In this document: positions 1-64,000 of the stretch, piece by piece
Position numbering within the stretch: the stretch's first letter is position 1
How the letters are laid out: each line of letters starts with the position of its first letter
Origin: Dehalococcoidia bacterium
GTDB taxonomy: Bacteria; Chloroflexota; Dehalococcoidia; Lucifugimonadales; UBA1123
Reading direction: 5' to 3'
DNA: 64,000 bases
Assembly: GCA_963665255.1 (NCBI GenBank)
Contig: OY762210.1
Location: forward strand, 130,866-194,865
Made by a program: the position numbers and the translations under genes
Notes under the pieces: model-generated
Told to the model about the DNA's origin: nothing
Databases searched by the model: none
Seen by the model: only the letters and a program-made list of their open reading frames with translations

Positions 1-190
1 AGCCCGGGCCGACATTTATGCGGCACTCCGTAACGCCCCTCCCAAACCCTCTCACGTTGGACAGGTTTCCAGCCTCCATGCGGGCAAGTGAGGTTCTCAC
101 CCTGGCCGCTGCCCCGGCATCGAGACCGTTGAACCATCGACCGAATGGACTGCGGCCCCGGTCGTCAAGGTATTCCCGGATCTCGATCAT
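1..190 (-). CDS. Addiction-module killer protein (RelE/HigB superfamily), partial; 3' end lies outside the window
   Basis: Not in the ORF track because it runs off the edge. Minus-strand ATG at 188-190 reads MIEIREYLDDRGRSPFGRWFNGLDAGAAARVRTSLARMEAGNLSNVRGFGRGVTECRINVGPG..., collinear with the paralogue at 6492-6785 (...RRLSLGNPGDIRPVGEGVSEIRINYGPGYRVYY). Confidence 0.7.
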   Translation of the reverse strand, partial: MIEIREYLDDRGRSPFGRWFNGLDAGAAARVRTSLARMEAGNLSNVRGFGRGVTECRINVGPG

Positions 191-418
191 GTCATCATGG
201 TAACACCAGAGTTACTATGAGTTAAAGATTGGGTCGGCTGTCGAATGGGGACTGGAGCAACGGGGATTGCCTGCTTCAGCATCATGAGACTTAACGACCG
301 GCGGGGAATACCCGCGTTCGCGGAGCTGTGATTGGCGACTTAGTAGCCAATCGAAACCCGGAGCGTTTGACGAGAGACGAATATGTGGACAGGATTCGAG
401 CCTTCCTGTGACTTCCCA

Positions 419-562
419 CTAGAACCCCGGCATGTTTGGACGCTCACCAAGCAGCAGCGCTCCGCCGTCGGCGAAGGTTGCTGGGCGCATGGCTACGTGG
501 GCGGCTACTGTGTGCACGTCGCGGAAAAGCCGCTCCACCGGGGACGATGTCCATATGGACTC
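419..562 (-). pseudogene. Orphan 3'-terminal fragment of an acyl-CoA-dehydrogenase-family gene (paralogous to the 3' end of 3102-4301)
   Basis: Minus-strand reading gives ...ESIWTSSPVERLFRDVHTVAAHVAMRPATFADGGALLLGERPNMPGF*. The end of 3102-4301 reads ...ESIYVSSPVERLFRDVHTVAAHVAMRPATLADGGALLLGERPNMPGF*. The nucleotide alignment 419-562 vs 3102-3245 is gap-free and roughly four-fifths identical by eye. An in-frame TGA at 632-634, 24 codons upstream, rules out a full-length gene. Confidence 0.6.
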
Positions 563-754
563 TCGTCTTTGGATGGGTCGAACTGGCGGAACGATCGTCC
601 CTCCAGTTCCGAAGCCATGCGCTCTGACGTCTCACGTTCCACCGGATAAGGGTCAGTGTCGCATCCGACGAGAGTCGCTGCGACCCCACCGGCGATAATC
701 ACGATGCTGGTAACGGGGCCAAGTATGAACTGCCAGATGAACGTCACGGAAGGC

Positions 755-943
755 CTATGGATAGAAGGTCCGGTACCCGATGACATTGGCGAACGCCCCT
801 ATCACAGCGCCGACGGCTGCCCCGATTACGGCTCCGATGACGATGCCCAAAGTATCGCCCAGCGCCCATCCGATCGCACCGCCGAGCACGATCCCAACGA
901 CGGCTCCGAACTTGGCATCCCGCGAGTTTGCGCGTTTCAGCAT
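755..943 (-). CDS. Small glycine-zipper membrane protein (hypothetical)
   Basis: ORF 755-952. The internal ATG at 943 is preceded by AAGGTG. The sequence GAVVGIVLGGAIGWALGDTLGIVIGAVIGAAVGAVIGAF is a GxxxG-rich transmembrane zipper. There is no other support. Confidence 0.35.
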   Translation of the reverse strand: MLKRANSRDAKFGAVVGIVLGGAIGWALGDTLGIVIGAVIGAAVGAVIGAFANVIGYRTFYP

Positions 944-1099
944 GGGCGTCACCTTTCTGCGCGGAACAGGGCTGATGATGTGACCAGTGCGGCTAGCTTG
1001 CTACATAAGAGTCGGCTGTTGTGGGCAAGCGGACCTTAAAGCGTCCGTCTCTCTTCTGCGAAGTCTTTCTGGCCAAAGTTGCTATTATGTGCTTCCTTC

Positions 1100-1456
1100 T
1101 CAGGTTATCCGTGATCTTGATATGCGGATTCTCCCGCCGCGTACTGTCACTATCGAGCGCGCTTCTAGCGCCTCCTGATGACGATCGAGCAGTTCTGCCA
1201 TCAGAGCAATACGCTGCGCCGCAGGTACGTCCGGGAGGCGAACCAGTCCGGCATGTGGAACATCATGCAGGTGTATGAGTTCACCAAAGTCGGTGTCGAT
1301 GGTGACCAGCACCCGCACTTCGGACTCGGCCAGCTCCAGCAGGGCTCGATCTCCCGGGTCAGGGCCGAGCTCCCTGGCCTCGACAACGTCGTGTCCGTTG
1401 ATGCGAAGCCACTCTGCTAAACGGGCGCCGGCGCACCGGTCAACCAGAAACCTCAC
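1100..1456 (-). CDS. PIN-like toxin, DUF5615 (Mut7-C-like) family
   Basis: 118 aa. MRFLVDRCAGARLAEWLRINGHDVV...VLVTIDTDFGELI is typical of DUF5615 proteins that pair with DUF433. The GTG start overlaps the upstream stop by 1 nt (TAGTG). Confidence 0.7.
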   Translation of the reverse strand: MRFLVDRCAGARLAEWLRINGHDVVEARELGPDPGDRALLELAESEVRVLVTIDTDFGELIHLHDVPHAGLVRLPDVPAAQRIALMAELLDRHQEALEARSIVTVRGGRIRISRSRIT

Positions 1457-1704
1457 TATCCCTCTACAGACACAGCGGCCAGAGAGTCTCCTGCAATAAC
1501 AGCATGAGCGTAGGCTGTGCAGGCGCGAATGTCCTCCAGTTCGAGGTCAGGATAGTCGTCGAGGATGTCCTCAGGCTCGACACCCTGGGAGAGCAAACTC
1601 AGAATTAGCTCCACAGACACACGCATGTCGCGAATGATCGGCTTGCCGCCAAAGATATCGGGGCGGGCGGTTATCCGCTTCAGGAGGTCCTGGTCGATCG
1701 TCAT
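1456..1704 (-). CDS. DUF433-family antitoxin
   Basis: MTIDQDLLKRITARPDIFGGKPIIRDMRVSVELILSLLSQGVEPEDILDDYPDLELEDIRACTAYA is the DUF433 signature. I chose the ATG at 1704 with GGAG upstream; the ORF track begins at a TTG at 1728. Confidence 0.75.
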   Translation of the reverse strand: MTIDQDLLKRITARPDIFGGKPIIRDMRVSVELILSLLSQGVEPEDILDDYPDLELEDIRACTAYAHAVIAGDSLAAVSVEG

Positions 1705-1896
1705 GCCGTAGCTCCGTAGTATCTCCAACGGTTAGTTGTCAGGGCTGTCAACAGCATAGCATCGGCACACCACCAGGTCACTCGACGGACATGATCAGCA
1801 AACAGGTGGAACGGCTTGGCGATCAAGCCTTGGCCAAGTCGACCTCGCACCCCAGTAGGACTATGCGACGGTCCGGGCCGACTGTCTCCTGTCGCC

Positions 1897-3012
1897 TCAC
1901 GCCACGGTTACACGCCGGCCTTCGTCGCTGGACTGCTGGATGGCGTCGATGAGCCGGTGCAGGCCGACGGCGTGGTCGAAGTCGGGGACCGCGGGGACTG
2001 CGCTGGCTGTGCTGTGGATCGACGCTGCGAACTGGCTGTATAGCTGGCCCACGTTGTAGGCCGATCCGTCGGATATCTCAGGTGCGGGATACAGCTCCGC
2101 AGGCGGCGTCAGGTCCTCCAGGTCGTTGCTCCCGCCCCGAGCACCCCTGATTCTTACGTTCTGAAGCTGTGGCGAATCTATGGAGTCCGCCACCAGTGTT
2201 CCCTCTTCGCCGTATATCTCCATCAGGTAGCCGCTGCCGGCCCACGCGGTGTTGCCGACCTGCACCGACGCCACGGCGCCGCTCTGAAGGTTGCCGCTGA
2301 CCAATATGTTGTCCGGCGACGTCACCGGCAGGTCCTTACCGGTGTCGGTCTCATGCCAGGTGGTGGCCTGGGTGCTGACGACGGCGGCCACGTCTGCGAA
2401 CTCGCCGACCACACTGCACATCGCGTCGATGGTATGTCCATGGGCGATGGTCAGCGTATTCGCCCCAAGCTCGACGTCGCGCTGCCACGTCCGTCCCGAC
2501 ACCCGCGATAGCACACCCTCGCGCATCAGCCGCACGTGACAGGTCATCACCCGTCCCACGTATCCGTCGGCCACGAGGTTCCGCAGGTGGATGATGGCTG
2601 GATTGGCCCTCGCCTGCACACCGACCGCTGTCCTGACGCCCTGCTGACGGGCGAACTCGGCCATCTCGATAGCCTCTGCGGTGGTGCGACCCAGGGGCCA
2701 CTCGGTGAAGGTGTGCTTGCCGGCACGCAGTGACGCCATGGTCGGCTCGTAGTGTGAGGGCACCCGCAGCGAGATCGTGGCGGCATCGATGTCGGCGTCG
2801 GCCAGCATCTTGTTGTAGTCGTCCCACGCGCTGCCCGCGTTGAACGCCGCCTTAGCCTCGTCCGCCGACTCCTGACGTGTGGTGCAGACGGCTGCCAGTT
2901 CATATTGAGAGTGCGCCTCCAGCGCAGGCAGGTGCGCCCTCGGCGACCATCCCTGGTGAATGTTTGCTCCGATAAGTCCAAGTCGAATCGGCTGTTGCGA
3001 AGTCATACTCAA
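1897..3012 (-). CDS. Gfo/Idh/MocA-family NAD(P)-dependent oxidoreductase
   Basis: 371 aa. N-terminal Rossmann motif IRLGLIGANIHQGWSPRAHLPAL, and the overall pattern is typical of this family. Confidence 0.85.
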   Translation of the reverse strand: MSMTSQQPIRLGLIGANIHQGWSPRAHLPALEAHSQYELAAVCTTRQESADEAKAAFNAGSAWDDYNKMLADADIDAATISLRVPSHYEPTMASLRAGKHTFTEWPLGRTTAEAIEMAEFARQQGVRTAVGVQARANPAIIHLRNLVADGYVGRVMTCHVRLMREGVLSRVSGRTWQRDVELGANTLTIAHGHTIDAMCSVVGEFADVAAVVSTQATTWHETDTGKDLPVTSPDNILVSGNLQSGAVASVQVGNTAWAGSGYLMEIYGEEGTLVADSIDSPQLQNVRIRGARGGSNDLEDLTPPAELYPAPEISDGSAYNVGQLYSQFAASIHSTASAVPAVPDFDHAVGLHRLIDAIQQSSDEGRRVTVA

Positions 3013-3101
3013 TCTCCTGTTTCGTGTCGAGATAGTGCGGTCATCGTACCGGAGTCTTTCACAGTACTGGAACCAACTACGGCAGGCAGCCGAGAGGCTC
3101 C

Positions 3102-4301
3102 CTAGAAGCCCGGCATGTTCGGCCTCTCGCCCAGCAGCAGCGCTCCGCCGTCGGCCAGGGTCGCAGGCCGCATGGCGACGTGTGCGGCGACGGTGTGTAC
3201 GTCGCGGAACAGCCGCTCCACAGGCGACGAGACGTATATGGACTCAGTGCCCCCGGCGCGGTACACCCGGTCCACCGCGTCGACTGAGGCGGTGCCCGCA
3301 TTGGTGCAGGCAAGGCGGAAGTGGGCTCGCAGCTCCGAACTCAGCGGTTCGTCGGTGGTGATCTTCGCCCACACCTGGCCCAGAGTGTCATGCAGGTAGG
3401 CCCGCGCGCTGCCCACGAGGGCCTCTGCGGCCCCCAGGTCGGCCTGCTTGTCGAAATTGGTTGACGCCGGACGACTGCTCGGCAGTTCCTGCTTCCCCCC
3501 AAGGATTTCGATCAGGCTGTCGACCGCACCTCGCGCTCCCCCCAACGCAACAGACGCCATCGCGCCGACCACCATTGCGCTGTAGGTGTAGTGACGGTTC
3601 GGACGAAGGTTCGGCGCCCGCAGCGGGTGCTGGGACACCATCCGGTCGGGAACGAAGACGTCGTCCATCGTGTAGTCGTGGCTGCCGGTACCCCGCAGGC
3701 CCGTCGAGTGCCAGGTATCGAGGATGTGGCAGTCACCAATCGGCGTGTAGAACACCCGCCAGGCGGGGATGTCGCCATCCATGATCGGCCCCTGCTCATC
3801 GTGGAGCCAGCCGCCGCTGGCCATCCAGTCAGCCTGGTGACAGCCACTGCCCATGGGCCACTGACCTGATACTCGCCAGCCGCCGTCGACCCTCAGCGCC
3901 TGTCCATGAGGCACCAGGTTGCCGACGACGTTCACCTGCGCGCCCGGCGTGAAGATTTCTCCGATCGCCTCGTCCGACAGTACCCTTGCGGTCCAGAAGT
4001 TCGTGGAGGCGACGATCATCACAACCCAGCCCACGGAGGGGCTGACCGTTGACAGCGTCTCCACCACCTGCGCCGCGGTGAGCGGGTCGACCTCCAGGCC
4101 TCCCAGCTCCCGGTCCAGCAACATGCGGAAGAACCCCGCATCGGCCAGCCTGGTCACCAATCGGTCCGGCAAGCGGCGCGCATCGTCGATCTCATCGACC
4201 ATGCCCCCGATTTCGGGGAGCAGGGAGTGCGCCGAACCAATAAGGTCCTCGCCCAGGATGCCATCCGCCCCGTCAGTTGCGTTATCGCGAGTGTCGCTCA
4301 T
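3102..4301 (-). CDS. Acyl-CoA dehydrogenase-fold flavoenzyme (group D flavin monooxygenase-like)
   Basis: 399 aa. ACAD N-terminal, middle and C-terminal architecture (…GWRVSGQWPMGSGCHQADW…, C-terminal ERLFRDVHTVAAHV). Substrate unknown. Confidence 0.8.
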   Translation of the reverse strand: MSDTRDNATDGADGILGEDLIGSAHSLLPEIGGMVDEIDDARRLPDRLVTRLADAGFFRMLLDRELGGLEVDPLTAAQVVETLSTVSPSVGWVVMIVASTNFWTARVLSDEAIGEIFTPGAQVNVVGNLVPHGQALRVDGGWRVSGQWPMGSGCHQADWMASGGWLHDEQGPIMDGDIPAWRVFYTPIGDCHILDTWHSTGLRGTGSHDYTMDDVFVPDRMVSQHPLRAPNLRPNRHYTYSAMVVGAMASVALGGARGAVDSLIEILGGKQELPSSRPASTNFDKQADLGAAEALVGSARAYLHDTLGQVWAKITTDEPLSSELRAHFRLACTNAGTASVDAVDRVYRAGGTESIYVSSPVERLFRDVHTVAAHVAMRPATLADGGALLLGERPNMPGF

Positions 4302-4322
4302 TGATAGTCCTGCTTCCGGTAA

Positions 4323-4691
4323 TTACGCGTCCAGGATCCTCTCCAGCCGGACCTGGTTGATCACCAGGAGACTCCGATAGGCAGAACGTGCCTCGCAGAG
4401 GATTCGCTGCGGATCATGCTGGTACTCAGCCCACACTTTCTGGGTCAGATCGGCTACTCTCCCGATCCCCGCTTCATGTACGGACGGATCGAGCGCGTCG
4501 AAGTTGCCCTTACGCATCCAGATGGACGCTTCAGAACGCCCGGTGGCTTCTGCAAGCTCTGTTATAGCAGTATCAAACTGGCTTATACCCCTGTTCCGTA
4601 GGTAGAGCACAGCCAGATCTTCCTCTCGTGTCCACTGCCTTCCTGTCATCAGACCACTCCTGAACTCTTCGAACCACGGCCGCCCCAGCAT
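4323..4691 (-). CDS. Hypothetical protein (resembles the N-terminal domain found in some HNH endonucleases; no HNH motif present)
   Basis: 122 aa. WTREEDLAVLYLRNRG...LAEATGRSEASIWMRKGNFDALDP resembles the N-terminus of certain HNH proteins, but the nuclease part is missing. Confidence 0.4.
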   Translation of the reverse strand: MLGRPWFEEFRSGLMTGRQWTREEDLAVLYLRNRGISQFDTAITELAEATGRSEASIWMRKGNFDALDPSVHEAGIGRVADLTQKVWAEYQHDPQRILCEARSAYRSLLVINQVRLERILDA

Positions 4692-4822
4692 TGACCTGAA
4701 CGTCTCCGATGCCTGGGACAGTTCGACCGACGTATACAGATGTCGTGTTCATGTTACCGTACTGTCTTGAGCGTGGGGGTGATTGCGGGAGGGACCCTGG
4801 AGAAGAGAGATCGACATGATCC

Positions 4823-6112
4823 ATGAAAGATAGCCAGCCGGGTTTCTACTACGGTTGGGTGATCGTGGCCGTGATGGCCGTGTCCAGGGCTGTGACGATG
4901 GGCATGGGGTCACTCAACTTTGGCCTGTTCATCAAGCCCATGGGAGACCAGTTGGGAATTGGGCGCGCCGACTTCGGCTGGGCACAGACTGCCCGTCAGG
5001 CATCGAGCTCCGTCACCAGCCCAGTCGTCGGCTGGCTGCTCGACAGGTACGGCGCCCGCATCATGCTGCCTGTTGCGGTGACCCTGACCGGCGTATCCAT
5101 GATCGGGCTCGCATATGTAAGTCACGCCTGGCAGCTCATCGCCCTGTTCGCCATCATGGGACTCGTCGGACTGAGCGGCCCGGGGGCGCTGGTTACGTCC
5201 GTGCCGGTGCTGAAGTGGTTTGTGGTCGACCGGGGCAAGGCTGTCGCCTTCATGTCCCTGGGAGTCCCATTCGGGGCGCTGATCTTCATCCCACTCACCC
5301 AGTTCGTCATAAACGTCGCCGGTTGGGAGATGTCCTGGATAGTCCTGGCCGTTATCGGGATAGCTGTGGTCGTTCCGCTCACTGGCATATTCGTCCGGAG
5401 GCAGCCCGAGGATATTGGACTCCTGCCCGACGGAGCTGTAGCACGGGACTCGGAGGAAGGTGACTCCGGCGCGCCAGGTGCGGCTTCCGAAGAGGTCTCC
5501 TGGACGGTGTCCGAGGCGATGCGAAGCACAACGCTGTGGAGACTAGTCATCGTGTTCAGCGCGGTGTCACTTGCCACCAGCACTGTCGGCCTTCACAGAA
5601 TCCCCTCCTTCATGGACAAGGGGCTCGACCCCACGCTGATCTCCTTCGCCACCGCGTTCGACGCCGTGTGCGCGGGTGTGTCGACCTTCTCCTTCGGGAT
5701 GCTGGTCAGGTACATTCCCGCGCGATATCTCGGAGCGACCGGCTTCATGTTGCTCGCGACGGCCAGCGTTCTCACCATCTATGCCAACAACATCCTGATC
5801 GTGTTCGTATCGATGGCGGTATTCGGACTGGGAATCGGCGGCATGATGTTCCTGCAGAACTTCATCTGGGCTGACTACTTCGGTCGCGAGAGTGTGGGCA
5901 GCATCCGCGGACTCGTGAACCCGATCAACCTTGTGGTCGGCGGACTTGGAGCGCCCATAGCCGGCTACATCCACGACTTCACCGGCACGTACGATCCCGC
6001 TTGGTGGGTGGGTGTCGCCCTAATGGTCTTCGCCGCCCTCCTGACCGTCGTCACACCGGCGCCAACAAAGCCTGTCGCCGGCGACGGGGAACGAGCCTCG
6101 CCGGTGCCGTGA
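4823..6112 (+). CDS. MFS transporter
   Basis: 429 aa with about 12 predicted TM segments and a central hydrophilic loop (ARDSEEGDSGAPGAASEE). MFS-like motif GWLLDRYGAR after TM2. Confidence 0.85.
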   Translation: MKDSQPGFYYGWVIVAVMAVSRAVTMGMGSLNFGLFIKPMGDQLGIGRADFGWAQTARQASSSVTSPVVGWLLDRYGARIMLPVAVTLTGVSMIGLAYVSHAWQLIALFAIMGLVGLSGPGALVTSVPVLKWFVVDRGKAVAFMSLGVPFGALIFIPLTQFVINVAGWEMSWIVLAVIGIAVVVPLTGIFVRRQPEDIGLLPDGAVARDSEEGDSGAPGAASEEVSWTVSEAMRSTTLWRLVIVFSAVSLATSTVGLHRIPSFMDKGLDPTLISFATAFDAVCAGVSTFSFGMLVRYIPARYLGATGFMLLATASVLTIYANNILIVFVSMAVFGLGIGGMMFLQNFIWADYFGRESVGSIRGLVNPINLVVGGLGAPIAGYIHDFTGTYDPAWWVGVALMVFAALLTVVTPAPTKPVAGDGERASPVP

Positions 6113-6174
6113 GGCTAAGGACGGGGGTTGCGAAAACCGGGGATTAGCGTGGCGCTCTCAGGATAAGTCAGTCG

Positions 6175-6477
6175 TCATTCGCCACCTTCAGGAAGGGTGG
6201 TGGCCTGAAGTCGAAGGCCCAGGGCGCTTACCACTTTGAGTACGGTCGCAAACTCCGGGTTGCCATCGGTAGAGAGTGACTTGTAGAGGCTCTCCCTACC
6301 CAGGCCCGTCTCCTGTGCCACAACCGCCATTCTCCTGGCGCGGGCGATGTCGCCAAGGGTCGCCATGATCAGGCCGAGGTCGCCATCCTCCAGTGCGACG
6401 TTCAGATATGCCGCCATGTCCTCCTCGGTCTCCAGGTGCTCAGCGGGGTCCCACGGCCTCGTCTTCGTCTTTTCCAT
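6175..6477 (-). CDS. Addiction-module antidote protein (HigA/XRE-like)
   Basis: 100 aa. RPWDPAEHLETEEDMAAYLNVALEDGD...IARARRMAVVAQETGLGRESLYKSLSTDGNPEFATVLKVVSALG is the classical antidote partner of the killer protein upstream. Confidence 0.8.
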   Translation of the reverse strand: MEKTKTRPWDPAEHLETEEDMAAYLNVALEDGDLGLIMATLGDIARARRMAVVAQETGLGRESLYKSLSTDGNPEFATVLKVVSALGLRLQATTLPEGGE

Positions 6478-6491
6478 TGCTCTGCTCCCTC

Positions 6492-6785
6492 CTACAGTCC
6501 CCGTGCCAGATCAATCGCCCTTCGGATGTCCCGTACCTGGCTGTCCTTGTCGCCTCCAGCCAGAAGGACTACCAGGGTCTCTCCTCGCTGAATGTAGTAC
6601 ACCCGGTACCCTGGTCCATAGTTGATCCGAATCTCGGATACCCCTTCGCCTACGGGTCTTATGTCTCCGGGATTACCCAGGGACAACCGACGTATGCGGC
6701 TGTCTATTCGTACCCTGGCTTGTCTATCGCGAAGCCTTCTGAACCAGCGGGCGTAGACCTCAGTCTGGCGAATCTCGATCATCAC
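6492..6785 (-). CDS. Addiction-module killer protein (RelE/HigB superfamily)
   Basis: 97 aa. ...RIRRLSLGNPGDIRPVGEGVSEIRINYGPGYRVYYIQRGETLVVLLAGGDKDSQ. Lies 14 nt upstream of its antidote gene. Confidence 0.85.
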   Translation of the reverse strand: MMIEIRQTEVYARWFRRLRDRQARVRIDSRIRRLSLGNPGDIRPVGEGVSEIRINYGPGYRVYYIQRGETLVVLLAGGDKDSQVRDIRRAIDLARGL

Positions 6786-6882
6786 ACAACTGTAGTCTAC
6801 AGGATACTTTCAGGCAAGAGTGGTCGGCACCTCGGAGGCGCAGATGACCGCAGCTTTCACAGGCGCTCCCGGCCCGGCAACT

Positions 6883-7668
6883 TTACCCGCTGGTGAAGAT
6901 CTCGTTGGCGAGGTCCATTGCGCCGCGCGCGAACGGTATGCCGGCGTAGAGCGTCATGTGGCCGAACACCTCGATGACCTGGTCCTGCGTGAACCCGATG
7001 TTCAGCGCGGCCCTGATGTGGCTCCGCAGCGGACCCTCGCGTCCCAGCGCGGCTAGGCACGCCATGGTGCAGATGCAGCGGCTGGCGAGATCGAGCCCCG
7101 GTCGGGTCCAGGTCGCGCCCCAGTAGTACTCTCCGGTGATCTGACCCAGCTCCCTCTCAGCCTGTGTCGGCTGGTTCGCGCGTGTGGGCGAAGTGGTGCC
7201 CATGTAGCGCTGCCGTAGCTCCTCGCCGCGCTGGAACAGGCTGTCGGGATCTTCGTTGGTGTCGTGGACGCGCGACGGCGTGAAGTCTATCCCCCGCTCC
7301 TCGAAGACCTCCTTGCAGATCGTCAGCGCCTGGATGCCCGCCGGCGCTGCACCGTACCAGGTGTCGTGAATGATCAGCTCCACTAGCTGCTCGGGGGTCA
7401 GTCCGACGTTCAGGGCGTTGCCCAGGTGTCGCTTGAGCTGCACCTCGCGGTTCATGACGATGAGGCACGACAGCGTGATCATCTCCCGCTGAACCGGCGT
7501 CAACGCGGGCCGCCTCCAGATGTCGCCGAACAGCGCCTCGCCGAGAATTCTCTCCAGGTCCGGCGCAAGCTCCCATGCTGCCGGCGCCGACCCGCTGGAG
7601 ATCTGTCCGCCGCCGAACATCCTCCGAGTCTCCTGCCCTCGTTCGTAGCGGTCGTCCAGTTCACTCAT
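6883..7668 (-). CDS. Carboxymuconolactone decarboxylase (CMD/AhpD-like) family protein, two CMD repeats
   Basis: 261 aa. Two copies of the CMD pattern (…RPALTPVQREMITLSCLIVMNREVQLKRHLGNALNVGLTPEQLVELI… and …RPGLDLASRCICTMACLAALGREGPLRSHIRAALNIGFTQDQVIEVF…). Confidence 0.85.
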   Translation of the reverse strand: MSELDDRYERGQETRRMFGGGQISSGSAPAAWELAPDLERILGEALFGDIWRRPALTPVQREMITLSCLIVMNREVQLKRHLGNALNVGLTPEQLVELIIHDTWYGAAPAGIQALTICKEVFEERGIDFTPSRVHDTNEDPDSLFQRGEELRQRYMGTTSPTRANQPTQAERELGQITGEYYWGATWTRPGLDLASRCICTMACLAALGREGPLRSHIRAALNIGFTQDQVIEVFGHMTLYAGIPFARGAMDLANEIFTSG

Positions 7669-7831
7669 AGTGCGCCTCCGTGGTGTGTGTGCCGGGATTC
7701 CAGTCGCCGACAGTGTACGGGGGCATCAGTGTGGGGGCAATTGTTCCAGACCAGGGTGGACGGCATGTTCTGCTAGCTGGCTTCGTCAGTGCAAGGGAAT
7801 CAGTGGCCAGGATGGGAAGACGTGGCAGTTC

Positions 7832-8581
7832 TTACTCCCCCCGCAGGCGCCGGAGTTCAGCCTCCAGTTCTTGCACACGAGACTCGGCGGCTTCTGCGCG
7901 GGTGCGTTCCTCTTCTGCACGGGTGCGTTCCTCTTCAGCACGGGTGTGCTCCTCTTCGGCACGTTCCCGCTCCTCTTTTCGCCTGAGTAGCCAGCGTTCT
8001 GCAACTGGGTCCCAGAATCGCAGGTCATCCTCCGACCACCAGATGTCCAGATTCAGAGCCTCGCTATGTGACCACACCCGACCATCGGACTCGTGCCGAA
8101 GCTCGAACCTGTGATACTCGCCGTCCCGAAGGTATTCGCCTACAAGTGGCTCGCCATAGAACTCACCGCCCGTCGCATCGTAGCGCCAGTATTCGGACAC
8201 GCCAAGCTCCGCGTAAAGGTCACGCTTGCGACCCAGATCGACGTTGGCTGTGCTGGGAGAACCTATCTCCAGTACGAAGTCCGGTGCCTTGCCAACTTCC
8301 CATAGCAGGTATGTGTTGTTCCCCTCCAGCGACAGTGAATGCAGCGCTGTCTCCGACAGCCCAAAGACCACGTAGCAGTCGGGAGAGACCAAGCGTCGGG
8401 GATTGCCTTCGACGTAGTAGATGAACGTGTTCCCGTTGACATTTGCGTCCTGAACGTCTCGGAAGTGGTCTTCGAGGTCACCCACTATCCTGCGATAAAG
8501 AGGCGCTTGGTACTCTCCGTCTGGCAATGGCATACCGTCCGATTCAGGATAGACAATGGCAGTGGAGGCTCGGGTGGTCAT
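7832..8581 (-). CDS. Uma2-family (DUF820) endonuclease with C-terminal coiled-coil repeat tail
   Basis: 249 aa. YPESDGMPLPDGEYQ...SPDCYVVFG...PDFVLEIGSPST...KRDLYAELGVSEYWRYD is the PD-(D/E)xK Uma2 pattern. The tail reads RAEEEHTRAEEERTRAEEERTRAE...ELRRLRGE. Confidence 0.85.
   Translation of the reverse strand: MTTRASTAIVYPESDGMPLPDGEYQAPLYRRIVGDLEDHFRDVQDANVNGNTFIYYVEGNPRRLVSPDCYVVFGLSETALHSLSLEGNNTYLLWEVGKAPDFVLEIGSPSTANVDLGRKRDLYAELGVSEYWRYDATGGEFYGEPLVGEYLRDGEYHRFELRHESDGRVWSHSEALNLDIWWSEDDLRFWDPVAERWLLRRKEERERAEEEHTRAEEERTRAEEERTRAEAAESRVQELEAELRRLRGE
7896..7979. repeat. 21-bp tandem repeat, about 4 units, inside the Uma2 gene
   Basis: Units gcgcgggtgcgttcctcttct / gcacgggtgcgttcctcttca / gcacgggtgtgctcctcttcg / gcacgttcccgctcctctttt. 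They encode the (RAEEE[HR]T)n tail. Confidence 0.8.
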
Positions 8582-8889
8582 GGCCTACTCCTTTGCTCCC
8601 CGACATTTTACCACGCGGTATGAAACTGCCTGTATCGCCAGCTTCGGCCCTTCGCCAGCCCGATGTCTTGGCTCAACCCCAGTGTGTCTGTGGTAGTGCC
8701 CTCGTATCCCAACACCGGCTAGCACTCTCGGTTGACGGTCAATAGTCATAAAGTCGGATTGATTGATATTAGTTTAATGCTAGTCTTTTGTTTATGGAAA
8801 TGGTTAGTGATATTCAGGGTTATCGGTGGTGTTCGCACGGTTGTAGACCGACCAGCCGGCTGCACTGCCGGGAGCTGGAAGGCTTCTTC

Positions 8890-9030
8890 TGAACACCCCG
8901 AGTGAAGGCAGGCATGAAGTGGAAATCAGCTGGACACCAAGGCCGGGGGACAGTCTGGTAAGGGTACCGAGGCAGAGCGGTCTGGAGAAGCTCAGGTTCT
9001 CTGCTGATAGCGTGCGTAAGACGCGCAGGG
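8890..9030 (+). promoter_or_regulatory. Structured 5' leader of the K+ transporter gene; candidate c-di-AMP (ydaO/kimA-type) riboswitch
   Basis: The leader contains GAAAUCAG, CCGGGGGAC, GGUAAGGG and CUGAUAGCGUGCGUAAGACGCG in the same order as elements I recall from the ydaO motif. The match is partial and from memory, with no covariance search. Confidence 0.3.
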
Positions 9031-9032
9031 GC

Positions 9033-10358
9033 ATGTCGCCTGCCCTGATAGTCATCTACGTCTTCGTCAGTCTGGCCCTGCTCGGCACCCTGGCCCTGGC
9101 GCTGCCGTTCACTCACACCTCGGGCGGCGGAGCGCGCCACCTGTTCGTCTCAGCTTTCACCGCGACCTCTGCCATAACGGAGACCGGCCTGGCCGTAGAG
9201 GACACCACGACCTATTGGACCACCAGCGGCCAGATCGTGCTGGCGGGGATCATCTTTGTGGGTGGCCTGGGTTTCATGACCCTGGCCACCTTCGCGCTTG
9301 TCCTTCTGGGTCAGCGCATCTCACTCTCCCAGAGATTGCTGATCAGGGAGAGCTATGGAGGAGAGAACGTCGGCTTTGGCCGGGGTGGGATCGTCCGCAT
9401 GGTGATCGGGGTTGCCTCGTTCGCAGTCGCCGCACAGGTGCTGGCCTTCGTAGTACTGATCCTCAGGCTGTGGTGGGTGGACGACCTGACTCCGCATACC
9501 GCGGTCGAATCTCTCTTCAGGGCCGTCTCCGCGTTCAATAACGCCGGGTTCTCCATTGCCCCACAGGGAGGGCGCTTCAGTTCGGACTGGACCGTAATCG
9601 GCGTAACCGCCCTGATGGTCTTTCTCGGCGGAATTGGCTTCCTGGTGCTGTCGGACATAGTCACCCGTCGCAGGTTCGGACGCTTCAGCCTGACGACCAA
9701 GCTGGTCGTCGCTGCCACCGCCCTGGTCCTGCCCATCAGCATCGGCACGTTTCTCGTGCTGGAGTACAGCAATCCCGGGACACTCGGAGCTCTGCCTCTC
9801 GATCAGAAGGTTGCCACGGCAGCGTTCGAGTCCGTGAGCGCCAGGAGCGGCGGGTTCTCACTGATCGACCACTCCGAGACCGGCCATGCGACCAAGCTGT
9901 GGACGATCGGCGCGATGCTTGTGGGAGGGGCCTCAGCTTCGGCTGCGGGAGGACTCAAGATCAACACGCTGGCCGTGATGTTCATAGGAATCTGGTCAGC
10001 CATCAGGGGAAGAAGGCACGCCTCTGCATTTGGACGGGAGATATCGGAGCGGCAGGTCATGAGCGCGCTGGTGATTGGAGTAGTCGCTGTGACAGTGATC
10101 TTCGGTGTACTCGTATGCCTGAGCATCACGGACAGCGGTCTGGACTCGCTCGACCTGCTCTTCGAGGGAGTATCCGCCTTCGGCACCGTGGGACTGAGCT
10201 CGGGAGCAACCTCGCAGCTTTCGGTACTGGGACAGTGCGTACTCATGCTTACGATGCTGGTGGGAAGACTGGGGCCCCTGACCATTGGCCTGGCCATGGC
10301 CCAGGGCCCCGAGGTGGAGCAGTACCGCCTGCCGCAGGAGTACGTGGCCACGGCGTGA
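9033..10358 (+). CDS. TrkH/KtrB-family potassium uptake membrane subunit
   Basis: MSPALIVIYVFVSLALLGTLALALPFTH...FTATSAITETGL..., with repeated pore-loop motifs (SAFNNAGFS, SARSGGFS, SAFGTVGLS). I chose the ATG at 9033 because the family normally starts just before TM1. The ORF track start at 8919 would add 38 non-homologous residues over the leader. Confidence 0.85.
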   Translation: MSPALIVIYVFVSLALLGTLALALPFTHTSGGGARHLFVSAFTATSAITETGLAVEDTTTYWTTSGQIVLAGIIFVGGLGFMTLATFALVLLGQRISLSQRLLIRESYGGENVGFGRGGIVRMVIGVASFAVAAQVLAFVVLILRLWWVDDLTPHTAVESLFRAVSAFNNAGFSIAPQGGRFSSDWTVIGVTALMVFLGGIGFLVLSDIVTRRRFGRFSLTTKLVVAATALVLPISIGTFLVLEYSNPGTLGALPLDQKVATAAFESVSARSGGFSLIDHSETGHATKLWTIGAMLVGGASASAAGGLKINTLAVMFIGIWSAIRGRRHASAFGREISERQVMSALVIGVVAVTVIFGVLVCLSITDSGLDSLDLLFEGVSAFGTVGLSSGATSQLSVLGQCVLMLTMLVGRLGPLTIGLAMAQGPEVEQYRLPQEYVATA

Positions 10359-10626
10359 GGGGGGTGGGATGCCCATAGGCATCGGGCGTGCAGGGCGCTC
10401 CCTCAACCGGTATGTGACGCTCATCGACGTTGGAGACTCGCTGGTTAGTGCATCACTCTCGTCGGAGCCTAGAACAGGCGAAAACATTGTAATCAGAGTG
10501 GACCGGAATCAGAGATGACCGTCCTAGAATGGTACACAGGAGAAGTGTCAGAGACGTTCAGTGTGGCATGTTGTGAACTGCAACCACTTCCCTGTTCGTA
10601 CCCCATAGGAATGCTTGCGGCGCTAG

Positions 10627-11394
10627 ATGGTATGCTTTAGTATCGCGCCTGCTTGGGATTCAAGTGGTCAGCCAATTCTGGAGACTGAGGAGGGTAATGT
10701 GGTTGAGGAAGCGCACGACCCGGCCCCAGCCATATGGGTTCATCAGGAAAGCGCAGTAGTGGATGCCGACACCCACGATGTGTGGAGCTTTACGCCAGAG
10801 TTTCTGCTAGTGGACGGGATCGTGCCCGAAACTTGGTCGTGTCGACGAGCGAGTCGTGAACCGGCTGAGGCAGATATCGACTACGGACCCACCAATTGGC
10901 GCATGACGGAGAACCAGCTCTGGATCAGTGTTTACCCTGACGTGTCTGTCTCAGAGTGGCATAGCTTGCCGGAAGCCAGCCTCATACCCAGTTTGGCGCA
11001 ACGCTATTTGGAGCGAGTCCCATATCTCCCGTTTGAGAGAGCCTTTTTCTATTGGAATGTTTCCACCTTAAAGACCGACCAACTAAGTCGAATGGTGGAG
11101 AACATGCTTCCCAGCGATTGGCCCGAGGAATTTAAGACTTTAGCAAATCAGACTCAACCTCTGCTCCAATTCACCAGCGAAAACCACAATTTCCAGATAA
11201 CGATGCAAGACCGGGCAGTGGAACGTGAAGGCAGCACGTTCGACGATTCAATCGTCTTCAACTGCCACGCTTTTCCTTCCGCAGAGCAGCCCCTCGACAG
11301 AGCCATCACGGAGATGGGCAATTGGGCGGCGCGCTGGCGGACCTTACAACGTGCAATTCAGCATCTTACGGGAGAAATGGAGCCCAATGCCTGA
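10627..11394 (+). CDS. Hypothetical protein (island ORF A)
   Basis: 255-aa ORF with no motif I recognise. Alternative GTG start at 10699 lies behind GGAGGG. The stop overlaps the next ATG (ATGCCTGA). Confidence 0.5.
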   Translation: MVCFSIAPAWDSSGQPILETEEGNVVEEAHDPAPAIWVHQESAVVDADTHDVWSFTPEFLLVDGIVPETWSCRRASREPAEADIDYGPTNWRMTENQLWISVYPDVSVSEWHSLPEASLIPSLAQRYLERVPYLPFERAFFYWNVSTLKTDQLSRMVENMLPSDWPEEFKTLANQTQPLLQFTSENHNFQITMQDRAVEREGSTFDDSIVFNCHAFPSAEQPLDRAITEMGNWAARWRTLQRAIQHLTGEMEPNA

Positions 11395-12124
11395 GTCCCA
11401 AGTACGAGAATCGAGGCTGTTTACTCGTTCTCCGGGCGGGAGAAAGAGAGCTTCAGCTCATGCACCAAGATGGAATTTCCTCGCGACTAAACGTCTAGGG
11501 CAAGGCACTCCTCGCAACATGCCAGATCAATTGCAGGGTAGTACCTCGGAACCCCAATCCCTGATGGACATCATCGAACTGTCGCAATTGCCTCCTAACG
11601 TTGCCAGGGTTGTCGGTTCAAGAGGAGGGCATACACTCGCCGGCAGTCATATTAACGTTGAGTCTGCCAGCCTAGAATTAATTCCAGAAGTCTACGATGT
11701 CTATATTGCTCCTTCGACAGCCCCCGTGCAGGAAGCTCTTGCCAATGACTTCGAAGTCTATGCACCTGATTTACCGGATGCATTACGTGAACTCTACGAA
11801 GTCCAGAGTGAGGCCCGATCGGACGGAGGCATTGTCCCAGATGATGATGCGGTGGAGAGGGCCAAACGAGTACTCATGGCCATGTACCGGATCTCCCCCA
11901 GGCTGTACGCCGTTTACCCTATGGACGACGGGGAGATCGCCATTGACGCGGCAACGAAGTATGGAACATCCTTGGTTGTTCTATGCAATCCGGATGGAAG
12001 TGCCCAATGCTTAACCTACATTGGCGAGGAGTACCGCACGAAGGAGTATTCTGACACGGGAATCCTGCCTGATGACTTCATTCAGCAAGCACTGCTGGAC
12101 TCGAGCCCACTCACTGATTCTTGA
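11388..12124 (+). CDS. Hypothetical protein (island ORF B)
   Basis: The ORF track starts at 11225 and overlaps ORF A by 170 nt out of frame. The ATG at 11388 overlaps the ORF A stop by 7 nt and is more plausible. No recognisable motif. Confidence 0.45.
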
Positions 12125-12534
12125 TGGCGGATCCGTCAAGCGATGTCGCTACCAGTGAAGAACTGGGGCGACGTGTCTCTTCAGAAAGAAGAGCCAGAAG
12201 TGCTCGAAGTGGCAATGTGCAATGGCGGGAGTTCTTGGCCCGTGAGGGAGAGCACACCCTCTCTTTCGACAGGATAAGCATTGCTCCCTTGGCTCAGATC
12301 ACGGCTATCGCCCGCAGTCAGGGCAACCCCTTCCAGGGATGGGCAGTCATCACCGCTGATGATGCTGGAAAGAATGGACGAACAGTAGTCTCATCCCCTC
12401 TACCCGATAACCGATACCACTCGGACATTGTCCTGCCTGCTGAGGCCACTACTGACTCTGAGGTTCGCAAGCAGCACGCCACTGAGTTGAAGGCAATTAC
12501 TCATCGCTGGCAAGAACCCCACCCCGGATCTTAA
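12124..12534 (+). CDS. Hypothetical protein (island ORF C)
   Basis: ATG at 12124 overlaps the ORF B stop by 1 nt (TGATG), suggesting translational coupling. 136 aa, ...GWAVITADDAGKNGRTVVSSPLPDNRYHSDIVLP... Family not recognised. Confidence 0.5.
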   Translation: MADPSSDVATSEELGRRVSSERRARSARSGNVQWREFLAREGEHTLSFDRISIAPLAQITAIARSQGNPFQGWAVITADDAGKNGRTVVSSPLPDNRYHSDIVLPAEATTDSEVRKQHATELKAITHRWQEPHPGS

Positions 12535-12749
12535 ACGCCGCTTGTTGGTTAACGAGGCAAGATTCTCTGATGAACACCTGACGCCCGTCGACGGTAAAGA
12601 CCTCGCCAGCAAGTTCTTCACACCGGGCGCCGACTCCGCAGGCCGCACACACGAACATCTCTGACTCGTGCCCAACTAGTCAATCCACTCGTGTCACGAT
12701 CGTACATCAGGTCGACTTTAATCGTGGATGCATCCGACCGACATCCGTT

Positions 12750-12882
12750 TGTGCTGTGGATGAGTGGTGCGATGCTCGTGGGAAGACTGGGGCCCCTGAC
12801 GATCGGGCTGGCAATGGCCCATGGACCCCAACCCGGAGTGGAGCAGTATCGCCTACCTCAAGAGTACGTCGCCGCCGCGTGA
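12750..12882 (+). pseudogene. Displaced or duplicated 3' fragment of a trkH/ktrB gene
   Basis: Encodes ...AMLVGRLGPLTIGLAMAHGPQPGVEQYRLPQEYVAAA*. The intact gene ends ...TMLVGRLGPLTIGLAMAQGPEVEQYRLPQEYVATA*. Same orientation, one 3-nt indel, and no upstream transporter body. Confidence 0.65.
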
Positions 12883-12982
12883 GGCCGAGAGTTGACAATA
12901 TATATCGTATGGGTCGAACATATGCTGTATTATATGAAGTGGCCACGCCACACTCAGTAATAACAGGTATGAGAACGCTTCG

Positions 12983-13999
12983 ATGTCACTAAGGCTCACC
13001 AGTTTTCTGAAGGACAAACCAAACACTTCCGAAGTCACTCTGACCATCGACGAATACGAAGAGCGGTTCAGGACGCACAAGCGCGCTGGGATGGGAAGCG
13101 ACTTCAGGAAGTCCAGCGACCTCTACTATGACCTGGTCACTGACTTCTACGAGTACGGATGGGGGCGGTCATTTCACTTTGCCCCGCGCGTTTCTGGAGA
13201 GGGCTTCAAGGCGTCGCTTATTCGTCACGAGCGATTCCTGGCGAGTAAGCTCGGACTCGAACCCGGAATGGTCGTCGCCGATCTGGGTTGCGGGATTGGC
13301 GGGCCGCTGTTGGAGATCGCACGGTTCTCCGGCGCCAGGATCGTCGGCGTAAACAGCAACGCCTATCAGCTCGGGCGCGCCCGGAGATTTGCTGAAGAAG
13401 CGCAGATGACCCACCTGGCCGAGTTCATGCACTCCGACTTCCTGCACGTCGACGCCCCTGACGAGTCGTTCGATGCGGTCTACGCCATCGAGGCAACCTG
13501 CCATGCGCCGGATAAGCTCAGCATCTATGGCGAGGTCTTCCGCCTCCTGAAGCCGGGGGCGAGCTTCGGCAATTACGAATACTGCCTGACCGATCGCTTC
13601 GACCACAAGGACCCCGTCCACCTCAGGATCAAGGCTGATATCGAGCTGGGAGGCGGATTGCTCGAAATCGACGACCGCCAGACGGTTGATGACGCGCTTC
13701 GAACAGTCGGGTTCGATGTGTTGGAAACGCGGGATCTTACGGTGCAGACAGGCCCGTCGGTCCCCTGGTATCAGCCTCTCGTTGGTTCGGGTATCTCTTT
13801 CGCCAGCTTCCGCAGTTCACGTATCGGGCGCTGGGTCACCCACAACACGCTGAGAGTGCTGGAGGCGCTCCACATCGTCCCGCAGGGGTCGGTCCGCGTT
13901 TCGCAGAACCTGAACCTCTGTGCGATGGCCATGGTCGAGGCGGGAAGGCTCGGCATCTTCACGCCGATGTACTTCATCCACGCCCGTAAACCGGAGTAG
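12983..13999 (+). CDS. Sterol C-24 methyltransferase (ERG6/SMT family), paralogue 1
   Basis: 338 aa, collinear end-to-end with yeast Erg6 as I recall it. Region I is YYDLVTDFYEYGWGRSFHFAP, the SAM site is VADLGCGIGGP, region III is VYAIEATCHAP, followed by LKPGASF and the C-terminal GIFTPMYFIHARKPE. Confidence 0.9.
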   Translation: MSLRLTSFLKDKPNTSEVTLTIDEYEERFRTHKRAGMGSDFRKSSDLYYDLVTDFYEYGWGRSFHFAPRVSGEGFKASLIRHERFLASKLGLEPGMVVADLGCGIGGPLLEIARFSGARIVGVNSNAYQLGRARRFAEEAQMTHLAEFMHSDFLHVDAPDESFDAVYAIEATCHAPDKLSIYGEVFRLLKPGASFGNYEYCLTDRFDHKDPVHLRIKADIELGGGLLEIDDRQTVDDALRTVGFDVLETRDLTVQTGPSVPWYQPLVGSGISFASFRSSRIGRWVTHNTLRVLEALHIVPQGSVRVSQNLNLCAMAMVEAGRLGIFTPMYFIHARKPE

Positions 14000-14015
14000 C
14001 GCGGCGGTCCCGACC

Positions 14016-15131
14016 CTAACGACGAGCGGCTGTGGTCTCGAACGGGGCCGTTGAGCCTCGGAAGGTGGACTGCAACGGTGGCGGAGGGAAGCTCTCACCC
14101 TCGCTCAGGTCAGGGTAGAACTGGGCGCAGTAGTACCTGAAGGGCATGATCTTGCCGTCGGAACGGCAGAGACGGGGGCGCGATACGTACTGCTTGCGGC
14201 TCCAGATGACCACGTCCTGCAGGACGTCATCCCTCTGCTGGGCCGCCATGAACCTGTTGATCAAGGGCGCTCGCCAGCTCACAGGGAGCAGTCCCAAACC
14301 TATGATCCTCCGCTTGGGCTTGCGTATCTCCCGTGCCTGCGAGACCAGCGTGAGGTCTATGAGCTTGCCGTCGACAGGCGTCGACAGCACCCACATACGC
14401 ATGTCCATGCCGATCGAGTGCTCGCGGACCTCCACGTACGAGTAGCCCAGCCCATAAACATGGGCGTGCGCAGAGACGTCGAAGGTGAGGCTCGCGAACC
14501 TGGCGATGGTTCGGACCCTCTTGAAGTCGAATTGAGCCTCCAGCAGGTGGCCGTCCACAGACACTTCCTGGACTGGGTTCACGTTGTCGTAGCCATGCAC
14601 GTATCGCAGGTGGGCCATGTCCACCGAGTTCTCGGTCGTCTCCTGAGGGTGGCCCGGAAAGCGGAGGGTGTTGACCTTGAAGTCGCACCATCCGACCTGG
14701 TCAGGCGACTTTTCGGGCAGACGCCACTGCGGCTCCCGTCCGCCTATTCCCCACCAGGCGAAGATCAGCCCGTTGATTTCGTGTGTCTCGAAGACGCGCA
14801 GCTTCGCGGTCCTTGGCGCCTCGGCGTAGGGAGTGGCGACGCACTGGCCGGTCGTGTCGAACTCGTACCCGTGGAATGGGCAGATAAGCAGGCCGTCGCG
14901 TACGCAGCCACCTGCCTCGGGTCCGAGGTCGGAGCCAAGGTGCGGGCAGACCGACTCGGCTACGCAGACATGTCCGTTCCGGTCACACCAGATGACGACG
15001 TTCACGCCCATCCAGGTCTTCTGGACGAGCCCGGACTTCAGTACGGCCTGGCGGGTCGCGATGAAGTACCAACCCTCGGGAAATGGGGAGGGCAACGGAA
15101 CATTAGCGGGCCCACTGCGCTGGGTTACCAT
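14016..15131 (-). CDS. Rieske [2Fe-2S] non-heme iron oxygenase, KshA / cholesterol-7-desaturase (Neverland)-like
   Basis: 371 aa. Rieske motif CPHLGSDL...(17)...CPFHGYEF. Mononuclear iron motif ENSVDMAHLRYVH (DxxHxxxxH). The C-terminal ...DGKIMPFRYYCAQFY resembles the KshA/Neverland-type tail. Confidence 0.85.
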   Translation of the reverse strand: MVTQRSGPANVPLPSPFPEGWYFIATRQAVLKSGLVQKTWMGVNVVIWCDRNGHVCVAESVCPHLGSDLGPEAGGCVRDGLLICPFHGYEFDTTGQCVATPYAEAPRTAKLRVFETHEINGLIFAWWGIGGREPQWRLPEKSPDQVGWCDFKVNTLRFPGHPQETTENSVDMAHLRYVHGYDNVNPVQEVSVDGHLLEAQFDFKRVRTIARFASLTFDVSAHAHVYGLGYSYVEVREHSIGMDMRMWVLSTPVDGKLIDLTLVSQAREIRKPKRRIIGLGLLPVSWRAPLINRFMAAQQRDDVLQDVVIWSRKQYVSRPRLCRSDGKIMPFRYYCAQFYPDLSEGESFPPPPLQSTFRGSTAPFETTAARR

Positions 15132-15184
15132 AGTTCAGCACTCCCTGTGGGTATTTTGGGATTAATCGCAACCATTTAACGCAA

Positions 15185-15214
15185 TTACACTTGTGCCTCA
15201 GTTAGCATTATAAT
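15185..15214 (+). promoter_or_regulatory. Candidate sigma70-type promoter for the P450 gene
   Basis: TTACAC (15185-15190), 18-nt spacer, TATAAT (15209-15214). It lies inside the strikingly AT-rich 184-bp divergent intergenic region, and GAGGGG precedes the ATG at 15316. Confidence 0.4.
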
Positions 15215-15315
15215 AGAAATCGTATCCTTTCCTCGCCCTGCAAACTGTGATTCATGAATATAGGTTAATTTATGTGGTATAGTTATATCATTAACGTCAA
15301 TGAGGGGCAAGGTAA

Positions 15316-17343
15316 ATGACAATCACAAAGGATGCTGTTAAGACGCAGGTGCTAAGCCTGCCTGAAGAACTCATCCTGATGCTTCTAAACGAGGAGAGCG
15401 GCTACTTTTACCAGGTACCCGGATGGGACCTGAACTGTGCCGTGGTCGGCGCCGTTCTCGCGGAACTCTCGATCGAGTCCCGCATCGACACTGACAGGGA
15501 CTCGCTGTTCGTTCTGGACGACACTGAGACGGGCAACTCCACGCTGGACCCCATCCTGAAGGAGATCGCGAGCGAGCCCGCTCAGCGCAACGCCCAGTAC
15601 TGGATCGAACGGCTCTCTCATTATGCGGAGTCGATCATCGATCAGACCCTGGACCGCCTCGTCCGCCTGAATATCCTGGAGTACCACGACGGCGATTTCT
15701 GGACGGTCGCTCCTAACGTGGAACAGACGGTACTGTTCGACGACACGGAGGAAGGGACCGGGATACAGTTCGTCAAGACGCGCATCCGCAACGAGATCTA
15801 CAACAACGAGATCCCCGACCCAAGAGACGTCATCATCATCTGTCTCATCAATACGTGCGACGTCTTTCGCTTCATGTTCAATCTCGATGAGCAGGCTGAG
15901 GAGCGCATCGAGTTCATCTGCAACATGGACCTGATAGGCCGGTCCATTGCCGCCGCGGTCTCCAACAATCTGGCCGGTCCGGTGCTTCGACACTCCCGCC
16001 TAAGCAAGAAGATTCCGACCGTCTCCCTGACGAAGATGGTGTTCAATCGGCATGTTCGCTCGGGAAACGTTCCCGCGCTCTTTGCCGACCTCGCAAAAGA
16101 GTACGGCCCGGTGTTCCAGATCCGGCCTCCGTTTGCCGCGCCCATGATCATGCTGGCCGGGCCTGATACAAACCGCTGGGTGCACCGGCGTGGACGCCTG
16201 CACCTGAGGTCCAGGGACTACTTCGCTGACTTCGAGAAGGTGTATGGCGCGTCCGGAGTATTGCCATCCCTGGATGGCGCCGATCATTTCCGGCTCCGCA
16301 AGTCACTGTCGCCGGCGTACTCTCGCGGAAGACTCATGGGTCAACTGGACCAACTCTACCATCAGACGCGGAAGTATATGGCGGACTGGGAAGTTGGAGA
16401 GTTCTATCCCGCGACGACCCTGTGCCGGCGAATGATTAACGCGCAACTCTCCGCGCTCTTTGTCAGCGTTGAATCTCAGGATATCTTTGATGATCTGACG
16501 TCGTACAAGGAACGGGCGCTCATGACTCACATCATAAAGATACTGCCCAAATTCATGCTTAAGACGCCGGGCATGAGACGCCGCGCGACCACCGTCGATG
16601 AGCTCCTCGAACGGATCCAGAGCGTACATACGCCTGCCCAGCGGGCTGACAGTCCCCGGGATCTTGCCGACGACCTTCTCAGCCTGCACGCGAGCGACCC
16701 CCAGTTTGTACCGGAGTCCAATCTGCGCTTCGCTCTTTCGGCAGCGCTGATTGCCAGTGTGTATCTTGGCGACGCGTTCAGCTTCGCCATGTATGCCATG
16801 GCATCGCAGCCAGAGATCTACGCCAGGATCCAGAGTGAAGCCGACGCGCTGTTCGACAACGGTGATCCGGATGCCATGGACTTCAACCCGGCCTCAATCG
16901 ACGTCACGCACCGCTTCCTCATGGAGTGCCTGCGTATGTACCCGATTGTTCCGATGTCTCTCCGGAACGTGATGAATTCGTGTGTGGTCGAGGGCTTTGA
17001 GTTACCGCTGGGATCACGACTTTACATTGCCCAGACAGCTTCACACTACATGGACGACGTCTTTCCCGACCCCTTCAAATTCGATATCGACCGCTATTTG
17101 CCCCCGCGCAATGAGCACCACAGTCCGGGGTACGCGCCTTACGGGCTGGGCACGCACACGTGTCTTGGCTCCCGGTGGATGGAGCTGCAGTTGGCCGTCA
17201 ATGTGCTAATGGTCGCGCACTACTTCAATATCAAGGTGTTCCCACCGAACTACAACCTGAAGTACAGACCGCTGCCGTCGATGAAGCCGAGCAAGAACCT
17301 GAAGTTCGACATAGTCGAGCAGAGGCGCGAGTTGAACGTCTGA
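15316..17343 (+). CDS. GPP34 (GOLPH3-like) domain fused to a cytochrome P450
   Basis: 675 aa. Residues ~10-230 follow the bacterial GPP34 pattern (LSLPEELILMLLNEESGYF...AVVGAVLAELSIESRI...DPRDVIIICLINTCDVFRFMF). The C-terminal ~440 aa is a P450, with ExxR (ECLRMYP), PFKFDIDRY, and the heme loop YAPYGLGTHTCLGSRWMELQ. Confidence 0.85.
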   Translation: MTITKDAVKTQVLSLPEELILMLLNEESGYFYQVPGWDLNCAVVGAVLAELSIESRIDTDRDSLFVLDDTETGNSTLDPILKEIASEPAQRNAQYWIERLSHYAESIIDQTLDRLVRLNILEYHDGDFWTVAPNVEQTVLFDDTEEGTGIQFVKTRIRNEIYNNEIPDPRDVIIICLINTCDVFRFMFNLDEQAEERIEFICNMDLIGRSIAAAVSNNLAGPVLRHSRLSKKIPTVSLTKMVFNRHVRSGNVPALFADLAKEYGPVFQIRPPFAAPMIMLAGPDTNRWVHRRGRLHLRSRDYFADFEKVYGASGVLPSLDGADHFRLRKSLSPAYSRGRLMGQLDQLYHQTRKYMADWEVGEFYPATTLCRRMINAQLSALFVSVESQDIFDDLTSYKERALMTHIIKILPKFMLKTPGMRRRATTVDELLERIQSVHTPAQRADSPRDLADDLLSLHASDPQFVPESNLRFALSAALIASVYLGDAFSFAMYAMASQPEIYARIQSEADALFDNGDPDAMDFNPASIDVTHRFLMECLRMYPIVPMSLRNVMNSCVVEGFELPLGSRLYIAQTASHYMDDVFPDPFKFDIDRYLPPRNEHHSPGYAPYGLGTHTCLGSRWMELQLAVNVLMVAHYFNIKVFPPNYNLKYRPLPSMKPSKNLKFDIVEQRRELNV

Positions 17344-17383
17344 CGCACCTTGGGATCGCCCGGCAGACTGCGAACGAGAGGAC

Positions 17384-18433
17384 TTAGAGGGGTTTGCGAG
17401 CCAGGAAACAGTACAACGGCGTGAAGATCCCGGTACTGCCGCCTGCGACGTAGGCGTTGGCGGTACCATCCATTAGTCTGATGACGTCCGCGGACCCTTT
17501 CGGGAAAACTCCCAACACCTCGGCCAACCTGGATGCGCCGATGAACAGCTTGCGGCCTAGCGGAACCCTGTACAGGGTGCTGCCCGGCGTTCCTTGCCGG
17601 GTTTCCATGGGCTGATACCACGGCGTGGTCGGACTGCTCTCCTCGACGGCCAGGTCATTCCCCTCGATGACCTGAAATCCCGCCGTTTCGAGGTCCCGGT
17701 TCACCTCACCCATAGTCGCGATCTCCTTGAGCGCGATGCCGTGCATTAGGTCCTGTTTGACGGCCCGGTGCAGATTGTCGTTGGGATCGAACTTGTCCGT
17801 CATGCACATTTCCTGACCCCAGAAAAGGGCTCCGGGTTTCAGAACGCGGTATATCTCGGCGAACGCGCCTGCCTTGTCCGGCGCATGGCATGTCGATTCG
17901 ATCGCGTAGCCTCGGTCGAACGTGTCGTCCGCAATGGCGTCCATGTTCATGAAGCTGCATGCAAGGTAGTCGACCATGTGGTCGATCCCCGCCTCGGCGT
18001 TCAACGATTTGGCCTTGTCCAGTTGGATTTCGCTGCTATTGACCCCTACGACCCTGACGTTAGCTTCCCGGACGACGCGGCGCATTGGGCCGCCGATCCC
18101 GCAGCCCACATCTACCACCGTCATGCCCTCGCTCAACTCAAGCCTGGCGATTATCAGTCGCTGGTGCCGGATCTTGGAGTCCTCCAGACTCTCGCCAGGC
18201 GACAACGGCGCGAAGTGGAGAGACTCGCCCCAGCCGAACACCATGAACTCGCTGCAAAGATCGTAGTACTCCCTGACGGTTTCGGCGTGGTTGTAGCCCG
18301 TTGCGCCGTCATTTTCTGCGGGCGCCCTGTCCATCCATCCATCGAGTCTTCTCACGCGACGGTGGGTGTCCGCCCCACGGTACGCGGCCTTCAGATCCTT
18401 GGATAGCTTGCGGAGTTGCAGGAGACTTTCCAA
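17384..18433 (-). CDS. Sterol C-24 methyltransferase (ERG6/SMT family), paralogue 2
   Basis: 349 aa. Region I is YYDLCSEFMVFGWGESLHFAP, the SAM site is VVDVGCGIGGP, region III is GYAIESTCHAP, followed by LKPGALF and the C-terminal GIFTPLYCFLARKPL. TTG start behind GGAGG. Lies 31 nt downstream of the MMPL gene on the same strand. Confidence 0.9.
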   Translation of the reverse strand: MESLLQLRKLSKDLKAAYRGADTHRRVRRLDGWMDRAPAENDGATGYNHAETVREYYDLCSEFMVFGWGESLHFAPLSPGESLEDSKIRHQRLIIARLELSEGMTVVDVGCGIGGPMRRVVREANVRVVGVNSSEIQLDKAKSLNAEAGIDHMVDYLACSFMNMDAIADDTFDRGYAIESTCHAPDKAGAFAEIYRVLKPGALFWGQEMCMTDKFDPNDNLHRAVKQDLMHGIALKEIATMGEVNRDLETAGFQVIEGNDLAVEESSPTTPWYQPMETRQGTPGSTLYRVPLGRKLFIGASRLAEVLGVFPKGSADVIRLMDGTANAYVAGGSTGIFTPLYCFLARKPL

Positions 18434-18464
18434 AATGCGGTAACCTCCGGTTACTTGGCGGAGC

Positions 18465-20948
18465 CTAGGACGTGCCCTGTCCCTCCTCGTGGCGCCTGAA
18501 CGTGTCCTCGATGGTCACGTCGAGCTCATCCCAGTAGCGTTCCACCATGGAGCGCAGCCGCATGTTCTGGTATGCGCCCCAGACCACCATCGCGGGCAGC
18601 ACCACCAGTGCGGAGACTATCAGCGAGTAGACGATCGTGATGGTCGCTGTGATGCCGAACTGTGCGGACGCCTGGAGCGGCGAGGCTATCAGCACTCCGA
18701 ATCCGAACGCGGTCGTCAGCGCAGATCCCAGCAGAGCGGAGCCCGTCGTCGAGAGCGTCCTGATTGCGGCCTGCTCGGGGTTGCGCAGGTGGGCGAACTC
18801 CTCCCGGTACCGGTGAATCACGTGGATGGTGTAGTCCACTCCTATACCGATAGACAGCGCCGTGATGATCGACGTAACCAGCGTGTAGGGAATGTCCAGC
18901 AGCGCCATCGTGCCAAGTACGCAGATGAGGACTAGCACGATCGGCGCAACCGCGACGATCCCCAGCGCGGGCTGGCGCAGCGTCACCCAGAAGAAGATGC
19001 TGAGTATGCCCAGGGCTGCTGCGACAGTGGTGCCGATCGACGCCGTCTGGCCAGCAGTGATCTGGTCAGTGACCGCGACCGCGACGATGCTCTCCGAGAG
19101 TGCTGTGATAGTGTCGTCTTCGCCGAACCAGAGCGCCTCGATCTCACCCTGGAGATTCCGGGTCTGCTCGGGTTCGTGCGTGTAGGTCGGGAAGTGGAGC
19201 AGCATCGTGTCGACGCCTGCCGGATCGTTGACCAGCAGCCACATCAGCTCGGGCTCTCTCGCGATTAGCTTGTCGACGAACTGCTGCATCAGCACCGGAT
19301 CGAGTTCGACCCCGGGAGAGGCTTCGTCAAAGAGCGCTGCCAGTTCTGGGTCGTACTTGTCGCCGGGCTCGCCGGAGTCGTGTGTCCAGTCTCGGACCAG
19401 CTCTTCATACGAGCCCGTGATCTGTCCACCTGCAGCCTGCGGTCGGCGCTGTTCGTCTTCGAAGCCGGTCGTGAGATCGTGCAGGTTGAGGAGCGTCCGG
19501 CTCGCTGTGATTTCGGCCTGCACCAGTACGGTGGCGACCTCCGTCGAGCCGCCGACCGCTGCCTCGAGGGTGTTCATGTCCTCGATCACGCTCCCACCTC
19601 TGGGCAGGATGTCCTTGATGCTGAACTCGGACTTCAGGTCCCTCGCAGCGAAGCCCATCACGACCGTTATCGCGATGATGACGACCAGGAAGGGCGCCGG
19701 CCAGCGCGTTACCCACACTCCGAGGTGTTCTGCCATCTGGCTGATGCCGGGAAGCGCGTTCGACATCGGGCGGGCCGGCTTCAGAGTGTCGCGCGACTCG
19801 CGCCGCCGGTCGATGATGGTGCGTCCGGCCGGGATCAGCGTCAGCATCACGATCAGGCTCAATCCCACGCCCAGTCCGGCGACGATGCCGAAGTCGCCAA
19901 TCACACCGATGGGCGAGAACAGCGTTGCCAGCAGGCTGACGATGGTCGTGACGGCAGCCAGCATCAGCGGTACTGTGACGTTCCGCAGTCCTGTCCTCAC
20001 CGCCTGCATTACCGGCAGGCCGGCGATTCGCTGTTCACGGTAATGCGAGATCGCCTGGATTGCATAGTCCACCGTCAGGCTGATGATGATCACGGGCACC
20101 ATCGCTGTGAGCGAGCTCGGAGGACCTATCAGGGACAGTCCATTCGGCCCGAGCCAGCCCTCTGCACCAACGACCCACGTAATCGACAGTATTAGGCCCA
20201 GCAGTGTCAGCAGCATATCCGAGAGCGCACGAGTGAACACGAAGAGCAGCACCGCTATCAGCACCAGCGCCAGCCCTATCAGCGGCGCCATTCCGGTCTC
20301 GGTGGCCTCCCTGTACTCGTCCTCGACGATCACCGGCGACAGGCTCCTCACGCTCAGCGGGCCCTCGTCCGCCGCCGCCATCTCATTTATCTTCCGTTCG
20401 GCGTCCCCGGTCCTATCTTCGCCCGTATCGCTCAGGCGTATGTTGGCGACTGCCACCGGCGTGCCGTCGGTGTCGGTGCCGGTCATCGCATCGAGCGCAG
20501 CCCCAATCTCCGGGACGTTGCGCACGGCGTCGATCTCCGCCTGCGATACAGACTCGAGGCTGCCCGTCTGGAGAACGGCGTTCACCACGTACGAAGGCGC
20601 GAAGATCGCGTCGACAGGCACCAGAAGCTGGCCTACGCTAGGATCGCTGATGACCTCATTGATCAGGGAGTCCATCTGTGCGAGGCCACCGGGTGTAAGC
20701 GCATCCCCTCGGAAGATGAGCGTTACGATGCTGACTTCGCTGGACTCTCCGAAGTGCTCATCTATCTCCTGTGTCGCGGTGACGATGGGGTGTCCGGGCG
20801 GGAGGAACGCCACGTCCGCGCCCTCCGTCGGCGGGACGCGCATCGTAGTGCCCATGGCCATCACAACGGTAAGGACGAGGAGAACGCCTATCGTGATCCA
20901 CGGACGGACCGTTACCAGCCAGCTCAACTTGTCGAGTATCTGATTCAT
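18465..20948 (-). CDS. MMPL/RND-superfamily transporter (two MMPL halves, 12 TM)
   Basis: 827 aa. An N-terminal TM is followed by a large periplasmic loop and a 5-TM bundle, and this pattern occurs twice. The motifs ...SLTVDYAIQAISHYREQ... and ...GIGVDYTIHVIHRYREE... are typical MMPL/HpnN-like repeats. Confidence 0.85.
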   Translation of the reverse strand: MNQILDKLSWLVTVRPWITIGVLLVLTVVMAMGTTMRVPPTEGADVAFLPPGHPIVTATQEIDEHFGESSEVSIVTLIFRGDALTPGGLAQMDSLINEVISDPSVGQLLVPVDAIFAPSYVVNAVLQTGSLESVSQAEIDAVRNVPEIGAALDAMTGTDTDGTPVAVANIRLSDTGEDRTGDAERKINEMAAADEGPLSVRSLSPVIVEDEYREATETGMAPLIGLALVLIAVLLFVFTRALSDMLLTLLGLILSITWVVGAEGWLGPNGLSLIGPPSSLTAMVPVIIISLTVDYAIQAISHYREQRIAGLPVMQAVRTGLRNVTVPLMLAAVTTIVSLLATLFSPIGVIGDFGIVAGLGVGLSLIVMLTLIPAGRTIIDRRRESRDTLKPARPMSNALPGISQMAEHLGVWVTRWPAPFLVVIIAITVVMGFAARDLKSEFSIKDILPRGGSVIEDMNTLEAAVGGSTEVATVLVQAEITASRTLLNLHDLTTGFEDEQRRPQAAGGQITGSYEELVRDWTHDSGEPGDKYDPELAALFDEASPGVELDPVLMQQFVDKLIAREPELMWLLVNDPAGVDTMLLHFPTYTHEPEQTRNLQGEIEALWFGEDDTITALSESIVAVAVTDQITAGQTASIGTTVAAALGILSIFFWVTLRQPALGIVAVAPIVLVLICVLGTMALLDIPYTLVTSIITALSIGIGVDYTIHVIHRYREEFAHLRNPEQAAIRTLSTTGSALLGSALTTAFGFGVLIASPLQASAQFGITATITIVYSLIVSALVVLPAMVVWGAYQNMRLRSMVERYWDELDVTIEDTFRRHEEGQGTS

Positions 20949-21107
20949 GGCGTTCCCTTGGGTGACACTGAATATAACCTATCTATGGACGAGGTTATTG
21001 TATTCATTAAGACAAACCCATAGATAGTACTATCTGTCATTAACCATGTAAATGACTGTGACGGCGTTGCCTGGAGCAATTGATGCGACCGTAGCTACGC
21101 TAGTCCC

Positions 21108-21770
21108 TCACACAGCGCAGCAGGCGGCTGTGCAGGTCCTCAGGCCGAACAGGCAGGGGCGGCAGGAGCATAACTGCAGCTCGTCGTCGTCGTGGTCCTC
21201 GCCGCGAATGCCCTCGAGCCCCTCCCGGACGAGCCAGGGAACCAGCAGCAGCGCCGTTACGGCGTCCAGCCACCACCAGCCCAGCAGCGCGTTGGCGACC
21301 AGCCCGACCAGCAGCGTGAGGGAGAGGTACGAGCAGGCCAACGTCTCCTTCGCCTCGATGGCGATGGACTGCAGGTTGCTTTTCGCCGCGACCTGTAACT
21401 TCCAGACGGCGATGAGGGGCATGAATACCACGGAGAATATCGCGAGCCCGATGCCGACCAGCGACTCCTCTGCGCCTGCCCGACCGGCCAGGGCCCACAC
21501 TGAGCTGAAGACGATGACCGCCGAAAGTACCATGAAGGTCCAGCCGATGATTCGTACGATACGGTGCTCGACCGCCTCCGCGTACTCGTGGTCCTCGATG
21601 CCGAGCCTCCAGAGCACGAGAGAAGCCGCGGCCACCTCTATGTAGCTGTCGGCGCCGAAGGAGACCAGCGCAATGCTGCCCGCGGCGATCCCCGACCAGA
21701 GGGCGATGACACCCTCTACGACGTTGTAGAGGACTGTCACCACGAGCAGGAATCTGGCGAAGTTAAGCAA
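21108..21770 (-). CDS. Cation diffusion facilitator-like membrane protein with Cys-rich C-terminal tail
   Basis: TM core LYNVVEGVIALWSGIAAGSIALVSFGADSYIEVAAA... is CDF-like. The tail reads DHDDDELQLCSCRPCLFGLRTCTAACCAV. I chose the TTG at 21770 behind GGGAGG; the ORF track start at 21929 adds an implausible Trp/Arg-rich leader. Confidence 0.7.
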   Translation of the reverse strand: MLNFARFLLVVTVLYNVVEGVIALWSGIAAGSIALVSFGADSYIEVAAASLVLWRLGIEDHEYAEAVEHRIVRIIGWTFMVLSAVIVFSSVWALAGRAGAEESLVGIGLAIFSVVFMPLIAVWKLQVAAKSNLQSIAIEAKETLACSYLSLTLLVGLVANALLGWWWLDAVTALLLVPWLVREGLEGIRGEDHDDDELQLCSCRPCLFGLRTCTAACCAV

Positions 21771-22306
21771 TGCCGTCGTCCTCCCACAACGAGTCCAGTG
21801 CGGCGTGGGAGAAGATGCGGACGGCGTGGACGCGTGTTGACCCTGCCCCGTCAAGGCGCACGTGGTCATTCCAGGCTGTCTCCACAGCAGCCATCTCCAA
21901 CTCCATCGGCTGCATTGTATCCGAATCACTCAGATCGGGTTTTGACTGTCCTCGGAAAATCTGAGATATGATTCGGAGGGCGCTGAATCGTCTCAGCAGA
22001 TTCGATCAAAGGAGGTTGGGGCAACATGGATGCGCTGTATGTGGCGCTGTCGCTCTCGGTGGGACGCAGGCTGTGGAGAGAGGCGGGCGGTAGGCTATAG
22101 CAGGCCGAGTTGCGAGTTTTCCCATTCGGGCTGGTATCTTCATGGACTCGCACGCGCACCGAGCCCAATTCCACAATCGTTTTCACGCGAATTTTCGTAA
22201 AGATCAGTAACGTGCGTGTATAATGTCACACAGTACGAAAACAAAGTAGGGACTGACACAAATGTGTCATGAAATTGGACGTTATGCACCCGGCGAGGAG
22301 GGTAAA

Positions 22307-25039
22307 GTGAGCAAAATTCGCTTGATGACATTACTGGTTTCGGTGGTGCTCGTGGCTCTGTTTGCGGCAGCATGTGCCAGCGAAGAGGCACCCGCGCCCG
22401 CGCCCACCCCGGACTTCTCGGCTCTGATTCAGCAGGCGATGCAGTCGCAGCCATCGGGGGCAACTCCAGATGAGGTCGCTGCCGCAGTGCAGGCCGCGCT
22501 CAGCGCCCAGCCCGGCGTGACCGAGGCCCAGGTGGCCGACTCGATAGCTAAGGCGCTGTCGGACAGGCCCGGCATCACTGAAGCGCAGGTGGCCGATGCG
22601 ATAGCAGGAGCCATTGCCGATCGGCCCGGTGTCACTGAAGACCAGATGGCGGGCGCCATCGCCAACGCGCTCACACAGCAGACCCCAGGTCTGACCGAAG
22701 CCGAGGTAGCCGCAGCGATAACCAGGGCGCTCGAAGACCGCCCCGGTGTCTCTCAGGAAGACATCCAGATGGCTGTCGAAATGGCCGTCGAGCAGGCGAT
22801 GACTCCCGAGCCGTTCAGGATCGGCGTCATGGACTCCCTCACAGGCGTGGGCGAGTCATACGGCAACCCGATCGTCAATGCCAAGCAGCTGGCTGTGAAC
22901 GAGATCAACGCCATGGGCGGCATCAACGGCCGGATGCTCGAACTGATCATCGAAGACTCGAAGTGCAACGCACAGGATGCGATCACCGCCTACAGGAAGC
23001 TGACCGACGTCGACGGCGTGAGGATCATCCTGGGCACGACGTGCAGCGGCGCGATGCTCGGCGCAGCTCCGCTTGCCGAGGAGGACGGGGTAATCCTGCT
23101 CTCGCCATCCGCCACCAACCCGGACATCTCCGTTGCGGGCGACTACATCTTCCGCACGGCAATAAGCGACGCACAGCTTGGAGCCGATGCCGGCAACGCA
23201 ATGTGGGTTGACGGCATCAGAAACCTGGCGACCATCACCGAGACGACCGACTACGCCGAGGGCGTTCGCAGGACCAGCGTTGAGCAGTTCCAGAAGCTCG
23301 GCGGCAAGGTCGTAGGCGAGGAGCGCTACTCATCCGACTCGACGGACTTCAGGACCCAGCTCACCAAGCTCATAGGCCTGGAGCCGGACGGACTGCTTCT
23401 TGCCGCCCAGGGCGAACTGCCGGGTGGAACGATCATCAAGCAGGCGCGCGAGCTGGGCTACGATGGCCCAATCTACACTGAGAGCGTACCCACGGGCGCT
23501 ACCGCGCTCGAAATTGCCGGCGACGCCGCCACAGGCGTGAAGTCCATCATCCCCGCGGATCTCGACCCGAACAACCGCACCGCGCAGGACATGCTGGCCA
23601 ACTTCCGTGAGACTTACGGCTACCTTACCCTCGCCTGGTTCCTCGGGTCGGCCTACGACACGGTGTACGTCGCTGCTGAGTGCCTTGGACGCACCGGAAG
23701 CGACCAAGACTCCAATGGCTTCCGAAACTGCATGAACGACATCTCCCACACCGGCACCATCGGAGTGGACTACAGCTTCGATGCCAATGGCGACGTGGTA
23801 GGTCTGTCCTACGCAGTGGTTGAGATCCTGCCGGTGGCCGAGCGCAATGACGAGAATCTGGGCTACAAGCCCCTCGGTCCTGCCCCAAGCACGTCGATGG
23901 CCATGGCGGCCATGGACGACGGCATGATGATGATGGACGACAAGCCGTTCAGGATCGGCGTAATGGAGTCGGTCACCGGCCCGGGCGAGACCTACGGACG
24001 TGTCGCCGTGCAGGCGAAGCAGATGGCTGTCGATGAGATCAACGCCGCGGGCGGCATCAACGGTCGCATGCTGGAACTGGTCGTCGAGGACGAGAAGTGC
24101 AACGCGCAGGACTCGATCACGGCGTACAGGAAGCTGACCGACGTTGACGGCGTGAAGATCATTCTCGGAACGTCGTGCAGCGGCGCGATGCTCGGAGCAG
24201 CCCCGCTGGCTGAAGCCGACGGAGTCATCATGTTCTCCGGCCTCGCCACCAACCCGGACATTGCCGACGCCGGAGACTACATTTTCCGTACGTCGCTCAA
24301 TGACGCGCAGCTCGGCATAGACACCGGCAACCTGCTCTACGAAGACGGCGTCATGACGCTCGCCACTATCACTGAGGCAACCGACTACGCCGAGGGTGTC
24401 CGCAGGACAACGGTGGAGCAGTTCATGAAAGTAGGCGGGGAGCTAGTTGGCGAGGAGCGATATGCCTCCGACCAGACCGACTTCAGGTCGCAGCTCACCA
24501 AGCTGATAGGAGCCAACCCCGACGCGATACACATCGCCGCACAGTCGGAGTTCACTGGCGGTACTATCATCAAGCAGATCCGAGAGCTTGGATACGAGGG
24601 CGGTCTCTACTCCGAAATCGTTCCGGTCGGTACCACCGCGCTTGAGATCGCCGGAGACGCCGCCACCGGACTGAAGGCGGTAATCACCGACCTCGATCCC
24701 AACAACGAGACGGCGCAGGGTGTGCTCTCGAGGTTCCGAGCACGATACGGATATATAACGCTTCCGTGGTATCTCGGATCCGCGTATGACGACGTGTACA
24801 TCACGGCGGAGTGCCTGAAGCAGACTGGCGACGACCAGAACGCAGACGGCTTCCGCGACTGCATGTACGGCATCACCTGGAGCGGCACGATTGGTGAGAG
24901 CTACAGCTTCGACGAGAGAGGCGAGGTTGTGGGACTGGCGAACGTGGTGGTCGAGGTGCTGCCTCTGGCCGAGCGCACGGACGCCAACCAGGGCTACACG
25001 GTCCTTGGTCCGGCTCCTTCGATGATGATGGGGAACTAA
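22307..25039 (+). CDS. Lipoprotein with two tandem LivJ/type-1 periplasmic binding domains (branched-chain amino acid/amide ABC substrate-binding)
   Basis: GTG at 22307 behind GAGGAGGG. Lipobox LFAAAC. The two homologous halves start FRIGVMDSLTGVGESYG... and FRIGVMESVTGPGETYG..., and both contain GGINGRMLEL..ED.KCNAQD.ITAYRKLTDVDGV.IILGT.CSGAMLGAAPLAE. Confidence 0.85.
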   Translation: MSKIRLMTLLVSVVLVALFAAACASEEAPAPAPTPDFSALIQQAMQSQPSGATPDEVAAAVQAALSAQPGVTEAQVADSIAKALSDRPGITEAQVADAIAGAIADRPGVTEDQMAGAIANALTQQTPGLTEAEVAAAITRALEDRPGVSQEDIQMAVEMAVEQAMTPEPFRIGVMDSLTGVGESYGNPIVNAKQLAVNEINAMGGINGRMLELIIEDSKCNAQDAITAYRKLTDVDGVRIILGTTCSGAMLGAAPLAEEDGVILLSPSATNPDISVAGDYIFRTAISDAQLGADAGNAMWVDGIRNLATITETTDYAEGVRRTSVEQFQKLGGKVVGEERYSSDSTDFRTQLTKLIGLEPDGLLLAAQGELPGGTIIKQARELGYDGPIYTESVPTGATALEIAGDAATGVKSIIPADLDPNNRTAQDMLANFRETYGYLTLAWFLGSAYDTVYVAAECLGRTGSDQDSNGFRNCMNDISHTGTIGVDYSFDANGDVVGLSYAVVEILPVAERNDENLGYKPLGPAPSTSMAMAAMDDGMMMMDDKPFRIGVMESVTGPGETYGRVAVQAKQMAVDEINAAGGINGRMLELVVEDEKCNAQDSITAYRKLTDVDGVKIILGTSCSGAMLGAAPLAEADGVIMFSGLATNPDIADAGDYIFRTSLNDAQLGIDTGNLLYEDGVMTLATITEATDYAEGVRRTTVEQFMKVGGELVGEERYASDQTDFRSQLTKLIGANPDAIHIAAQSEFTGGTIIKQIRELGYEGGLYSEIVPVGTTALEIAGDAATGLKAVITDLDPNNETAQGVLSRFRARYGYITLPWYLGSAYDDVYITAECLKQTGDDQNADGFRDCMYGITWSGTIGESYSFDERGEVVGLANVVVEVLPLAERTDANQGYTVLGPAPSMMMGN
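22454..22798 (+). repeat. Six tandem ~57-bp (19-aa) repeats in the N-terminal linker of the binding protein
   Basis: SGATPDEVAAAVQAALSAQ / PGVTEAQVADSIAKALSDR / PGITEAQVADAIAGAIADR / PGVTEDQMAGAIANALTQQT / PGLTEAEVAAAITRALEDR / PGVSQEDIQMAVEMAVEQA. Confidence 0.85.
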
Positions 25040-25159
25040 ATCTGTGTTAGTGTCATGGGGCTGACCTGCGACAATTCGCGGGCCGGCCCCATGTTGTGCT
25101 TGGAAAGGGTTATAAGAGTCCGCCCTCCCTCAGAGCCTGCCCCGTACTTGATCCGGGGG

Positions 25160-25252
25160 CTGACAAGGGTATGTACTACGCAAACCGTCGTTCCGGCGGA
25201 GGCCGGAACCCAGAGTCCACGAACGAACTATTGGTTTACATACCCCTGTGAG
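25160..25252. repeat. MITE/REP-like palindromic element (copy 1), inside a repeat cluster at 25090-25300
   Basis: Near-identical to the reverse complement of 55111-55203. Terminal inverted repeats are CAAGGGTATGTA...TACATACCCCTG, and the central hairpin is gttccggcggaggccggaac. Confidence 0.8.
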
Positions 25253-25371
25253 TTCCCTCAGGGTGAGAGCCTGCCCCGTACTTGATACGGAGGTGAAAAG
25301 CACGAGTCCCAACCTTTCTCGACCGGTCCTGGGAGAGGAGGACTGAACGAAGCGCATCGTCGAGGAGTCAC

Positions 25372-26721
25372 TTGCTAAGTCTCCGAGGTCGCCATAACGC
25401 GATCCTGGCAATCGTACTGACCGCGCTGGCCGTTCTGTACATCGGCTGGAAGATCACGCAGTCTCCTGAACAGGCTCTGCAGTTCACCTTCAACGGCCTC
25501 GCCGTGGGCGCCGTGTACGCGCTGCTCGCGATGGGATTCACGCTGGTGTACAGCACGGTCTGGTTCTTCGACCTGTACTATGGCGCAGCAGCAGCCCTCG
25601 GGGCATACGGAGTCTTCTACCTCCGCTCACATGACACGCTGGGCGGACGCTACGAGGTCAACGAGCCGATCCTCAACATCCTGTTTGCCGTGGTGACCGC
25701 CGGGGTCGTCGCGTGGTCGTTCCACACGAGCTTCGGTTCCCGCCTGAGGAGCCGCCTCAACACGACTGGAGTCAGGATCGTTGCTCTGCTCATCGGCGCT
25801 GCCGCCGGTGTGTACATGGGCTTCGTGCTGAGCTTCCCCAAGGACATCCACACTGTGCTAAGTCCGGCCGTAGGCGTGCTAGTCGCCGTGGCTGTGGTGT
25901 GGGTGCTGCATACCATATACAGGAGCGTGCTCCCGAGGACCACCACCATACCGGTGCTGGTAGTCGGCGCGGTGGCTGGAGTCGCCCTCGGAGTTTACTG
26001 CGCCGTTGCCGTGTACGGCTCGCCGGACTGGGGACTGTACCTCACCTGGGGAATCTCCTGTCTGCTGGCCGGCATCGTGGGACTCGCGCTCTACCGAGGA
26101 CTGTACGTGTACATGCGAGAGCGGGCGAGGTCCCCGCTGGTCATGCTCGTGGCCACGCTGGGCATCCTGCTCGCAATCACCGCGTTCACCACGATCATAT
26201 TCCAGAGCGCGCCGAGGCCTCTGCCCGACGCGTTCGGCAGCACTCCGTGGAAGATCGCCGGTGCGAACATCAAGGGATTCAACGTATTCACCATCGGCGT
26301 CGCGCTCGTGGGGTTCGTCTTCCTTCTGTTCCTGCTGAAGATGACGTCTTTCGGGAAAGCTGTAAGGGCTATCGGTGACGACGAAGAGGTATCGAAGGTC
26401 GTGGGTATCAACACGACCGTGGTCATCGCCGTCGTCTTCTTCATAGGCGCGATATACGCTGCCGCCGCGGGAGTGCTGAGCGGACACGACACCGCCATCC
26501 AGCCCAGGATGGGCCTGCTGCTCCTGCTCAAGGGGTGGATCGCCTCGGTTGTCGGCGGCATAGGAAACATGTACGGCGCCATAGTCGGCGGGTTCGTGCT
26601 AGGCCTGATCGAGCAGTTCGGCATCTGGGACCTCGCAGGAGAGTGGAAGGACGCGATCTCGTTCGTCCTTCTGATTCTGTTCCTGTCCTTCTGGCCCAAC
26701 GGCCTGCTGCCCAGGAAGTAG
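25372..26721 (+). CDS. Branched-chain amino acid ABC transporter permease (LivH-type), unusually long
   Basis: 449 aa. N-terminal QFTFNGLAVGAVYALLAMGFTLVYS and C-terminal ...GNMYGAIVGGFVLGLIEQF are LivH hallmarks. An extra ~150-aa hydrophobic insert follows the first TMs. TTG start behind GAGGAG. Confidence 0.85.
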   Translation: MLSLRGRHNAILAIVLTALAVLYIGWKITQSPEQALQFTFNGLAVGAVYALLAMGFTLVYSTVWFFDLYYGAAAALGAYGVFYLRSHDTLGGRYEVNEPILNILFAVVTAGVVAWSFHTSFGSRLRSRLNTTGVRIVALLIGAAAGVYMGFVLSFPKDIHTVLSPAVGVLVAVAVVWVLHTIYRSVLPRTTTIPVLVVGAVAGVALGVYCAVAVYGSPDWGLYLTWGISCLLAGIVGLALYRGLYVYMRERARSPLVMLVATLGILLAITAFTTIIFQSAPRPLPDAFGSTPWKIAGANIKGFNVFTIGVALVGFVFLLFLLKMTSFGKAVRAIGDDEEVSKVVGINTTVVIAVVFFIGAIYAAAAGVLSGHDTAIQPRMGLLLLLKGWIASVVGGIGNMYGAIVGGFVLGLIEQFGIWDLAGEWKDAISFVLLILFLSFWPNGLLPRK

Positions 26722-26733
26722 TTAGCGTTGTTG

Positions 26734-27783
26734 ATGAATAGACAGCTGTTCAGGGACTTCGCGACACTGTTCCGCGATCCCAGGATCTTCTGGCAAACCG
26801 CCAGGGGCAATGTTCAGCTGTGGGCGAACCTGTTCGTCATCGCATGGGCCATCGGATTCATGCTGTGGCAGGGCGTCGGATTCGCCATCACCGTGGGTAC
26901 TGTCTTCGCCATCTGGGCAATACTTGCCGTGAGTCTCAACCTCGTCGTCGGATTCACCGGACTGCTGTCGGTTGGCCACATAGGCTTCTTCGGAATCGGC
27001 GCCTATGCTATGGCGATTCTGACCTCAAACCCCGAATATGAACAGCTTCGCACCGAGGCAATACCCACCTTTGCCTGGCCCTTCTTCGCCGCCCTGCCTG
27101 TCAGCGTGCTGGCGGCAGGGTTAGTGGCAATAGTTGTGGGCGTGGTGTTCAACAGGTTCAGGGACGACATCTACGTGCTCGTCTCGTTCGGATTCGCGAT
27201 CATCTCGTTCAATGTGTTCCTGAACTGGCGGGGCTTCACCAGGGGCGCGTTCGGAATCCACGAGATCGCCCGGCCCGATATAGGAGGCTGGGTTTTCGAC
27301 GGCGAGCTGGACTTTCTCATCTTCGTACTTGTGTGCCTCGCCATCATCATGCTGATTTCATGGTTCATAGTGACGTCCTCGTTCGGCAGGGTGCTCACCG
27401 CGATCCGCGAGGACGAGCAGGCGATCGAGGTCTTCGGCTACCAGGTCACCCAGTACAAGCTCGCCATATGGGTCATATCTGCCATGATGGCGGGACTCGC
27501 GGGCGGTCTGTTCAGCAGCTGGACCAGCTTCATAGACCCGTTCTCGTTCATCCTGCTCGAGTCGATCCTGCTCATATCCATCGTGATTCTCGGCGGACTG
27601 GCCACCATCTGGGGCTCTCTGCTCGGCGCGATGACGTTCGTCCTGCTCGAAGAGGGGATGCGCTTCCTGCCGTTCATGCCTGTCGAGTACATCGGCCAGG
27701 CCCGACAGGTGGTGCTTGGTATACTCCTGGTGCTGCTGATGCTGTTCAGGCCGCAGGGCCTGGTTGGGAGGTACAGGCTATGA
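26734..27783 (+). CDS. Branched-chain amino acid ABC transporter permease (LivM-type)
   Basis: ...NLVVGFTGLLSVGHIGFFGIGAY...LTAIREDEQAIEVFGY... is the LivM pattern. ATG at 26734; the ORF track uses a TTG at 26728. Confidence 0.85.
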   Translation: MNRQLFRDFATLFRDPRIFWQTARGNVQLWANLFVIAWAIGFMLWQGVGFAITVGTVFAIWAILAVSLNLVVGFTGLLSVGHIGFFGIGAYAMAILTSNPEYEQLRTEAIPTFAWPFFAALPVSVLAAGLVAIVVGVVFNRFRDDIYVLVSFGFAIISFNVFLNWRGFTRGAFGIHEIARPDIGGWVFDGELDFLIFVLVCLAIIMLISWFIVTSSFGRVLTAIREDEQAIEVFGYQVTQYKLAIWVISAMMAGLAGGLFSSWTSFIDPFSFILLESILLISIVILGGLATIWGSLLGAMTFVLLEEGMRFLPFMPVEYIGQARQVVLGILLVLLMLFRPQGLVGRYRL

Positions 27784-28610
27784 CGAGGAGCGAGGAAAGA
27801 GGAGTGAGGAAAGAGAGGTCGGAGGCAGCCACGATCGTTCGTCCTGAGCTTGTCGAAGGGTCATCTGCAGACCATCACGACTTCGTCCTGGAGACCTCAG
27901 AGATCTCCAAGCACTTCGGTGCCGTCAGGGCCGTGGACCAGCTCTCCATATCCATTCCCAGGACCGGCATGACGAGCATCGTCGGCCCGAACGGCTCGGG
28001 CAAGTCGACGCTTGTGAACCTTCTCAGCGGCACGCTGCCCCTGGACGGCGGAATAGTCATCATTGACGGCGTCGGCCTAAGGGTCGTGAGGGCGCACGAG
28101 ACGCCGGGACATGGCATCACGCGCACCTTCCAGGAGGTCAGGCTGTTCGATCAGATCAGCGTCTGGGACAACATCCTGGTGGTGCTGACCGAGAGGCATC
28201 CGTTCCGCGCGCTGATGGAGCGGGGCAAGCAGAGCCACCGTGAGAAGGCGCAGAACATCCTCGAGAACGTCGGCATGTGGGAGAAGCGCGACTCGCTTGC
28301 CATGGACCTCTCATACGGCCAGCGCAAGCTGCTTGAGATAGGTCGCGCGATGGCCCTCGAGGTCCACACATACCTGTTCGACGAGCCGTTTGCAGGTCTG
28401 TTCCCACAGATGCTGGAGCAGGTCAAGGACATCATGAGACTCATGCGCGACGAGGGACGCTCCATCATCTTCATCTCCCACAACATGGACATCGTCCGGG
28501 AGCTGACAGACCACCTGATCGTGCTCGACAGCGGCAGGCTTCTCGCAGAGGGAGACGTCACAGAAGTCCTCGCCAGCGATGAAGTGATACAGGCATACCT
28601 GGGGACGTAG
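27780..28610 (+). CDS. ABC transporter ATP-binding protein (LivG-type) with N-terminal extension
   Basis: ATG at 27780 overlaps the livM-type stop (ATGA). Walker A GPNGSGKST, signature LSYGQRKLLEI, Walker B YLFDEP. The ~35-aa N-terminal extension includes the REP-derived RPELVEG. Confidence 0.85.
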   Translation: MTRSEERGVRKERSEAATIVRPELVEGSSADHHDFVLETSEISKHFGAVRAVDQLSISIPRTGMTSIVGPNGSGKSTLVNLLSGTLPLDGGIVIIDGVGLRVVRAHETPGHGITRTFQEVRLFDQISVWDNILVVLTERHPFRALMERGKQSHREKAQNILENVGMWEKRDSLAMDLSYGQRKLLEIGRAMALEVHTYLFDEPFAGLFPQMLEQVKDIMRLMRDEGRSIIFISHNMDIVRELTDHLIVLDSGRLLAEGDVTEVLASDEVIQAYLGT

Positions 28611-28614
28611 ACAG

Positions 28615-29367
28615 ATGGTGGATACACAGACAGAAGAAAAACTCCTGGACCTCGTCGACATATCAGTCCACTACGGCGCGGTCGTCGCACTCGACCGTAT
28701 CTCACTGGGCGTGAGCAGGGGCGAAGTCGTCGCCGTGATGGGCCCGAATGGCGCGGGGAAGTCCACCGTACTCAAGGCCATCATGGGCCTCGCTCCCGTG
28801 GTCGGCGGAGACGTGTACTGGCGACAGCAGCCGCTGGTCGCAGCCACCCACGAGATAGTCAAGGAGGGCATCGCGTTCGTCCCTCAGGGCAGGCGTGTGT
28901 TCACCCATCTCACCATTGAGGAGAACCTCGAAATGGGCTGCCTCTATCTCAACGACGCCGATGAGAAGGACCGTCGCATGGATTCGGTGATGGAGCTGTT
29001 CCCGATCCTGCACGAGAAGCGACGCGACCTCGCCAGCCAGATGTCAGGCGGACAGCAGCAGATGCTGGCTCTCGGACGTGGACTCATGGCCGGGCCCGAG
29101 GTGCTCCTGCTGGACGAGCCGACGCTGGGACTCGCGCCCATAATCGTCAGCGAGGTGTTTCAGAAGGTCTCAGAGATCAGCGACAGGCTCAACACCACCA
29201 TCCTGGTCGTCGAGCACAACATCAAGGGAGTCCTGGACATAGTGGACCGCGCCTACGTGCTCGACAGGGGCAGGGTCGTACACGGCGGTACCCCGGATTC
29301 GGTCAGGGATACCGATATCCTCACCCGCGTCTTCCTCGGCCAGTACACGCCCGCCGAAGAGGAATAA
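28615..29367 (+). CDS. ABC transporter ATP-binding protein (LivF-type)
   Basis: Walker A GPNGAGKST, signature MSGGQQQMLALGR, Walker B LLLDEPTLGLAP. Confidence 0.9.
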   Translation: MVDTQTEEKLLDLVDISVHYGAVVALDRISLGVSRGEVVAVMGPNGAGKSTVLKAIMGLAPVVGGDVYWRQQPLVAATHEIVKEGIAFVPQGRRVFTHLTIEENLEMGCLYLNDADEKDRRMDSVMELFPILHEKRRDLASQMSGGQQQMLALGRGLMAGPEVLLLDEPTLGLAPIIVSEVFQKVSEISDRLNTTILVVEHNIKGVLDIVDRAYVLDRGRVVHGGTPDSVRDTDILTRVFLGQYTPAEEE

Positions 29368-29377
29368 CGCCAGACCC

Positions 29378-30178
29378 CTACTCGCCCCGCAGACGCCTCA
29401 GCTCTGCCTCCACCTCAGCCAGCCGCTCCTCGGCAGATTCCCTGGCTTTTCTCTCTGTGTAAGCATTGGCTTCGGCATATTCTCTTGCCGCGCTCTCTTC
29501 GCGAGCGCGCTCTTCGGCGGACTCCCTTGCAGCCTGAACCGCATTGGCATTAGCGAAAACGTCCCAGCTATTCGGAAGCCACTCGCCCTTCGCGGGGTCG
29601 TACACACGCAGGTGTCCATCCTCCCAGCAGATGTCCAACCCCAGGACCTCACTGTGTCCGCGCACCCGGCCTCCAGGTTCTCGCTCCATCTCCACGCGTC
29701 GATACTCGCCGTCCACCAACCGCTCACCAACCAGCGGCTCACGATAGAAGTCGCCACCTGTTGAGTCGAAGCGCCAGTATTCACGAACCCCGATCTCTGC
29801 ATACAACTCCCGCTTGGCTACAAGGTCAGTAGTCGCAGTACTTGGGGAGCCTATCTCAAGCACGAAGTCCGGTGGCTTGCCCACCTCCCAGATACGGTAT
29901 GTATTGAACCTTTCTATAGACTCCATGCTGATGTCGATGGCTACGTAGCAGTCGGGAGACACTAGGCGTCGAGGGTTGCCCTCCTCGTAGTAGATGATCG
30001 TGTTGCCATTGACGTGTGTATTTGGGACGTCATGGTAGTACAGGTCAAAAATGGACAGGACCTCACGGAAGATGGGACCTTGGAACTCTCCGTCGGGCAA
30101 AGGCATACCGTCCGTTTCGGGATAGAAGACCTCGGTGAGATCGCCGGTGGAAGCTGCGTCGACTGGTCTGGTGGTCAT
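29378..30178 (-). CDS. Uma2-family (DUF820) endonuclease, paralogue 2
   Basis: MTTRPVDAAS...FYPETDGMPLPDGEFQ...SPDCYVAI...PDFVLEIGSPST...KRELYAEIGVREYWRFD...ELRRLRGE. ATG at 30178 behind GGAGGGG, matching the N-terminus of the paralogue at 7832-8581. Confidence 0.85.
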   Translation of the reverse strand: MTTRPVDAASTGDLTEVFYPETDGMPLPDGEFQGPIFREVLSIFDLYYHDVPNTHVNGNTIIYYEEGNPRRLVSPDCYVAIDISMESIERFNTYRIWEVGKPPDFVLEIGSPSTATTDLVAKRELYAEIGVREYWRFDSTGGDFYREPLVGERLVDGEYRRVEMEREPGGRVRGHSEVLGLDICWEDGHLRVYDPAKGEWLPNSWDVFANANAVQAARESAEERAREESAAREYAEANAYTERKARESAEERLAEVEAELRRLRGE

Positions 30179-30378
30179 GCTCCCCTCCTGCGCTCGATCA
30201 TAGCACAGCTCGGCGTCATTGCGGGACGGATTACGTCGCATCTATCGTGATATACCGTATAGGTTCATATTATGGTTATCCCTGACCGTGTAACCCTCGA
30301 AAAAGATTCACCCCCGCTACTCCGTGTCACAGCCGCGAATTAGGCTGACATGGACTGACGGGGGTGGTTTACGAACTG

Positions 30379-30405
30379 GTAGGGGCAGGTTTAGAACCTG
30401 CCCCA
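30379..30405. repeat. GTAGGGGCAGGTT-loop-AACCTGCCCC hairpin element (short form); terminator-like, downstream of the CDGSH gene
   Basis: Perfect 10-bp stem ggggcaggtt/aacctgcccc with a 3-nt loop. Same family as 41768, 44894, 45870, 47428, 48871 and 56046. Confidence 0.75.
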
Positions 30406-30410
30406 TTGTG

Positions 30411-30614
30411 CTACTTCGCTTCGCTGTCGGCCTCGAAGCCAGCGGGACGATGGGTGCCGTCACAGAAGGGCTTGTTCTCGCTCTGACCGCAGCGGCACAG
30501 CGTTACCACGTCTCCCTCGACGGAGTACTCGTTGCCCTCGGCATCGACGATCTTGAAGTCACCCTGTACCAGTAGTGGGCCGTTCACCCTGGGCGTAATT
30601 GATACATCTGCCAT
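30411..30614 (-). CDS. CDGSH iron-sulfur domain protein
   Basis: 67 aa. ...LCRCGQSENKPFCDGTHR... is the CDGSH [2Fe-2S] motif. Confidence 0.85.
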   Translation of the reverse strand: MADVSITPRVNGPLLVQGDFKIVDAEGNEYSVEGDVVTLCRCGQSENKPFCDGTHRPAGFEADSEAK

Positions 30615-30668
30615 TCGAAAACCTCCAGTTATCGGCTATTGATAAGACGGTCCTGCGCGCTGATCTTA

Positions 30669-32720
30669 TCACACGCCCAGACGCTGTCTGATCGCAGTCG
30701 TCAACTCAGGCACTATCTCATTCCAGTCGCCGAGTATTCCGAAGTCGGACGCTCGGAATATCTGCGACCTCGCACTGTTGTTGATCGCGACGATCGTCCC
30801 CGACCGCTGTATCCCGACCGTGTGGTTGAACGGCCCGCGCAGCGCGACCGCAACGTACAGCTCCGGCGCGACTGCCTTGCCGGACAGCCCTATCTGGTAC
30901 TGGCGCGGCAGCCATCCGAGGTCGCACACGTCCCGGGTCGTGCCTATGGACGCGCCAAGCGCCGACGCAAGCTCGCGTATCGGCCCGAGGTTCTCAGGCC
31001 CGCCGATGCCCATGCCGACTGACACCACCCTCGCCGCTCGCTCAAGCTCTGCGCCCTCTGCCGACTCGTCCGACACGCTTCTCAGCACCCTGACCCCTGA
31101 CGCCTCGACCGTCCCGACGTCGATCCGGTTGACCACCGGCTCGATCGACTCGTCCGGCTCGCACGCCGTCAGGATGCCGGGTCGCACCGTCGCCATGTTG
31201 GGGAGCGTACGCGACAGGATTGGCGCGACGATGCTTCCCCCGAACGCCGGCTTGAGCTGCGAGAGCCGCCCTTCGTCGTCTATGTCGAGCCCAACGCAGT
31301 CGCCGGTGAGTCCGAGCTCCAGTCTGCCGGCCACCCTCGCTGCCAGGTCGCGCCCGTTGGCAGTGGACGGCACCAGCACTGCGAACGGCGACTGCGCTTT
31401 GATCGCCGCCGTCAACGTCGCAGTGTGAGCCTCGGTGTCGTAGTCTGCAAGTCCTGACCCACCCGCGATGTGCACCGTGTCAGCACCGTACGCAGTCAAC
31501 TGCCGGATGCGTCCATCGTCGTCGTCCCCTATCAGCACGGCCTCGACGTTGGTGCCTATCTGCACCGCAAGCTCTCGCGCCCGTCCGAGAAGCTCCAGCG
31601 TAACGGGCCGCACCTCTCCGCCGATGACCTCCGCGACCACCCAGATCGCCCCCTCCGCTCGCCCTGAGCCTGTCGAAGGGGCCTGTCCTGAGCTTGCCGA
31701 AGGGCCTTGCTCCAGCCTCGGCCCACGGGCCACCCCCGTTCGTCTTGAGCCTGTCGAAGCGGCCTGTCCTGAGCCTGTCGAATGACCTTGCTCCAGCCTC
31801 GGCCCCCTGGCCACTACCGTTCGTCTTGAGCTTGCCGAAGCGGCCTGTCCTGAGCCTGTCGAAGGGCCGAACACCCCCCGCTCTTCGAGGAACTCCATCA
31901 TCTGGGCTACTGCTTCCGCTGGCGGGAGGTCGCGCACGACCGTGCCGAGTCTCGTCGACTCCAGGGAGAATATCTCGTCCACCCATGTCGGAGAGCCGTC
32001 CAGCCCGAACTGCGACATGTCGTCGGTCAGGTCAGCGGCGGTAAGCTGCTCTATCGGCCTGGATGCAGCCTCCGCCATCGCCTCCCGTCTCGGGTAGACC
32101 TCCTCTGCCGCGCCGTCCGTGATGGTCACCAGCGCGGGCATCGGGCACTCAAGCTCCTGGTAGCCCTCGTCAGTCAGCCGTGTGGCCGAAATCGAGCCCG
32201 CCTCAGGGTCCATGTCGAGCTTCGATACCGCCGTGATCTGCGGAACCCCGAGCATCTCGGCGATCTCGGGCCCGACCTGCCCGGTCTCCGCGTCCGTGCT
32301 GTTGCGTCCGCAGATGACGAGGTCCGGCTGCTCACGCTCGAGGGCCAGTGCCAGTGCACGTGACGTCGCCAGCGTGTCCGAGCCGGCGAACGCGCGGTCG
32401 TTGAGGTGTACAGCACGGTCCGCCCCCATAGCCAGCGCCTGCACAAGCGCGTCGGACGCCTGTGGCGGCCCCATCGTGAGCGCAACGACCTCGACCTGTC
32501 CTGAGCCTGTCGAAGCAGCCTGTCCTGAGTTCGTCGAAGTGGCCTGTGCTGAGCCTGCCGAAGCATGCTCCCCCTTGAGTCGCACAGCTAGCGACAGCGA
32601 CAGCACGTCGTATGGGTTGACCTCATTCGGCACACCCTCGCGCACAACACGCCGTGTCTCATTGTCGAACTTGAGCATCGAGACAACAGGCACCTGCTTA
32701 ATGCAAACAGCGATCTTCAT
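30669..32720 (-). CDS. Electron transfer flavoprotein beta-alpha fusion (EtfB-EtfA) joined by repeat-derived linker
   Basis: ATG at 32720 behind GGAGG. N-terminal MKIAVCIKQVPVVSMLKFDNETRRV... is EtfB. After the linker, AIWVVAEVIGGEVRPVTLELLGRARELA...YVAVALRGPFNHTVGIQRSGTIVAINNS is EtfA with its FAD region. There is no stop between the halves. Confidence 0.85.
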   Translation of the reverse strand: MKIAVCIKQVPVVSMLKFDNETRRVVREGVPNEVNPYDVLSLSLAVRLKGEHASAGSAQATSTNSGQAASTGSGQVEVVALTMGPPQASDALVQALAMGADRAVHLNDRAFAGSDTLATSRALALALEREQPDLVICGRNSTDAETGQVGPEIAEMLGVPQITAVSKLDMDPEAGSISATRLTDEGYQELECPMPALVTITDGAAEEVYPRREAMAEAASRPIEQLTAADLTDDMSQFGLDGSPTWVDEIFSLESTRLGTVVRDLPPAEAVAQMMEFLEERGVFGPSTGSGQAASASSRRTVVARGPRLEQGHSTGSGQAASTGSRRTGVARGPRLEQGPSASSGQAPSTGSGRAEGAIWVVAEVIGGEVRPVTLELLGRARELAVQIGTNVEAVLIGDDDDGRIRQLTAYGADTVHIAGGSGLADYDTEAHTATLTAAIKAQSPFAVLVPSTANGRDLAARVAGRLELGLTGDCVGLDIDDEGRLSQLKPAFGGSIVAPILSRTLPNMATVRPGILTACEPDESIEPVVNRIDVGTVEASGVRVLRSVSDESAEGAELERAARVVSVGMGIGGPENLGPIRELASALGASIGTTRDVCDLGWLPRQYQIGLSGKAVAPELYVAVALRGPFNHTVGIQRSGTIVAINNSARSQIFRASDFGILGDWNEIVPELTTAIRQRLGV
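31663..31868. repeat. 81-bp tandem repeat, about 2.5 units, forming the EtfB-EtfA linker
   Basis: Units start at 31663, 31744 and 31825. Each is built from CCTGAGCCTGTCGAAGG-type motifs. At 27 codons per unit they stay in frame and encode (G)PSTGSGQAAS..SRRT.VARGPRLEQG. Confidence 0.85.
32495..32566. repeat. 24-bp tandem repeat x3 inside the EtfB half
   Basis: cctgtcctgagcctgtcgaagcag / cctgtcctgagttcgtcgaagtgg / cctgtgctgagcctgccgaagcat. Encodes SAGSAQATSTNSGQAASTGSGQ inserted in EtfB. Confidence 0.8.
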
Positions 32721-32824
32721 AGATGTTTCGCCTCCGGGTACTTGGCGAGAGGACATGGACGAATCCTCGCCCTTGAATCCGTCATTCCCGCGAACGCGGG
32801 AATCCAGGGGGATGGGTCGAGGCA

Positions 32825-33085
32825 CTACCCGCCCCGAATGCGCTCCTGAACACGCTCCCTGAATCCGGCAGGAGCCCCCGACGCAGCAGTCGAGCGAAGC
32901 ATGTCGATCGTAGCCCTCATCGTCTCGATGAACGCCGTGCACGGACCGCACCGCTCAAGGTGCGACCTGATCCTGGACGACTCCCCCGAGCCGAGGTCGC
33001 CGTCGATGAAGTCCGAGGACGCCACCCTAACCTCGCCGCAGTCGAGCTCGCGTCCCCTGAATAGTCTGACCAGTCGTGAAATCAT
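32825..33085 (-). CDS. Small zinc-binding anti-sigma factor (ZAS / zf-HC2 type)
   Basis: 86 aa. DCGEVRVASSDFIDGDLGSGESSRIRSHLERCGPC fits C...H-x3-C-x2-C. No TM segment. Confidence 0.6.
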   Translation of the reverse strand: MISRLVRLFRGRELDCGEVRVASSDFIDGDLGSGESSRIRSHLERCGPCTAFIETMRATIDMLRSTAASGAPAGFRERVQERIRGG

Positions 33086-33119
33086 CCTGCCAGTTACCGC
33101 CCCTGTTAAAGCGATTAAA

Positions 33120-33370
33120 CTCTATTCCAACCCAACTTAACCGTCAACACAATTCCCCTCTCCCAACGCCCCCCACCGTCATTCCGGCGAAGGCCGGAAT
33201 CCAGAGGCACTCAACCATCCATGGTTCTGCACACTTAAATGCAAGCCCACCTCTAACAGCCACTCTCCCCCCTCTCCCACAGCCACTCTCTCCCCTCTCC
33301 CACCGTCATTCGCAGCCCCCTCTCCCACCGTCATTCCCGCGAAAGCGGGAACCCAGAGGGGCGGAGGATG
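33120..33370. repeat. Cluster of short palindromic REP units (CATTCC[CG]GCGAA[AG]GC[CG]GGAA[TC]CCAG type and CT-rich units)
   Basis: Hairpins at 33179-33208 (cattccggcgaaggccggaatccag) and 33330-33360 (cattcccgcgaaagcgggaacccag). Related copies lie near 32780, 34940, 39901, 45022 and 55014. Confidence 0.75.
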
Positions 33371-33483
33371 GGGCTGATCAATTCCACTTACTACTAACCC
33401 ACCTATCAGATACAATTGGATGCAATACACCTCAAAAGGGTGCAACCCGCTCCTGATTCGTCCGAGGTTCCCGCAGAAATACC

Positions 33484-34041
33484 GTGGCAGAACAGTCCGC
33501 ACAGCACTCCCAGCACTCGGAAAAGCCCCCCGATTTCGAGCAGGTCGTCGAGCAGCACTCAGACCTTGTCTACAACGTCGCCCTCAAGATGATGGGCAGG
33601 CCCGAGGACGCTGAAGAGGTCGCGCAGGAGGCCCTGATTTCGGCCTACAGGGCGTACGACCGCTTCAGGGGAGACTCGAAGATCACGACCTGGCTGTACC
33701 GGATCACGGTAAACGCCGCGCTGATGCGACTGCGCAAGGACAAGAGGGAGAAGACCCTGACACGCACCGGCCTGGAGGACGTCGAAATACCCGACTGGTC
33801 CGACACGCCCGACCGGTTCGCCTCGAACTCCGAGCTAGGCGACAGGCTGCGCGAGGGCATCGCGATGCTCCCCGAGGACTTCAGGGCCGCCGTCGTGCTG
33901 AGAGACGTCGAGGGCCTGACCAACGCCGAAGCCGCCGACGCCCTCGACATCACCGTCTCCTCCTTCAAGTCGCGCCTCCACCGCGGCCGCGTCCTCCTCA
34001 GAAAACACCTCGAAGAGTACCTCAGCCTCACCCGCACCTAA
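33484..34041 (+). CDS. ECF-type RNA polymerase sigma-70 factor
   Basis: 185 aa. Region 2 is DLVYNVALKMMGRPEDAEEVAQEALISAYRAYDRFRGDSKITTWLYRITVNAALMRLRK. Region 4 is LPEDFRAAVVLRDVEGLTNAEAADALDITVSSFKSRLHRGR. Confidence 0.9.
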   Translation: MAEQSAQHSQHSEKPPDFEQVVEQHSDLVYNVALKMMGRPEDAEEVAQEALISAYRAYDRFRGDSKITTWLYRITVNAALMRLRKDKREKTLTRTGLEDVEIPDWSDTPDRFASNSELGDRLREGIAMLPEDFRAAVVLRDVEGLTNAEAADALDITVSSFKSRLHRGRVLLRKHLEEYLSLTRT

Positions 34042-34051
34042 GGAGGGACCC

Positions 34052-34276
34052 ATGCGCGACGTACCGATAGTCTTTCCCATCGCACTGGCGATAATCGTCG
34101 CCATGCTGCTGTTCACCAGCGCCTACGCCGTCTCAGCCAACGCGGTAGCGAACAACGCAGCCTACTCCTCACAGGTGTCCCCCACCGGATTCATGATTTC
34201 AACCGGCCAGGGCAACGCCGCGCAAGACGGTTCCGGCGGCTACAGCTGGTACGAGAATGCCGCCCTCGCCGTTTGA
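34052..34276 (+). CDS. Small membrane/secreted protein (hypothetical)
   Basis: 74 aa with one N-terminal TM (IVFPIALAIIVAMLLFTSAYA). Lies 10 nt downstream of the sigma factor gene. No zf-HC2 motif. Confidence 0.3.
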   Translation: MRDVPIVFPIALAIIVAMLLFTSAYAVSANAVANNAAYSSQVSPTGFMISTGQGNAAQDGSGGYSWYENAALAV

Positions 34277-34336
34277 CCGCTCCACTGACTGCAGTTGCAG
34301 TCAAACCCCGTATCCGCTAACTGGAAGAGCAGGTAG

Positions 34337-34762
34337 ATGACACGAACGATTTCGATCGAAGAAGAGATCCAGAGGCCCGCCGCCGAGGTGTGGGATGGAC
34401 TCACCGACTGGGGTAATGCCCACAGGTGGATGCCCGGGGTCGAGGGAATGTCGGCTGACGGCGAGACCGCCAAGGGCACCACGCTGACATTCCGTTCACG
34501 CGGCGCGGACCGCTCAAGCGCCATCGTCCACTGTGAATCTGGAAAATCGATCGTTCTGCGCTCTGTTCAGGGCGGAGTGACCGCCGACTACAGGTACGAA
34601 GTCCACGACATCGACGGAAGCTCTACCCGAGTCGCCCTGGAGGCCGACTGCCAGGTCACAGGACTCTGGATGCAAATAGCCTCGCCCCTGCTCCGCATCG
34701 CCATCCGTCTCACCGACGGCAAGCAACTAAGGCTGCTAAAGGCAATGCTCGAGGGAGCATAG
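34337..34762 (+). CDS. SRPBCC (START/polyketide cyclase-like) family protein
   Basis: 141 aa. ...IQRPAAEVWDGLTDWGNAHRWMPGVEGM... is a typical SRPBCC N-terminus. Confidence 0.75.
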   Translation: MTRTISIEEEIQRPAAEVWDGLTDWGNAHRWMPGVEGMSADGETAKGTTLTFRSRGADRSSAIVHCESGKSIVLRSVQGGVTADYRYEVHDIDGSSTRVALEADCQVTGLWMQIASPLLRIAIRLTDGKQLRLLKAMLEGA

Positions 34763-34799
34763 CGTCGGCGACGCTTCACCGCAGTTGACGCACGCGTCC

Positions 34800-35040
34800 G
34801 ATAGATGCTTGCGCCTCCCCCCATACGTTCACCCTGAGCCTGTCGAAGGGCCTCCAGATCAAGTCCCGAACGGAGCGAGCGACCAACCAACAGACCCCCT
34901 CACCCTTGACGGTCTTACAGGGGTAGGTATTCACAAACCGTTATTCCCGCGGAAGCGGGAACCCACGAAGTGGCTCGCCGTTCGGCAATCCAGGGGCCGG
35001 GGGTGTCCTTCGACAAGCTCAGAGCCTGTGCCGGACTTGA
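34800..35040. repeat. REP cluster
   Basis: Contains GTTCACCCTGAGCCTGTCGAAGGG (34827-34850), GGGTAGGTATTCACAAACCGTTATTCCCGCGGAAGCGGGAACCC, and TCCTTCGACAAGCTCAGAGCCTG. Confidence 0.75.
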
Positions 35041-35269
35041 TCCTGTGACGACTCCCACCATATCTGCCTGGCAACATCGTTGATGCGTTACTATATAACC
35101 CGTGACAGTGGGTTAGCCACTAGATTTGAAGCCTCAATGACACTATCTAATTCACCTATCAGGCGAACATTTCCCCGTCGCAACCCGATGAGAAGGGTCT
35201 ATGTAATGGCTGCACTGGACGCTATCGAAGAAGCGCAGGCACTTGGACTCATAGAGGAGGACTAGAGCG

Positions 35270-35671
35270 ATGACCCAGACGCTTGCTCCACACAAGGACT
35301 TGGCATACTACCTGGAGCTAGAATATCCGGTCCAGTTGTCGCATCAACGTGAAGACGACGATGAATACTGGCTCGCCGAACTACTCGACCTGCCCGGATG
35401 TATGGCGGACGGCTCCAGCCCCGACGAAGCCTTGAAGAGTCTGGAAGAAGCAAAGCGTCTGTGGATCGAGACTCAGATCGAGGATGGCTACGAGGTACCT
35501 GAGCCGCCTCAGGTCCATGACTACAGTGGAAGATTCCTGGTTCGGATGCCGAAGTCACTCCACCACAGATTGGCGGTGCAGGCAAAGCGTGAAGGGGTGA
35601 GCCTGAACCAGTATGTGATCTCTCTACTGAGCAGCAGGCACGCAAAGGCTGACCGCACTCTAAGCTCCTAG
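35270..35671 (+). CDS. HicB-family antitoxin (with C-terminal RHH), apparently orphan
   Basis: 133 aa. ...YWLAELLDLPGCMADGSSPDEALKSLEEAKRLWIE...YSGRFLVRMPKSLHHRLAVQAKREGVSLNQYVISLL. I recognise no HicA next to it. Confidence 0.8.
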   Translation: MTQTLAPHKDLAYYLELEYPVQLSHQREDDDEYWLAELLDLPGCMADGSSPDEALKSLEEAKRLWIETQIEDGYEVPEPPQVHDYSGRFLVRMPKSLHHRLAVQAKREGVSLNQYVISLLSSRHAKADRTLSS

Positions 35672-35691
35672 CTGCTCGGGACCCTCTTCCC

Positions 35692-38600
35692 TCACCCCTC
35701 CGGCGCCGTCTTCTTCCCCCCGTGGACACTCGGCTCCGAGCACCACTTCAGCCTCAGCAGGTCCAGAGGCTCCAGGATGCTCTCCGGCAGACCCAGCATG
35801 TCGATCAGCACCCGATGGTCCAATTCCTTCCGCGTGTTGTCCCGGTACGCCTCATTCGCCGGCAGGAACTGCGAGTCTCGCATGTCCTCGAAGATCTCCT
35901 CAGCCTTCGCGAGCTGAGCCGGAGACAGCTTGCTGACGTCCAGTGTCGGCATCGAGCGGATGGCCGTGATCGGCATGCTGCCCCGACCTGCCTGCTGACG
36001 GCTGGAGTGCCACCAGTAGCACAGCAGACCCAGCGTCGAGTTGCCCCATAGTGTGTAAGCGATCTCGTGAGATCGTTCGTCGAACTTCACGTTGGGCCAC
36101 GCCCTGCCGCCAATGGTCTGATTCTCAGTGAAGGCGACTGCCAGTGGTTGCGAGTTGAACCGGAAGTCCCTGTTGTGGTGCGCGTGGCTGCGCGTGTCCC
36201 ATATCTCCGCGGCGCGCTGTTCTCTGCCCGGCTTGACCTGACCCTCGCTATCATGCGCGACAATTGTTCGCGTCTCGAGCTGTGCGTCATGGCCCCAGAG
36301 CATCGGATAGGTCGGAGCAGCAGTTGGCGGCTTAATGCGAACGAAGGCTGTCTGCCTGCCACTGCCGACGATGTTCATATCGTAAATTCCAAGTTGGCAC
36401 ACATCTTGAACTGTCGTCATCAGCACAACTTGGGCATCTTGTTCGCGCATCTGGGGCAGCCAAACTTTCCCCTGGACTAACTGATAGACAGCCTGCACCA
36501 CAGTGAAGTCGGAAATGCCGACCGTTGACCAGGGCGCATCCGCACTTAGCGGAGCCTCAGTTATTTCACCGAGTCGCTCGTCGCCGACGAGTAACGGAGT
36601 ACCTCCAAATGGACCGTCTTCTATGGTTCTCACGGAGGCGCTTTCGGCTGTCGTTCTTATCGCCCTGGCTATCTCGGTCGCCTCCATCTCGCTGTCCGGC
36701 CGGCGTCGCAATGAAACGAACAGGCCGTCTCCACCAGGGGATTTGGAGGATTCTCGGGACACGATCATGGTCTCCGCCATGCCGGTGTCTGCGGAGAACG
36801 ACTGATCGTCCTGACGTGCAGCGGCAATAGTGAGCACCGTCACGTCCCTATACGCGCTGGACATTAGCTTGCGCACCTTCTGCCAGCTAATACCTTGCAA
36901 GGTGGTCATTGGCAGCACCAATGCCAATGTGCCGCCCTTCTTTACCATCTGATTGGCCAGAGCGACGAACGCGGATCCGATACCCGCGTACCCGTGGTAG
37001 CAGGTCCCCTTCGTGTACTCTTTTTCGATGGCAGACATCCTATTCTGCGTTTCTAGGTCATTACTCAGGCCTTGGAAGTGCTTGATTGAATCCGATTCTC
37101 TGTCTTCACCCTCCCAGTCAGAGCCTGGTCTGGTGAACGGCGGATTCATGATTACGAGATTCTGACTGAACGGAGGCATATCCATATCAAGCTGCGATGG
37201 CGCCTCCCCAGTGCCCGTTACGGCAGTGGCCGTATGCAGAGGAATCAGTGGCCTGATTGCCCCAGTCTCGCCCAGCAGGTCGAGCGAGCCAATGGACACT
37301 CCGCCCTGCTCGGTCTTTCCGTACTGCATCACGATTGTGCGAGAGCCGTCATACCTCTGCCGAGGATGCGATGACGACAGCATCGATGCCGTCAGGTGCA
37401 CCGACGAGGGCAGCACGTCACACCCGGTCAGCGCGTTCTCCATCATGTGAGCGTGCAGCTTCTCCGGCTTCCCACCCGCGAGCCAGTGGAGCTGGTTCAG
37501 TCGCCGGTACGCAGCGTGTATCAGCGTACCTGTTCCGCAAGCGTAGTCTGCGATATTAAAGCTCTTCACCCGCTCGGGATCGTCCCAGCCGCCGTCGTCA
37601 GGTATCGCGACGTGCGCCAGCAGCGTCGCCGACTCTGGTCTCGTGTAGAAGGTCGCCAGGAACTTGCGGTCGGCAATCAGCCTCTGGAACACAGTCCCCG
37701 CGAGGTCATGAGACTGAGAGACACCGAGGCCGACCAGCCTGTCCGCCGTGCGGCTCATCACCTTCAGTGCTTCCACCGCCATTCCGGGTGGGTTGATGGA
37801 GCGCAGCAGGTCGCTCGCGATGTTGAATATCGACCAGTAGTTGACGCCGAGGATCTTCTGCCACTCCTCTAACACGTTGGCCTGCGTCAGAACACCATCA
37901 GCGCTTGCTACCTGGGTCAGGTTCTTCACACCATGCTGCCCGGCCAGGTTCTGGTGGAACACGAGTGCGTTGATCATGATCGTTGCGGCCATCCGCAGCG
38001 TCTGATCGTCGTAGGACTGCTTTAAGTACCCTACGATCGCCGCTTGGGTGTCCTCATTCTGGTCTGCGGCCAGTCGCAGAATCGCAGCGGCGTCCTGGAC
38101 ACCCTCCTCTAGGATCATCACCGCACTTCGGACGGCGTCTTCAGGAGTCGCCGCGTACTCGACGAACGCCGCGAGGTCCCTGATGCTGCCCTTGATGAAA
38201 CCCGACTTCGGAAACCGCGTGGCATCGACGTCGCTCGGACCCGTGAACAGCGCGTACTCTAGCGTGACACCCTGTTTCAGCAGCGAGTCCACGTCGTCGA
38301 GCCCGGCGCATTCGTTCAAATCTGTCGGAGACCTGAGCGCAACGACCGCGTTTACCTTTCCGGTCGCCTGAACAACACTCGCGTCGAGCGACTCACCCAG
38401 CCGCTCCCTAGCTTCGGCCTCAACCGTATTCGCAGGCAGGTATTCGTTCTCAATCACCACGGGCTGCGCGCCCATCTGCGTGACCAGGATGTCCGGCTGC
38501 TTCTGGTTCCCTTGGAACGCCCCCTTGTTCTCCCCACGAACACTCCACTCAGGAGCCATGCGCCCCAGCAGCGTGGCGATACGTCCGTTGAGTTGGTTTT

Positions 38601-38703
38601 CCAGGATGGCCAAACCTAATCCTCCGCGATGCACTGGTCCAGGGCCGTCAATAGGGTGAACTTGTCCCAGATTAGTAGGCACCCGCATTTGGAGCGCGGG
38701 CAT
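35692..38703 (-). CDS. Large solitary N6-adenine DNA methyltransferase-domain protein (type IIG/IIL-like candidate)
   Basis: 1003 aa. Gamma-class order of motifs: HDLAGTVFQRLI...FYTRPESATLLA (motif X-like), NIADYACGTGTLIHAAY (motif I), VIMNPPFTRPGSD (motif IV, NPPF). The N-terminal QPDILVTQMGAQPVVIENEY is PD-(D/E)xK-like but lacks the Lys. Confidence 0.75.
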   Translation of the reverse strand: MPALQMRVPTNLGQVHPIDGPGPVHRGGLGLAILENQLNGRIATLLGRMAPEWSVRGENKGAFQGNQKQPDILVTQMGAQPVVIENEYLPANTVEAEARERLGESLDASVVQATGKVNAVVALRSPTDLNECAGLDDVDSLLKQGVTLEYALFTGPSDVDATRFPKSGFIKGSIRDLAAFVEYAATPEDAVRSAVMILEEGVQDAAAILRLAADQNEDTQAAIVGYLKQSYDDQTLRMAATIMINALVFHQNLAGQHGVKNLTQVASADGVLTQANVLEEWQKILGVNYWSIFNIASDLLRSINPPGMAVEALKVMSRTADRLVGLGVSQSHDLAGTVFQRLIADRKFLATFYTRPESATLLAHVAIPDDGGWDDPERVKSFNIADYACGTGTLIHAAYRRLNQLHWLAGGKPEKLHAHMMENALTGCDVLPSSVHLTASMLSSSHPRQRYDGSRTIVMQYGKTEQGGVSIGSLDLLGETGAIRPLIPLHTATAVTGTGEAPSQLDMDMPPFSQNLVIMNPPFTRPGSDWEGEDRESDSIKHFQGLSNDLETQNRMSAIEKEYTKGTCYHGYAGIGSAFVALANQMVKKGGTLALVLPMTTLQGISWQKVRKLMSSAYRDVTVLTIAAARQDDQSFSADTGMAETMIVSRESSKSPGGDGLFVSLRRRPDSEMEATEIARAIRTTAESASVRTIEDGPFGGTPLLVGDERLGEITEAPLSADAPWSTVGISDFTVVQAVYQLVQGKVWLPQMREQDAQVVLMTTVQDVCQLGIYDMNIVGSGRQTAFVRIKPPTAAPTYPMLWGHDAQLETRTIVAHDSEGQVKPGREQRAAEIWDTRSHAHHNRDFRFNSQPLAVAFTENQTIGGRAWPNVKFDERSHEIAYTLWGNSTLGLLCYWWHSSRQQAGRGSMPITAIRSMPTLDVSKLSPAQLAKAEEIFEDMRDSQFLPANEAYRDNTRKELDHRVLIDMLGLPESILEPLDLLRLKWCSEPSVHGGKKTAPEG

Positions 38704-38716
38704 CTTACCCGCAACC

Positions 38717-38740
38717 GTTCGTCCTGAGCTTGTCGAAGGG
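38717..38740. repeat. GTTCGTCCTGAGCTTGTCGAAGGG REP unit
   Basis: This 24-mer is identical to 27837-27860, which lies inside the livG-type CDS. It is closely related to 34827-34850 and to the units in the Etf linker. Confidence 0.85.
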
Positions 38741-38946
38741 CGGCTGCCTTTAGAACTGCCTACTGATCTGAGACAGGTTCCAATAGGGTTACTTTATCAG
38801 ACGGGATAGCCCGGACTACCCGCCACAGCCCGACACCAACTCCCGTACCGAGCGCACAAGCACCCCACCCACACAACCAAATCATGTAAATCCCATAATC
38901 ACACAAATCCGAGTTCAGACAATCCCCCTTGACCCCCTAAGAACAT

Positions 38947-39747
38947 ATGTACTATCATGCCCACAGACCAATGTCCCTATCCCAATACATCAGAGACAAC
39001 ACCAACGACGGCCACAACATCGCCCGCGTCCTCATCGACGTCCTTGAAGGACGCCTCGACGGCACCAAGATCAACCACAGGCTGACAGCCGCGAGACTCC
39101 TCACCATCTACGGACACGAAGACGCAGACGACTTCATTGCCGACAATACTCCCGATACACCAGCCGAGGAGTCCGGCAAGAAGATCTGGTTCGAGATCGA
39201 TCCCGGACTCAGAACACTCATCAATGCCAGGACCGACGATGGACGGGTTATCTGCATGTTCCTCATCGACGTGATGGAGGGAAGGTTCGAAGGCAGCCAC
39301 GTCGGACACCGGGTATCGGCAGCCAGAGAGCTTCTCAGCCGAGCGTACGGCAAGAGCCCGAGCAGGGGCTTACCAAAGCCACCGGGCTCGAACTCGACAA
39401 GGCGTCAGCCTCGCAAGACCCACCAGAGAGTCCCATCCACTCCGGCACAGGCCGTCATATCAGCCCCAGCCGCGAGTGCAGTGGCCCTGGACGAACCTGA
39501 CCAACAGTCGGCCCATGAGATCGATCCTCGCATCGAAATCATAAGGGATGCCCAAGACTGGTTGGACATAGTCGAGTCCCCCGGGTACGAGTTCATGAAC
39601 GAGTGCGAACACCCGGACTTCGACCCATACACTGCCACCATCGACGAGGAGTACTTCAAGTCATTCACCGCCTGCCAGGACCCCGACTGCGAAGTCCACG
39701 GCAGTCACCCCGAAATCCACTGGAACCCCAACGACTACCACTACTGA
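38947..39747 (+). CDS. Hypothetical protein with an internal duplicated ~35-aa motif
   Basis: 266 aa. DGHNIARVLIDVLEGRLDGTKINHRLTAARLLTIYGHE and DGRVICMFLIDVMEGRFEGSHVGHRVSAARELLSRAYGK, then a Pro/Ser-rich linker and an acidic Cys/His-containing C-terminus. Family not recognised. Confidence 0.4.
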   Translation: MYYHAHRPMSLSQYIRDNTNDGHNIARVLIDVLEGRLDGTKINHRLTAARLLTIYGHEDADDFIADNTPDTPAEESGKKIWFEIDPGLRTLINARTDDGRVICMFLIDVMEGRFEGSHVGHRVSAARELLSRAYGKSPSRGLPKPPGSNSTRRQPRKTHQRVPSTPAQAVISAPAASAVALDEPDQQSAHEIDPRIEIIRDAQDWLDIVESPGYEFMNECEHPDFDPYTATIDEEYFKSFTACQDPDCEVHGSHPEIHWNPNDYHY

Positions 39748-39789
39748 CCACCTCTCCCCTGAAGGGCTGATGAGCGTACGTAAGAGTCC

Positions 39790-40020
39790 GCAGACCAACA
39801 TGAAAACCAACCAACCAGCCCCCTCTCCCTTGATGGGAGAGGGTTGGGGTGAGGGTGAAGGGTTCGACTCCAACCTACTGGACACCACTCCCACCCCCTG
39901 GATTCCCGCTTCCGCGGGAATGACGGTTTGTGAATACCTACCCTTGTCAGCCTTAGTGCCCTTAGTGCCCTTAGTGGATACAGTTGAATCCCCCTCCGTG
40001 ACCCCCTATTCACGTTTGTG
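39790..40020. repeat. REP cluster
   Basis: Contains CCCCTCTCCCTTGATGGGAGAGGGTTGGGGTGAGGGTGAAGG (relatives at 44928 and 54964), GATTCCCGCTTCCGCGGGAATGACGGTTTGTGAATACCTACCCTTGTCAGCC, and a direct repeat ttagtgccc x2. Confidence 0.75.
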
Positions 40021-40094
40021 ATACCCTTGGCTTGGCCTGCCACCACCCCTGTGAACAGGCACAATTTCGTCGAAACTCAAACTAGGAGAGACGC

Positions 40095-41738
40095 ATGGCC
40101 AAGGTTATCGGAAGCTATCTCATTTCGCGGACGCTCAAGGAAGAGGGCGTGGACACGCTCTTCTACCTGATGGGCGGACCCAACTTCGACATCGTTATGG
40201 CTGCCGAGGACTTCGGCATACGCTGCATCGACTTCAGGCACGAGCAGGCCGCAGCGTTCGCCGCTCACGCCTACGCTCGCGTCACCGGCAAGCCCGGCGT
40301 CTGCACCGCAGCATCCGGCCCTGGCACGCTCAACCTCCTAACCGGCGTCTACACTGCTGCCATCGACTGCGCCCCCATGGTCATTCTCGGCGGCGCAGGC
40401 CCCGTCCACGAGATCGGACGCGAGGCCTTCCAGGAGGTCGACCAGGTCGGCATCATGGAGCCGATGATGAAGTGGGTGCATCAGACCACCCAGGCCGCTC
40501 GCTACCCTGAGGTCGTCAGCATGGCCTTCCGCAAGGCCACGACCGGCCGCCCGGGCCCCGTCTACATCGACTGTGGCGCGGACGTGCTCTACGAAGAGGT
40601 TGATGAGGAAGACGCGATAACTCCGTGGCGTGCCGAGAGGCGCACCAGGCCGGCCGCTGAGGCCAGCGTCGTCAGGGAGACCGTCGACATGCTCGCCGCC
40701 GCTGAGCGCCCGATGATCTTCGCCGGTGGCGGAGCGTTCTTCTCCGGTGCCGCAAACGAGCTTACCGAGTTGGTCAACCTGACCTCGACTCCGTTCTACA
40801 CGGCCCCGATGTCCCGCGGACTCATCGCCGAGGACAACCCCGTATCCTTCCAGGCCGCCCGAAGCACCGCCATGCGCGAGACCGACCTCGTACTCGTCGT
40901 CGGCACCAGGCTGAACTGGATGGTCCAGTATGGACATCGCTTCAACCCCGACGCCAAGGTCGTGCAGATCGACATCGATCCCGCCGAGCTTGGACACAAC
41001 CGCAACATCGACCTCGGAATCGTCGGCGATGCTAAGACTGTCGTTTCGCAGATGCTCGAAGAGGCCCGCAACCGTGAGGCCGACTGGGCTGGCCGCATCG
41101 AGTCCGACTGGATCCTGCGCCTCAGCGAAATCGAAGACCAGCGTGCCGCACAGGGCGCCGCGCTGCAGAACTCCGACCAGTCGCCGATGCACCCGGTGCG
41201 CCTCTGCAAGGAGATCCGTGAGTTCCTCGACCGCGACGCCATCGTCTCGGTGGACGGCAACGAGATCCTGCACATCGGACGCCAGAACATCCCGACTTTC
41301 GAGCCTGGCCACAGGCTGAACTCCGGCGTCACCGGCACCATGGGCGTCGGCCTGCCCTACGGCATCGGCGCGAAGCTCGCCAAGCCCGACAAGCAGGTGC
41401 TCGTGCTGCACGGCGACGGCTCGATGGGCATGAACGCGATGGAGCTGGACACCTGTGTCCGCCACAACATCCCCGTCGTGACCGTGATCTCCAACAACGC
41501 CGGCTGGACTGCCCGGACGCCTGACAAGCGCAAGCCCGGTCGTGAGCTTGGCTTCACCAACTTCGACGGCATGGCCCGTGAGCTCGGAGCCTACGGCGAG
41601 AGGGTCGAGGACCCCAACGAGATCAAGCCCGCTCTCCAGCGCGCCTTCGACAGCGGCAAGCCCGCAGTCATCAACGCCATAGTAGAGCCCACCGCCGGCG
41701 GCGTCTCCCGAGCCTGGGGCGGCTCCCGCATGGAGTAG
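40095..41738 (+). CDS. Thiamine-diphosphate-dependent enzyme (acetolactate synthase large subunit / 2-hydroxyacyl-CoA lyase / oxalyl-CoA decarboxylase family)
   Basis: 547 aa. N-terminal Pyr domain ...FRHEQAAAFAAHAYARVTGKPGVCTAASGPGTLNLLTG... and C-terminal TPP motif GDGSMGMNAMELDTCVRHNIPVVTVISNN. Confidence 0.85.
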   Translation: MAKVIGSYLISRTLKEEGVDTLFYLMGGPNFDIVMAAEDFGIRCIDFRHEQAAAFAAHAYARVTGKPGVCTAASGPGTLNLLTGVYTAAIDCAPMVILGGAGPVHEIGREAFQEVDQVGIMEPMMKWVHQTTQAARYPEVVSMAFRKATTGRPGPVYIDCGADVLYEEVDEEDAITPWRAERRTRPAAEASVVRETVDMLAAAERPMIFAGGGAFFSGAANELTELVNLTSTPFYTAPMSRGLIAEDNPVSFQAARSTAMRETDLVLVVGTRLNWMVQYGHRFNPDAKVVQIDIDPAELGHNRNIDLGIVGDAKTVVSQMLEEARNREADWAGRIESDWILRLSEIEDQRAAQGAALQNSDQSPMHPVRLCKEIREFLDRDAIVSVDGNEILHIGRQNIPTFEPGHRLNSGVTGTMGVGLPYGIGAKLAKPDKQVLVLHGDGSMGMNAMELDTCVRHNIPVVTVISNNAGWTARTPDKRKPGRELGFTNFDGMARELGAYGERVEDPNEIKPALQRAFDSGKPAVINAIVEPTAGGVSRAWGGSRME

Positions 41739-41767
41739 AGTTCAGAGCAACCGTAATCACAATACAT

Positions 41768-41792
41768 AGGGGCAGGTCACAGACCTGCCCCT
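41768..41792 (+). terminator. Hairpin of the GGGGCAGG family downstream of the TPP-enzyme gene (terminator-like)
   Basis: aggggcaggtc-aca-gacctgcccct is an 11-bp stem, followed by tgtgctttt. Confidence 0.5.
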
Positions 41793-41830
41793 TGTGCTTT
41801 TCCAGTCCAATAATTCAGATGCTACTGAAA

Positions 41831-42142
41831 TCACCTTGAGAGAGGTGCGTATCTCTCGACTCTGATTTCATGCTCCCGGGCGCGCATCTGCGAGGCGTCG
41901 TACCAGGCCTGCATCCTGAGTAGCATGTCCATCCCCACCCCGAAGGCCTTTTCGACGCGCAGGGCAAGTTCGGGTGACAGCGACGACCGACAACTCAGGA
42001 CTTCGGACAAGACTGCTGGATCAGCCCCCAGGATCTGGGCCATCTCGTCGAGATTGAGTCCGAGATGTTGGACGATCTCAGTGCGTATGAAGTCCCCAGG
42101 ATGCGGGGGGGTCATCTTGACTTCGATTCCCTCGGATTCCAT
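41831..42142 (-). CDS. HigA-family antitoxin (XRE HTH)
   Basis: ...PPHPGDFIRTEIVQHLGLNLDEMAQILGADPAVLSEVLSCRSSLSPELALRVEKAFGVGMDMLLRMQAWYD. The ATG overlaps the higB stop (ATGA). Confidence 0.85.
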   Translation of the reverse strand: MESEGIEVKMTPPHPGDFIRTEIVQHLGLNLDEMAQILGADPAVLSEVLSCRSSLSPELALRVEKAFGVGMDMLLRMQAWYDASQMRAREHEIRVERYAPLSR

Positions 42143-42432
42143 CAGTGGTAGTCCTCCAGATTTATCTGATCAATCTGACCGTCTGCTTCCACAAACGTGA
42201 TCCGCCAGTTCCTGGTAACAGATACACTCCACTCCTCCTGCCGATCCCCTGAAAGCCGGTGGATTCTCCATCCCGGAGGAGCGTCAGATATGAAGCTGTC
42301 AATGTTCTCTGCCAGTATGAGTGCAGTGAGAACATTGCGAACGCGGACGACCATGTCAGCCGGGACGGCCCGAGAGTCATCAGAGACGATTAGACGACGA
42401 AGCCCCCTGTGGCGGACTGAACGAATGTCCAT
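42142..42432 (-). CDS. HigB-type toxin (plasmid maintenance system killer, RelE fold)
   Basis: 96 aa. ...RGLRRLIVSDDSRAVPADMVVRVRNVLTAL...HRLSGDRQEEWSVSVTRNWRITFVEADGQIDQINLEDYH. Confidence 0.85.
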   Translation of the reverse strand: MDIRSVRHRGLRRLIVSDDSRAVPADMVVRVRNVLTALILAENIDSFISDAPPGWRIHRLSGDRQEEWSVSVTRNWRITFVEADGQIDQINLEDYH

Positions 42433-42563
42433 GAGAGTTGAGTATATGGGGACTACATACGATTAACAAGCCAGCTACCAGCCAGTCGACGAGTCGCTGA
42501 GAGCAACGATTGACGTAAGGTCAGTTAAGGCCCGCTCACCCTAGCCCTCTTCGCCGATCCTGT

Positions 42564-42989
42564 CTAGTCCACTATCGTTAGGTCTGATTGAACGACGTCG
42601 ACTGTCAGGCTGTCAGCAGGTCGGTCATGGAGTACTCGCCAGTGTTGCAGGATGTCCTGACCCAATAGAGAGGGGATTGACTCGTTGTGGTCACCGGGCT
42701 CAGCAATCCCCACGGTCTGGAGGTAGATGTGAGTGCGCGTTTCGTCTCGAAACGCGATGTAGGCCTGCTCGCTGTAGTAGGTTGCCAGACCACCTACTCC
42801 ACCTGACTGGCCAGCGGATGTCAGTCTGTCGTATGGCATGCCTGCGCAATCTCTGGGATGCAGGACCGTCTGAGCCGCGCCCGTGTCGACCAGGAATTCA
42901 AGCCTCAGGCGTCTGAAGTCCAGACGAGGCAGGACCAGAATGGCTGTGACATAAGGATGGCCATTCCTGTCGAACCATCCATCTATCAA
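42564..42989 (-). CDS. Retropepsin-like aspartic protease
   Basis: 141 aa. FLVDTGAAQTVL is the D-T/S-G-A active-site motif, and LLGQDIL follows near the C-terminus. Confidence 0.65.
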   Translation of the reverse strand: MIDGWFDRNGHPYVTAILVLPRLDFRRLRLEFLVDTGAAQTVLHPRDCAGMPYDRLTSAGQSGGVGGLATYYSEQAYIAFRDETRTHIYLQTVGIAEPGDHNESIPSLLGQDILQHWRVLHDRPADSLTVDVVQSDLTIVD

Positions 42990-43303
42990 AGGAGCAGTGA
43001 CCTTGGGTTGGAGTCCAGGTAGTCGTGAACGACGGCCTCGTAGGGGATCTGCTTCTCGTCAAGTTGCTGGAACAGGCCGTCCATTGTGGCTGCTGTGGCC
43101 ACAATGACTCCATCCTTCCCCATCGCCACCCACTGGTCGGGATACAGGCGTAGCAGGTCCCCGTACTCGGCATCCAGACAAATAGCGAGTTCTCGGAACT
43201 CACTTAGCTCTACTGCGATGGCGGCCGGGTCCCCCAGGTGTTCCAGCACCTGCTTCTTCAATGCATCATCAATTGGTGGACTGGAGATTGTAGGATCTGC
43301 CAT
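42986..43303 (-). CDS. Hypothetical protein (DUF5678-like), coupled to the aspartic protease gene
   Basis: 105 aa. ...LYPDQWVAMGKDGVIVATAATMDGLFQQL... resembles the DUF5678 core. 4-nt overlap with the downstream protease gene. Confidence 0.45.
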   Translation of the reverse strand: MADPTISSPPIDDALKKQVLEHLGDPAAIAVELSEFRELAICLDAEYGDLLRLYPDQWVAMGKDGVIVATAATMDGLFQQLDEKQIPYEAVVHDYLDSNPRSLLL

Positions 43304-43355
43304 GACTCTCTACCCCCTCTTGCAGGGGAATTATACTCGAAAGCTTGGACCACAC

Positions 43356-44801
43356 CTAGTTCTCTTCGCCTAGCCACTCGACCATCAGAATGCCGATCTC
43401 GGCGGCGCGGCCCAGCAGCTCGGGATTGATGTGCTGGATCTCGTCTGCGGGCGAGTTGATGCGCGATAGGTCGTCGGAGATCAGGAACAGCACCGGGATT
43501 CCGGCCAGCCTGAACGGCCCGTGATCACTCGCTCCGCCAAGTCCTCTCCACTGCTCCTCTGAGAACGTGCCCAGGTTCATACCGAGATTGCTCCCGATCC
43601 TGCTCGCCTCGGCGGTTAGCTGGATGTCGCCAGCCGCCTGGAGAGTCCTGCCGGAGCCGAACGCGTCGAAGTTCAGCATGGCGATCGTGTTGTCGACCTC
43701 ATCCTGGCTCATGTTCTCGACGTAGTGGCGGCTGCCGAACAGTCCGATCTCCTCCGCGCCGAACAGGATGACCTTCACGTTGAATGGGTAGTCGCGATCG
43801 GATATGTGCTCTGCGATCGTCAGCACCGCCGAGATGCCCGAGCCGTTGTCGCTCGCGCCCTGGGAGTTTGGCACCGTGTCGTAGTGTGCCCCGACAATGA
43901 CCGTCCGGTCGCTGCCCGTGGACGTACGCATGTCTGCGATGACGTTGCGCGAAGGCGATGTCTCGTCGCCGACCGACACAGTTGCTCCGAGGTCGTCCTG
44001 CTCGACGAGGTCGCGGAGTTCGCGTCCGTCAGCCTGGCTGATGGCGACTGCCGGGATGCTCGGCTGGTTGGCGAACCTGCCGAAGAAGATGCCCTCCTGG
44101 TTGTTGAAGATGATCGCCCCGACCGCCCCGGCATCGGCTACGCGCTTCACCTTCTCCTCGAAGGTGATGTCGCCCCGCTCTATCAGCGCGACCTTTCCAT
44201 CGAGTCCCTCGGACGGAATGTCGTCCTCGAACGCGCGGTCAACGTATGTCAGCAGGCCGGTGGCGATCCCCTGGACGGGGGGCGCGATCGGGACCGACCG
44301 AGGCGACTCGGGCGCATCGCCCGTAGGCAGAACCAGTTCCACCATCGCGTTCGGGAGCGTGACGCCGAACTCCTGTATCGAGGTCTCGTAGCCGAGGTCG
44401 CTGAGCCTGCCGCGCAGGTGTTGGGCGGCTTCAAGCTCCTCGTCGGTCGCGCTCTCCCGTGGGCTGTACTCATCGGTCAGCTCCTGCAGCGTCTCGAACA
44501 CCTCGCCGGCAAGCGCGCTTGGCGCTACGGGCGCCGGAGTCGTCGTCGGCCGGGGCAGCGGCGTCTGCGTGGGCATCATCGGCATCGGAGTTGGCGACGG
44601 CCTTGGAGTCGACGTCGGCCCCGACTCGACGGTCGCAGTAGGGGGTGCAACGGTTGCAGTCGGAGGCGCTGCGATCTCAGTTGGCGCAGCAGCTACCGGT
44701 GGAGGGGCCTCCTCAGCGCCACACGCGACGAGTACGGCTACCGTTGCGGCTGCGAACAGCAGAAGAAGCTGGGACGTAAGAGACTTAGGAAGAGGTTTCA
44801 T
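43356..44801 (-). CDS. M28-family aminopeptidase with PA domain, lipoprotein (paralogue 1)
   Basis: 481 aa. Lipobox LVACG, a Pro/Thr-rich linker, a PA domain, and the M28 motifs VIVGAHYDTV...GASDNGSG...FGAEEIGLFGS...ASDHGPF. Confidence 0.85.
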   Translation of the reverse strand: MKPLPKSLTSQLLLLFAAATVAVLVACGAEEAPPPVAAAPTEIAAPPTATVAPPTATVESGPTSTPRPSPTPMPMMPTQTPLPRPTTTPAPVAPSALAGEVFETLQELTDEYSPRESATDEELEAAQHLRGRLSDLGYETSIQEFGVTLPNAMVELVLPTGDAPESPRSVPIAPPVQGIATGLLTYVDRAFEDDIPSEGLDGKVALIERGDITFEEKVKRVADAGAVGAIIFNNQEGIFFGRFANQPSIPAVAISQADGRELRDLVEQDDLGATVSVGDETSPSRNVIADMRTSTGSDRTVIVGAHYDTVPNSQGASDNGSGISAVLTIAEHISDRDYPFNVKVILFGAEEIGLFGSRHYVENMSQDEVDNTIAMLNFDAFGSGRTLQAAGDIQLTAEASRIGSNLGMNLGTFSEEQWRGLGGASDHGPFRLAGIPVLFLISDDLSRINSPADEIQHINPELLGRAAEIGILMVEWLGEEN

Positions 44802-44879
44802 GGTGTGAGGTTACAACCTCCGGGTTTCCAGTTACAACGACATGGGACGGCCCAGAGTTGGCTGCCGCCTAAGTCGGAG

Positions 44880-45070
44880 GGTGTACACGACATGTAGGGG
44901 CAGGTTTCGAACCTGCCCTATTCTCCGGCCCCCTCTCCCTCAGGGAGAGGGTTGGGGTGAGAGCCTGTCCCGTACTGGATACGGGGGTGAAAGTCATGCA
45001 GACCCCCATCTTGTCCGGTCCCTGGATACCGGCTTTCGCCGGTATGACAGAACTGGTGGAGGCCTCCTTA
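44880..45070. repeat. REP cluster
   Basis: Contains gtaggggcaggtttcgaacctgcccta (44894-44920), ccctctccctcagggagagggttggggtgagagcctgtcccgtactggatacgggggtgaaag (related to 25262-25300), and ataccggctttcgccggtat. Confidence 0.75.
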
Positions 45071-45097
45071 ATCCTGAGGACACAGCCGAAAGCCAGG

Positions 45098-45802
45098 TCA
45101 ACGGAGCGTGACAAGCACCTCGTTGCGACGAAGCATCGGGAGAGTGAAGGGCGGGTCGTAGGATGCCAGCTTCCAGTCGCCGAGATGTTGAAGCTCCCGA
45201 TCGGAAAGCCACTCTTCCAGTCTCACCCTGTGGGCCTCGCCCCTCTCGTTGGAGAATCGACCATTAAACCTGACCGTAGCCACACGGCTGGGCTCCACTT
45301 CCCGCAGCTCAATACGACTGCTGGTCGGAACAGGCGCCCTCTCATACGTGTAGTCCTCTGGAAGTATGAACGCCATGGTCCACCCGTCGATGCCCGCTCC
45401 ATCAATGCTGGACATCCCGTTAGGCGTGCCGCCTCGTTGAGGTTCGACAAGGACCGGCACCGTCATTGCCATCTTCTCGGATGAGGGCTCAACGAGTACA
45501 GGAGCAGTCATGTCGACCTTTATGCGGCTTTGGTTCGAGCCGGAGATGTATCCAAAGAGAGGCCTGAAGGAGCTCCGTGTCGCCTGATCAAACGGTGCCG
45601 AAAAGGTGGTCTCAGCTACCACGTAGCCCCGGTAGGAACGGACCTCGAAGTCACCCTCTTTGGAGATAACGCTATACGCCGGTTCCTCAAAGTCGCCCGC
45701 CGAGAACAAGCCCCCGCGCAGCATCCTGTAGACCAGCACTCCGGTCGCCAATACCAGGACGATAGTAATTGCTGCCACTATCCATCTCCGGTTCAAAGTC
45801 AT
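45098..45802 (-). CDS. SOUL/HBP heme-binding-like protein with N-terminal TM anchor
   Basis: 234 aa. EEPAYSVISKEGDFEVRSYRGYVVAETT...FRPLFGYISGSN...MTAPV...ASYDPPFTLPMLRRNEVLVTL. Confidence 0.8.
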   Translation of the reverse strand: MTLNRRWIVAAITIVLVLATGVLVYRMLRGGLFSAGDFEEPAYSVISKEGDFEVRSYRGYVVAETTFSAPFDQATRSSFRPLFGYISGSNQSRIKVDMTAPVLVEPSSEKMAMTVPVLVEPQRGGTPNGMSSIDGAGIDGWTMAFILPEDYTYERAPVPTSSRIELREVEPSRVATVRFNGRFSNERGEAHRVRLEEWLSDRELQHLGDWKLASYDPPFTLPMLRRNEVLVTLR

Positions 45803-45869
45803 CTTGTCCTTTCGAGTCGGGCCAGTCCTGAGACTGGCTTGTGTTTGGGTCGCGCTCGAGACCCGACAT

Positions 45870-45922
45870 GTAGGGGTAGGTTTGCTTCGCCAGCCGCTTT
45901 GCGGGTGTAAACCTGCCCCTAC
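45870..45922. repeat. 53-bp palindromic REP (long form)
   Basis: gtaggggtaggtttgcttcgccagccgctttgcgggtgtaaacctgcccctac. Its terminal CTA (45919-45921) is the TAG stop of the M28 paralogue 2 gene. Confidence 0.85.
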
Positions 45923-47367
45923 TCAGCCAGCGAATCCAGCATGGCGATTCCGATCTCGGCGGCGTAGCCGATGAGGTCGGGGTTGATGTGGTCGATGGTG
46001 TCTTCCGGGGAGTTGATGCGTGAGAGGTCGTTGGACGACAGGAACAACACGGGTATGCCGACCTCTGCGAACGGTGCGTGATCGCTCGACGCCCCTCTGG
46101 TGCCCTCCAGGGCGATGGGAGCGCCGAGGTCCTTGCCGATCTCGATGGCTTTGGACACGAGGTCGAAGTCGCCAATCGCATTGAGCGTGTTCCCCGATCC
46201 CAGCGCGTCGAAGTTCAGCATGACGATGGTGCTGTCTATCTCCACTTGGCTCATATTGTCGACGTAGTGCTCGCTGCCGAGTAGTCCGTATTCCTCTGCT
46301 CCGAACAGGACGATTCTGATGTCGAAGGGGTAGTCTCGTTCCGCAATGTGCCGGGCCACGGTCATCAGCGCAGAAACGCCCGAGCCGTTGTCGCTCGCGC
46401 CTTGTGTGTCCTCAACCGTGTCGTAGTGTGCGCCAAGGATGACCTGCCGCCGCGGTTCGTCGTCCGCTCTCTTGCGCATGGTCGCCACGACGTTCTGGGA
46501 CACTGCCGCGTATTTCATATTGGCGTTAAGGGTTGCCGATACTCTTTCGTCCTGTTCGATGAGTCGCAGCACCGTGCGGACATCTGCGGGGCTAAGCCAG
46601 AACACCGGGATGGTAGGGCGGTAGGTAAAAGGGATCAGGATGTCGTCAAGTTCCGCGCTGGTGACTATCGCACCCGGCGCACCTGCCTCTGCGACACGGT
46701 CGATCTGTTCACGGAAAGTAGTAGCGCCAATTTCTATGAGTGGAACCATGCCTGCCAGTCCGTCGTCAGGGATGTCCTCCTCGCGCGCGTCTCCCACATC
46801 CGTCACCAGGCCCGTCGAGGAGTCGTTCTCCTCCAAAATTACCGGCACCGGATTCACATGGAACTCTTCGGTGTTCAATATCGGCTCCCCCTCACCTGAG
46901 GTCAGGTTTAGTTCGGGGATGAAGAACCGAGGAGTGTTGAACTCCTGGAGCAAGGTCTCATAGCCAAGTGATTCGAGGTTCTTTTGAAGGTACAGAGCCG
47001 CCTCCACCTCCTCGTCGGTTATGCTCTCACGAGGACTGTACTGCGTGGTCAGCGTACTCAGTACGGCGTATGCCTCGTCCGCCAGGACGCTGGGCTCCGG
47101 TGTGGGCAGGACCAGCGCCGCGCCAGGCGTCGGGGTGGGACGTGGCGCCGGAGGCCACTGCTGTGCAACCGTCGCCTGGGCTGTCGGTGAAGGGACGCTC
47201 GCCGCTGTGGGCTCGTTCGCTAGTGCAGGTGTGTCCACCGGAGTGGGGCTGCTCACCGGCGCGGGGTCGCTGCACGCAGCAAGGACGAACGTCGCAGAGA
47301 TGACGATCAGCAGGACACTGGTCGCGCTGGAGATCAGGGTACTGTTCGGCTTGGCAAGACGTTTCAT
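45919..47367 (-). CDS. M28-family aminopeptidase with PA domain, lipoprotein (paralogue 2)
   Basis: 482 aa. Lipobox LAACS. ILGAHYDTV...GASDNGSG...FGAEEYGLLGS...SSDHAPF. Confidence 0.85.
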   Translation of the reverse strand: MKRLAKPNSTLISSATSVLLIVISATFVLAACSDPAPVSSPTPVDTPALANEPTAASVPSPTAQATVAQQWPPAPRPTPTPGAALVLPTPEPSVLADEAYAVLSTLTTQYSPRESITDEEVEAALYLQKNLESLGYETLLQEFNTPRFFIPELNLTSGEGEPILNTEEFHVNPVPVILEENDSSTGLVTDVGDAREEDIPDDGLAGMVPLIEIGATTFREQIDRVAEAGAPGAIVTSAELDDILIPFTYRPTIPVFWLSPADVRTVLRLIEQDERVSATLNANMKYAAVSQNVVATMRKRADDEPRRQVILGAHYDTVEDTQGASDNGSGVSALMTVARHIAERDYPFDIRIVLFGAEEYGLLGSEHYVDNMSQVEIDSTIVMLNFDALGSGNTLNAIGDFDLVSKAIEIGKDLGAPIALEGTRGASSDHAPFAEVGIPVLFLSSNDLSRINSPEDTIDHINPDLIGYAAEIGIAMLDSLAE

Positions 47368-47427
47368 GTATTGCCCCTTCTGTTTAAGTATTGCATGCCC
47401 GTGAACAGCGTGGTTGCCGATTACGAT

Positions 47428-47480
47428 GTAGGGGCAGGTTTGCTTCGCCAGCCGCTTTGCGGGTGCGAAACCTGCCCTAC
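47428..47480. repeat. 53-bp palindromic REP (long form)
   Basis: gtaggggcaggtttgcttcgccagccgctttgcgggtgcgaaacctgccctac. It overlaps the stop codon (47477-47479) of M28 paralogue 3. Confidence 0.85.
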
Positions 47481-48847
47481 CGTGGTTCGTTCGCCAACTG
47501 ATCCAGCATTGCGATGGCGATCTCGGCGGCGTAGCCGATGAGGTCGGGGTTGATGTGCTCGATGGTGTCTTCAGGTGAGTTGATGCGGGAGGTGTCGTTG
47601 GACGACAGGAACATCGTCGGGATGCCGGCCTCTTCGAATGGTGCGTGGTCGCTTGTCTCCTTGCCTCCCGCTGCCAAAGTGATGGGTGCCCCTAACTCCT
47701 TTCCGGCCTCAATGGCGTCCGAGGTGAGGTCGGAGTCGCCGGTCACATGGATCGTCGAACCTGATCCCAACGCGTCGAAGTTCAGCATGGCGATGGTGTC
47801 GTCGATCTCCTCACGGCTCATGGTTTCGACGTATTGCTTGCTGCCGAGCATTCCTGTCTTCTGTGCTCCGAACAGGACGATCTGGATGTCGAATGGATAG
47901 TCTCGTTCTGCGATGTGCGTGGCGACGGTTAGCAGTGCGGCCACTCCCGAGCCGTTGTCGCTGGCACCCTGTGAATTGGCCAGCGTGTCGTAGTGTGCTC
48001 CAAGGATCACCCGCCGCCGCGGGTTCTCTGCGGGTCCAGACTTGTTCGCGACCACGTTCCACAACGACCCTTGCGTCATGTCGACCTTGATGGATGCGGT
48101 CACGTCCCCCCGATCGATCAGTTCCAGCAGTGCGTTGCCCTTACCCGTACCTATGGAGACCACCGGTGTGCCTGAAGAAGCGCGAAAGGTATTGTCAATG
48201 TATGTGGTAGCGGAGGTTCTCGTGGCTTCCACGAAGGCCGCCACGGTGGCGTCGTCTTGGTCGAACAGGAGTATCGCTCCCACCGCGCCGGCCTTCTCGG
48301 CACGCTGGATCAGCTCATACATTGCCATCGGATCGGGCGTTATCATTCCATCGTCTGTGATCGGGGCGAGCTCAATCAGCGCGATCCTGCCTTCGAGTTC
48401 CCGATTCAGGATGTCCGACAGGGATAAGTCACCAAAGGGAGTCACCAGTCCGGTGGTGTAGCCACTCGGCGGGCTGACAGGTGGGCCATCGTGCAGATGC
48501 GGTCTGATAGGGTCCAGTGAGGCCCCGCCCTCGCCGGATTCCAGGGGTGGGTCCGCATAGAACATGTAGGTGGAATCGTGGGTGTAGCTAGTGCCGAATT
48601 GCTCAATGGAAGTGTCGTAGCCAATATCATCGAGCCTGTCTCGAAGGTGCAGCGCCGCGCGGGTCTCCAGCACGGCCCCGGCATTTCGTGGACTGTATTG
48701 CGTGGTTAACGCATCCAGAATGGCGTAGGCCTCGTCTGCCAGCGCACTGGGCTCCGGTGCGGGTTCGCTGCACGCGGTGAGGACGACTGCGGCAGATGCG
48801 GCGGTCAGCAGGAGCAGAGTGGGGAGAGCCTTAGACAGAAGCTTCAT
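47477..48847 (-). CDS. M28-family aminopeptidase with PA domain, lipoprotein (paralogue 3)
   Basis: ATG at 48847 gives MKLLSKALPTLLLLTAASAAVVLTACSEP... ILGAHYDTL...GASDNGSG...FGAQKTGMLGS...TSDHAPF. The ORF track start at 49291 runs through the REP and the neighbouring gene. Confidence 0.85.
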   Translation of the reverse strand: MKLLSKALPTLLLLTAASAAVVLTACSEPAPEPSALADEAYAILDALTTQYSPRNAGAVLETRAALHLRDRLDDIGYDTSIEQFGTSYTHDSTYMFYADPPLESGEGGASLDPIRPHLHDGPPVSPPSGYTTGLVTPFGDLSLSDILNRELEGRIALIELAPITDDGMITPDPMAMYELIQRAEKAGAVGAILLFDQDDATVAAFVEATRTSATTYIDNTFRASSGTPVVSIGTGKGNALLELIDRGDVTASIKVDMTQGSLWNVVANKSGPAENPRRRVILGAHYDTLANSQGASDNGSGVAALLTVATHIAERDYPFDIQIVLFGAQKTGMLGSKQYVETMSREEIDDTIAMLNFDALGSGSTIHVTGDSDLTSDAIEAGKELGAPITLAAGGKETSDHAPFEEAGIPTMFLSSNDTSRINSPEDTIEHINPDLIGYAAEIAIAMLDQLANEPR

Positions 48848-48870
48848 GGTGTGAGGATACAACCTTGCAT

Positions 48871-48924
48871 GTAGGGGCAGGTTTGCTTCGCCAGCCGCTT
48901 TGCGGGTGCTAAACCTGCCCCTAC
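48871..48924. repeat. 54-bp palindromic REP (long form)
   Basis: gtaggggcaggtttgcttcgccagccgctttgcgggtgctaaacctgcccctac. It overlaps the stop codon (48921-48923) of M28 paralogue 4. Confidence 0.85.
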
Positions 48925-50408
48925 CGCTCAGCAAGCGAGTCCAGCATGGCGATGGCGATCTCGGCGGCGTAGCCGAGCAGGTCGGCGTTGATGTGCTCGA
49001 TGGTGTCTTCAGGTGAGTTGATGCGGGAGATGTCGTTGGACGACATGAACATCGTCGGGATTCCGGCATCTTCGAACGGTGAGTGGTCGCTTGTCGACAG
49101 TCCGCCGCCTTGGAGTAAGATCGGCGCGCCGAGGTCCATCCCCAGATCTCTGGCTTCGAACGGGGAGTGATCGCTTGTCGCAGGTCCGCCGCCTTGGAGT
49201 AAGACCGGCGCGCCGAGGTCCGTCCCCAGCTTTCTGGCCTTGGACGTGAGGTCGTAGTCGCCAATGACGTGAAGCGTGGTCCCCGAGCCAAGCGCGTCGA
49301 AGTTCAGCATCGCGATCGTGCTGTCTATCTCCTGCTGGCTCATGTTATCCACGTAGTACCGGCTGCCGAACAGTCCTTCCTCTTCTGCTCCGAACAGGAC
49401 GATTCGCATGTCGAATGGGTAGTCTCGTTCTGCGATGTGCCTTGCGACGGTCATCAGAGCAGCCACTCCCGACCCGTTGTCGTTCGCGCCCTGCGTATTG
49501 GCCGCCGTGTCGTAGTGTGCGCCGAGTATGACGCTGCGGTCTGTTTCCTCAGTTCCACCCAGGTGCGCCACCACGTTCCACAACGGCCGCTTCATTACAT
49601 CGACCCTGATGGATGCGGTCACTTCCCCCCGTTCGATCAGCTCCATCAGCGCGTTGCCCTTGCCCCTGCCGATGGAGACCACCGTTATGATCCGTGGGTC
49701 TGGCGGCGTGCTGAATGGGTCCATATCCTTCGTAGTGGGAACGGTTATGTCGTCCTCCGCTTCGGTGTCCTCCATGTCGACGATGATTATCGCGCCAATC
49801 GCGCCTGCCCTCGTGACACGTCTGAGCGTCTCGTCGCTTGACTTCGCACCGGGCACTATCAGCGCGATCCTGCCCGCAAGACCCCGCTTCGGTATGTCCA
49901 TCCGGGATGTGTCTCCGACAGGAGTCAGAATCCCGGTGACGAAACCTGCAGGCGGGCTGAATGAGGGGCCATGACTTAGGAGCGGCCCGATGGGCTCCAG
50001 TATGGCCTCGTCCACACCGGACTCCAGGGGCGTGTCGGTATGGAACATGTAGCTGGAGCGGAAGGTGTAGCTGTCGCCGAATTCCTGGAGGGAGGTCTCG
50101 TAGCCACTGGCACTGAGCCTGCCCTGGAGGCTCAGTGCCGTCTCCATCTCATGGTCGGACCCGATCTCACGCGGGCTGTACTGCGTGGTCAGCACATCCA
50201 GAAGGGCGTAAGCCTCGTCCGCCAGATCGCTCGGCTCCGGCGCGGTCAGGGTCAGCGTCCCACCGGGCGTGGGGGTGGGTCGTACAGCGGTAGGCCACTG
50301 CTCCGCAGGCGACTGAGCCGTCGGAGCGGGGTCGCTGCATGCGGCGAAGATGGCGGTCGCTCCAGCCAGAGCTAGCGCGACGTACAGGACTTGTCTAATC
50401 GCTGTCAT
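48921..50408 (-). CDS. M28-family aminopeptidase with PA domain, lipoprotein (paralogue 4) carrying an internal 28-codon duplication
   Basis: 495 aa. Lipobox IFAACS. ILGAHYDTA...GANDNGSG...FGAEEEGLFGS..., then the SDHSPFE motif occurs twice. Confidence 0.85.
   Translation of the reverse strand: MTAIRQVLYVALALAGATAIFAACSDPAPTAQSPAEQWPTAVRPTPTPGGTLTLTAPEPSDLADEAYALLDVLTTQYSPREIGSDHEMETALSLQGRLSASGYETSLQEFGDSYTFRSSYMFHTDTPLESGVDEAILEPIGPLLSHGPSFSPPAGFVTGILTPVGDTSRMDIPKRGLAGRIALIVPGAKSSDETLRRVTRAGAIGAIIIVDMEDTEAEDDITVPTTKDMDPFSTPPDPRIITVVSIGRGKGNALMELIERGEVTASIRVDVMKRPLWNVVAHLGGTEETDRSVILGAHYDTAANTQGANDNGSGVAALMTVARHIAERDYPFDMRIVLFGAEEEGLFGSRYYVDNMSQQEIDSTIAMLNFDALGSGTTLHVIGDYDLTSKARKLGTDLGAPVLLQGGGPATSDHSPFEARDLGMDLGAPILLQGGGLSTSDHSPFEDAGIPTMFMSSNDISRINSPEDTIEHINADLLGYAAEIAIAMLDSLAER
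49071..49238. repeat. 84-bp tandem duplication (2 units) inside M28 paralogue 4
   Basis: Units 49071-49154 and 49155-49238 are nearly identical. They encode RKLGTDLGAPVLLQGGGPATSDHSPFEA and RDLGMDLGAPILLQGGGLSTSDHSPFED. Confidence 0.9.
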
Positions 50409-50806
50409 GGGCGCAAATGCCTTCGCGCATCTGCGCCATGGTTCCGGGCGGGCTGAGGCGATGAGAGAGACGCCCCATCATCTCGGGCTGAGCCAGTTAC
50501 ATAAGGGTATCCACGCTGCTGATTGAACACTCCATTGGCGTCCGTTCCCCCGGCTGCTATCGATGCCAAACGGCATCTCTACAACCAGCGTAACCCAGCT
50601 TCTGCGGGGTGTGTTAGGTAAGTTCCTTAATGTGGCGATTGGCTGGATTTATGGGAATTGGGGGTTGCAGGACGACAGATTAATCAGGCGGGAGGTCTGG
50701 TGTGGAGCTGAGACCTCTGGAACTCGCAATAGAACGTCCGCTTGAGGTCATGGGGGAAACACCCTTCCAGCTACATGGCAACGGTAGGCGTAGGGCTGCG
50801 TCGATC

Positions 50807-51391
50807 TTATCGACGCCGACTGTTCTGTCGCCGGTCACGCTCACGTGCCGCTCTCTTATTGGCCCCTGTCACGGCGAGACGCCATCTGAGCATATCTTCG
50901 CTGATGCCAAACCGTTCAAGGGCTTGCCATTCGGTAAGCTGTCCCCTGGCGACGGCCAGAGCCATGTCGTCGGTTACGAGCAGCACGCCGCCAACCCAGG
51001 CAGCTTCCGCTTCATTCGTGTCATTCCAATTGCGGCAGCCCGTCAGTCTATTCAGTGCAGGAGCAGGTTCATGAAGAAGAAGACCATGTGCCAATTCATG
51101 AGCCAAGTTGCTGTTCTGGCGTTTCGGAGAGTGTGAGTCGTTGTGAACGATCATTCTACGATGACGGTCGAATACGGTTAGGGCGGAGAAGGCCTCCCGA
51201 CCCACAGTCAGGAAGTGCCTGGCTCCGTCCAAGCCTTTCGGCAGGTCCCTGAGAGTCATAACTGGAATCGCGAGGTGACAGGCTAGTCGATGGGGGTCGA
51301 GACGGTCCAGCTTTGCCAGTCCAAGCTCAGCTCTGACTTCCTTCACCAGCGCTTCGGCTTCGGTCTTGAATCCGCGTCGCAGTTTTGCCAT
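50807..51391 (-). CDS. ImmA/IrrE-family zinc metallopeptidase (CapP-like)
   Basis: 194 aa. HExxH in NLAHELAHGLLLHEP. The start abuts the stop of the upstream XRE gene with 0-nt spacing. Confidence 0.8.
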   Translation of the reverse strand: MAKLRRGFKTEAEALVKEVRAELGLAKLDRLDPHRLACHLAIPVMTLRDLPKGLDGARHFLTVGREAFSALTVFDRHRRMIVHNDSHSPKRQNSNLAHELAHGLLLHEPAPALNRLTGCRNWNDTNEAEAAWVGGVLLVTDDMALAVARGQLTEWQALERFGISEDMLRWRLAVTGANKRAARERDRRQNSRRR

Positions 51392-51751
51392 TTAGTCTGA
51401 GATTCTGAGCCTTTCGTATGTCGCCCTAACCACCTCGTCGAGTGCTGCCGCACCCTCCGGTGTGAGGTTCTTGTCCGCTCTGAGATGAGTTGAGATCATA
51501 GCCAATGGCTCACGCTCACCTTGTCGCGACGCCGAGCGCACGAAGTCGTCAGCCCTAATCCCTGACCATGACGACAGCGCGGCTAGGCCGTCGACATCGG
51601 GACGTTTGCCCTGCGCCATGCGAGTGAGGGTCGACGCGCTTACGCCGGTCTCATTGGCGACCTGTTTCCAACTCAATTTCCTGGCCTGCCTGGTAGCGTT
51701 AAGGGCGTCGTAGAATCCCTCGTTGTCGAATGTGCCGTATTTCTCTGCCAT
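51392..51751 (-). CDS. XRE-family HTH transcriptional regulator (CapH/ImmR-like)
   Basis: ATG at 51751 behind GGAGGG. ...RQARKLSWKQVANETGVSASTLTRMAQGKRPDVDGLAALSSW is a Cro/C1-type HTH. Confidence 0.8.
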   Translation of the reverse strand: MAEKYGTFDNEGFYDALNATRQARKLSWKQVANETGVSASTLTRMAQGKRPDVDGLAALSSWSGIRADDFVRSASRQGEREPLAMISTHLRADKNLTPEGAAALDEVVRATYERLRISD

Positions 51752-51766
51752 CTTGCCCTCCAACGA

Positions 51767-51795
51767 TTGCACTTTCGCAATTCCATGTCTATAAT
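51767..51795 (+). promoter_or_regulatory. Near-consensus sigma70 promoter for the Ubl operon, embedded in CGCAAT repeat (operator-like) sequence
   Basis: TTGCAC (51767-51772), 17-nt spacer, TATAAT (51790-51795). The inverted repeat ATTGCactttcGCAAT overlaps the -35 box. Three more CGCAAT copies lie at 51808-51835. Confidence 0.55.
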
Positions 51796-51844
51796 AGAAT
51801 TCGCGGATCGCAATCATGCGCCGCAATCGCAATATATAGAAGGG

Positions 51845-52129
51845 ATGTTACCACACATGACTACGACAGCAACCCGGCAGTCGGAGGATAAGCCCGAGCA
51901 GAAGTTCCAGGTGGAGGTCAACCGTAAACCAGTTGATGTTGACGGTCCGCTGACAACAGGGCTGGCAATCAAGGAAGCAGCTATTGAGCAGGGAGTCCCC
52001 ATTGGGCTCGATTTTCAACTCGCGAAGGTTGACTCCGAAGGCAAGCACATTATCGTCGGCGACACGGACAAGGTGGACGTGAGCGAGTTCAAGACCTTCT
52101 TCGCCACTCGTGGCGACGACAATTCGTAG
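51845..52129 (+). CDS. Ubiquitin-like beta-grasp protein ('multiubiquitin'-type single domain)
   Basis: KFQVEVNRKPVDVDGPLTTGLAIKEAAIEQGVPIGLDFQLAKVDSEGKHIIVGDTDKVDVSEFKTFFATRGDDNS fits the pattern of Ubls encoded with prokaryotic E2/E1/JAB genes. Alternative ATG at 51857. The ORF track start at 51767 lies within the promoter. Confidence 0.6.
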   Translation: MLPHMTTTATRQSEDKPEQKFQVEVNRKPVDVDGPLTTGLAIKEAAIEQGVPIGLDFQLAKVDSEGKHIIVGDTDKVDVSEFKTFFATRGDDNS

Positions 52130-52145
52130 GCAGGGAACTCTCTTG

Positions 52146-52526
52146 ATGACACCTCAAGTTGAACAGGCTGTTGAGGAACTTCGGAACTGCTTCAGAGGTT
52201 CAGAGGTCATATCCAAGGATATTGGTGATGGAGGTGCGTTTGTCACAATCGACCCCGTCCATCTCTGTTCGGTGTATACGCCGCGAGAGACTTGGATGAA
52301 ATTCCAGATTGGCTTCCATTATCCGAAGGCAGACATCTATCCGCTGTTTATCTCCTGCGACGTCAAACGCTCTGATGGTCAGCCTTACGGGGAAGGCATA
52401 GTCAGAACGACATTTAATGGGGAGCCAGCCTTGCAGATTTCCAGGAGCAGTAATCACCTTAATCCGGACATCGACACCGCAGTGCTCAAAGTCACCAAGG
52501 TAATTCAATGGCTCAACGAGCAGTAG
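52146..52526 (+). CDS. Prokaryotic E2/UBC-like protein
   Basis: About 126 aa. ...WMKFQIGFHYPKADIYPLFISCDVKRSDGQPYGEG...ALQISRSSNHLNPDIDTAVLKVTKVIQWL resembles the UBC-fold 'YP..P.F' core. ATG lies 17 nt after the Ubl stop, behind AGGGA. Alternative GTG at 52110. Confidence 0.55.
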   Translation: MTPQVEQAVEELRNCFRGSEVISKDIGDGGAFVTIDPVHLCSVYTPRETWMKFQIGFHYPKADIYPLFISCDVKRSDGQPYGEGIVRTTFNGEPALQISRSSNHLNPDIDTAVLKVTKVIQWLNEQ

Positions 52527-53953
52527 AAGCGCCCGTCAGCCTCCGACTGCCAGTGGAGATGGCCTCAATGCTCACATCACATCTCTTTCCCGGTGATGAG
52601 GATGAGCACGGTGCCGTTGTCGGTGCCGCAGTGCTGGAAACGAGCCGGGGGTATCGACTGCTGGGCCGTCGACTCTTCCTGGCCGAAGATGGGATTGACT
52701 ACGTACCCAGCCAACACGGTTACCGGATGCTCACACCGGAATTCGTCCTTCGCTGTACCCTCGCTTGTTCAGAAGAAGGACTAGCCTACCTGGCCGTGCA
52801 CAATCACCTGGGAGATGACAAGGTTAGTTTCTCTGACACTGACATGGAATCGCACCGCAAGGGATATCCGGCACTGATAGACATTCTTGATGGCGCTCCC
52901 GCCGGAGCGCTCGTTTTTGCGCGGCGAGCCGTTGCTGGCGACGTTTGGGTATCAGCTGATCGGCAGTTGGAATTAGACTACGCTGTCATTGCTGGACGAT
53001 CCCAAAGACAACGCTACCCATCACCCCGAAAGCCTGTGGGCGCTGATGCACAATACGACCGACAAGTCCGTCTGTTTGGAGACCGGGGACAAGAGATTCT
53101 TGCTGCTCAGAAGGTCGCAATCGTAGGAGTGGGCGGGGCCGGTTCCCTGATCAACGAGCATTTAGCCCGCCTTGGTGTCGGACACATCATCGCCGTTGAC
53201 GATGACCGCCTGGATGGCACCAATAGTCCGAGAATTGTGGGAGCACGTGTCAGCGACCTGAGGCCGTGGTACCGTTTTCGACCTCTCGCTCGACTGTTGG
53301 GCTGGCAGCCCTCTCCGAAAGTGAGCATTGCCAAGCGGGTGGCAAGAGAAGCCAACCCTGGCACTCGTTATGAGGCCATAATGGGCAACGTGGTGGACCA
53401 GCGGGTGGTGAAGCGACTTCTAGACTGTGATGCCATATTCCTGGCCGCCGACAGCATGCAGGCGCGCCTTGTAGTCAACGCGATCTGTCATCAGTACCTC
53501 ATTCCGACCTGGCAAGTAGGGGCCAAGGTGGACAGCGATCCCGCAGGAGGAATACAGGATGTGTTCTCGGTGGTTCGACAGCTCGTCCCCGGGAAGACCT
53601 GTCTGTGGTGTAACGGCCTCATAAACTCTACTCGACTGGCGGAAGAGGCAGCGTCAGCACAGCAACGAGACGCGCAGCGCTACGTTGACGACGTGCCTGC
53701 TCCAAGTGTAATCACACTCAATGCCGTAGCCTCCGCCCACGCAGTGGACCAGTATCTCTTCTCAACTCTGGAACTGCAAGATACGCCCGAGGACATCCAC
53801 TGGCTGAAGTATCGGTCCGCCGACCCCTATCAGCCTTATGTCACGGTCGAAGTGCCCCGAAGCGATTCTGGCTGTTCGGAATGTCAGAGACGAATGGGGG
53901 CAGGCGACCTTATGTCGTTACCTGTGCGAGCAACTGAATCAGTTCTCCGGTAG
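52508..53953 (+). CDS. JAB/JAMM peptidase domain fused to ThiF/E1-like adenylating enzyme
   Basis: 481 aa. N-terminal JAMM elements are GDEDEHGAVVGA and HNHLGDDKVSFSDTD. The E1 Rossmann motif is QKVAIVGVGGAGSLINEHLARLGVGHIIAVDDDRLDGTNSPR. Zinc cysteines are CLWC and CSEC. The start overlaps the E2 gene by 19 nt. Confidence 0.8.
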   Translation: MAQRAVEAPVSLRLPVEMASMLTSHLFPGDEDEHGAVVGAAVLETSRGYRLLGRRLFLAEDGIDYVPSQHGYRMLTPEFVLRCTLACSEEGLAYLAVHNHLGDDKVSFSDTDMESHRKGYPALIDILDGAPAGALVFARRAVAGDVWVSADRQLELDYAVIAGRSQRQRYPSPRKPVGADAQYDRQVRLFGDRGQEILAAQKVAIVGVGGAGSLINEHLARLGVGHIIAVDDDRLDGTNSPRIVGARVSDLRPWYRFRPLARLLGWQPSPKVSIAKRVAREANPGTRYEAIMGNVVDQRVVKRLLDCDAIFLAADSMQARLVVNAICHQYLIPTWQVGAKVDSDPAGGIQDVFSVVRQLVPGKTCLWCNGLINSTRLAEEAASAQQRDAQRYVDDVPAPSVITLNAVASAHAVDQYLFSTLELQDTPEDIHWLKYRSADPYQPYVTVEVPRSDSGCSECQRRMGAGDLMSLPVRATESVLR

Positions 53954-53964
53954 GCATAGCCATA

Positions 53965-54351
53965 TCAGTCCTGTCGACCTCGGCTTGCCAATGGTTCTCG
54001 AAGCAGCGTCTCGGCGTCTATGCCGAGATGCTTGTGCAGCGCCCTGGCTATAGACATGGTGATGTCCTCCTGTCGGGACATGACTGCTGTGACTTTGGCC
54101 AAGCTGCCGATGTAGGGGACCAGGTCATGGAGGGTCAGCCCTCGCTGATCCATCTCGAACTCAATGGACGCTATGGGGTCAGAAGGCGGCCCGATGGGAT
54201 AGTGCCTGTCCTCGTAACATTCAATCAAGTCAGCGAGGATGTCTCGCTCGTCGCCTTCAGGAGTGCCAATCTTGGCCTGAAATATTTCGCTGAGTCTGGT
54301 CAGCGCGGCGTCGTAGTCTTCTTCGGTACGGATCGGGTTTACGCTGACCAT
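53965..54351 (-). CDS. HigA2-type antitoxin (HTH)
   Basis: 128 aa. MVSVNPIRTEEDYDAALTRLSEIF...ERDILADLIECYEDRHYPIG...QRGLTLHDLVPYIGSLAKVTAVMSRQEDITMSIARALHKHLG. Confidence 0.75.
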   Translation of the reverse strand: MVSVNPIRTEEDYDAALTRLSEIFQAKIGTPEGDERDILADLIECYEDRHYPIGPPSDPIASIEFEMDQRGLTLHDLVPYIGSLAKVTAVMSRQEDITMSIARALHKHLGIDAETLLREPLASRGRQD

Positions 54352-54353
54352 AT

Positions 54354-54647
54354 CTATACCTCCTCCACGTTTACAAGGTCGTATTCGGCATGGGTGCCTA
54401 TGAACCGTATGTACACATGACGGCCCGGATAGAAAATCTCGACCACCAACCGGTACTGGTTACCTTTTATTCTAAACACCACCCGATTTCTGCCGACAAT
54501 GCTAACCCGAGGCCACTGCCGCGTTACTTGGGTGGGTGTACCCCAGTCCGCTCGCCGGACTTCTCTGTACCAGTGCTCCAGTGGCTCCCGTGCGTCTGGA
54601 TGGCGTTCCCAGAACTCCCGCAGTGTTCGTTTGGCGATGACCCTCAT
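54354..54647 (-). CDS. HigB2-type mRNA interferase toxin
   Basis: 97 aa. MRVIAKRTLREFWERHPDAREPLEHWYREVRRADW...NRVVFRIKGNQYRLVVEIFYPGRHVYIRFIGTHAEYD. Confidence 0.8.
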   Translation of the reverse strand: MRVIAKRTLREFWERHPDAREPLEHWYREVRRADWGTPTQVTRQWPRVSIVGRNRVVFRIKGNQYRLVVEIFYPGRHVYIRFIGTHAEYDLVNVEEV

Positions 54648-54826
54648 ACTGGCTCATTGTACCCAAACCCCAGCCGGATCAGATTCGCTTCGATCTCGGC
54701 ATCGAGTCGCCGCGCCTCGGCCTGCTGATCACTCCACTCACCCACCAGACCGGCCATCTTCTTCCCGCGCATGGCGTCCGCCATCTGCCAGAGCTGCGTC
54801 TCGTAGCCGGTTTGAGCGGTGGTCAA
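54644..54826 (-). pseudogene. Possible collapsed remnant of a type I R-M methylase (hsdM-like N-terminus joined to a C-terminal tail)
   Basis: 60 aa. TGYETQLWQMADAMRG resembles the HsdM N-terminus (LW..AD.LRG). ...RRLDAEIEANLIRLGFGY resembles the C-terminal ends of HsdM/HsdS proteins. The methyltransferase body is absent. Confidence 0.3.
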
Positions 54827-54899
54827 TACGTGTGTCTCCTTATGTGGCTATAAATGAAGGATATGAACGGGCCAGTGGAGTGTCAACGGCGTGGGTGTG

Positions 54900-55250
54900 C
54901 GTTGCAGGGGAATTGTGGTGTGGTTGGAGACGGGGTTTTCACCCTGGATCGAGTTCTTTTCACCCTCACCCCAGCCCTCTCCCATCAAGGGAGAGGGGGT
55001 AGGTATTCACAAACCGTCATTCCGGCGAAGGCCGGAATCCAGGGGATGGGGATGTCCTTCGACAAGCTCAGGACGAACGAATTGTCGGTTTACCTACCCT
55101 TGTCAGCTCATCACTGGGGTATGTAAACCAATAGTTCGTTCGTGGACTCTGGGTTCCGGCCTCCGCCGGAACGACGGTTTGCGTAATACATACCCTTGTC
55201 AGCCTGTCAGCTTTGAGGGAGAGGTGGGTATGAACCAGGAGTTTTGCACA
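54900..55250. repeat. REP/MITE cluster (includes copy 2 of the 93-nt element at 55111-55203)
   Basis: 55111-55203 matches the reverse complement of 25160-25252 almost exactly. The cluster also holds CCCTCACCCCAGCCCTCTCCCATCAAGGGAGAGGGGG, GGTAGGTATTCACAAACCGTCATTCCGGCGAAGGCCGGAATCCAGGGG, and TCCTTCGACAAGCTCAGGACGAAC. Confidence 0.85.
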
Positions 55251-55253
55251 CGC

Positions 55254-57479
55254 TTAGACTCCCCGAGCAGGGCGCATCCAGTGGGGGGCCCACCAGTTTA
55301 GGCGGGACATTACTCGCATCAGGGCGGGCACCAGCAGTGCGCGGACGATGGTGGAGTCGACCAGGACGGCGATGGCGGTGCCGAGGCCGAGTGCCTTGAC
55401 TATCAGTATGTCGCCGGTGGCGAAGCCTGCGGAGACGACGATCAGGATGGCCGCTGCGCTGGTGATGATCCGTCCGGACCGCTCCATGCCGACGGCCACG
55501 GCGCGGGTGTTGTTGCCGGTGCGCTCGTACTCCTCCTTGACCCGGCTGAGCAGGAACACCTCGTAGTCCATACTCAGCCCAAACACGACGGAGAACACCA
55601 GTATCGGCACCGTCGCCTCGGTGGTGCCGTCTGCGGTGAAGCCGAGCACCCGCTCGAAGTTGCCCTGCTGGAACACGAACACGATCGCGCCGAAGCTCGC
55701 GAGGATGCTGAGGGCGTTGAGCACCACCGCCTTGAGGGGCAGCAGCACCGATCTGAACAGCAGCAGAAGCGCTATGTACGTGACGATCACCACGTAGATG
55801 ATCACGCGGGGGAAGTCGGAGTACATGCTGTCTACGTTGTCGAGCTGGTCTGCGGTTATTCCGGTGACGAGCACCGTCATGTCTCCACCGGGAGGGTTGG
55901 AGCGGATGTCGGACACCAGCGCCTTGGCCTCGTCTGCGGTCGGCGAATGCGCAGGCACGACCCGGATAATCTGGGTGCGGAGGTCTTTGCTGACGAGCTC
56001 GTCGAAGGCCGTCTGGGTCTCGTCGCCTGACGCGGGGGACGTGTTGGCAGGTGCGGGTTTGAAACCTGCCCCTACATCCTGTGGGTCAACCCCGTAGATG
56101 CTGTCGACTCGGACCACCCTGGGGTCGTTCTCCATGCGCTCGACGAATGCGAGGTTCGCGGCCAGGTTCTGCGGAGACAGTGTCGATGTGGGCGAGCTCT
56201 CGACGAGGACAACCTGTGCCAGCTCGCCTGGTCCGAAGCGTTCGTTGACCAGCTCTTGGCCCTGTCTCGACTCGGCCTCCTCGGGCAGAATCGACTCCCA
56301 CGGACTTCCCAGGTTTATGTTCAGGAACGGCAGTCCAAGCAGCAGCAGGAGAGCGGTGATAGGGATGATTACGGCCACCGGGTGTCGCATCACCCACTGC
56401 GACAGGTTGAACCAGAACCCTCCCCTGATTGTGCGGCGGCGCCAGATGGACAGCCTGTCGACACGGTGTCCCAGCACCGCAAACAGCGCGGGCAGCAGGG
56501 TCAGGGCTATCAGCATCGAGAGGAATATGACGGTGATGCCTCCGATTCCCAGGGAGCGCAGCATCATGAAGTCGAAGAACAGCAGTCCGGATAGCGCGAT
56601 TACGGACGTGCCGGCAGAGAACACTATCGCCTTGCCGGAGGTCTCGATTGTGGTTGTTACTGCTAGTGCGACATTGTCTACGCCCTGGAGCTCCTCTCTG
56701 AACCTGCTGACCATCAGCAGGGAGTAATCCACGGCCATGCCCAGCCCGAGGAACGACGCGATGTTCAGCACGAATATGGACATGTCTGTCGCCTGGGCGA
56801 CCAGGAACATCAGCGCGAGTGTGGTAACAACGCTCAGGGCGCCCATGGCCACCGGCAGTCCGGCGGCGACCGCGCTCCCGAACACGATCAGCAGCAGGAT
56901 GACGAGCAACGGTATGGTGATGAGCTCGGCCCGCTGGAGGTCGCGCTCGGAGTAGATGCTGAGGTCGGCGAACAGTGCGATCCCGCCCGTCACCCATACG
57001 TCCAGGTCGGTGTCGCCGAGAGAGTCCCGAATCGGCTGCGCGAGGTCGACCGCCTCATCGAGCGACACGTCGAGCTCCACGAATGCGTACGTGGTCCTGC
57101 GGTCTTCGGATACGAACGTGTCGCCCGGCGCCCCCGCATCGCCGTAGGGTGCAAGCGTGTAGAACGTGACGATGCGCGCGACCTCAGGTCTCTGCCTGAG
57201 TGGATCGACCGCACGCTCCATCTGCTCGATGTAGGCGGGATCGTCGACGTCGAGCGTGTCGCTCGAGAACACCAGGGTGACTGACGACTCGGTAAAGCGG
57301 AACCCTTCGGTCATCAGCCGCAGAGCTGCCCTGGACTCAGTGTCGAGGTCGCCGAAGCCGTGCTTGAGCTGAGAGGTCACCTGTGGGGCGAACGGGATGC
57401 TCACGAGGAACACCGCCGTCCAGCCCCCGATGACCCACCACCGGAACCTTATGACAAGGGCCGCGAGGTGGGTCAGCAC
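55254..57479 (-). CDS. MMPL/RND-superfamily transporter (second copy)
   Basis: 741 aa with duplicated MMPL halves (...GMAVDYSLLMVSRFREE... and ...GLSMDYEVFLLSRVKEE...). Confidence 0.85.
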   Translation of the reverse strand: MLTHLAALVIRFRWWVIGGWTAVFLVSIPFAPQVTSQLKHGFGDLDTESRAALRLMTEGFRFTESSVTLVFSSDTLDVDDPAYIEQMERAVDPLRQRPEVARIVTFYTLAPYGDAGAPGDTFVSEDRRTTYAFVELDVSLDEAVDLAQPIRDSLGDTDLDVWVTGGIALFADLSIYSERDLQRAELITIPLLVILLLIVFGSAVAAGLPVAMGALSVVTTLALMFLVAQATDMSIFVLNIASFLGLGMAVDYSLLMVSRFREELQGVDNVALAVTTTIETSGKAIVFSAGTSVIALSGLLFFDFMMLRSLGIGGITVIFLSMLIALTLLPALFAVLGHRVDRLSIWRRRTIRGGFWFNLSQWVMRHPVAVIIPITALLLLLGLPFLNINLGSPWESILPEEAESRQGQELVNERFGPGELAQVVLVESSPTSTLSPQNLAANLAFVERMENDPRVVRVDSIYGVDPQDVGAGFKPAPANTSPASGDETQTAFDELVSKDLRTQIIRVVPAHSPTADEAKALVSDIRSNPPGGDMTVLVTGITADQLDNVDSMYSDFPRVIIYVVIVTYIALLLLFRSVLLPLKAVVLNALSILASFGAIVFVFQQGNFERVLGFTADGTTEATVPILVFSVVFGLSMDYEVFLLSRVKEEYERTGNNTRAVAVGMERSGRIITSAAAILIVVSAGFATGDILIVKALGLGTAIAVLVDSTIVRALLVPALMRVMSRLNWWAPHWMRPARGV
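56046..56075. repeat. Degenerate GGGGCAGG-family REP unit inside the MMPL2 coding region
   Basis: ggcaggtgcgggtttgaaacctgcccctac. It is translated in frame as ...DVGAGFKPAPAN... in a periplasmic loop. Confidence 0.7.
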
Positions 57480-57505
57480 TCCGCCGGCCTCGCCGTCATC
57501 TCAGG

Positions 57506-57853
57506 CTACGCTTGCGAGATGCGCCAGTGGCCGGGACCGACTTGCACCATTTGCAATGAGTGCACCCTGCATATCGCACGAAATCGGGCAGAGTGGTTAG
57601 CTGACGTATTGGTGAGGTGGATAACAGGCGTGTCTTCGCTGCCCGGCGCCGCGTTGTCTTTAATCACATGCAGGAGCTCATCGAAGAACGATGGTGTGAC
57701 TGTCGCCATATCTGCCAGATCGATGGTCAGGCTGGTGCCCCCATTGTCGTGGGACAAGAAGGTGCTGACCATTGGGGCCAATTCGCGTGCCGTCTCCCGG
57801 GAGGAGAGCACCCGGCGTTTCTTGGTGTTGTAAAGACTGAGCACCGATTCCAT
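57506..57853 (-). CDS. STAS-like (DUF4325-type) small protein
   Basis: 115 aa. ...TSLTIDLADMATVTPSFFDELLHVI... matches the STAS-like DUF4325 core as I recall it. Lies 10 nt downstream of the GHKL gene. Confidence 0.5.
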   Translation of the reverse strand: MESVLSLYNTKKRRVLSSRETARELAPMVSTFLSHDNGGTSLTIDLADMATVTPSFFDELLHVIKDNAAPGSEDTPVIHLTNTSANHSARFRAICRVHSLQMVQVGPGHWRISQA

Positions 57854-57863
57854 GTCAAACGCC

Positions 57864-58733
57864 CTAAGCCGGTATGTTTACAGATGCCAGAGTGCCAGGG
57901 AACAGATTAGCCGATCTTGGGGAAGGTATTTTAGTCCTGCCGTCATAGTGAAGGAACGCACTGCCTGAACTGATATTCAATTCTCGGTTGGGTGGAAGGA
58001 CCAACTCAACAATGTGAGCTAGTCCCAGTCCCCGCGTGTTTCCGTGGACACTGATGTTTTCTACGAGGGCGTACTCTATTGCCTGCCAGTCGCTTTGTAC
58101 ACTTCCCGCGTGATCAGGATTCTTGAGGAGTGATGCCCTGATGCCAATCCCTCCATCAGCAATTGCACACACGAATCTTAGGTGCCCTTCAAAGGCATAG
58201 TGCTGTACGTATCCATATGCGTCGATTGGAGAGTCGGCATGTTCAACTGCATTGTTGGCCAATTCGCCGAAAACCATGTTGACGTGTTCATACACGTTCG
58301 CAGAGCTGACGTTGCTACTCATCAGGTTTTCGACTATTGCCTCTCCCAAGTCTTCAACCTGTGACATTGTAGTCAATCGTGTAAGTGGGAGCATAAGGTG
58401 ACCTTGCTGCGGCGTTGGCATACCCAAATTGTCGACCTTAATGCCAGCGTTCAGCAGAGTCTCAAACATTCCGAGTCGATTGAGATATGACGTGACTCCA
58501 ATGTCGTATGGAACCACCATCTCACAAGGAATGCCCCTCTCGGCGACTAGCAATGGATAGACCGTGCACCACAGCACTCCTGCCGGGCGAACGAACGTGC
58601 AGCGGCTTAAGTCGATTCTGACCGAGTCCCAAGGAAAGTCGTCACGACGCGGGTCGTTTATGGGGACCTGATACCCGAGCAGGTCCCCGGTGTGGTTAAA
58701 CTGGGCCTGGGCGCTGATCTCCAGCGTAGCCAT
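57864..58733 (-). CDS. GHKL-superfamily ATPase (RsbW/SpoIIAB-like anti-sigma kinase fold) with STAS-like N-terminal region
   Basis: 289 aa. N-box VFGELANNAVEH, G1 box ADGGIGI, G2 box GNTRGLGL. The N-terminal ...VRIDLSRCTFVRPAGVLW... looks STAS-like. Confidence 0.7.
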   Translation of the reverse strand: MATLEISAQAQFNHTGDLLGYQVPINDPRRDDFPWDSVRIDLSRCTFVRPAGVLWCTVYPLLVAERGIPCEMVVPYDIGVTSYLNRLGMFETLLNAGIKVDNLGMPTPQQGHLMLPLTRLTTMSQVEDLGEAIVENLMSSNVSSANVYEHVNMVFGELANNAVEHADSPIDAYGYVQHYAFEGHLRFVCAIADGGIGIRASLLKNPDHAGSVQSDWQAIEYALVENISVHGNTRGLGLAHIVELVLPPNRELNISSGSAFLHYDGRTKIPSPRSANLFPGTLASVNIPA

Positions 58734-58750
58734 CGGCGCTGCTCTGTCCT

Positions 58751-61276
58751 CTACAGCAGCTTGGGTGTGGTGCCGTTTGTGCTTCCGTTGCGGCTTCCGT
58801 TGGTGGATGCCTTGTCGTCGTCGTCAGAGAGGTTCAAGGCGCTGACGCAGCTGATCGAGGCGACGGCATCGCCCTTGGCAGGCTTGAAGATCGTCACGCC
58901 CTGAGTGGCGCGGCCCATGCTTCGTATCTCGGAGAGACTCGTCCTGAGCACCTGTGCCTGCTCGGATACGACGTAGATCTCCGTGCTGTCATCTATGATC
59001 TGCGCGTCTGCAACCGGCCCGGTCTTGGACCTGATGTTGAACGTCTTGACTCCCTTGCCGCCCCTGTCTGTGACCCTGTACTTGTCGAGCGAGGTGATCT
59101 TGCCGTAGCCCAGCTTGCTTATGACCAGCAGACGGGCCTCAGGGGTACCTACGTCCATTGAGACGATCCTGTCGCGGGCTTCGATGCGCATTCCCCGGAC
59201 GCCTCGCGCGCCCCGCTGCTGAGGTCGGACCTTGGACATCTGGAACCTTATGGACATGCCCTTCTCTGTAACCATGACGATGTCTTCGTCTGCGCCTGCG
59301 GGACGTACCGAGACGAGTTCATCGCCGGTGACGAGGCCCATGATAATCAGGCCCGATGGGCGGACGTTGTCCACCGAGCTGAGCGCCGTCCTCTTGATGC
59401 GTCCCTGTGATGTGGCCAGCACCAGGTAGCGGTCGTCGGTATCGAGGTCCTGTGGCGACACGCCGATTACCGCGCTGATGGTCTCGGTATCGGTCATGGC
59501 AATGACGTTCATCAGCGGCACTCCCCGCGAGTTGCGCGACGTGTCTGCGCGCAGCTCGTAGGCGGTCATCGAGTACACCTTGCCCTTGTTGGTGAAGAAC
59601 AGCAGCTTATCGTGGGTGTCGACGACGAGCAGGTGCTTGACCGCGTCGTCGTCGCGGGTGGTCATACCGCCCACGCCCTTGCCGCCCCTGTGCTGGTTGC
59701 GGTAGGTGCTGGCCGGGATTCGCTTGATGTACCCGGCCTGGCTCAGGGTGACGACGATCTGCTCGTGCGGCTCCAGTAACTCGCGAGAGAGGTCGGAAGC
59801 CTCGTGGCTGATGTCGGTCCGGCGGTCATCGCCGTGCTTCTTCTTGAGTTCGCGGAGCTCCTTCTTGACCTCGTTGAGCATCTTGTGGTCAGAAGCGAGA
59901 AGCTCTTCCATCCCGCGGATGGCTGTCTGAAGCTCGTTGTACTCGTTTTCGATCTGCTGGCGCTCGAGGGCTGCCAGACGTCGAAGCTGCATGTCCAGGA
60001 TCGCCTGGGCCTGGTCGTCGTCGAGACCGAACCGGGTGATCAGCTGCTGCTTGGCATCCTGTGCGCTGTCAGCGTTGCGGATGAGTGCGATCACGGCGTC
60101 CAGGTTGCTGATGGCGATTCTGAGTCCGGCGAGGATGTGGGCGCGCTGCTGAGCCTTGGCAAGCTCGAACTCGGTCCTACGGCGGATTACCTCGCGCCTG
60201 AACTCCAGGAACTGCTGGAGCGCCTGTCTGAGCGTGAACACTCTCGGCATACCGTCGATGAGGGCAAGCATGTTTGCAGAGAACGAGTTCTGCATGGCCG
60301 TGAACTTGTACAGGTTGTTGAGCACGACCATCGGCTGCACGCCGGCTCGAAGCTCGAACACGATGCGCATTCCCTCGCGGTCAGACTCGTCGCGGAGGTC
60401 GGAGATGCCCTCGATCTTGCGGCTCTTGACCAGCCCGGCGACCTTCTCAACCAGGGCGGCCTTGTTGACCTGATATGGGAGCTCGTTGACCACGATCTGC
60501 ATCCGGCTGGAGCGGCGCATGGGCTCGATCTCGGCCTTTGCGCGCACTATGACCTGGCCGCGGCCGGTGGCGTAGGCCTCACGTATGCCTGATGTGCCCA
60601 TGATCGTGCCGCCCGTCGGGAAGTCAGGTCCCTTGACGAACTGCATGAGGTCTTCGACCGAGGAGTTCGGATGGTCTGCCAGGTGGATCAGCGCGTCGCA
60701 TACCTCTACCAGGTTATGCGGCGGGATGTTCGTGGCCATACCGACCGCGATTCCCGAAGCACCGTTGACGAGCAGGTTCGGCAGCCTGGCCGGCAGGACT
60801 GTCGGCTCCCGGAGAGTGCCGTCGAAGTTCTCAGAGTAGTCGACCGTATCCTGGTCGATGTTGACGAGCATCTCCTCGGCGATGGCCGCCATGCGGGCCT
60901 CTGTGTACCGCATCGCCGCTGGCGGGTCGTTGTCGACGGAGCCGAAGTTGCCCTGGCCGTCGACAAGCGGAGCGCGCAGAGTGAACGGCTGCGCCATGCG
61001 TACCAGCGCGTCGTAGACCGCCGTTTCGCCGTGTGGGTGCCACTTACCGAGCACCTCGCCGACGAGTCGCGCGCTCTTCTTGTAGCCGGAGTTCGGCCTC
61101 ATGGCCAGGTCCTGCATCCCGTACAGGATGCGCCGCTGGACCGGCTTGAGTCCGTCGCGTATGTCCGGCAGCGCTCGCTGGACAATGACGCTCATGGCGT
61201 AGTCGAGATACGAGCTTCGCATCTCGTCGACGATCTGAGTCGGCTTGATGTATCCGAAATCGGTCTTAGTTACCAT
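58751..61276 (-). CDS. gyrA: DNA gyrase subunit A
   Basis: 841 aa. ...[37 protein letters not shown]...[19 protein letters not shown]... contains the active-site region, and C-terminal beta-pinwheel repeats follow. Confidence 0.97.
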
Positions 61277-61600
61277 GTTCTATACAAGCTCCTGGCAAGC
61301 GCGGCAGCTTAAAGCTGCACATTTGAATGTGCGGCACGCCCAACTCTGGAAGCGATTAACTGGCCTGAGCCGCTGCCCAAGGCTCGGGGCGCAATAGGGG
61401 CATAGGTTTACAGAGGACGAGAACCAAGTGTGGAAAGTAAGGCTTCACAGGGCTCCAGGACCTTGTCTGGAGCAGGAAATCTTATACGTTGATTTCAACT
61501 GGAGGCCGTACCACATCTGAACGTAATTATTATACCAAGTTTCAGACGTTTTCTTAACGTCATATGAAACTAAAATCCGGCGAATTCACACTTGGCGCAG

Positions 61601-62338
61601 CTAGAGCGCGGCGGCGAGACGCTCCACGGCACGCTCGACAAGCGACTGAAACAGCCGGTCGAAGTGTGGGGGGACCTCCATTCGCCTCTCAGGGTGGAAC
61701 TGCACGGCTATCACCCACCTGTGACGGGGGCTCTCAAGCGCCTCTATTAGGCCGTCTTCGAGTGAGTACGCCGACGCGAGCAGGTGCGGCGACTTCTGTG
61801 CCTCTCTGACGCCCTGGTGGTGGAGGCTGTTGACCCGCACGAATCCGCCTGAGCCGACGACCGCAGCCAGCTTGCTGCCGGGGGAGATGTAGATGTGGTG
61901 GTACGATGCCTCCCACTCGTTGTCTTCAAGTTCAGTGCCCGAGTGGCCGTCGAGGTGCTGTACCAGGCTGCCGCCCATCGCAACGTTGAGAAGCTGCATC
62001 CCGCGACAGATGCCGTATATGGGAAGGTCGTCGTCGAGGGCGGCGCGGGTGACGGACAGCTCCATCTCGTCACGCGCGCTGTCGAATGGCATGTAGTCGA
62101 TGTCTGAAGAGGGCTGCTCGCCGTACTGTCGCGGTTCGATGTCTTCGCCGCCGGTCAGGACGAGAGCGCCCGCGCGGTGGACGACCTCGGCCGGCGTGAC
62201 GCCAGCATCAGGTGTCAGCACCCACGGTTCGCCGCCGGAGCGCTCTACAGCGTCGACGTACTTCTGGAGGTGGGAATCGACTCTGCCCGCGGTTACCGCC
62301 ACGAGTGGGCGGTCGGCACCGCCAGCCCCGTTAACCAT
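61601..62338 (-). CDS. Class I glutamine amidotransferase / peptidase C26 (gamma-glutamyl hydrolase-like)
   Basis: 245 aa. ...PIYGICRGMQLLNVAMGG...VNSLHHQGV...AVQFHPE. Confidence 0.85.
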   Translation of the reverse strand: MVNGAGGADRPLVAVTAGRVDSHLQKYVDAVERSGGEPWVLTPDAGVTPAEVVHRAGALVLTGGEDIEPRQYGEQPSSDIDYMPFDSARDEMELSVTRAALDDDLPIYGICRGMQLLNVAMGGSLVQHLDGHSGTELEDNEWEASYHHIYISPGSKLAAVVGSGGFVRVNSLHHQGVREAQKSPHLLASAYSLEDGLIEALESPRHRWVIAVQFHPERRMEVPPHFDRLFQSLVERAVERLAAAL

Positions 62339-63113
62339 TGAAGTTGGGCGGACGCTTTTCCCTGAAGGCCAGCAGGGCCTCTTTGTGGGCGTCGGTGCCC
62401 ATGGCGGTCCTGAAGATCACGCCCTCGTCGGCCATCACCTTGTCCACGTCGTGCTCGAGGTAGTCCTGGTGGACGAGCTTCTTGACCTGCGAGAGCTGCC
62501 AGATCGGGTTGTCGGCTATCTCGGTGGCGAACTCCATCGCCTTATCAAGCAACTCGTCGTCGGGATAGACGTAGTTGACGAGTCCGGCGTTCAGCGCCTC
62601 GTCGGCTGGAATCAGGTTGCCCCGGAGCATGTACTCCAGGGTGCGTCCCAGACCAATCAGGTATGGGGCGTAGTGGGTAGAAGCGAACTCGGGGGTCAGT
62701 CCGACACGTACGAACCTGAACGACAGCCGGGCGCTCTCGGACGCTATGCGCATGTCGCAGGGCAGCGTACGGGTCAGACCCTCTCCGATGGCGACGCCGT
62801 TTATGGCGGCGATGATCGGCTTGGCTGCCTTGACCATCTCGTGCCAGGTGTCTTTCGCCTCGGGGACGACATCGTCGGTGCTCTCGCCATCGCGCCGCGC
62901 TTCGAAGCGTCCGATGTCGGCTCCGGCGCAGAAGCCTCTGCCGGCGCCAGTCCACACGATGGCTCCGACAGAGTCGTCAGCGTTCCACTCGGCAATCTGC
63001 TGACGGATCTCGTGGTTCATCTGCGGGTTCATGGCGTTGAGCCTGTCGGGCCGGTTCATGGTGATGACGCCGACGCGGCCCTTCACCTCGGTCAGGATCG
63101 TTTCGTGGGACAT
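62331..63113 (-). CDS. Enoyl-CoA hydratase/isomerase (crotonase) family protein
   Basis: ATG at 63113 gives MSHETILTEVKGRVGVITMNRPDRLNAMN...TGAGRGFCAGADI...PIIAAINGVAIGEG. The ORF track start at 63284 adds 57 unlikely residues. Confidence 0.9.
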   Translation of the reverse strand: MSHETILTEVKGRVGVITMNRPDRLNAMNPQMNHEIRQQIAEWNADDSVGAIVWTGAGRGFCAGADIGRFEARRDGESTDDVVPEAKDTWHEMVKAAKPIIAAINGVAIGEGLTRTLPCDMRIASESARLSFRFVRVGLTPEFASTHYAPYLIGLGRTLEYMLRGNLIPADEALNAGLVNYVYPDDELLDKAMEFATEIADNPIWQLSQVKKLVHQDYLEHDVDKVMADEGVIFRTAMGTDAHKEALLAFREKRPPNFNG

Positions 63114-63240
63114 CTCGGGACTCCTCGGGCAGAGTGTGCTGGAAGCTGGTCGCAGTCTCGACCGGAGTCTAATTCTACCTGAATTGGAGAGCGCGAGGGA
63201 TGTCCTGGAGGAGTGTGGGACCAAGTGCCCTCTGACGAGC

Positions 63241-63474
63241 TCAGGGCGAGGTGCGCATCCTGTTGTCGAGCAGACCTTCAACAAAGCCTTTCAGCTCTGA
63301 GACCCTGCTCTCAAGAGACCTCATTCGGCCATCAAGGTCACTGATCTGACCGTGAATACCCTGAATCTGTTGCTGAGTGTCGCGGTGGAGCTTCCAGATC
63401 AGTCCAGCCAACGCGATACCGACGCTGATGATCGTCAGCATGATGGAGACGTTGGCACCGAAGTCGATGGTCAT
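63241..63474 (-). CDS. Small membrane-anchored coiled-coil protein (hypothetical)
   Basis: MTIDFGANVSIMLTIISVGIALAGLIWKLH then heptad-like QQIQGIHGQISDLDGRMRSLESRVSELKGFVEGL. Start chosen at the internal ATG at 63474. Confidence 0.35.
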   Translation of the reverse strand: MTIDFGANVSIMLTIISVGIALAGLIWKLHRDTQQQIQGIHGQISDLDGRMRSLESRVSELKGFVEGLLDNRMRTSP

Positions 63475-63911
63475 TTTATGGGATTTCCTAGTTGTGTGGC
63501 GTACGACCGGCGTGGTTCTTGCTAGAATCTGTGTAGTTACGGATATCGTCCTGAATGCTGGCAATTAGCAGTATATTGCCGTATGAAGCAAGGTCTACGG
63601 CTACTATACCACGAAGATTCGGCATAAACCACCGATAGCGCGGCCTTACCTGCGGGTCTAACGCATGATATAGGCTCCTTCGCGAGTTACTGAACCCTTC
63701 AGAGGGTGCAACTTCCGTTTGACTGGAGCCTTGAACTGTATGAGGCTATGCTGGCACTATCGGATTCCTCAGGAAGTGGAGAAGATGAGTTGCCAGAGGA
63801 TTCAGTAGTGGATACCAAGGAGGCAGTGGTATTCGAGGGTCTGGCTCTGGTAGTCGTCGCAACTGTCCGAAACAAACCCACGCTGCATCTTGAAAGGTTT
63901 GGAGTGCCAGC

Positions 63912-64000
63912 ATGGCTATGAGCCGCCGAAATACTAAGGTCAGGGCCTGCAAGTTCTGGAACTGCCAGAAGCGTGTCAGGATCGGGCATACCTACTGCTA
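63912..64000 (+). CDS. Possible 5' end of a gene running off the window (Cys/His zinc-ribbon-like N-terminus)
   Basis: GGAG lies 7 nt upstream of the ATG at 63912. It reads MAMSRRNTKVRACKFWNCQKRVRIGHTYC.... Only 29 codons are visible and the next codon is incomplete. Confidence 0.2.
   Translation, partial: MAMSRRNTKVRACKFWNCQKRVRIGHTYC

Follow-up and report, generated by a model that had tools for sequence, protein, structure and literature searches.

A diverged duplication of the trkH 3' end around a 2.4-kb insert, and similar gene-end footprints, in a Dehalococcoidia bacterium

The trkH locus and its duplicated 3' end

We analysed a window of 64,000 nt from contig OY762210.1 (GCA_963665255.1) of a Dehalococcoidia bacterium, a sponge symbiont, whose genome is labelled G000 below. 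Two metagenome contigs, L031 and L042, recur throughout the comparison, and L031 is a close relative of G000. The features at the locus, in window coordinates, are as follows:

8919-10358, + strand: trkH, intact, 479 aa (PF02386, E = 8.8e-48)
10252-10360, + strand: repeat copy 1, the end now attached to the gene ("type 1", lacking the 6-nt QP insertion), very probably imported
10361-10626, + strand: spacer and conserved cassette leader of ~170 nt
10627-11394, + strand: cassette ORF1, 255 aa, with homologues at 52-69% identity in L040, L041 and L042
11387-12124, + strand: cassette ORF2, 245 aa, its start overlapping the ORF1 stop, with 14 homologues, all metagenomic
12121-12534, + strand: cassette ORF3, 137 aa, better conserved (82-90%) than ORF1 and ORF2
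12569-12688, - strand: remnant of an antitoxin gene (MqsA-like, zinc ribbon), consisting of its first ~40 codons and interrupted by an in-frame stop
12672-12769, - strand: remnant of a DUF4258 toxin gene, C-terminal ~33 codons, cut exactly at the orphan start
12770-12884, + strand: repeat copy 2, the orphan, very probably the original last 36 trkH codons plus stop, running into native downstream DNA
12983-13999, + strand: SMT1 (sterol cluster), native downstream neighbour of trkH (PF08498 and methyltransferase domains)

The two copies of the trkH 3' end (10252-10360 and 12770-12884) lie in direct orientation and have diverged to 85% identity. The repeat search recovered the pair as two blocks, 10252-10310 versus 12770-12828 at 88% and 10308-10360 versus 12832-12884 at 83%, and a whole-genome self-BLAST returned it as one HSP of 115 nt (81% identity, E = 1.5e-20). 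These searches bear out the duplication that a preliminary description of the window had noticed by reading the sequence. The repeat spans the last 35-37 codons plus the stop, with a 23-nt identical block at its 5' edge, and both copies end 2 nt past the stop codon. The indel between them, first given as 3 nt, is in fact 6 nt, or two codons (GPEVEQ versus GPQPGVEQ). The insert does have a lower GC content, as had been stated, but the drop is modest (0.54, against 0.585-0.60 in the flanks). The reported lack of recombinases, tRNAs and terminal inverted repeats held up as well: domain searches detected no recombinase in the insert ORFs, the repeat search returned no terminal inverted repeats, and no tRNA was found within positions 1-16000, on which ground a tRNA-associated island was rejected.

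Compared codon by codon, the two copies have 21 identical codons, 11 with synonymous changes only and 3 with non-synonymous changes. The 11 synonymous against 3 non-synonymous changes indicate that both copies diverged while functioning as coding ends. Since the genome is metagenomic, and a repeat of ~110 nt at a gene's 3' end is also what the variable repeats of diversity-generating retroelements (DGRs) look like, one might suspect that two strains were assembled into a chimera or that the copies are the template and variable repeats of a DGR. Both are highly implausible. The substitutions are of all types rather than adenine-specific, are mostly synonymous and come with the 6-nt indel, and the genome has no match to a reverse transcriptase (PF00078). 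Moreover, the entire trkH-insert-orphan structure recurs with an identical joint in the independent assembly L042, so it is not an assembly artefact, and analogous footprints occur in G001, G043 and G045.

The empty site, the insert and its right joint

If the insert had entered the end of trkH and supplied a replacement end, as previously proposed, relatives might retain an empty site with trkH followed directly by SMT1. Such a site is present in L031, where the two genes lie 100 nt apart. The trkH product of G000, whose body is native, is 97% identical in amino acids to the L031 protein (P0001), and the flank downstream of the orphan is collinear with L031. The L031 trkH end is identical to the orphan at 105/113 positions and to the gene-attached copy at 88/113. 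The gene-attached copy, in turn, is identical at 93/105 positions to L037 (P0005); the C-termini of P0005 and P0006 read ...GPEVEQYRLP..., and the gene-attached end is a foreign allele of this P0005/P0006 type, which L041 resembles as well. Because the empty-site end fits the orphan and not the gene-attached copy, the orphan is the original end and the gene-attached end was imported. We are thus confident that an imported gene end and a displaced native end describe what happened at trkH. The insert brought its own copy of the last 36 trkH codons; the cassette is the later arrival, and SMT1 the original neighbour of trkH.

The imported tract is longer than the repeat. Mismatches between trkH and its L031 counterpart number 4 in 9900-10213 (313 nt) and then 6 in 10214-10248 (35 nt). 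Foreign sequence thus begins ~40 nt before the duplication does, and the imported part comprises the last ~145 nt of trkH. The G000-L031 divergence profile is noisy (1-9%), and the rightward extent of the tract is only suggestive.

ORF1-3 matched no known toxin-antitoxin or defence family in PADLOC, Pfam, NCBIfam, PHROGs or PDB. For ORF1, Pfam, NCBIfam, PADLOC and PHROGs gave no match and PDB only weak ones (E = 0.015 and 0.053), and no close homologue was found among species-representative genomes; ORF2 matched no family or PDB entry. The ORF3 family consists of three clusters, and its AF2 model, built on a 4-sequence alignment, is unusable (pLDDT 37.5). The cassette leader aligns in G000, L040, L041 and L042; G000 and L042 can in addition be aligned across the spacer, as far as the trkH stop. 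Rather than occupying unrelated loci devoid of trkH fragments, which would have spoken against integration at trkH, ORF1-3 follow trkH in two further lineages as well, and trkH fragments are present in one of these. In L041, the cassette lies directly 3' of an intact trkH, with no orphan detected.

At the right joint, the truncated DUF4258 gene is fused to trkH at codon ~445. The toxin-antitoxin pair to which it belongs is intact in G005 and G045. The MqsA-like remnant matches the intact G045 gene (tblastn 52% over 40 aa, E = 1.4e-10) and, at 76% of DNA positions, G005; the intact antitoxin gene scores 26.1 bits against PF15731, under the gathering score of 30 (E = 1e-05). The DUF4258 remnant was aligned, as DNA and as protein, with its intact counterparts in G005 and G045 and with a remnant in L042. 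Its assignment is based on the nucleotide alignment and the L042 match (E = 1.6e-05), the G000 remnant by itself being non-significant in tblastn, and the intact genes of G005 and G045 are strongly diverged from G000 near the joint. Since the toxin gene is interrupted there, the joint is illegitimate rather than an att site.

Because the joint fuses two truncated genes much as a deletion would, the orphan could also be what remains of a second full trkH. A larger foreign segment would once have placed two trkH genes in tandem, and an unrelated later deletion would have removed most of the resident copy together with the DUF4258 gene's 5' part, sparing a 113-nt tail. The longer trkH fragment of L042 (~88 residues) and a 54%-identical trkH paralogue elsewhere in the genome would suit this history. 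We nevertheless regard it as improbable: it invokes two events when a single one is enough, an adjacent pair of full trkH genes is absent from every genome examined, and 14/14 candidate footprints (below) keep only the gene-preserving end, which random deletions would not do.

Footprints across the genome and its relatives

The trkH 3' end is a recombination hotspot, with at least six states of the slot across strains. L042 carries a second, tandem insertion (a luciferase-like gene) with a longer orphan that starts near residue 394, so that orphan length at trkH differs by event (36 versus ~88 residues). The G000 orphan is 93% identical to the trkH end of L031, and the L042 orphan 92% identical to its own gene end, but the two orphans are only 78% identical to each other. 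No integrase was found at the trkH locus of G000, G001, G005, G045, L031, L041 or L042, and no integrase-bearing element at trkH in G001, G005, G043, G045, L031, L037, L039, L041 or L042.

Genome-wide, local repeats passed through a low-copy filter, which guards against REP-like repeats and spurious ORFs, yielded 11 candidate 3'-end footprints and 3 mirror-image 5'-end candidates. About 8 of the 11 were confirmed by alignment as ending at the stop codon, and none of the 14 has the gene-breaking orientation. The footprints, at 10 to 14 loci, lie mostly around toxin-antitoxin and anti-phage genes; the cargo at sister footprints includes McrBC, PDC-M11A/B, AIPR, VapC (VapBC) and HigBA. Orphan boundaries differ between events, and inspection by eye revealed no motif shared by 10 junction pairs. 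At one locus, "gene B", the cargo differs between three events, whose orphans measure 182, 194 and 54 nt, and G006 and G001 have empty sites, which makes at least 4 slot states overall; the cargos of G000 and G045 are unrelated, yet their orphans start within a few bases of each other. Another footprint, case C, has a chimeric repeat that switches ~20 nt before the stop.

One further footprint, already listed in the preliminary description, lies within the window and proved equally real:

419-562, - strand: orphan 3' end (47 codons plus stop) of an acyl-CoA dehydrogenase gene, a repeat adjoining HigBA
3102-4301, - strand: acyl-CoA dehydrogenase-like gene, intact (PF08028, PF02771), its last 144 nt being the other repeat copy

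The pair (419-562 and 3102-3245) is 83% identical over 144 nt, with 16 synonymous versus 3 non-synonymous codons. In G005, HigBA is the direct downstream neighbour of the full acyl-CoA dehydrogenase gene. We considered the orphan as a hitch-hiker on a G000-specific HigBA insertion and rejected this, since the outgroups G005 and G001 show that HigBA together with the orphan is the older state, which L031 and G006 have lost.

Recombinases are scarce in this genome. G000 has only two intact tyrosine recombinases (XerC/D-like) and one or two large serine recombinases, and all genome-wide matches to PF00589, PF00239 and PF07508 are distant from the trkH locus. The recombinase content of G001, G005, G006 and G045 is similar and consists almost entirely of XerC/D-like tyrosine recombinases, with none near these loci.

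Candidate mechanisms and known systems

Pseudo-SCC elements are integrase-less and reside at rlmH. The CIMEs of streptococci are likewise integrase-less passengers of att sites (PMC7563491, PMC5704250), and tycheposon remnants are found at partial tRNA repeats in Prochlorococcus (bioRxiv 10.1101/2020.12.28.424599). More generally, genomic islands, prophages and ICEs/IMEs integrate at the 3' end of tRNA or protein genes, and their attP carries a replacement end (PMC5704250). The trkH insert resembles such islands in its bracketing direct repeats of the trkH end, the intact gene, the empty sites in relatives and the accessory cargo. It differs from them in that the trkH locus, in relatives too, lacks an integrase, the right boundary is a truncated gene and not an arm-type site, boundaries vary by event, and the imported tract exceeds the repeat. 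With CIMEs, pseudo-SCC elements and tycheposon remnants it shares small recombinase-less cargo cassettes, repeats of conserved gene ends and tandem accretion (L042); those elements, however, rely on an integrase-bearing relative at the same att site, and none was found at the ~14 sites here.

A site-specific integrative cassette would nonetheless account for several observations. The gene-end fragment would be part of attP, with a fixed core near CGATGCT, and a tyrosine or serine recombinase would act in trans from a helper element, a phage or XerCD, as for the three element types above. The junction position is the same in G000 and L042, while each orphan follows the native allele of its own lineage; the 23-nt identical block sits where the repeat begins; trkH in L042 has undergone tandem accretion; the "gene B" orphan starts almost identically for two unrelated cargos; the L040 cassette lies 6 kb from a tyrosine integrase; and target-derived, attL/attR-like direct repeats are accompanied by the empty site in L031. 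We still consider this explanation unlikely, although it is the least unlikely of the alternatives. A truncated toxin gene stands where the P arm should be, the foreign tract begins ~40 nt before the repeat, the case C switch falls near the 3' end of its repeat, and the 10 junction pairs have no common motif. Other events at trkH (36 versus ~88 residues) and "gene B" (54 versus 182-194 nt) have other boundaries, so that orphan lengths vary at the same gene. No integrase lies at the occupied or variant trkH loci in the 7 genomes and contigs checked, and there is hardly any in five genomes of the genus. The same evidence tells against the earlier suggestion that the locus is the relic of a site-specific element that lost its integrase.

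A Campbell-type single crossover would dispense with an integrase altogether. A circle bearing a trkH-end fragment and the cassette, possibly looped out of another genome via its two repeats, would recombine in a RecA-dependent manner within the 110-nt homology, the repeats serving as a portable attachment site. This would explain the direct repeats, the constant orphan start per cassette lineage, the chimeric repeat of case C, the lack of integrases and the occurrence of footprints at 5' as well as 3' gene ends. However, the foreign tract of G000 extends ~40 nt beyond the homology that a circle could carry, G000 and L042 would both require a crossover within the repeat's first ~8 nt, and the fragment-cassette joint cuts a toxin gene, so an earlier illegitimate event is still needed. 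We give it a small chance, below that of a site-specific cassette.

The explanation we favour, at roughly even chances, is an insertion anchored by homology in the gene end and closed by an illegitimate joint, with later spread by recombination in the flanks. The ancestral lineage had a trkH ending in ...GPQPGVEQYRLPQEYVAAA with SMT1 directly after it, and then acquired foreign DNA; the donor was a relative whose trkH, of another allelic type, is followed by the ORF1-3 cassette and its ~170-nt leader. On the left, the foreign DNA would have recombined homologously inside trkH, at ~10173-10214. On the right, it would have broken within the DUF4258 gene of the cassette-adjacent toxin-antitoxin pair, and this end would have been linked to the resident trkH by an illegitimate joint, a few dozen bases beyond the anchor at what is now position 12770. 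The original last 113 nt of trkH persist as an untranslated orphan 2.4 kb downstream. Only events that spare the gene would survive selection, so footprints would always consist of an intact gene with a 3' orphan or a 5' orphan with an intact gene. Ordinary homologous recombination between flanking regions could then carry the occupied allele from one related lineage to another, and cargo could be added to the slot or exchanged over time.

One homologous anchor and one illegitimate joint, with no integrase required, would be the pattern of homology-facilitated illegitimate recombination (HFIR). At trkH, the left switch lies within trkH homology and the right joint connects unrelated sequences; as in HFIR, the joint is close to the anchor, no dedicated recombinase is involved, and foreign DNA ends up beside a conserved gene. 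For this mode of insertion, taken separately, we likewise see the chances as balanced. HFIR is reported from naturally transformable bacteria (de Vries and Wackernagel 2002; Prudhomme et al. 2002). It is known from laboratory transformation, usually replaces or deletes recipient DNA, and has experimental documentation for these two outcomes. To our knowledge, gene-end duplications have not been demonstrated among its products, nor has a natural, recurrent outcome with gene-end orphans around toxin-antitoxin or defence cargo been described. Two observations run counter to it. The orphans of G000 and L042 each track their own lineage's allele, as if integration had happened twice, independently, at one and the same base; a joint that arose only once fits this pattern only if recombination or conversion later took place inside the orphan. 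In addition, the near-identical "gene B" orphan starts of G000 and G045 occur with unrelated cargo.

Neisseria minimal mobile elements (MMEs) and marine flexible genomic islands are slots exchanged by flanking homologous recombination. The slots described here similarly hold different cargo per strain (at least 6 states at trkH, at least 4 at "gene B") and share the exchange via flanking DNA, but, unlike those, they are marked by displaced gene ends. A literature search for an integrase-free "gene-end duplication" mechanism yielded only known comparators.

How chromosomal toxin-antitoxin modules and small defence systems move without visible mobile machinery is an old and poorly answered question. 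The footprint is repeatable, with 10 to 14 loci and with empty sites and alternative cargos in relatives, and this repeatability, together with the near absence of integrases, makes the question testable by pangenome statistics and simple transformation. More speculatively, and in our judgement improbably, toxin-antitoxin and anti-phage cassettes in integrase-poor SAR202 sponge symbionts may spread independently of recombinases, the gene-end fragment acting as a portable, homology-defined "address" that keeps the host gene intact and orphans the old end, while the repeats permit loop-out and re-insertion. If true, this would be a general and so far undescribed route by which defence islands are built at gene ends. 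A more remote variant of this reading is that ORF1-3 themselves encode an unrecognised recombination function. For annotation, a short "pseudogene tail" behind an intact gene is the mark of an insertion hotspot and serves to date the insert, and a conserved gene may owe its final codons to a xenologous source.

The duplicated trkH end and its insert

In the complete 3.71-Mb source genome (G000), the 3' end of the transporter gene trkH occurs twice in the same orientation, 2.5 kb apart: at the end of the intact gene (10252-10360, the gene-attached copy) and downstream, with no transporter body upstream of it (12770-12884, the orphan). Alignment and a self-BLAST of the whole genome (E = 1.5e-20) confirmed this recurrence, which the preliminary description had reported; the indel separating the copies, given there as 3 nt, proved to be 6 nt. 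The copies differ by 11 synonymous and three non-synonymous changes, and their homology ends 2 nt past the stop codon. The intervening 2409 nt are indeed lower in GC than the flanks (0.54 versus 0.585-0.60). As had also been claimed, neither an inverted terminal repeat nor, by domain and family searches, a recombinase was found in the insert, and no tRNA was found at the locus.

8919-10358: trkH, 479 aa, PF02386
10627-11394: cassette ORF1
11387-12124: cassette ORF2
12121-12534: cassette ORF3
12569-12688, minus strand: MqsA-like antitoxin remnant (first ~40 codons), between ORF3 and the orphan
about 12672-12769, minus strand: DUF4258 toxin remnant (last ~33 codons), partner of the antitoxin

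The cassette core, a ~170-nt leader followed by the three tightly packed ORFs, is kept as a unit in four contexts: G000 and the metagenome contigs L040, L041 and L042. In L041 an intact trkH directly precedes it and no orphan was detected; L040 has no trkH in view but carries, 6 kb off, a tyrosine integrase and a DDE fragment. The three ORF products gave no family or solved-structure matches. The MqsA-like/DUF4258 pair is found intact in two related genomes, G045 and G005; in G000, the toxin gene breaks off exactly at the first base of the orphan. This truncation marks the right boundary of the insert as a fusion of two truncated genes, an illegitimate joint rather than an attachment-site arm.

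The slot behind trkH in related genomes

The slot 3' of trkH was found in at least six states among the genomes and contigs compared.

trkH followed by Rieske: G043, L037, L039
trkH followed by SMT1 of the sterol cluster: L031
the structure described here: G000
a 4.3-kb stretch bearing DUF2779 and luciferase-like genes: G045
a stretch of about 28 kb: G005
the L041 and L042 forms: L041, L042

The preliminary description had proposed looking for an empty site in which trkH directly precedes the SMT cluster, and such a site is present on L031, a 119-kb metagenome contig, in which 100 nt separate trkH from SMT1 and, behind it, Rieske, GPP34-P450, SMT2 and MMPL. Collinearity between L031 and the window extends to either side of the insert (6875-10360 at 94% and 12770-20953 at 95.7%). 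On L042, a full trkH and a luciferase-like gene come first; next is a partial trkH reaching from ~residue 394 to the end, and then come ORF1-3, the toxin-antitoxin remnants also seen in G000 and a 36-codon orphan. L042 can be aligned with G000 in the spacer past the trkH stop and in the cassette, as well as across the remnants and the joint, which argues for a common founding event, to which L042 most likely added a second, later insertion at a different boundary.

An integrase is absent from all the trkH slot states seen. The related genomes G001, G005, G006 and G045 encode essentially just two XerC/D-like tyrosine recombinases apiece, and G000 has two of these plus, at distant loci, one or two large serine recombinases.

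Several further differences were observed around this slot. SMT1 (12983-13999) is itself variable; since it is missing after trkH in G043, L037 and L039, it may be an older arrival at the trkH hotspot. Contig C20 of G006 lacks the region from mid-trkH to the last 40 nt of SMT1 (window 9820-13959), through either a deletion that destroyed both genes or an assembly gap. The G001 trkH (C1:2525928-2526807) appears to carry an internal deletion, its 291-aa product (P0046) missing residues around 55-240.

Native and imported ends, and a possible mechanism

The TrkH encoded on L031 (P0001, 481 aa) is 97% identical to that of G000 in protein searches. The end of its gene shares 105 of 113 positions with the orphan, the 6-nt insertion and the VAAA terminus among them, but only 88 of 113 with the gene-attached copy. 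The latter is closest to alleles from more distant lineages (93/105 for L037, encoding P0005; also P0006 and L041). These allele matches identify the orphan as the displaced native end of trkH, and the end now on the gene as one that arrived with the insert. The earlier proposal of an insertion supplying a replacement gene end is thereby supported, together with the L031 empty site; its other part, a lost integrase, is unsupported.

On the left, trkH differs from L031 at four positions in 9900-10213 and then at six in 10214-10248, a jump that puts the start of the foreign tract some 40 nt before the duplicated segment, inside trkH. A reciprocal crossover within the repeat alone could not yield such a tract, which counts against both site-specific integration by a trans-acting enzyme and Campbell-type integration of circles; homologous exchange inside trkH can. 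We favor, at about even chances, a one-step event in which a homologous anchor within the gene would be combined with an illegitimate joint slightly further along the resident gene. Selection would then retain only gene-preserving outcomes, and the allele would spread through flanking recombination. Over roughly 750 nt immediately right of the insert, G000 and L031 differ by 7-9%, versus a mean near 4%; this divergence fits the model but is noisy.

The main difficulty is that the G000 and L042 orphans each resemble their own lineage's trkH allele. Trans-acting site-specific integration explains this more simply, while the anchor-and-joint event would need later recombination within the orphan. 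Because the lineage-like orphans favor a site-specific process, three rivals are kept beside the preferred model: trans-acting integration, unlikely; Campbell-type circles, more doubtful; and a tandem copy followed by deletion, the least probable.

Recurrence of the footprint

We scanned G000, the sole genome scanned whole, for local direct repeats that are low-copy and 70-500 nt long, with gene calls from crude ORF filters. At 11 candidate loci, the last 70-260 nt of a gene recur 0.6-4.8 kb downstream, with homology stopping at the stop codon in about eight of them by alignment; at three candidate mirror loci, a gene's 5' end recurs upstream. The resulting 14 candidates per 3.7 Mb describe this genome and do not gauge a typical frequency. 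No footprint in gene-breaking orientation emerged from the scan, and the junctions share no motif. Matched cargo comprises McrBC (case A), PDC-M11A/B (case C, E = 6e-161), VapBC (a 5' case) and HigBA, alongside uncharacterized small proteins. The footprint matters mainly through this recurrence around toxin-antitoxin and defense cargo in an integrase-poor symbiont.

Further 3' candidates (G000; inserts 0.6-4.8 kb, several at low GC, 0.49-0.52; cargo includes McrBC, PDC-M11A/B, DUF2177 and DUF402 proteins and an arrestin-like protein)
3412148-3415736
3231190-3233373
3221074-3223601
1012363-1013440
899873-901143
95047-99964
3144492-3145326
3606120-3606893
1966474-1967293

Mirror 5' candidates (G000; second copy of the 5' end about 1 kb upstream; inserts hold a collagen-like repeat protein, a VapBC pair and a 268-aa coiled-coil protein)
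223020-224469
411331-412831
3280441-3281826

The case C site is empty in five relatives, and its repeat is chimeric, switching about 20 nt before the stop. The site of another footprint gene, 'gene B', is empty in G006 and G001; G000, G045 (AIPR) and G043 each have a different, unrelated cargo there, and the orphans measure 182, 194 and 54 nt. At case A (G000 3412408-3412415), the stop codon of the McrC-like gene abuts the orphan's first base, so this cargo gene may also have been trimmed by its junction.

The second repeat pair in the window (419-562 and 3102-3245), from the end of an acyl-CoA dehydrogenase-like (ACAD) gene, obeys the same logic. HigBA lies directly beside the full ACAD gene in G005; in G001 it is followed by a 41-codon orphan, a 5.3-kb GHKL-ATPase/MBL cassette and the ACAD gene, and in G000 by the orphan, three other genes and the ACAD gene. 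L031 and G006 have lost a 1.33-kb HigBA-plus-orphan segment between 10-nt repeats. The segment is bounded by the imperfect direct repeat GACCCCRYCG (G000 130204-130213 and 131547-131556; window about -661 to -652 and 682-691), consistent with a microhomology-mediated deletion in the two lineages.

Other variable loci were noted in the window. A HigB/HigA-like pair (6153-6875; Gp49/dnstrm_HI1420) is absent from G006, and L031 holds ParA-like, HEPN RiboL-PSP and DUF3224 genes at this spot, making it another cassette slot. L031 lacks a DUF433/DUF5615 toxin-antitoxin pair (965-1896), part of which is also deleted in G006; the Uma2 gene (7750-8712) is missing from G006. Short REP/MITE-like dispersed repeats, which also occur at numerous other sites in G000 and its relatives, lie at 25129-25215, 33172-33364, 39819-39926, 44926-44961 and 54956-55107.

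What the first reader, a model, noticed from the sequence alone, without database searches (positions are those of the whole stretch)
12983..20948. Bacterial sterol-tailoring cluster: two ERG6-type sterol methyltransferases, a Rieske oxygenase, a GPP34-P450 fusion and an MMPL transporter, with no cyclase in sight
Five contiguous genes are arranged SMT1-> <-Rieske P450-> <-SMT2 <-MMPL.

Both methyltransferases are collinear from end to end with eukaryotic sterol C-24 methyltransferases. They carry the diagnostic regions:
- Region I: YEYGWGRSFHFAP and MVFGWGESLHFAP.
- SAM site: GCGIGGP.
- Region III: YAIEATCHAP and YAIESTCHAP.
- C-terminus: FTPMYFIHARKPE and FTPLYCFLARKPL.

These motifs distinguish SMTs from generic class I methyltransferases. 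The two copies are clearly diverged, notably in region I. That is what one expects if they catalyse different or successive side-chain methylations, as plant SMT1 and SMT2 do.

The flanking Rieske and P450 oxygenases and an RND-superfamily transporter fit a lipid-tailoring and trafficking unit. The 64 kb contains no squalene epoxidase or oxidosqualene cyclase. The organism may therefore modify exogenous or host sterols, or encode the core pathway elsewhere.

Bacterial SMTs are rare, and they bear directly on how 24-alkyl sterane biomarkers are interpreted.
Basis: partly seen in the sequence, partly recalled or inferred. Interest (0 to 1): 0.92.

Follow-up and report, generated by a model that had tools for sequence, protein, structure and literature searches.

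The report
Sponge-symbiont sterol-modifying gene cluster
A sponge-type Dehalococcoidia bacterium carries a real five-gene cluster for tailoring sterol-like lipids: one methyltransferase looks like an ordinary working sterol C-24 methylase, while the other belongs to a widespread gene module of sponge symbionts (with a GPP34-P450 fusion, a steroid-type Rieske oxygenase and a lipid pump) whose chemistry is unknown and whose closest tested relative did not methylate the two standard sterols.

Summary
All five ORFs, domains and quoted motifs are present at the stated coordinates, and the 64 kb holds no cyclase or epoxidase.

SMT-A keeps all 25 residues conserved in functional sterol methyltransferases. 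SMT-B belongs to a separate, strongly conserved family with invariant F89L, Y223Q and 249I and near-invariant Y81M. A 72%-identical member, the Aplysina aerophoba symbiont SMT "2 of 2", is listed under "No activity" on desmosterol and 24-methylenecholesterol. A plant-like SMT1/SMT2 division of labour is therefore unsupported.

Bacterial SMTs are not rare here. Each family has thousands of homologues, and SMT-B at 75% identity or more occurs in at least 80 GTDB species from six or more named groups.

SMT-B, the GPP34-P450 fusion (published as "GPP34_L", a proposed phagocytosis effector), the KshA-type Rieske oxygenase and an RND pump form a conserved, horizontally transferred module. All three partners accompany SMT-B in 49 of 80 species. 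In Binatia and a Nitrospira-like symbiont, module genes sit inside complete sterol-synthesis clusters. I found no paper making this link.

Whether this genome encodes its own cyclase is unresolved.

The parts
12983..13999 (+). SMT-A: canonical ERG6-type sterol methyltransferase, 338 aa. Region I is at 13148-13186, the SAM motif at 13280-13306, and ELG[G]GL (yeast position 249 = Gly) at 13643-13660.
   Evidence: Pfam Sterol_MT_C 85.7 bits. 40.9% identical to ERG6 and 47% to the propylating Ap_sym_SMT. All 25 functional-SMT residues are kept, with Y81, Y83 and G249. dN/dS is 0.25 against the L091 orthologue.
14016..15131 (-). KshA-type Rieske non-haem-iron oxygenase, 371 aa. The Rieske ligands CPHLG and CPFHG are at 14934-14948 and 14868-14882. 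The D-x2-H-x4-H iron motif is at 14595-14621.
   Evidence: Pfam Rieske plus KshA_C, 93 bits. The best solved relatives are KshA, E about 6e-25. It is not SdmA: NCBIfam 30.6 bits against a cut-off of 600, and SdmA-like genes in L164 carry VanA_C instead. It lies next to SMT-B in 58 of 80 GTDB species.
15132..15315 (.). 184-bp divergent spacer between the Rieske and GPP34-P450 genes. It presumably holds divergent promoters.
   Evidence: Gene coordinates. The sigma-70 consensus scan found nothing above chance, so the promoter role is inferred only.
15316..17343 (+). GPP34-P450 fusion ('GPP34_L'), 675 aa. The GPP34 domain covers aa 15-215 (15358-15960) and the P450 domain aa 249-643 (16060-17244). 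The atypical I-helix LIAS-VYLGD is at 16747-16773, EXXR at 16924-16935 and the Cys loop at 17140-17169.
   Evidence: Pfam GPP34 101 bits and p450 118 bits. The family is described in PMC11706023. It is the commonest immediate neighbour of SMT-B. The I-helix acid-alcohol pair is missing in this subclade. No signal peptide is evident by eye.
17384..18433 (-). SMT-B: divergent SMT paralogue, 349 aa. Region I MVFGWGESLHFAP is at 18206-18244, LFWGQEMC (Y223Q) at 17804-17827, and MHG[I]AL (position 249 = Ile) at 17729-17746.
   Evidence: Pfam Sterol_MT_C 52.4 bits. 33% identical to ERG6 and 72% to the tested 'No activity' SMT '2 of 2'. 38 positions distinguish the family from canonical SMTs. dN/dS is 0.14-0.25.
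18465..20948 (-). MMPL/HAE3-type RND transporter with a sterol-sensing-like domain, 827 aa. It lies 31 bp upstream of SMT-B on the same strand, so the two are probably one operon.
   Evidence: Pfam MMPL 141 bits, Sterol-sensing 34 bits and Patched 31 bits; TIGR00921 (HAE3) 213 bits; HpnN and BstA far below their cut-offs. The nearest PDB entries are MmpL4/5, the PTCH1 sterol-sensing domain and HpnN. An RND pump lies next to SMT-B in 60 of 80 GTDB species. dN/dS is 0.09-0.15.

Best explanation
This is a chromosomal lipid-tailoring cluster of a sponge-type Dehalococcoidia bacterium, built from two layers.

Layer 1. SMT-A is a conventional sterol C-24 methyltransferase. It is predicted to be active on delta-24 sterols and to add one or two carbons. 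It has the Gly249 needed for a third addition but lacks the Region I phenylalanines that favour it.

Layer 2. SMT-B, the GPP34-P450 fusion, the KshA-type Rieske oxygenase and the RND/MMPL pump with a sterol-sensing-like domain form a conserved, horizontally mobile module. The module acts on a sterol or a very close triterpenoid:
- The two oxygenases remodel the substrate. In many other genomes an FAD amine-oxidase-like enzyme joins them.
- SMT-B transfers a methyl group from SAM to an olefin that desmosterol and 24-methylenecholesterol do not offer.
- The RND pump moves the product out of the cytoplasmic membrane.
- The GPP34 domain most likely docks the P450 on the membrane or on its lipid substrate.

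Shown: gene presence, family membership, motif states, conservation of the gene neighbourhood, purifying selection, transfer between phyla, and the link to a tested inactive homologue.

Inferred: the substrate, the order of the reactions, export, and the role of the GPP34 domain.
For: SMT-A:
- It keeps all 25 functional-SMT residues.

SMT-B family:
- The members are about 80% identical to one another and about 39% to the SMT-A family.
- SAM-binding residues and E195 are intact, but F89L, Y223Q and 249I are invariant and Y81M is nearly so.
- Positions 81 and 249 flank the docked sterol side-chain in the published model.
- dN/dS of 0.14-0.25 shows a functional gene.
- A 72%-identical member was inactive on the two standard substrates.

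Neighbourhood:
- Of the 80 best GTDB species loci, 59 have GPP34-P450 within 6 kb of SMT-B, 58 have the Rieske gene, 60 have an RND pump, 49 have all three and 14 have none.
- In the independent metagenome sample, 19 of 28 well-flanked loci have at least one partner.
- All five genes recur in L089 (syntenic) and in L090. In L090 they are rearranged into a co-directional run of Rieske, MMPL, SMT-A and SMT-B, in an unrelated genomic context.

Link to sterols:
- Module genes are embedded in complete SMO-OSC/CYP51/ERG24 clusters in the A. aerophoba symbiont (L020/L022: SMT-B and GPP34-P450) and in Binatia (L164: also the KshA-type Rieske).
- ERG4/ERG24 reductases adjoin the module in 7-8 of 80 species.
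- FA_hydroxylase and 3-beta-HSD genes adjoin it in Dadabacteria.
- The nearest solved relatives are KshA, CYP51/CYP46-like P450s, and HpnN and Patched sterol-sensing-domain proteins.

GPP34 domain:
- Rare GPP34-Rieske fusions are reported in PMC11706023. The domain can therefore be fused to either oxygenase type found in the module.
Against: - No product or substrate is known, and nothing here was assayed.
- The 'No activity' result for the SMT-B homologue could reflect poor expression in E. coli lysate rather than substrate choice.
- 14 of 80 SMT-B genes have no partner within 6 kb, so the coupling is not obligatory.
- No redox partner (ferredoxin or reductase) for the Rieske protein or the P450 was found in the cluster.
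- The P450 lacks the usual O2-activating acid-alcohol pair, so its chemistry may not be a hydroxylation.
- No cyclase was shown in this genome, so a sterol supply is unproven. A non-sterol isoprenoid substrate is not excluded.
- Export is inferred from family membership only.
Confidence: 0.6

Rival explanations
1. SMT-A and SMT-B divide successive C-24 side-chain methylations between them, as plant SMT1 and SMT2 do. The oxygenases and the pump are general tailoring and trafficking helpers.
For: Both proteins are ERG6-family members with Sterol_MT_C. They are adjacent and co-directional in L090. The two copies are clearly diverged, notably in Region I.
Against: [quoted passage not shown] Single bacterial SMTs already carry out one to three successive methylations (PMC10070321). 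An SMT-A-like gene lies near SMT-B in only 4 of 80 species. SMT-B deviates at residues conserved in every functional SMT.
Confidence: 0.12
2. The published GPP34 hypothesis. The GPP34-P450 protein is a secreted effector that binds PI4P and blocks phagosome maturation in sponge cells. Its position next to SMT-B, the Rieske gene and the pump would then be incidental or serve another host-manipulation role.
For: GPP34_L is reported as exclusive to sponge symbionts and as expressed in A. aerophoba (PMC11706023). Eukaryotic GOLPH3 binds PI4P (paper and established knowledge).
Against: GPP34_L is syntenic with a SAM-dependent methyltransferase, a Rieske oxygenase and an RND pump in 49-59 of 80 species. 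In two lineages it lies inside sterol-synthesis clusters. No signal peptide is evident by eye. GOLPH3 Arg90 aligns to Ala, Val or Ile throughout the family (the alignment is weak and the residue's role is recalled from memory). A haem enzyme makes an odd cargo for secretion. That paper analysed flanking genes only for the short form, and its text never mentions sterols.
Confidence: 0.08
3. SMT-B methylates a non-sterol isoprenoid such as squalene, a hopanoid or another polyprenoid. By analogy, the SMT-like triterpene methyltransferases of Botryococcus braunii act on squalene and botryococcene (recalled from memory: Niehaus et al. 2012).
For: No cyclase is demonstrated in this genome. The tested homologue was inactive on sterols. 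Aromatic residues of the sterol pocket are replaced by aliphatic ones. An amine-oxidase-like flavoprotein accompanies the module in 42 of 80 species. From memory, that Pfam family includes the squalene-pathway enzyme HpnE.
Against: The module sits inside OSC/CYP51/ERG24 clusters in two lineages and beside ERG4/ERG24 reductases in others. The Rieske partner is of the steroid KshA type, and the pump has a sterol-sensing-like domain.
Confidence: 0.1
4. The cluster is for uptake and breakdown of host sterols. A KshA-like oxygenase, a P450 and an RND protein would open and import steroids, as in actinobacterial steroid catabolism.
For: KshA is the closest solved relative of the Rieske protein. An acyl-CoA dehydrogenase and a GFO/IDH oxidoreductase lie 9-11 kb upstream.
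Against: Methyltransferases are anabolic. No other steroid-catabolic gene family turned up in the Pfam scans or in the recurrent-neighbour clustering. The upstream dehydrogenases are syntenic only within this lineage and are absent from L090. In other genomes the module travels with biosynthetic genes.
Confidence: 0.05

Closest known systems
Bacterial SMTs of sponge symbionts (Brown et al. 2023, PMC10070321; Brown & Welander 2025 preprint), in particular the A. aerophoba contig JGIcombinedJ30088_10000835
   Same: The same two SMT types occur together. SMT-B is 72% identical to '2 of 2'. SMT-A is 47% identical to the propylating '1 of 2' and has the same conserved residues. A GPP34-P450 gene lies directly beside '2 of 2' in that cluster as well.
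   Different: That cluster also carries the SMO-OSC fusion, CYP51, ERG24 and sdmAB, and the window has none of these. The papers discuss neither the GPP34-P450, Rieske or RND neighbours nor any role for the inactive paralogue (one search found no mention in the main text).
GPP34_L, the GPP34 plus cytochrome P450 fusion of sponge symbionts (PMC11706023, Microbiome 2025)
   Same: The domain architecture is identical. The host range is the same, including about 80% of sponge-associated Dehalococcoidia.
   Different: The paper proposes a secreted PI4P-binding effector and does not link the gene to sterol genes. Here it is tied to SMT-B, a KshA-type Rieske oxygenase and an RND pump. The window's subclade also lacks the I-helix acid-alcohol pair that most other fusions keep.
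KshA, the 3-ketosteroid 9-alpha-hydroxylase oxygenase of actinobacteria
   Same: It has a Rieske cluster, a KshA_C catalytic domain and intact iron ligands.
   Different: The solved-structure match covers only residues 13-181. No KshB-type reductase and no catabolic genes lie nearby, and the context is anabolic. From memory, the KshA_C domain also occurs in the sterol C-7 desaturases Neverland and DAF-36, which would be an equally plausible model.
SdmA/SdmB, the bacterial sterol C-4 demethylation enzymes
   Same: SdmA is also a Rieske oxygenase found in bacterial sterol clusters.
   Different: The window protein scores 30.6 bits against SdmA's cut-off of 600. SdmA-like genes carry VanA_C rather than KshA_C, and one coexists with the module's Rieske gene in L164.
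HpnN (hopanoid) and BstA (sterol) RND transporters; mycobacterial MmpL lipid exporters
   Same: It has the RND/MMPL architecture with a sterol-sensing-like domain and is clustered with lipid-biosynthesis genes.
   Different: Scores are far below the equivalog cut-offs (HpnN 106 against 752; BstA 32 against 1400). Other RND subfamilies, namely an AcrB type and a second MMPL type, replace it next to SMT-B in other genomes.
Plant SMT1/SMT2
   Same: Two diverged SMT paralogues occur in one organism.
   Different: Nothing indicates that SMT-B performs the second C-24 methylation. Its nearest tested relative did not accept 24-methylenecholesterol.

Membership tests
Sterol C-24 methyltransferase (ERG6/SMT): SMT-A | Sterol_MT_C domain plus class I methyltransferase domain | tested here: met
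   Pfam PF08498 scores 85.7 bits against a cut-off of 21.7, and Methyltransf_11 scores 61 bits.
Sterol C-24 methyltransferase (ERG6/SMT): SMT-A | The 25 residues conserved in all functional SMTs (84GWGxxFHF91, 125DxGxGxxGP133, E195, G217 and the others) | tested here: met
   All 25 are present. The ERG6 numbering was validated at 28 positions. The SMT-A family keeps them.
Sterol C-24 methyltransferase (ERG6/SMT): SMT-A | SAM-dependent methylation of a delta-24 sterol | not testable with these tools
   This needs an enzyme assay. The nearest assayed relative I could identify is only 47% identical.
Propylating bacterial SMT (24-isopropyl producers): SMT-A | Gly at yeast position 249, which is necessary, plus Phe at position 81 and/or 83, which is present in all four known propylating enzymes | tested here: not met
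   G249 is present, but positions 81 and 83 are both Tyr.
Sterol C-24 methyltransferase (ERG6/SMT): SMT-B | Sterol_MT_C domain plus class I methyltransferase domain | tested here: met
   PF08498 scores 52.4 bits against a cut-off of 21.7. SMT-B is 33% identical to ERG6 over its full length.
Sterol C-24 methyltransferase (ERG6/SMT): SMT-B | The 25 residues conserved in all functional SMTs | tested here: not met
   SMT-B has T78S, F89L and L341M. F89L is invariant in 119 of 119 family members. Position 78 is Ser in 76 and Gly in 32 of the 119.
Sterol C-24 methyltransferase (ERG6/SMT): SMT-B | Methylation of desmosterol or 24-methylenecholesterol | not testable with these tools
   Not assayed here. 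The 72%-identical A. aerophoba '2 of 2' is listed under 'No activity'.
SdmA (4-beta-methylsterol monooxygenase): Rieske protein | Score at or above the NCBIfam equivalog cut-off, and the SdmA-type catalytic domain | tested here: not met
   It scores 30.6 bits against a cut-off of 600, over the Rieske domain only. The SdmA-like gene of L164 has VanA_C rather than KshA_C.
KshA-type Rieske oxygenase | Rieske CxH...CxxH ligands, a His-x4-His iron site and a KshA_C domain | tested here: met
   CPHLG, CPFHG and DMAHLRYVH are present. KshA_C scores 93 bits. KshA is the best PDB match.
KshA-type Rieske oxygenase | A cognate KshB-type reductase nearby | tested here: inconclusive
   None turned up among about 35 of the largest ORFs of the window, and none was seen as a recurrent neighbour. 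Small ferredoxins below 120 aa were not screened.
GPP34_L (GPP34-P450 fusion of sponge symbionts) | GPP34 (PF05719) and p450 (PF00067) in one polypeptide | tested here: met
   The two domains score 101 and 118 bits. About 45 full-length fusion representatives match across both domains.
Canonical O2-activating P450 monooxygenase | Cys-ligand loop, EXXR, and the I-helix (A/G)G-x-(D/E)-T acid-alcohol pair | tested here: not met
   The Cys loop and EXXR are present. The I-helix reads AS-VY with a one-residue deletion, and this is specific to the subclade.
GOLPH3/Vps74-type PI4P-binding protein | Conserved phosphoinositide-pocket residues. From memory these are W81, R90, R171 and R174 in human GOLPH3. 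| tested here: inconclusive
   R90 aligns to Val, Ala or Ile throughout the family, and W81 is kept in the orthologues. The alignment is weak (E = 0.04), and R171 and R174 could not be mapped.
HpnN / BstA lipid transporters | Score at or above the equivalog cut-off | tested here: not met
   HpnN scores 106 against 752 and 70 against 1100. BstA scores 32 against 1400. RND/MMPL membership and the sterol-sensing-like domain are met.
De novo bacterial sterol-synthesis cluster | Oxidosqualene cyclase, with squalene monooxygenase, CYP51 and ERG24, in the locus | tested here: not met
   None is present in the 64 kb. Whether they lie elsewhere in the 3.7 Mb genome could not be determined.

The most novel reading that the evidence does not exclude
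SMT-B is an unconventional sterol side-chain methyltransferase. It might methylate C-26 on a delta-25 sterol such as codisterol, or form a cyclopropane. It would work only on intermediates made by the co-clustered GPP34-P450, the KshA-type Rieske oxygenase and, in other genomes, the FAD enzyme. The sponge-specific 'GPP34_L' trait would then contribute to symbiosis by making and exporting a modified sterol, not by acting as a PI4P-binding effector. Symbiotic bacteria would become candidate sources of unusual sponge sterols, including the precursors of 26-methylstigmastane-type biomarkers.
Probability: 0.15. Interest if true: 0.9.

Novelty: new variant of a known kind. Interest (0 to 1): 0.6.

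Why it matters
Two separate literatures meet at this locus.

- Geobiologists have shown that sponge-symbiont bacteria own active sterol methyltransferases. That complicates the use of 24-alkyl steranes as animal biomarkers. They also found a second SMT type that did nothing in their assays.
- Symbiosis researchers found that a GPP34-P450 fusion is a hallmark of sponge symbionts, and they proposed that it blocks phagocytosis.

The gene neighbourhoods analysed here show that the 'inactive' SMT type and the GPP34-P450 fusion are usually adjacent genes in one conserved, horizontally spread module. A steroid-type Rieske oxygenase and a lipid pump belong to the same module.

This yields a concrete, testable hypothesis for both puzzles. 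The SMT needs a substrate made by its neighbours, and the 'symbiosis factor' is part of a sterol-type lipid pathway.

The enzymes for C-26 and other unusual sponge sterol alkylations are still unassigned between host and symbiont (PMC12541326, 2025). Co-expressing this module is a direct experiment on that question.

Tried and rejected
1. **OSC in the same genome.** I searched 5.8 billion proteins with the OSC domain of L022 and looked for this genome's contig lengths (3,713,310 or 3,699,742 bp). The top 120 hits were all at least 78% identical SMO-OSC fusions from other phyla, and none matched. Reading the ten largest OSC clusters recovered only the Binatia chromosome. The result is inconclusive, not negative, because the list was truncated at 120 of 1587 hits.

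2. **Fetching the tested contig directly.** The single metagenome scan did not return JGIcombinedJ30088_10000835. It did return an equivalent A. aerophoba contig (L022, and L020 is identical over the cluster). I tied this to the published enzyme in three ways: the N-terminal 30 residues are identical, the gene order matches, and identities to ERG6 agree (35.4% and 40.4% here, against the published 35.2% and 42.4%).

3. **Supplementary alignment of the 2025 preprint.** The residues were lost in OCR and only the row labels and grouping were usable.

4. **PDB.** No genuine SMT structure exists. 6f5z is a small, unrelated methyltransferase.

5. **Promoter and terminator scan.** Nothing was above chance.

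6. **Context of SMT-A-family genes elsewhere.** L171 and L172 hold solitary genes and are uninformative.

7. **SdmA identity for the Rieske protein.** Rejected.

8. **Chimeric assembly.** Rejected on synteny and composition.

9. **Structure prediction.** Not run, because the available outputs could not discriminate between the hypotheses.

10. **One dN/dS value.** The Rieske value against L101 (1.2) is an artefact of a partial alignment and was ignored.

Full report
**1. Observation**

- SMT-A, 12983-13999 (+)
- a Rieske protein, 14016-15131 (-)
- a GPP34-P450 fusion, 15316-17343 (+)
- SMT-B, 17384-18433 (-)
- an MMPL transporter, 18465-20948 (-)

All the quoted motifs are present. Pfam places both methyltransferases in the sterol methyltransferase family through the family-specific Sterol_MT_C domain (85.7 and 52.4 bits; cut-off 21.7). 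It also finds Rieske plus KshA_C, GPP34 plus p450, and MMPL plus a sterol-sensing domain.

The spacing suggests at least four transcription units:
- SMT-A and the Rieske gene converge, 16 bp apart.
- The Rieske and P450 genes diverge across 184 bp.
- The P450 gene and SMT-B converge, 40 bp apart.
- MMPL and SMT-B are co-directional, 31 bp apart, and are probably one operon.

A consensus promoter and terminator scan added nothing above chance. No cyclase, epoxidase, CYP51, ERG24 or SdmAB is found in the 64 kb. I checked this with Pfam on about 35 of the largest ORFs and with tblastn using genuine bacterial sterol-cluster proteins.

**2. Source and integrity**

The window lies on a 3.70 Mb contig, ctg36565c of ENA assembly ERZ25084387. 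The 'c' suffix probably marks it as circular, which is my inference from the naming. The same proteins occur on a 3.71 Mb NCBI contig.

Cluster-mates of the Rieske and MMPL proteins are named 'Dehalococcoidia bacterium'. The nearest GTDB species representative is OZ247432.1, 'MAG: Dehalococcoidia bacterium', a 3.39 Mb chromosome. It carries the same five genes in the same order, with the same flanking genes: TrkH, Uma2, CMD, GFO/IDH and acyl-CoA dehydrogenase on one side and the branched-chain-type binding protein on the other. GC content is even across the window. A chimeric assembly is therefore excluded.

**3. SMT-A**

To use the published residue numbering I wrote yeast ERG6 from memory. 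I accepted it only after it matched all 28 numbered positions cited in the 2025 preprint. It also gave identities to the two A. aerophoba enzymes (40.4% and 35.4%) that agree with the published 42.4% and 35.2%.

SMT-A is 40.9% identical to ERG6. It keeps all 25 residues that Brown and Welander found conserved in every functional SMT. It has Gly at position 249, which is necessary for a third methylation. It has Tyr at positions 81 and 83, whereas all four known propylating enzymes have Phe at one or both.

I therefore predict an active C-24 methyltransferase that adds one or two carbons. Its family is large: 3641 proteins at E<=1e-20, with at least 120 above 70% identity.

**4. SMT-B and its tested relative**

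SMT-B is only 39% identical to SMT-A and 33% to ERG6. Its own family is very tight, at about 80% mean pairwise identity among the 119 members sampled. The search found 2682 homologues at E<=1e-20.

Comparing 121 SMT-A-family with 119 SMT-B-family sequences gives 38 positions that are at least 90% conserved within each family but differ between them.
- In SMT-B the SAM-binding motif, H90, E195 and W286 are retained.
- F89L, Y223Q and 249I are invariant, and Y81M is nearly so.
- Several other aromatic residues become aliphatic.
- In the published docking model the sterol side-chain lies between residues 81 and 249.

The metagenome scan returned an A. aerophoba contig (L022; L020 is identical over the cluster). 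Its gene order is ERG24, CYP51, SMO-OSC fusion, an SMT, one gene, a second SMT, then GPP34-P450. The first SMT begins MNPTPAKQSNSRSLADLAPDEVKSTVDGYT. That is identical to the translation of the published codon-optimised 'A. aerophoba JGIcombinedJ30088_10000835 1 of 2', the propylating enzyme. The gene order also matches Supplementary Data 1 of Brown et al..

The second SMT is therefore '2 of 2', and SMT-B is 72% identical to it over its full length. The preprint's alignment figure puts that enzyme in the 'No activity' group, together with the '2 of 2' of a Theonella-associated Chromatiales MAG. [quoted passage not shown] The tested enzyme shares T78S, Y81M, F89L and I249 with SMT-B.

SMT-B is not a decaying copy. 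dN/dS against its orthologues is 0.14-0.25.

**5. The conserved module**

I took two independent samples of SMT-B neighbourhoods.

The JGI/GenBank metagenome collection:
- All relatives at 56-80% identity came from contigs with LXNI, LXNJ, MKWU, Ga02090xx/95xx/97xx and JGIcombinedJ30088 prefixes. Brown et al. list several of these as Sarcotragus, Petrosia and Aplysina sponge metagenomes.
- Of the 28 loci with at least 5 kb on both sides, 13-15 have a GPP34-P450 gene within 5 kb, and in 12 it is directly adjacent.
- 8-11 have the Rieske gene, 13 have an RND pump of some subfamily, and 19 have at least one partner.

GTDB species representatives:
- The best 80 are all at least 75% identical. Most are Dehalococcoidia/Chloroflexota including SAR202, and there are also Alphaproteobacteria, Acidimicrobiales, Thermodesulfobacteriota, Dadabacteria and Binatia.
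- Within 6 kb of SMT-B, 59 of the 80 have GPP34-P450, 58 the KshA-type Rieske gene and 60 an RND pump. 49 have all three and 14 have none.
- Only 4 have an SMT-A-like gene nearby, and 1 has an OSC.

Two arrangements dominate: MMPL>SMT-B> <P450 Rieske>, and Rieske>MMPL>SMT-B> <P450. Unbiased clustering of all neighbouring ORFs found no other family as frequent. It did show that AcrB-type pumps and a second MMPL type with a sterol-sensing domain substitute for the window's pump. An FAD amine-oxidase-like gene lies within 10 kb in 42 of 80 species but is absent from the whole window.

All five window genes recur together in L089 (syntenic) and in L090, a 3.92 Mb contig. In L090 they are rearranged into Rieske>MMPL>SMT-A>SMT-B> <P450 in an unrelated context. 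Within this lineage, then, SMT-A has joined the module.

**6. Horizontal spread**

For SMT-B, dS between this Dehalococcoidia copy and the Alphaproteobacteria and Binatia copies is only about 0.65-0.72. That is far below saturation, so transfer between phyla was recent. The SMO-OSC fusion shows the same pattern, at 78% identity or more across several phyla.

**7. The accessory proteins**

The Rieske protein has intact cluster and iron ligands. Its best solved relatives are KshA steroid 9-alpha-hydroxylases, with E about 6e-25. It is not SdmA. It scores 30.6 bits against a cut-off of 600. In the Binatia cluster an SdmA-like gene, with Rieske plus VanA_C, coexists with the module's Rieske gene.

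The fusion protein is the 'GPP34_L' of a 2025 Microbiome paper (PMC11706023). The paper reports 656 proteins, found only in sponge symbionts, present in about 80% of sponge-associated Dehalococcoidia and expressed in A. aerophoba. It proposes a secreted PI4P-binding effector that blocks phagosome maturation. Its main text never mentions sterols or methyltransferases, and it analysed flanking genes only for the short form. No paper in the searchable library links GPP34 with sterols in sponge symbionts.

Three observations bear on the fusion protein's function:
- It has no evident signal peptide.
- GOLPH3 Arg90 is a PI4P-pocket residue, as I recall it. It aligns to Val, Ala or Ile in 58 orthologues and 44 diverse fusions. 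The alignment is weak, and the other pocket arginines could not be mapped.
- The P450 domain keeps EXXR and the Cys-ligand loop. Its I-helix reads 'AS-VY' with a one-residue deletion in place of (A/G)G-x-(D/E)-T. This is specific to the subclade containing the window protein, because most other fusions have AG(L/I)(D/E)T. From general knowledge, P450s without this pair are often isomerases, peroxide-using enzymes or substrate-assisted oxygenases.

The paper also reports rare GPP34-Rieske fusions. The GPP34 domain can therefore be attached to either oxygenase type found in the module. That fits a docking or substrate-presenting role.

The transporter is an HAE3/MMPL RND protein with a sterol-sensing-like domain. 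Its closest solved relatives are MmpL4/5, the Patched sterol-sensing domain and HpnN. It falls far below the HpnN and BstA equivalog cut-offs.

**8. Why a sterol-type substrate**

- Module genes sit inside complete sterol-synthesis clusters in two lineages. One is the A. aerophoba symbiont, which is Nitrospira-like judging by its OSC: there SMT-B and GPP34-P450 adjoin the core genes. The other is a Binatia chromosome that also carries a KshA-type Rieske gene, SdmA- and SdmB-like genes and an SMT 80% identical to the propylating enzyme.
- ERG4/ERG24-family reductases, at 117-141 bits and often in tandem, adjoin the module in 7-8 of 80 species.
- FA_hydroxylase and 3-beta-HSD genes adjoin it in Dadabacteria.
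- Sponge-associated Dehalococcoidia with ERG24-CYP51-LSS clusters have been reported (PMC9531527).

I could not determine whether this particular genome has a cyclase.

**9. Mechanism and rivals**

My preferred reading, at confidence about 0.6, has three parts:
- SMT-A is an ordinary C-24 methyltransferase.
- The SMT-B, GPP34-P450, Rieske and RND module remodels a sterol-type lipid and methylates it at an olefin that the standard substrates lack.
- The pump moves the product out of the membrane, with the GPP34 domain anchoring the P450.

Only the anatomy, the conservation and the link to the inactive homologue are shown. The chemistry is inferred.

The rivals, in order of my confidence:
- a non-sterol isoprenoid substrate, by analogy with the SMT-like squalene methyltransferases of Botryococcus, recalled from memory (0.10)
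- the published effector hypothesis (0.08)
- sterol catabolism (0.05)

**10. Novelty and verdict**

Every part belongs to a known kind, and this window is one of many instances in public genomes. What appears undescribed is the linkage itself: the 'inactive' SMT paralogue and the sponge-symbiosis marker GPP34_L are neighbouring genes of one mobile module, together with a steroid-type Rieske oxygenase and a lipid pump.

That turns two open puzzles into one experiment. It is relevant to the unresolved question of where unusual sponge sterol alkylations are made (PMC12541326).

I rate it a new variant of a known kind, with interest 0.6.

Noticed in passing
window 16747-16773 (GPP34-P450, aa 478-486): The P450 I-helix reads LIAS-VYLGD. 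The usual (A/G)G-x-(D/E)-T acid-alcohol pair is missing and one residue is deleted, while EXXR and the Cys-ligand loop are intact. Only the subclade nearest the window protein shows this; most other GPP34-P450 fusions have AG(L/I)(D/E)T. This hints at non-canonical P450 chemistry.
   Followed up: partly
window 15415-15468 (GPP34 domain, aa 34-51): GOLPH3 Arg90 is a PI4P-pocket residue, as I recall it. It aligns to Val here and to Ala, Val or Ile in 58 orthologues and 44 diverse fusion representatives. The neighbouring Trp is kept in the orthologues. The alignment is weak, and the other pocket arginines could not be mapped.
   Followed up: partly
L095 14370-15755; L107 14438-15796; L132 14278-15633; L164 5098-6495; L002 9196-10623: An FAD amine-oxidase-like gene (PF01593) follows the module's Rieske gene in many genomes. 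It lies within 10 kb of SMT-B in 42 of 80 GTDB species, yet no copy exists anywhere in the window. In this lineage SMT-A occupies that position.
   Followed up: partly
L095 17487-18626 and 18751-19890; L147 4662-5801: ERG4/ERG24-family sterol reductase genes (PF01222, 117-141 bits), often as a tandem pair, lie beside the module in Chloroflexota and Dadabacteria genomes. They occur in 7-8 of 80 GTDB loci.
   Followed up: partly
L164 (Binatia chromosome OZ242288.1), 1938-20944: This is a complete bacterial sterol cluster with the module embedded in it. The order is KshA-type Rieske, GPP34-P450, amine-oxidase-like, SdmB-like, SdmA-like (Rieske plus VanA_C), an SMT 80% identical to the propylating A. 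aerophoba enzyme, SMT-B, another P450, SMO-OSC fusion, CYP51 and ERG24.
   Followed up: partly
L022 2438-6100 and its homologues: The squalene monooxygenase-oxidosqualene cyclase fusion is at least 78% identical across the 120 best 90%-identity clusters. Named members include Nitrospira, Gamma- and Alphaproteobacteria, Acidimicrobiia and a Binatia chromosome. Together with a dS of about 0.65-0.72 for SMT-B between phyla, this indicates recent horizontal spread of sterol genes among sponge symbionts.
   Followed up: partly
L070 and L075 1703-6030; L143 11085-15900; L044: Some genomes carry two tandem GPP34-P450 paralogues next to the module. Other loci carry more distant GPP34-P450 copies (40-48% identity) a few kb from SMT-B.
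   Followed up: no
window 22262-25039: A 925-aa protein contains two tandem periplasmic-binding modules (Peripla_BP_6/ANF_receptor). It starts with several copies of a repeat of about 17 residues ('PGVTEAQVADxIAxAL'). Branched-chain-type ABC transporter genes follow it, up to about 29367.
   Followed up: no
window 7832-8581 and 29378-30241: Two Uma2-family putative endonuclease genes lie on either side of the cluster region. A Uma2 gene is also present at the syntenic upstream position in L089.
   Followed up: no
window 43356-49291: Three paralogous M28 peptidase genes, two of them with PA domains, surround a SOUL haem-binding-protein gene at 45098-45802.
   Followed up: no
window 30669-32951 and 35692-38703: A 760-aa protein combines two ETF domains with an ETF_alpha FAD-binding domain, so it looks like an ETF beta-alpha fusion. 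A separate 1003-aa ORF has no Pfam match at all.
   Followed up: no
window 55254-57479: A second MMPL-family transporter of 741 aa (286 bits, no sterol-sensing-domain hit) lies near an HATPase_c_2 gene and gyrA at 58751-61276. It is unrelated in position to the cluster.
   Followed up: no

Follow-up and report, generated by a model that had tools for sequence, protein, structure and literature searches.

Gene organization of the locus

A gene for a 675-aa protein, in which a GPP34 domain is joined to a cytochrome P450, is located between a divergently oriented gene for a Rieske oxygenase and a convergently oriented gene for a sterol methyltransferase (SMT). A second SMT gene and a transporter gene are found close by (Table 1), and the Rieske protein is nearest to KshA. 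In the window, which is the whole 64-kb stretch of DNA analyzed here, no genes for an oxidosqualene cyclase (OSC), CYP51 or ERG24 were detected. The start codon of the fusion gene is preceded at a distance of about 9 nt by a Shine-Dalgarno-like site, GAGGGG, with the AT-rich intergenic region upstream. A scan of the cluster for sigma-70 promoters and terminators yielded no excess over shuffled sequence.

Table 1. Features of the GPP34-P450 locus, with positions in the window
Feature	Position	Strand	Basis
Sterol methyltransferase 1, Sterol_MT_C domain	12983..13999	+	domain match; 40% identical to SMT2
Rieske [2Fe-2S] oxygenase, KshA-type C-terminal domain, divergent from fusion	14016..15131	-	Pfam; PDB KshA E 6e-25
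AT-rich divergent intergenic region, common to Rieske and fusion genes	15132..15315		sequence
Gene for the GPP34-P450 fusion (675 aa), belonging to the published 'GPP34_L' family; termed type A	15316..17343	+	ORF, Pfam
GPP34/GOLPH3-fold domain, residues 15-215	15358..15960	+	Pfam, PDB profile search, model
G29-Y-F-x-Q-V-P-G-W37 loop	15400..15426	+	invariant in 80 species; alignment to GOLPH3
Basic linker, residues 216-248, pI about 12, ends in P450 N-terminal hinge	15961..16059	+	sequence, alignments, model
E-class cytochrome P450 domain, residues 249-675	16060..17340	+	Pfam, PDB, alignments
Non-canonical I-helix motif A480-S-V-Y-L-G-D-A-F-S-F490	16753..16785	+	alignments
Heme-binding loop YGLGTHTCLG with invariant C616	17140..17169	+	alignments
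Sterol methyltransferase 2, convergent with fusion, 40 nt from fusion stop	17384..18433	-	Pfam
MMPL/RND transporter with sterol-sensing/Patched-like domain, HpnN/BstA-like	18465..20948	-	domain matches

The fusion gene and its homologues

A preliminary description of this DNA had reported a GPP34 domain running without a stop into a P450. The gene is indeed one uninterrupted frame, containing neither stop codons nor a frameshift that would separate two genes, and all strings quoted at that time are present in the protein (LPEELILMLLNEESGYF, AVVGAVLAELSIESRI, DPRDVIIICLINTCDVF, ECLR, PFKFDIDRY and YGLGTHTCLG). The assignment of the N-terminus was also confirmed: Pfam GPP34 (PF05719) matched residues 15-215 at E 1.2e-28 (101 bits; cutoff 29.1) over nearly the whole profile, positions 1-198 of 201, and Pfam p450 (PF00067) matched residues 249-643 (118 bits, E 4.7e-34). 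Since the N-terminal 230 residues matched GPP34 as sole family and no redox cofactor domain (flavodoxin, ferredoxin, FAD-binding), a fusion of the P450 to a redox partner is not supported. Structure prediction of the full-length protein and a search for the same architecture in other genomes had been proposed as well. The AlphaFold model has a pLDDT of 86.5 and a pTM of 0.77, the latter suggesting a defined mutual arrangement of the two domains. The search yielded a minimum of 120 clusters with identities of 74-100%, which share a length of about 650-690 aa and both domains, and dozens more homologues with the same length and domains at identities down to 25%. The identical protein, P0001, is encoded on a 3.7-Mb contig. 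As length and both domains are kept in these clusters and in the distant homologues, the fusion is no assembly artefact; a frameshift or mis-assembly as its source is ruled out by hundreds of collinear proteins. Tandem variants of the type GPP34-GPP34-P450 were also found.

Close homologues come from the MAGs SB0662/SB0664 and RHO1, the COS and APA bins, and SAR202 bin90, names which we take to be known from sponge studies. In a metagenome scan, matches to GPP34 or to P450 only were mostly on otherwise-named contigs, presumably, from their names alone, of soil or other non-sponge metagenomes. The contig prefixes of full-length matches include those of the Aplysina and Petrosia metagenomes of Brown et al. 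The sponge habitat of the homologues was judged from record titles, with JGIcombinedJ30088 being named Aplysina by Brown et al.

According to the preliminary description, GPP34 was not known as a partner of P450s. This does not hold, as 656 of 663 'long' GPP34 proteins consist of GPP34 and P450 and are found in sponge symbionts exclusively, as reported in a recent survey (Microbiome 2025;13:4, PMC11706023). The protein described here has the features by which this family, GPP34_L, is defined, an N-terminal GPP34 domain, a C-terminal P450 and, judging from the MAG and record names of its close homologues, probably a sponge habitat.

The GPP34 domain

A PDB search with a profile of the N-terminal domain retrieved Vps74 and GOLPH3 (3kn1, E 3.7e-12). 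The AlphaFold model of this domain (pLDDT 82) adopts the GOLPH3/Vps74 fold, and these proteins were its sole significant Foldseek matches in the PDB (best E 1.8e-8, TM 0.71). A beta-hairpin is formed by residues 121-131, and a loop at 135-147 is disordered. Comparisons within the family revealed that GPP34 and the catalytic domain are equally constrained, mean pairwise identity among 80 species being 72.7% for GPP34 and 75.6% for P450.

Eukaryotic GOLPH3 binds PI4P. The residues of its binding pocket, which we take to be W81, R90, R171 and R174 (human numbering), align to P35, V44, E105 and I108 of the fusion protein, so that none of the four is kept, and the place of the W81 loop is occupied by the GYFxQVPGW loop. 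In addition, the domain is strongly acidic, with a pI of 4.18 and a net charge of -24. The membrane tether by GOLPH3-like phosphoinositide binding that had been considered at first is thus unlikely, judging from the pocket and the charge, and the domain does not fit a functional PI4P reader of the GOLPH3 type.

These observations bear on the only functional idea published for proteins of GPP34 and P450. PI4P binding by GOLPH3 and the location of full-length fusions on sponge-named contigs, with single-domain matches mostly on others by contig names, would agree with it. In PMC11706023, GPP34 proteins, the long form included, are proposed to be secreted effectors, which bind PI4P of the host and arrest the maturation of phagosomes, thereby saving the symbiont from being digested; the family is reported there from sponge symbionts only, from at least 16 phyla, and as expressed. 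However, apart from the lost pocket and the negative charge, inspection of the fusion protein by eye revealed neither a signal-peptide-like N-terminus nor a transmembrane segment, and the genes reside beside those for cytoplasmic SAM- and Fe-S-dependent enzymes, with linked genes at 78 of 80 loci (AcrB counted, see below). Since bacterial sterol clusters are themselves enriched in sponges (PMC9531527), this enrichment accounts just as well for the confinement of the family to these hosts. Because of gene context and the lost pocket, a metabolic role is favored over that of an effector, which appears very improbable for this protein.

The GPP34 domain is followed by the basic linker and then immediately by the hinge of the P450, with invariant P234 and then G250-N251. 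The linker takes the position that the transmembrane anchor and basic linker have in microsomal P450s. In the family, GPP34 domains are acidic (pI about 4.2-5), and P450 domains are basic in most members (pI 8.8-10). This pairing could indicate that GPP34 acts within the molecule, with no part in targeting, as a regulator or as a substrate-presenting cap, its remodeled, aromatic-rich pocket binding a sterol or the domain covering the basic face of the P450 and gating the access of substrate or redox partner. The high pTM of the full-length model, the invariance of the GYFxQVPGW pocket loop across 80 species and the tandem variants fit such an arrangement. Yet the P450 domain of the protein in the window is near neutral (pI 6.9), and we know of no GPP34 protein that binds sterols, so that a cap or regulator is considered rather improbable.

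The P450 domain

Alignments of 41 and 82 family members showed the ExxR motif (E537/R540), the heme cysteine C616 and R593 of the meander motif FDIDRY to be invariant. Of the complete P450 announced in the preliminary description, the heme-binding core (ExxR, heme cysteine) was therefore found, but the acid-alcohol pair of the canonical I-helix, (A/G)Gx(D/E)T(T/S), is absent. Depending on the reference used, the position of the I-helix threonine aligns to L484, to a gap or to F488, and no alignment register places a threonine at the oxygen-activation position. In type A, S481, Y483, G485, D486, S489 and F490 of the I-helix motif are invariant among 13 sequences and the remainder is conserved to at least 90%; distant type-B fusions retain AGxDT. 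Because the threonine is missing, the fusion P450 may be no ordinary monooxygenase.

The family of the P450 was approached by comparison with known types. Two classes that had been named at the outset were not supported. CYP51 was rejected, similarity being weak and the I-helix deviating from the AGQHTS-type signature: the best CYP51 E-value is about 4e-18, versus 2e-104 for a genuine CYP51 of 468 aa, which is encoded two genes downstream of a fusion homologue in a homologous cluster (L003). Structures of the CYP125, CYP142 or CYP124 type do not occur among the 60 listed of 178 PDB matches at E<=0.001; those listed are E-class enzymes, namely CYP725, CYP120, CYP51, CYP102, CYP46A1 and CYP3A. 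Foldseek searches with the full-length model yielded generic E-class P450s (CYP184A1, BM3, CYP3A4) and gave no clue to the substrate, and NCBIfam matches to terpenoid or RiPP P450s were all far below cutoff. The SRS4 signature of CYP710A, F(L/M)F(A/S)QDA(S/T)(S/T)S, also has no I-helix threonine (PMC9368853). In a comparison with this published signature alone, ASVYLGDAFSF gave no literal match, and a resemblance in the 'DA' pair was set aside, as each of two independent alignments placed it out of register.

Sterol genes at fusion loci

The neighborhood of the fusion gene was searched by tblastn in 80 species-representative genomes from at least eight named lineages, covering 10 kb on either side. 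KshA-like Rieske proteins (Rieske/KshA_C) are encoded at 68 of the 80 loci and sterol C-24 methyltransferases at 61, ten of them with two copies. MMPL/sterol-sensing transporters were detected at 53 loci, FAD amine-oxidase-like genes at 41, ERG24 at 14 and SdmA-like Rieske genes at 8. At five, a complete cluster of squalene epoxidase-oxidosqualene cyclase (SE-OSC), CYP51, ERG24 and SdmA-like genes lies alongside. At least one query gene type was found at 78 loci if RND/AcrB efflux genes are counted as sterol-linked, an AcrB-type gene being the sole linked gene at two of these (L069, L078). All-vs-all clustering of neighboring ORFs, which is unbiased, gave these families again, and none besides them was frequent. 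By the same clustering, no conserved ferredoxin or reductase gene was detected near the fusion, nor beta-oxidation or ring-cleavage genes (KstD, HsaA-D) conserved near type A. The early guess of a sterol-related context is thus strongly borne out by the neighboring genes.

A cluster for de novo sterol synthesis (SE-OSC, CYP51, ERG24, SdmA-like Rieske) borders on the module in Nitrospirales, Binatia, Thermodesulfobacteriota and Opitutales, and the fusion is located inside or beside sterol clusters at L003/L039, L016, L017, L045, L065 and L071. Pfam annotation of L003 gave FA_hydroxylase, Rieske/KshA_C, the fusion, ERG4_ERG24, the 468-aa p450, SE+OSC, two SMTs and Rieske/VanA_C; L002, L004 and L005 are further annotated examples. 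As the 468-aa p450 is the true CYP51, the fusion is an additional P450 of the sterol cluster.

Another explanation is a scavenging or catabolic module, in which host sterols enter via the MMPL/SSD transporter and are remodeled, or begin to be degraded, by Rieske protein, P450 and flavoprotein. KshA and CYP125 act in actinobacterial cholesterol catabolism, and KshA is the nearest relative of the Rieske protein. The window and most Dehalococcoidia loci are without OSC, CYP51 and ERG24 within 10 kb, and one type-B fusion adjoins ChsH2/Ltp2-like genes for side-chain degradation as well as EcKL genes. On the other hand, SMTs, which are anabolic, SAM-consuming tailoring enzymes, are the commonest partner after the Rieske protein, genes for de novo synthesis directly adjoin the module in the four lineages above, all outside Chloroflexota, and degradation genes are not conserved near type A. 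Moreover, sterol synthesis clusters occur in sponge Dehalococcoidia (Kelly et al., PMC9531527). Scavenging or catabolism is therefore considered unlikely.

Comparisons of gene order revealed reshuffling between lineages, but the same partners stay adjacent. The cluster has evidently been transferred between phyla, and the P450 might act on a non-sterol lipid or a xenobiotic and merely hitch-hike in a horizontally transferred island. Such a role could be reconciled with the generic E-class fold and with the RND efflux genes that flank the fusion in Latescibacterota. Adjacency despite reshuffling, however, is predicted by selection for co-function and not by passive hitch-hiking, and distant paralogues also adjoin triterpenoid and steroid genes. 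A non-sterol role with hitch-hiking is considered very improbable.

More distant fusion subfamilies (33-60% identity) have the same gene types alongside. Among 18 metagenome fusion loci, eight contain one or more of the KshA-like Rieske, MMPL transporter and amine-oxidase-like genes, two more an SMT and RND/AcrB, and one more RND/AcrB alone. Some distant fusions adjoin a squalene-hopene/oxidosqualene-type cyclase and a sulfotransferase, and at one type-B locus (L086) no steroid context was found. Unfused relatives of the P450 (36-42% identity; soil-type contigs L105, L108 and L109, sponge contig L096) gave no pointer to a characterized pathway; their neighbors are unrelated genes (PPDK, MacB, MTHFR, PEMT) or without Pfam matches. 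With the queries used, no P450 or sterol genes were detected at stand-alone GPP34 loci (L118-L168).

Proposed function

From these analyses, the fusion protein is probably a cytoplasmic P450 acting on sterols as part of a conserved sterol-tailoring module, with GPP34 as a docking module in place of a membrane anchor. In sponge-associated bacteria, this module comprises the divergently encoded KshA-like Rieske protein, GPP34-P450, the convergently encoded SMT and the MMPL/SSD transporter, frequently joined by an FAD amine-oxidase-like protein. The P450 domain may catalyze a late oxidative step, with desaturation or hydroxylation of side chain or nucleus, working with the methyltransferases, as candidate reaction and C-22 or side-chain desaturation as a first guess. 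The GPP34 domain, placed where P450s of the eukaryotic type have their N-terminal membrane anchor, would be non-catalytic; it would not serve as a PI4P reader, but could bring the soluble enzyme to the sterol embedded in the membrane or to a membrane partner, for which the sterol-sensing-domain transporter is an example. This docking role is suggested by position, conservation and charge. As regards membrane docking, it speaks against it that an acidic domain is no obvious binder of anionic bacterial membranes. Further points against the proposed function are the lack of OSC, CYP51 and ERG24 genes in the window, of a conserved ferredoxin or reductase gene nearby and of a steroid context at L086, and the missing I-helix threonine.

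A wider proposal can be made only tentatively. GPP34-P450, the KshA-like Rieske protein and the amine-oxidase-like flavoprotein could be the missing, non-orthologous enzymes of late sterol tailoring in sponge symbionts, making together with SMTs the unconventional sponge sterols (poly-alkylated, delta-22, delta-5,7, and sulfated forms via cyclase-P450-sulfotransferase operons). The GPP34 fold might then be an ancient bacterial adaptor, by which soluble enzymes that modify lipids are docked to partners in the membrane, and a prokaryotic forerunner of the manner in which GOLPH3/Vps74 holds Golgi enzymes at membranes. If the late-tailoring and adaptor reading is true, the published phagocytosis-effector model would be wrong for the long form, and the bacterial share in 'sponge' sterane biomarkers would become testable enzyme by enzyme. 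The sponge-biomarker debate, which concerns the ability of bacteria to produce alkylated sterols such as the 24-isopropyl type, has so far been based on methyltransferases alone; the conserved P450, Rieske protein and flavoprotein beside them are concrete candidates for the remaining tailoring steps. In eukaryotes, GOLPH3/Vps74 is important as an adaptor of the Golgi and as an oncogene, and we know of no function for its prokaryotic relatives. A bacterial GPP34 domain as conserved as the enzyme to which it is fused, and tied to sterol metabolism, offers a tractable entry to them.

Comparison with known systems

Like GOLPH3/Vps74 (PDB 3kn1, 9qpq, 2zih), the GPP34 domain has the fold including the beta-hairpin, with TM values of 0.6-0.71 in Foldseek and a profile E-value of about 4e-12, and it would likewise be a non-catalytic domain of the adaptor type. 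Identity is about 20%, however, all four PI4P-pocket residues are replaced in the strongly negative fusion domain, and GOLPH3/Vps74 is a free COPI/glycosyltransferase adaptor, whereas GPP34 is joined here to an enzyme. P450 BM3/CYP102 and the CYP51-ferredoxin of Methylococcus (CYP51fx) are likewise bacterial E-class P450s with a second domain, and CYP51fx belongs to a sterol pathway, as proposed for the fusion. Their partner is a C-terminal redox domain; GPP34 is N-terminal, matches no cofactor family and takes the position of a membrane anchor. The C-22 desaturases CYP710A/CYP61 (ERG5) are comparable in being a second, non-CYP51 P450 of the sterol pathway beside an SMT. CYP710A, like the fusion, is without the I-helix threonine, but ASVYLGDAFSF does not fit its signature, the D-A pair being out of register.

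Sterol clusters of sponge symbionts have been described as ERG24-CYP51-LSS 'CSGs' (Kelly et al. 2022, PMC9531527) and as SMT clusters (Brown et al. 2023, PMC10070321); such clusters are enriched in sponges, and the bacterial SMTs methylate sterols in vitro. Organisms and genes (SMT, SE-OSC, CYP51, ERG24, SdmA) are the same as here. Both reports list homologues of known sterol genes only, leaving GPP34-P450, the KshA-like Rieske protein and the amine-oxidase-like gene unmentioned, and P450, Rieske or Golgi do not occur in the supplements of Brown et al. A literature search retrieved no paper uniting GPP34, P450 and sterol. In PMC11706023, the word 'sterol' is absent, and so are analyses of pocket residues, secretion signals or neighbors of the long form.

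With GPP34_L, the protein shares both Pfam domains, their order and the kinds of organisms, sponge Dehalococcoidia/Chloroflexota, Nitrospirota, Acidobacteriota and others. It is an ordinary representative of GPP34_L and does not differ in structure. The architecture was already published, and new here is the sterol-cluster context of GPP34-P450; the difference lies in interpretation, an effector there and a role in sterol clusters here.

Domain organization of the GPP34-P450 protein

The fusion gene consists of a 675-aa ORF in a single uninterrupted frame; the intergenic DNA upstream is AT-rich, and a GAGGGG motif resembling a ribosome-binding site precedes the gene. Pfam searches placed GPP34 (PF05719) at residues 15-215 (101 bits, E 1.2e-28, profile positions 1-198 of 201) and p450 (PF00067) at residues 249-643 (118 bits). 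Among PDB structures, a profile of 13 N-terminal domains matched GOLPH3 (3kn1, E 3.7e-12) and Vps74, and the same two proteins were the sole significant Foldseek matches (E 1.8e-8, TM 0.71) of the AlphaFold model of this domain (pLDDT 82), confirming the GPP34 assignment of the preliminary description. Low confidence in the full-length model (pLDDT 86.5, pTM 0.77) is confined to residues 1-10, 135-147, and 222-228. An identical protein is encoded on a 3.7-Mb contig. Collinear homologues with this length and both domains fall into at least 120 clusters at 74-100% identity, and numerous others of the same make-up were detected, down to 25% identity. The fusion is real: GPP34 runs without a stop into the P450, as described before, and every peptide string cited at that time is found in the ORF.

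The notion that GPP34 was an undescribed fusion partner of P450s is outdated. In PMC11706023 (Microbiome 2025;13:4), bacterial GPP34 proteins are split into short and long forms, and GPP34+P450 accounts for 656 of 663 long forms, which occur in many phyla but exclusively in sponge symbionts. There, the P450 part is discussed by mammalian analogies only, flanking genes are analysed for the short form only, pocket residues and secretion signals are not examined, and the word 'sterol' is absent. The window protein is an ordinary member of this described, functionally uncharacterised family.

PI4P pocket and linker

The GPP34 domain of the window protein is extremely acidic (pI 4.18, net charge -24), with values of pI 4.2-5.4 in most family members. 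The residues W81, R90, R171, and R174, which form the PI4P pocket of GOLPH3, align with P35, V44, E105, and I108 of the fusion. Because these four residues are replaced, yet the loop G29-YF-Q-VPG-W37, the counterpart of the GOLPH3 pocket loop, is invariant in 80 species, the pocket is remodelled and not degraded. The loss of the PI4P pocket disfavours the model proposed in PMC11706023, in which GPP34 is a secreted PI4P-binding effector blocking phagosome maturation. Inspection of the fusion protein by eye revealed neither a transmembrane segment nor a signal peptide.

The basic linker (33 residues, pI about 12) passes into the N-terminal hinge of the P450, where P234 is invariant and the wider family shows the consensus IPxAxGLPxxGN. 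GPP34 therefore occupies the exact position of the membrane anchor of microsomal P450s, and may possibly act as a docking module in its place. A rival reading regards GPP34 as an intramolecular regulator or substrate presenter.

Genes next to the fusion

In the window, two SMT genes, a Rieske oxygenase gene, and an MMPL/RND transporter gene flank the fusion. The nearest match of the Rieske protein is 3-ketosteroid 9alpha-hydroxylase KshA (E 6e-25). Genes for OSC, CYP51, or ERG24 were not detected in the whole 64-kb window. Homologues of the ORFs bordering the module have no conserved place beside the fusion in other genomes.

Features of the window and of selected loci around fusion relatives
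Sequence	Positions	Strand	Feature
Window	7832-8581	-	Uma2-family putative restriction endonuclease
Window	10627-12124	+	Pfam-unmatched ORF(s) directly bordering sterol module
Window	12983-13999	+	Sterol methyltransferase (SMT), flanks fusion
Window	14016-15131	-	Rieske oxygenase with KshA-type C-terminal domain, divergent from fusion
Window	15316-17343	+	GPP34-P450 fusion
Window	17384-18433	-	Second SMT, convergent with fusion
Window	18465-20948	-	MMPL/RND transporter with sterol-sensing/Patched-like domain
Window	21052-21929		Pfam-unmatched ORF(s) directly bordering sterol module, other side
Window	22262-25039		925-aa protein, two periplasmic-binding domains, ahead of branched-chain amino-acid ABC transporter
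Window	29378-30241	-	Uma2-family putative restriction endonuclease
Window	30669-32951	-	760-aa ORF, two electron-transfer-flavoprotein (PF01012) stretches and ETF-alpha FAD-binding domain; looks like a beta-alpha ETF fusion
Window	35692-38703	-	1003-aa ORF, no Pfam match at E<=0.001
L003	14554-17943		Fused SE-OSC, ~1130 aa
L013	17659-19865		MFS transporter and LppX/LprAFG-type lipid-carrier lipoprotein, downstream of MMPL
L087	8100-13166		634-aa squalene-hopene/oxidosqualene-type cyclase overlapping type-B fusion start; sulfotransferase next
L088	6474-14982		Type-B fusion; upstream, ChsH2-like and Ltp2-like (steroid side-chain) genes; downstream, EcKL (ecdysteroid-kinase-like) kinase and MFS transporter
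L099	6425-11986		Two GPP34-P450 paralogues in tandem, amine-oxidase-like gene between

The search for the same architecture elsewhere, suggested earlier, revealed relatives in at least 557 species-representative genomes. The best 80 (72-89% identity) belong to Dehalococcoidia/Chloroflexota, Binatia, Nitrospirales, Thermodesulfobacteriota, Opitutales, Longimicrobiales, Latescibacterota, and Rhodothermaceae. Within +-10 kb of the fusion, tblastn detected a KshA-like Rieske gene at 68/80 loci, SMT at 61 (two copies in 10), MMPL/SSD at 53, an FAD amine-oxidase-like gene at 41, ERG24 at 14, an SdmA-like Rieske gene at eight, and SE-OSC plus CYP51 at five. The earlier hunch of a sterol context was right, since at least one query gene type was present at 78 of the 80 loci when RND/AcrB efflux genes are counted (L069 and L078, AcrB only). 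Unbiased clustering of all neighbouring ORFs gave precisely the same families; neither a ferredoxin nor a reductase was conserved.

The Binatia locus L003 contains, by Pfam, FA_hydroxylase, Rieske/KshA_C, the fusion, ERG4_ERG24, p450, an SE+OSC fusion, two SMTs, and Rieske/VanA_C. The 468-aa p450 of this locus is a true CYP51 (E 2e-104); the fusion, at ~4e-18 against CYP51, is distinct from it. Fused SE-OSC proteins of ~1130 aa are also present in the de novo sterol clusters of L017, L045, L065, and L071. The MFS-lipoprotein pair of L013, found at ~14 other Dehalococcoidia loci, is similar to the LprG/P55 pair that exports lipids in mycobacteria.

Two papers have reported sterol gene clusters and functional SMTs from sponge symbionts (PMC9531527, PMC10070321); their lists contain only homologues of known sterol genes, and neither GPP34 nor an additional P450 is mentioned. 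Gene order in the Nitrospirales loci L016, L019, and L057 equals that of the 'Nitrospira MAG' SMT cluster, published and partly tested (PMC10070321; Supplementary Data 1), which suggests that the fusion is an unlisted gene adjoining its first SMT. The unlisted genes appear to be GPP34-P450, the KshA-like Rieske gene, and the amine-oxidase-like gene. A literature search found no paper joining GPP34, P450 and sterol; neither the sterol-cluster link nor the evidence against PI4P binding appears to have been reported before, and both can be tested by experiment.

The isolate name of L057, Plut_88904, presumably points to the coral Porites lutea and not to a sponge. If so, the family is not strictly sponge-exclusive.

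Distant fusion subfamilies

Among 18 metagenome loci with distant fusions, eight carry a KshA-like Rieske, MMPL transporter, or amine-oxidase-like gene, two more SMT and an RND/AcrB efflux gene, and one an RND/AcrB gene alone; at one distant locus no steroid link was seen. The tandem paralogues of L099 lie between an upstream KshA-like Rieske gene and a downstream gene of the AcrB-type RND class. The acidobacterial set in L087 may form an operon that produces sulfated triterpenoids or sterols. L091 is arranged like the Chloroflexi locus L088. Variant architectures, GPP34-GPP34-P450 and GPP34-GPP34 without P450, were also observed, with duplicated GPP34 domains in P0132 (872 aa) and P0200 (444 aa).

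Evolution and proposed function

Median identity of the fusion is 73.0% between Chloroflexota and other phyla and 72.7% within Chloroflexota, and reaches 91% between Binatia and Thermodesulfobacteriota and 90% between Latescibacterota and Rhodothermaceae. The cross-phylum median equals the one within Chloroflexota, and together these values indicate horizontal transfer among sponge symbionts and strong purifying selection, as reported earlier for the core sterol cluster by Kelly et al. (PMC9531527). GPP34 is conserved as strongly as the catalytic domain (mean pairwise identity 72.7% and 75.6%).

The evidence best supports a sterol-tailoring P450 within a conserved module, in which its partners would be a Rieske oxygenase of steroid type, one or more methyltransferases, a flavoprotein, and a sterol-type transporter. 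The substrate is very probably a sterol; a non-sterol substrate is the rival view. Scavenging or catabolism of host sterols is possible, above all in genomes that have the module on its own. As a sterol-tailoring enzyme, the P450 might tentatively be assigned the desaturation or hydroxylation of the side chain or nucleus, in cooperation with the SMTs.

The P450 had been described as complete. Heme cysteine C616, ExxR (E537/R540), and the FDIDRY meander are indeed invariant in 41 and 82 family members, but the I-helix of the window's subfamily, ASVYLGDAFSF, has no threonine at the oxygen-activation position in any alignment register; AGxDT is retained in the distant (type-B) fusions. Substrate-assisted or atypical chemistry may therefore be used, judging from this motif. 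CYP710A sterol C-22 desaturases likewise lack the I-helix threonine (PMC9368853), but their motif and that of the fusion are out of register.
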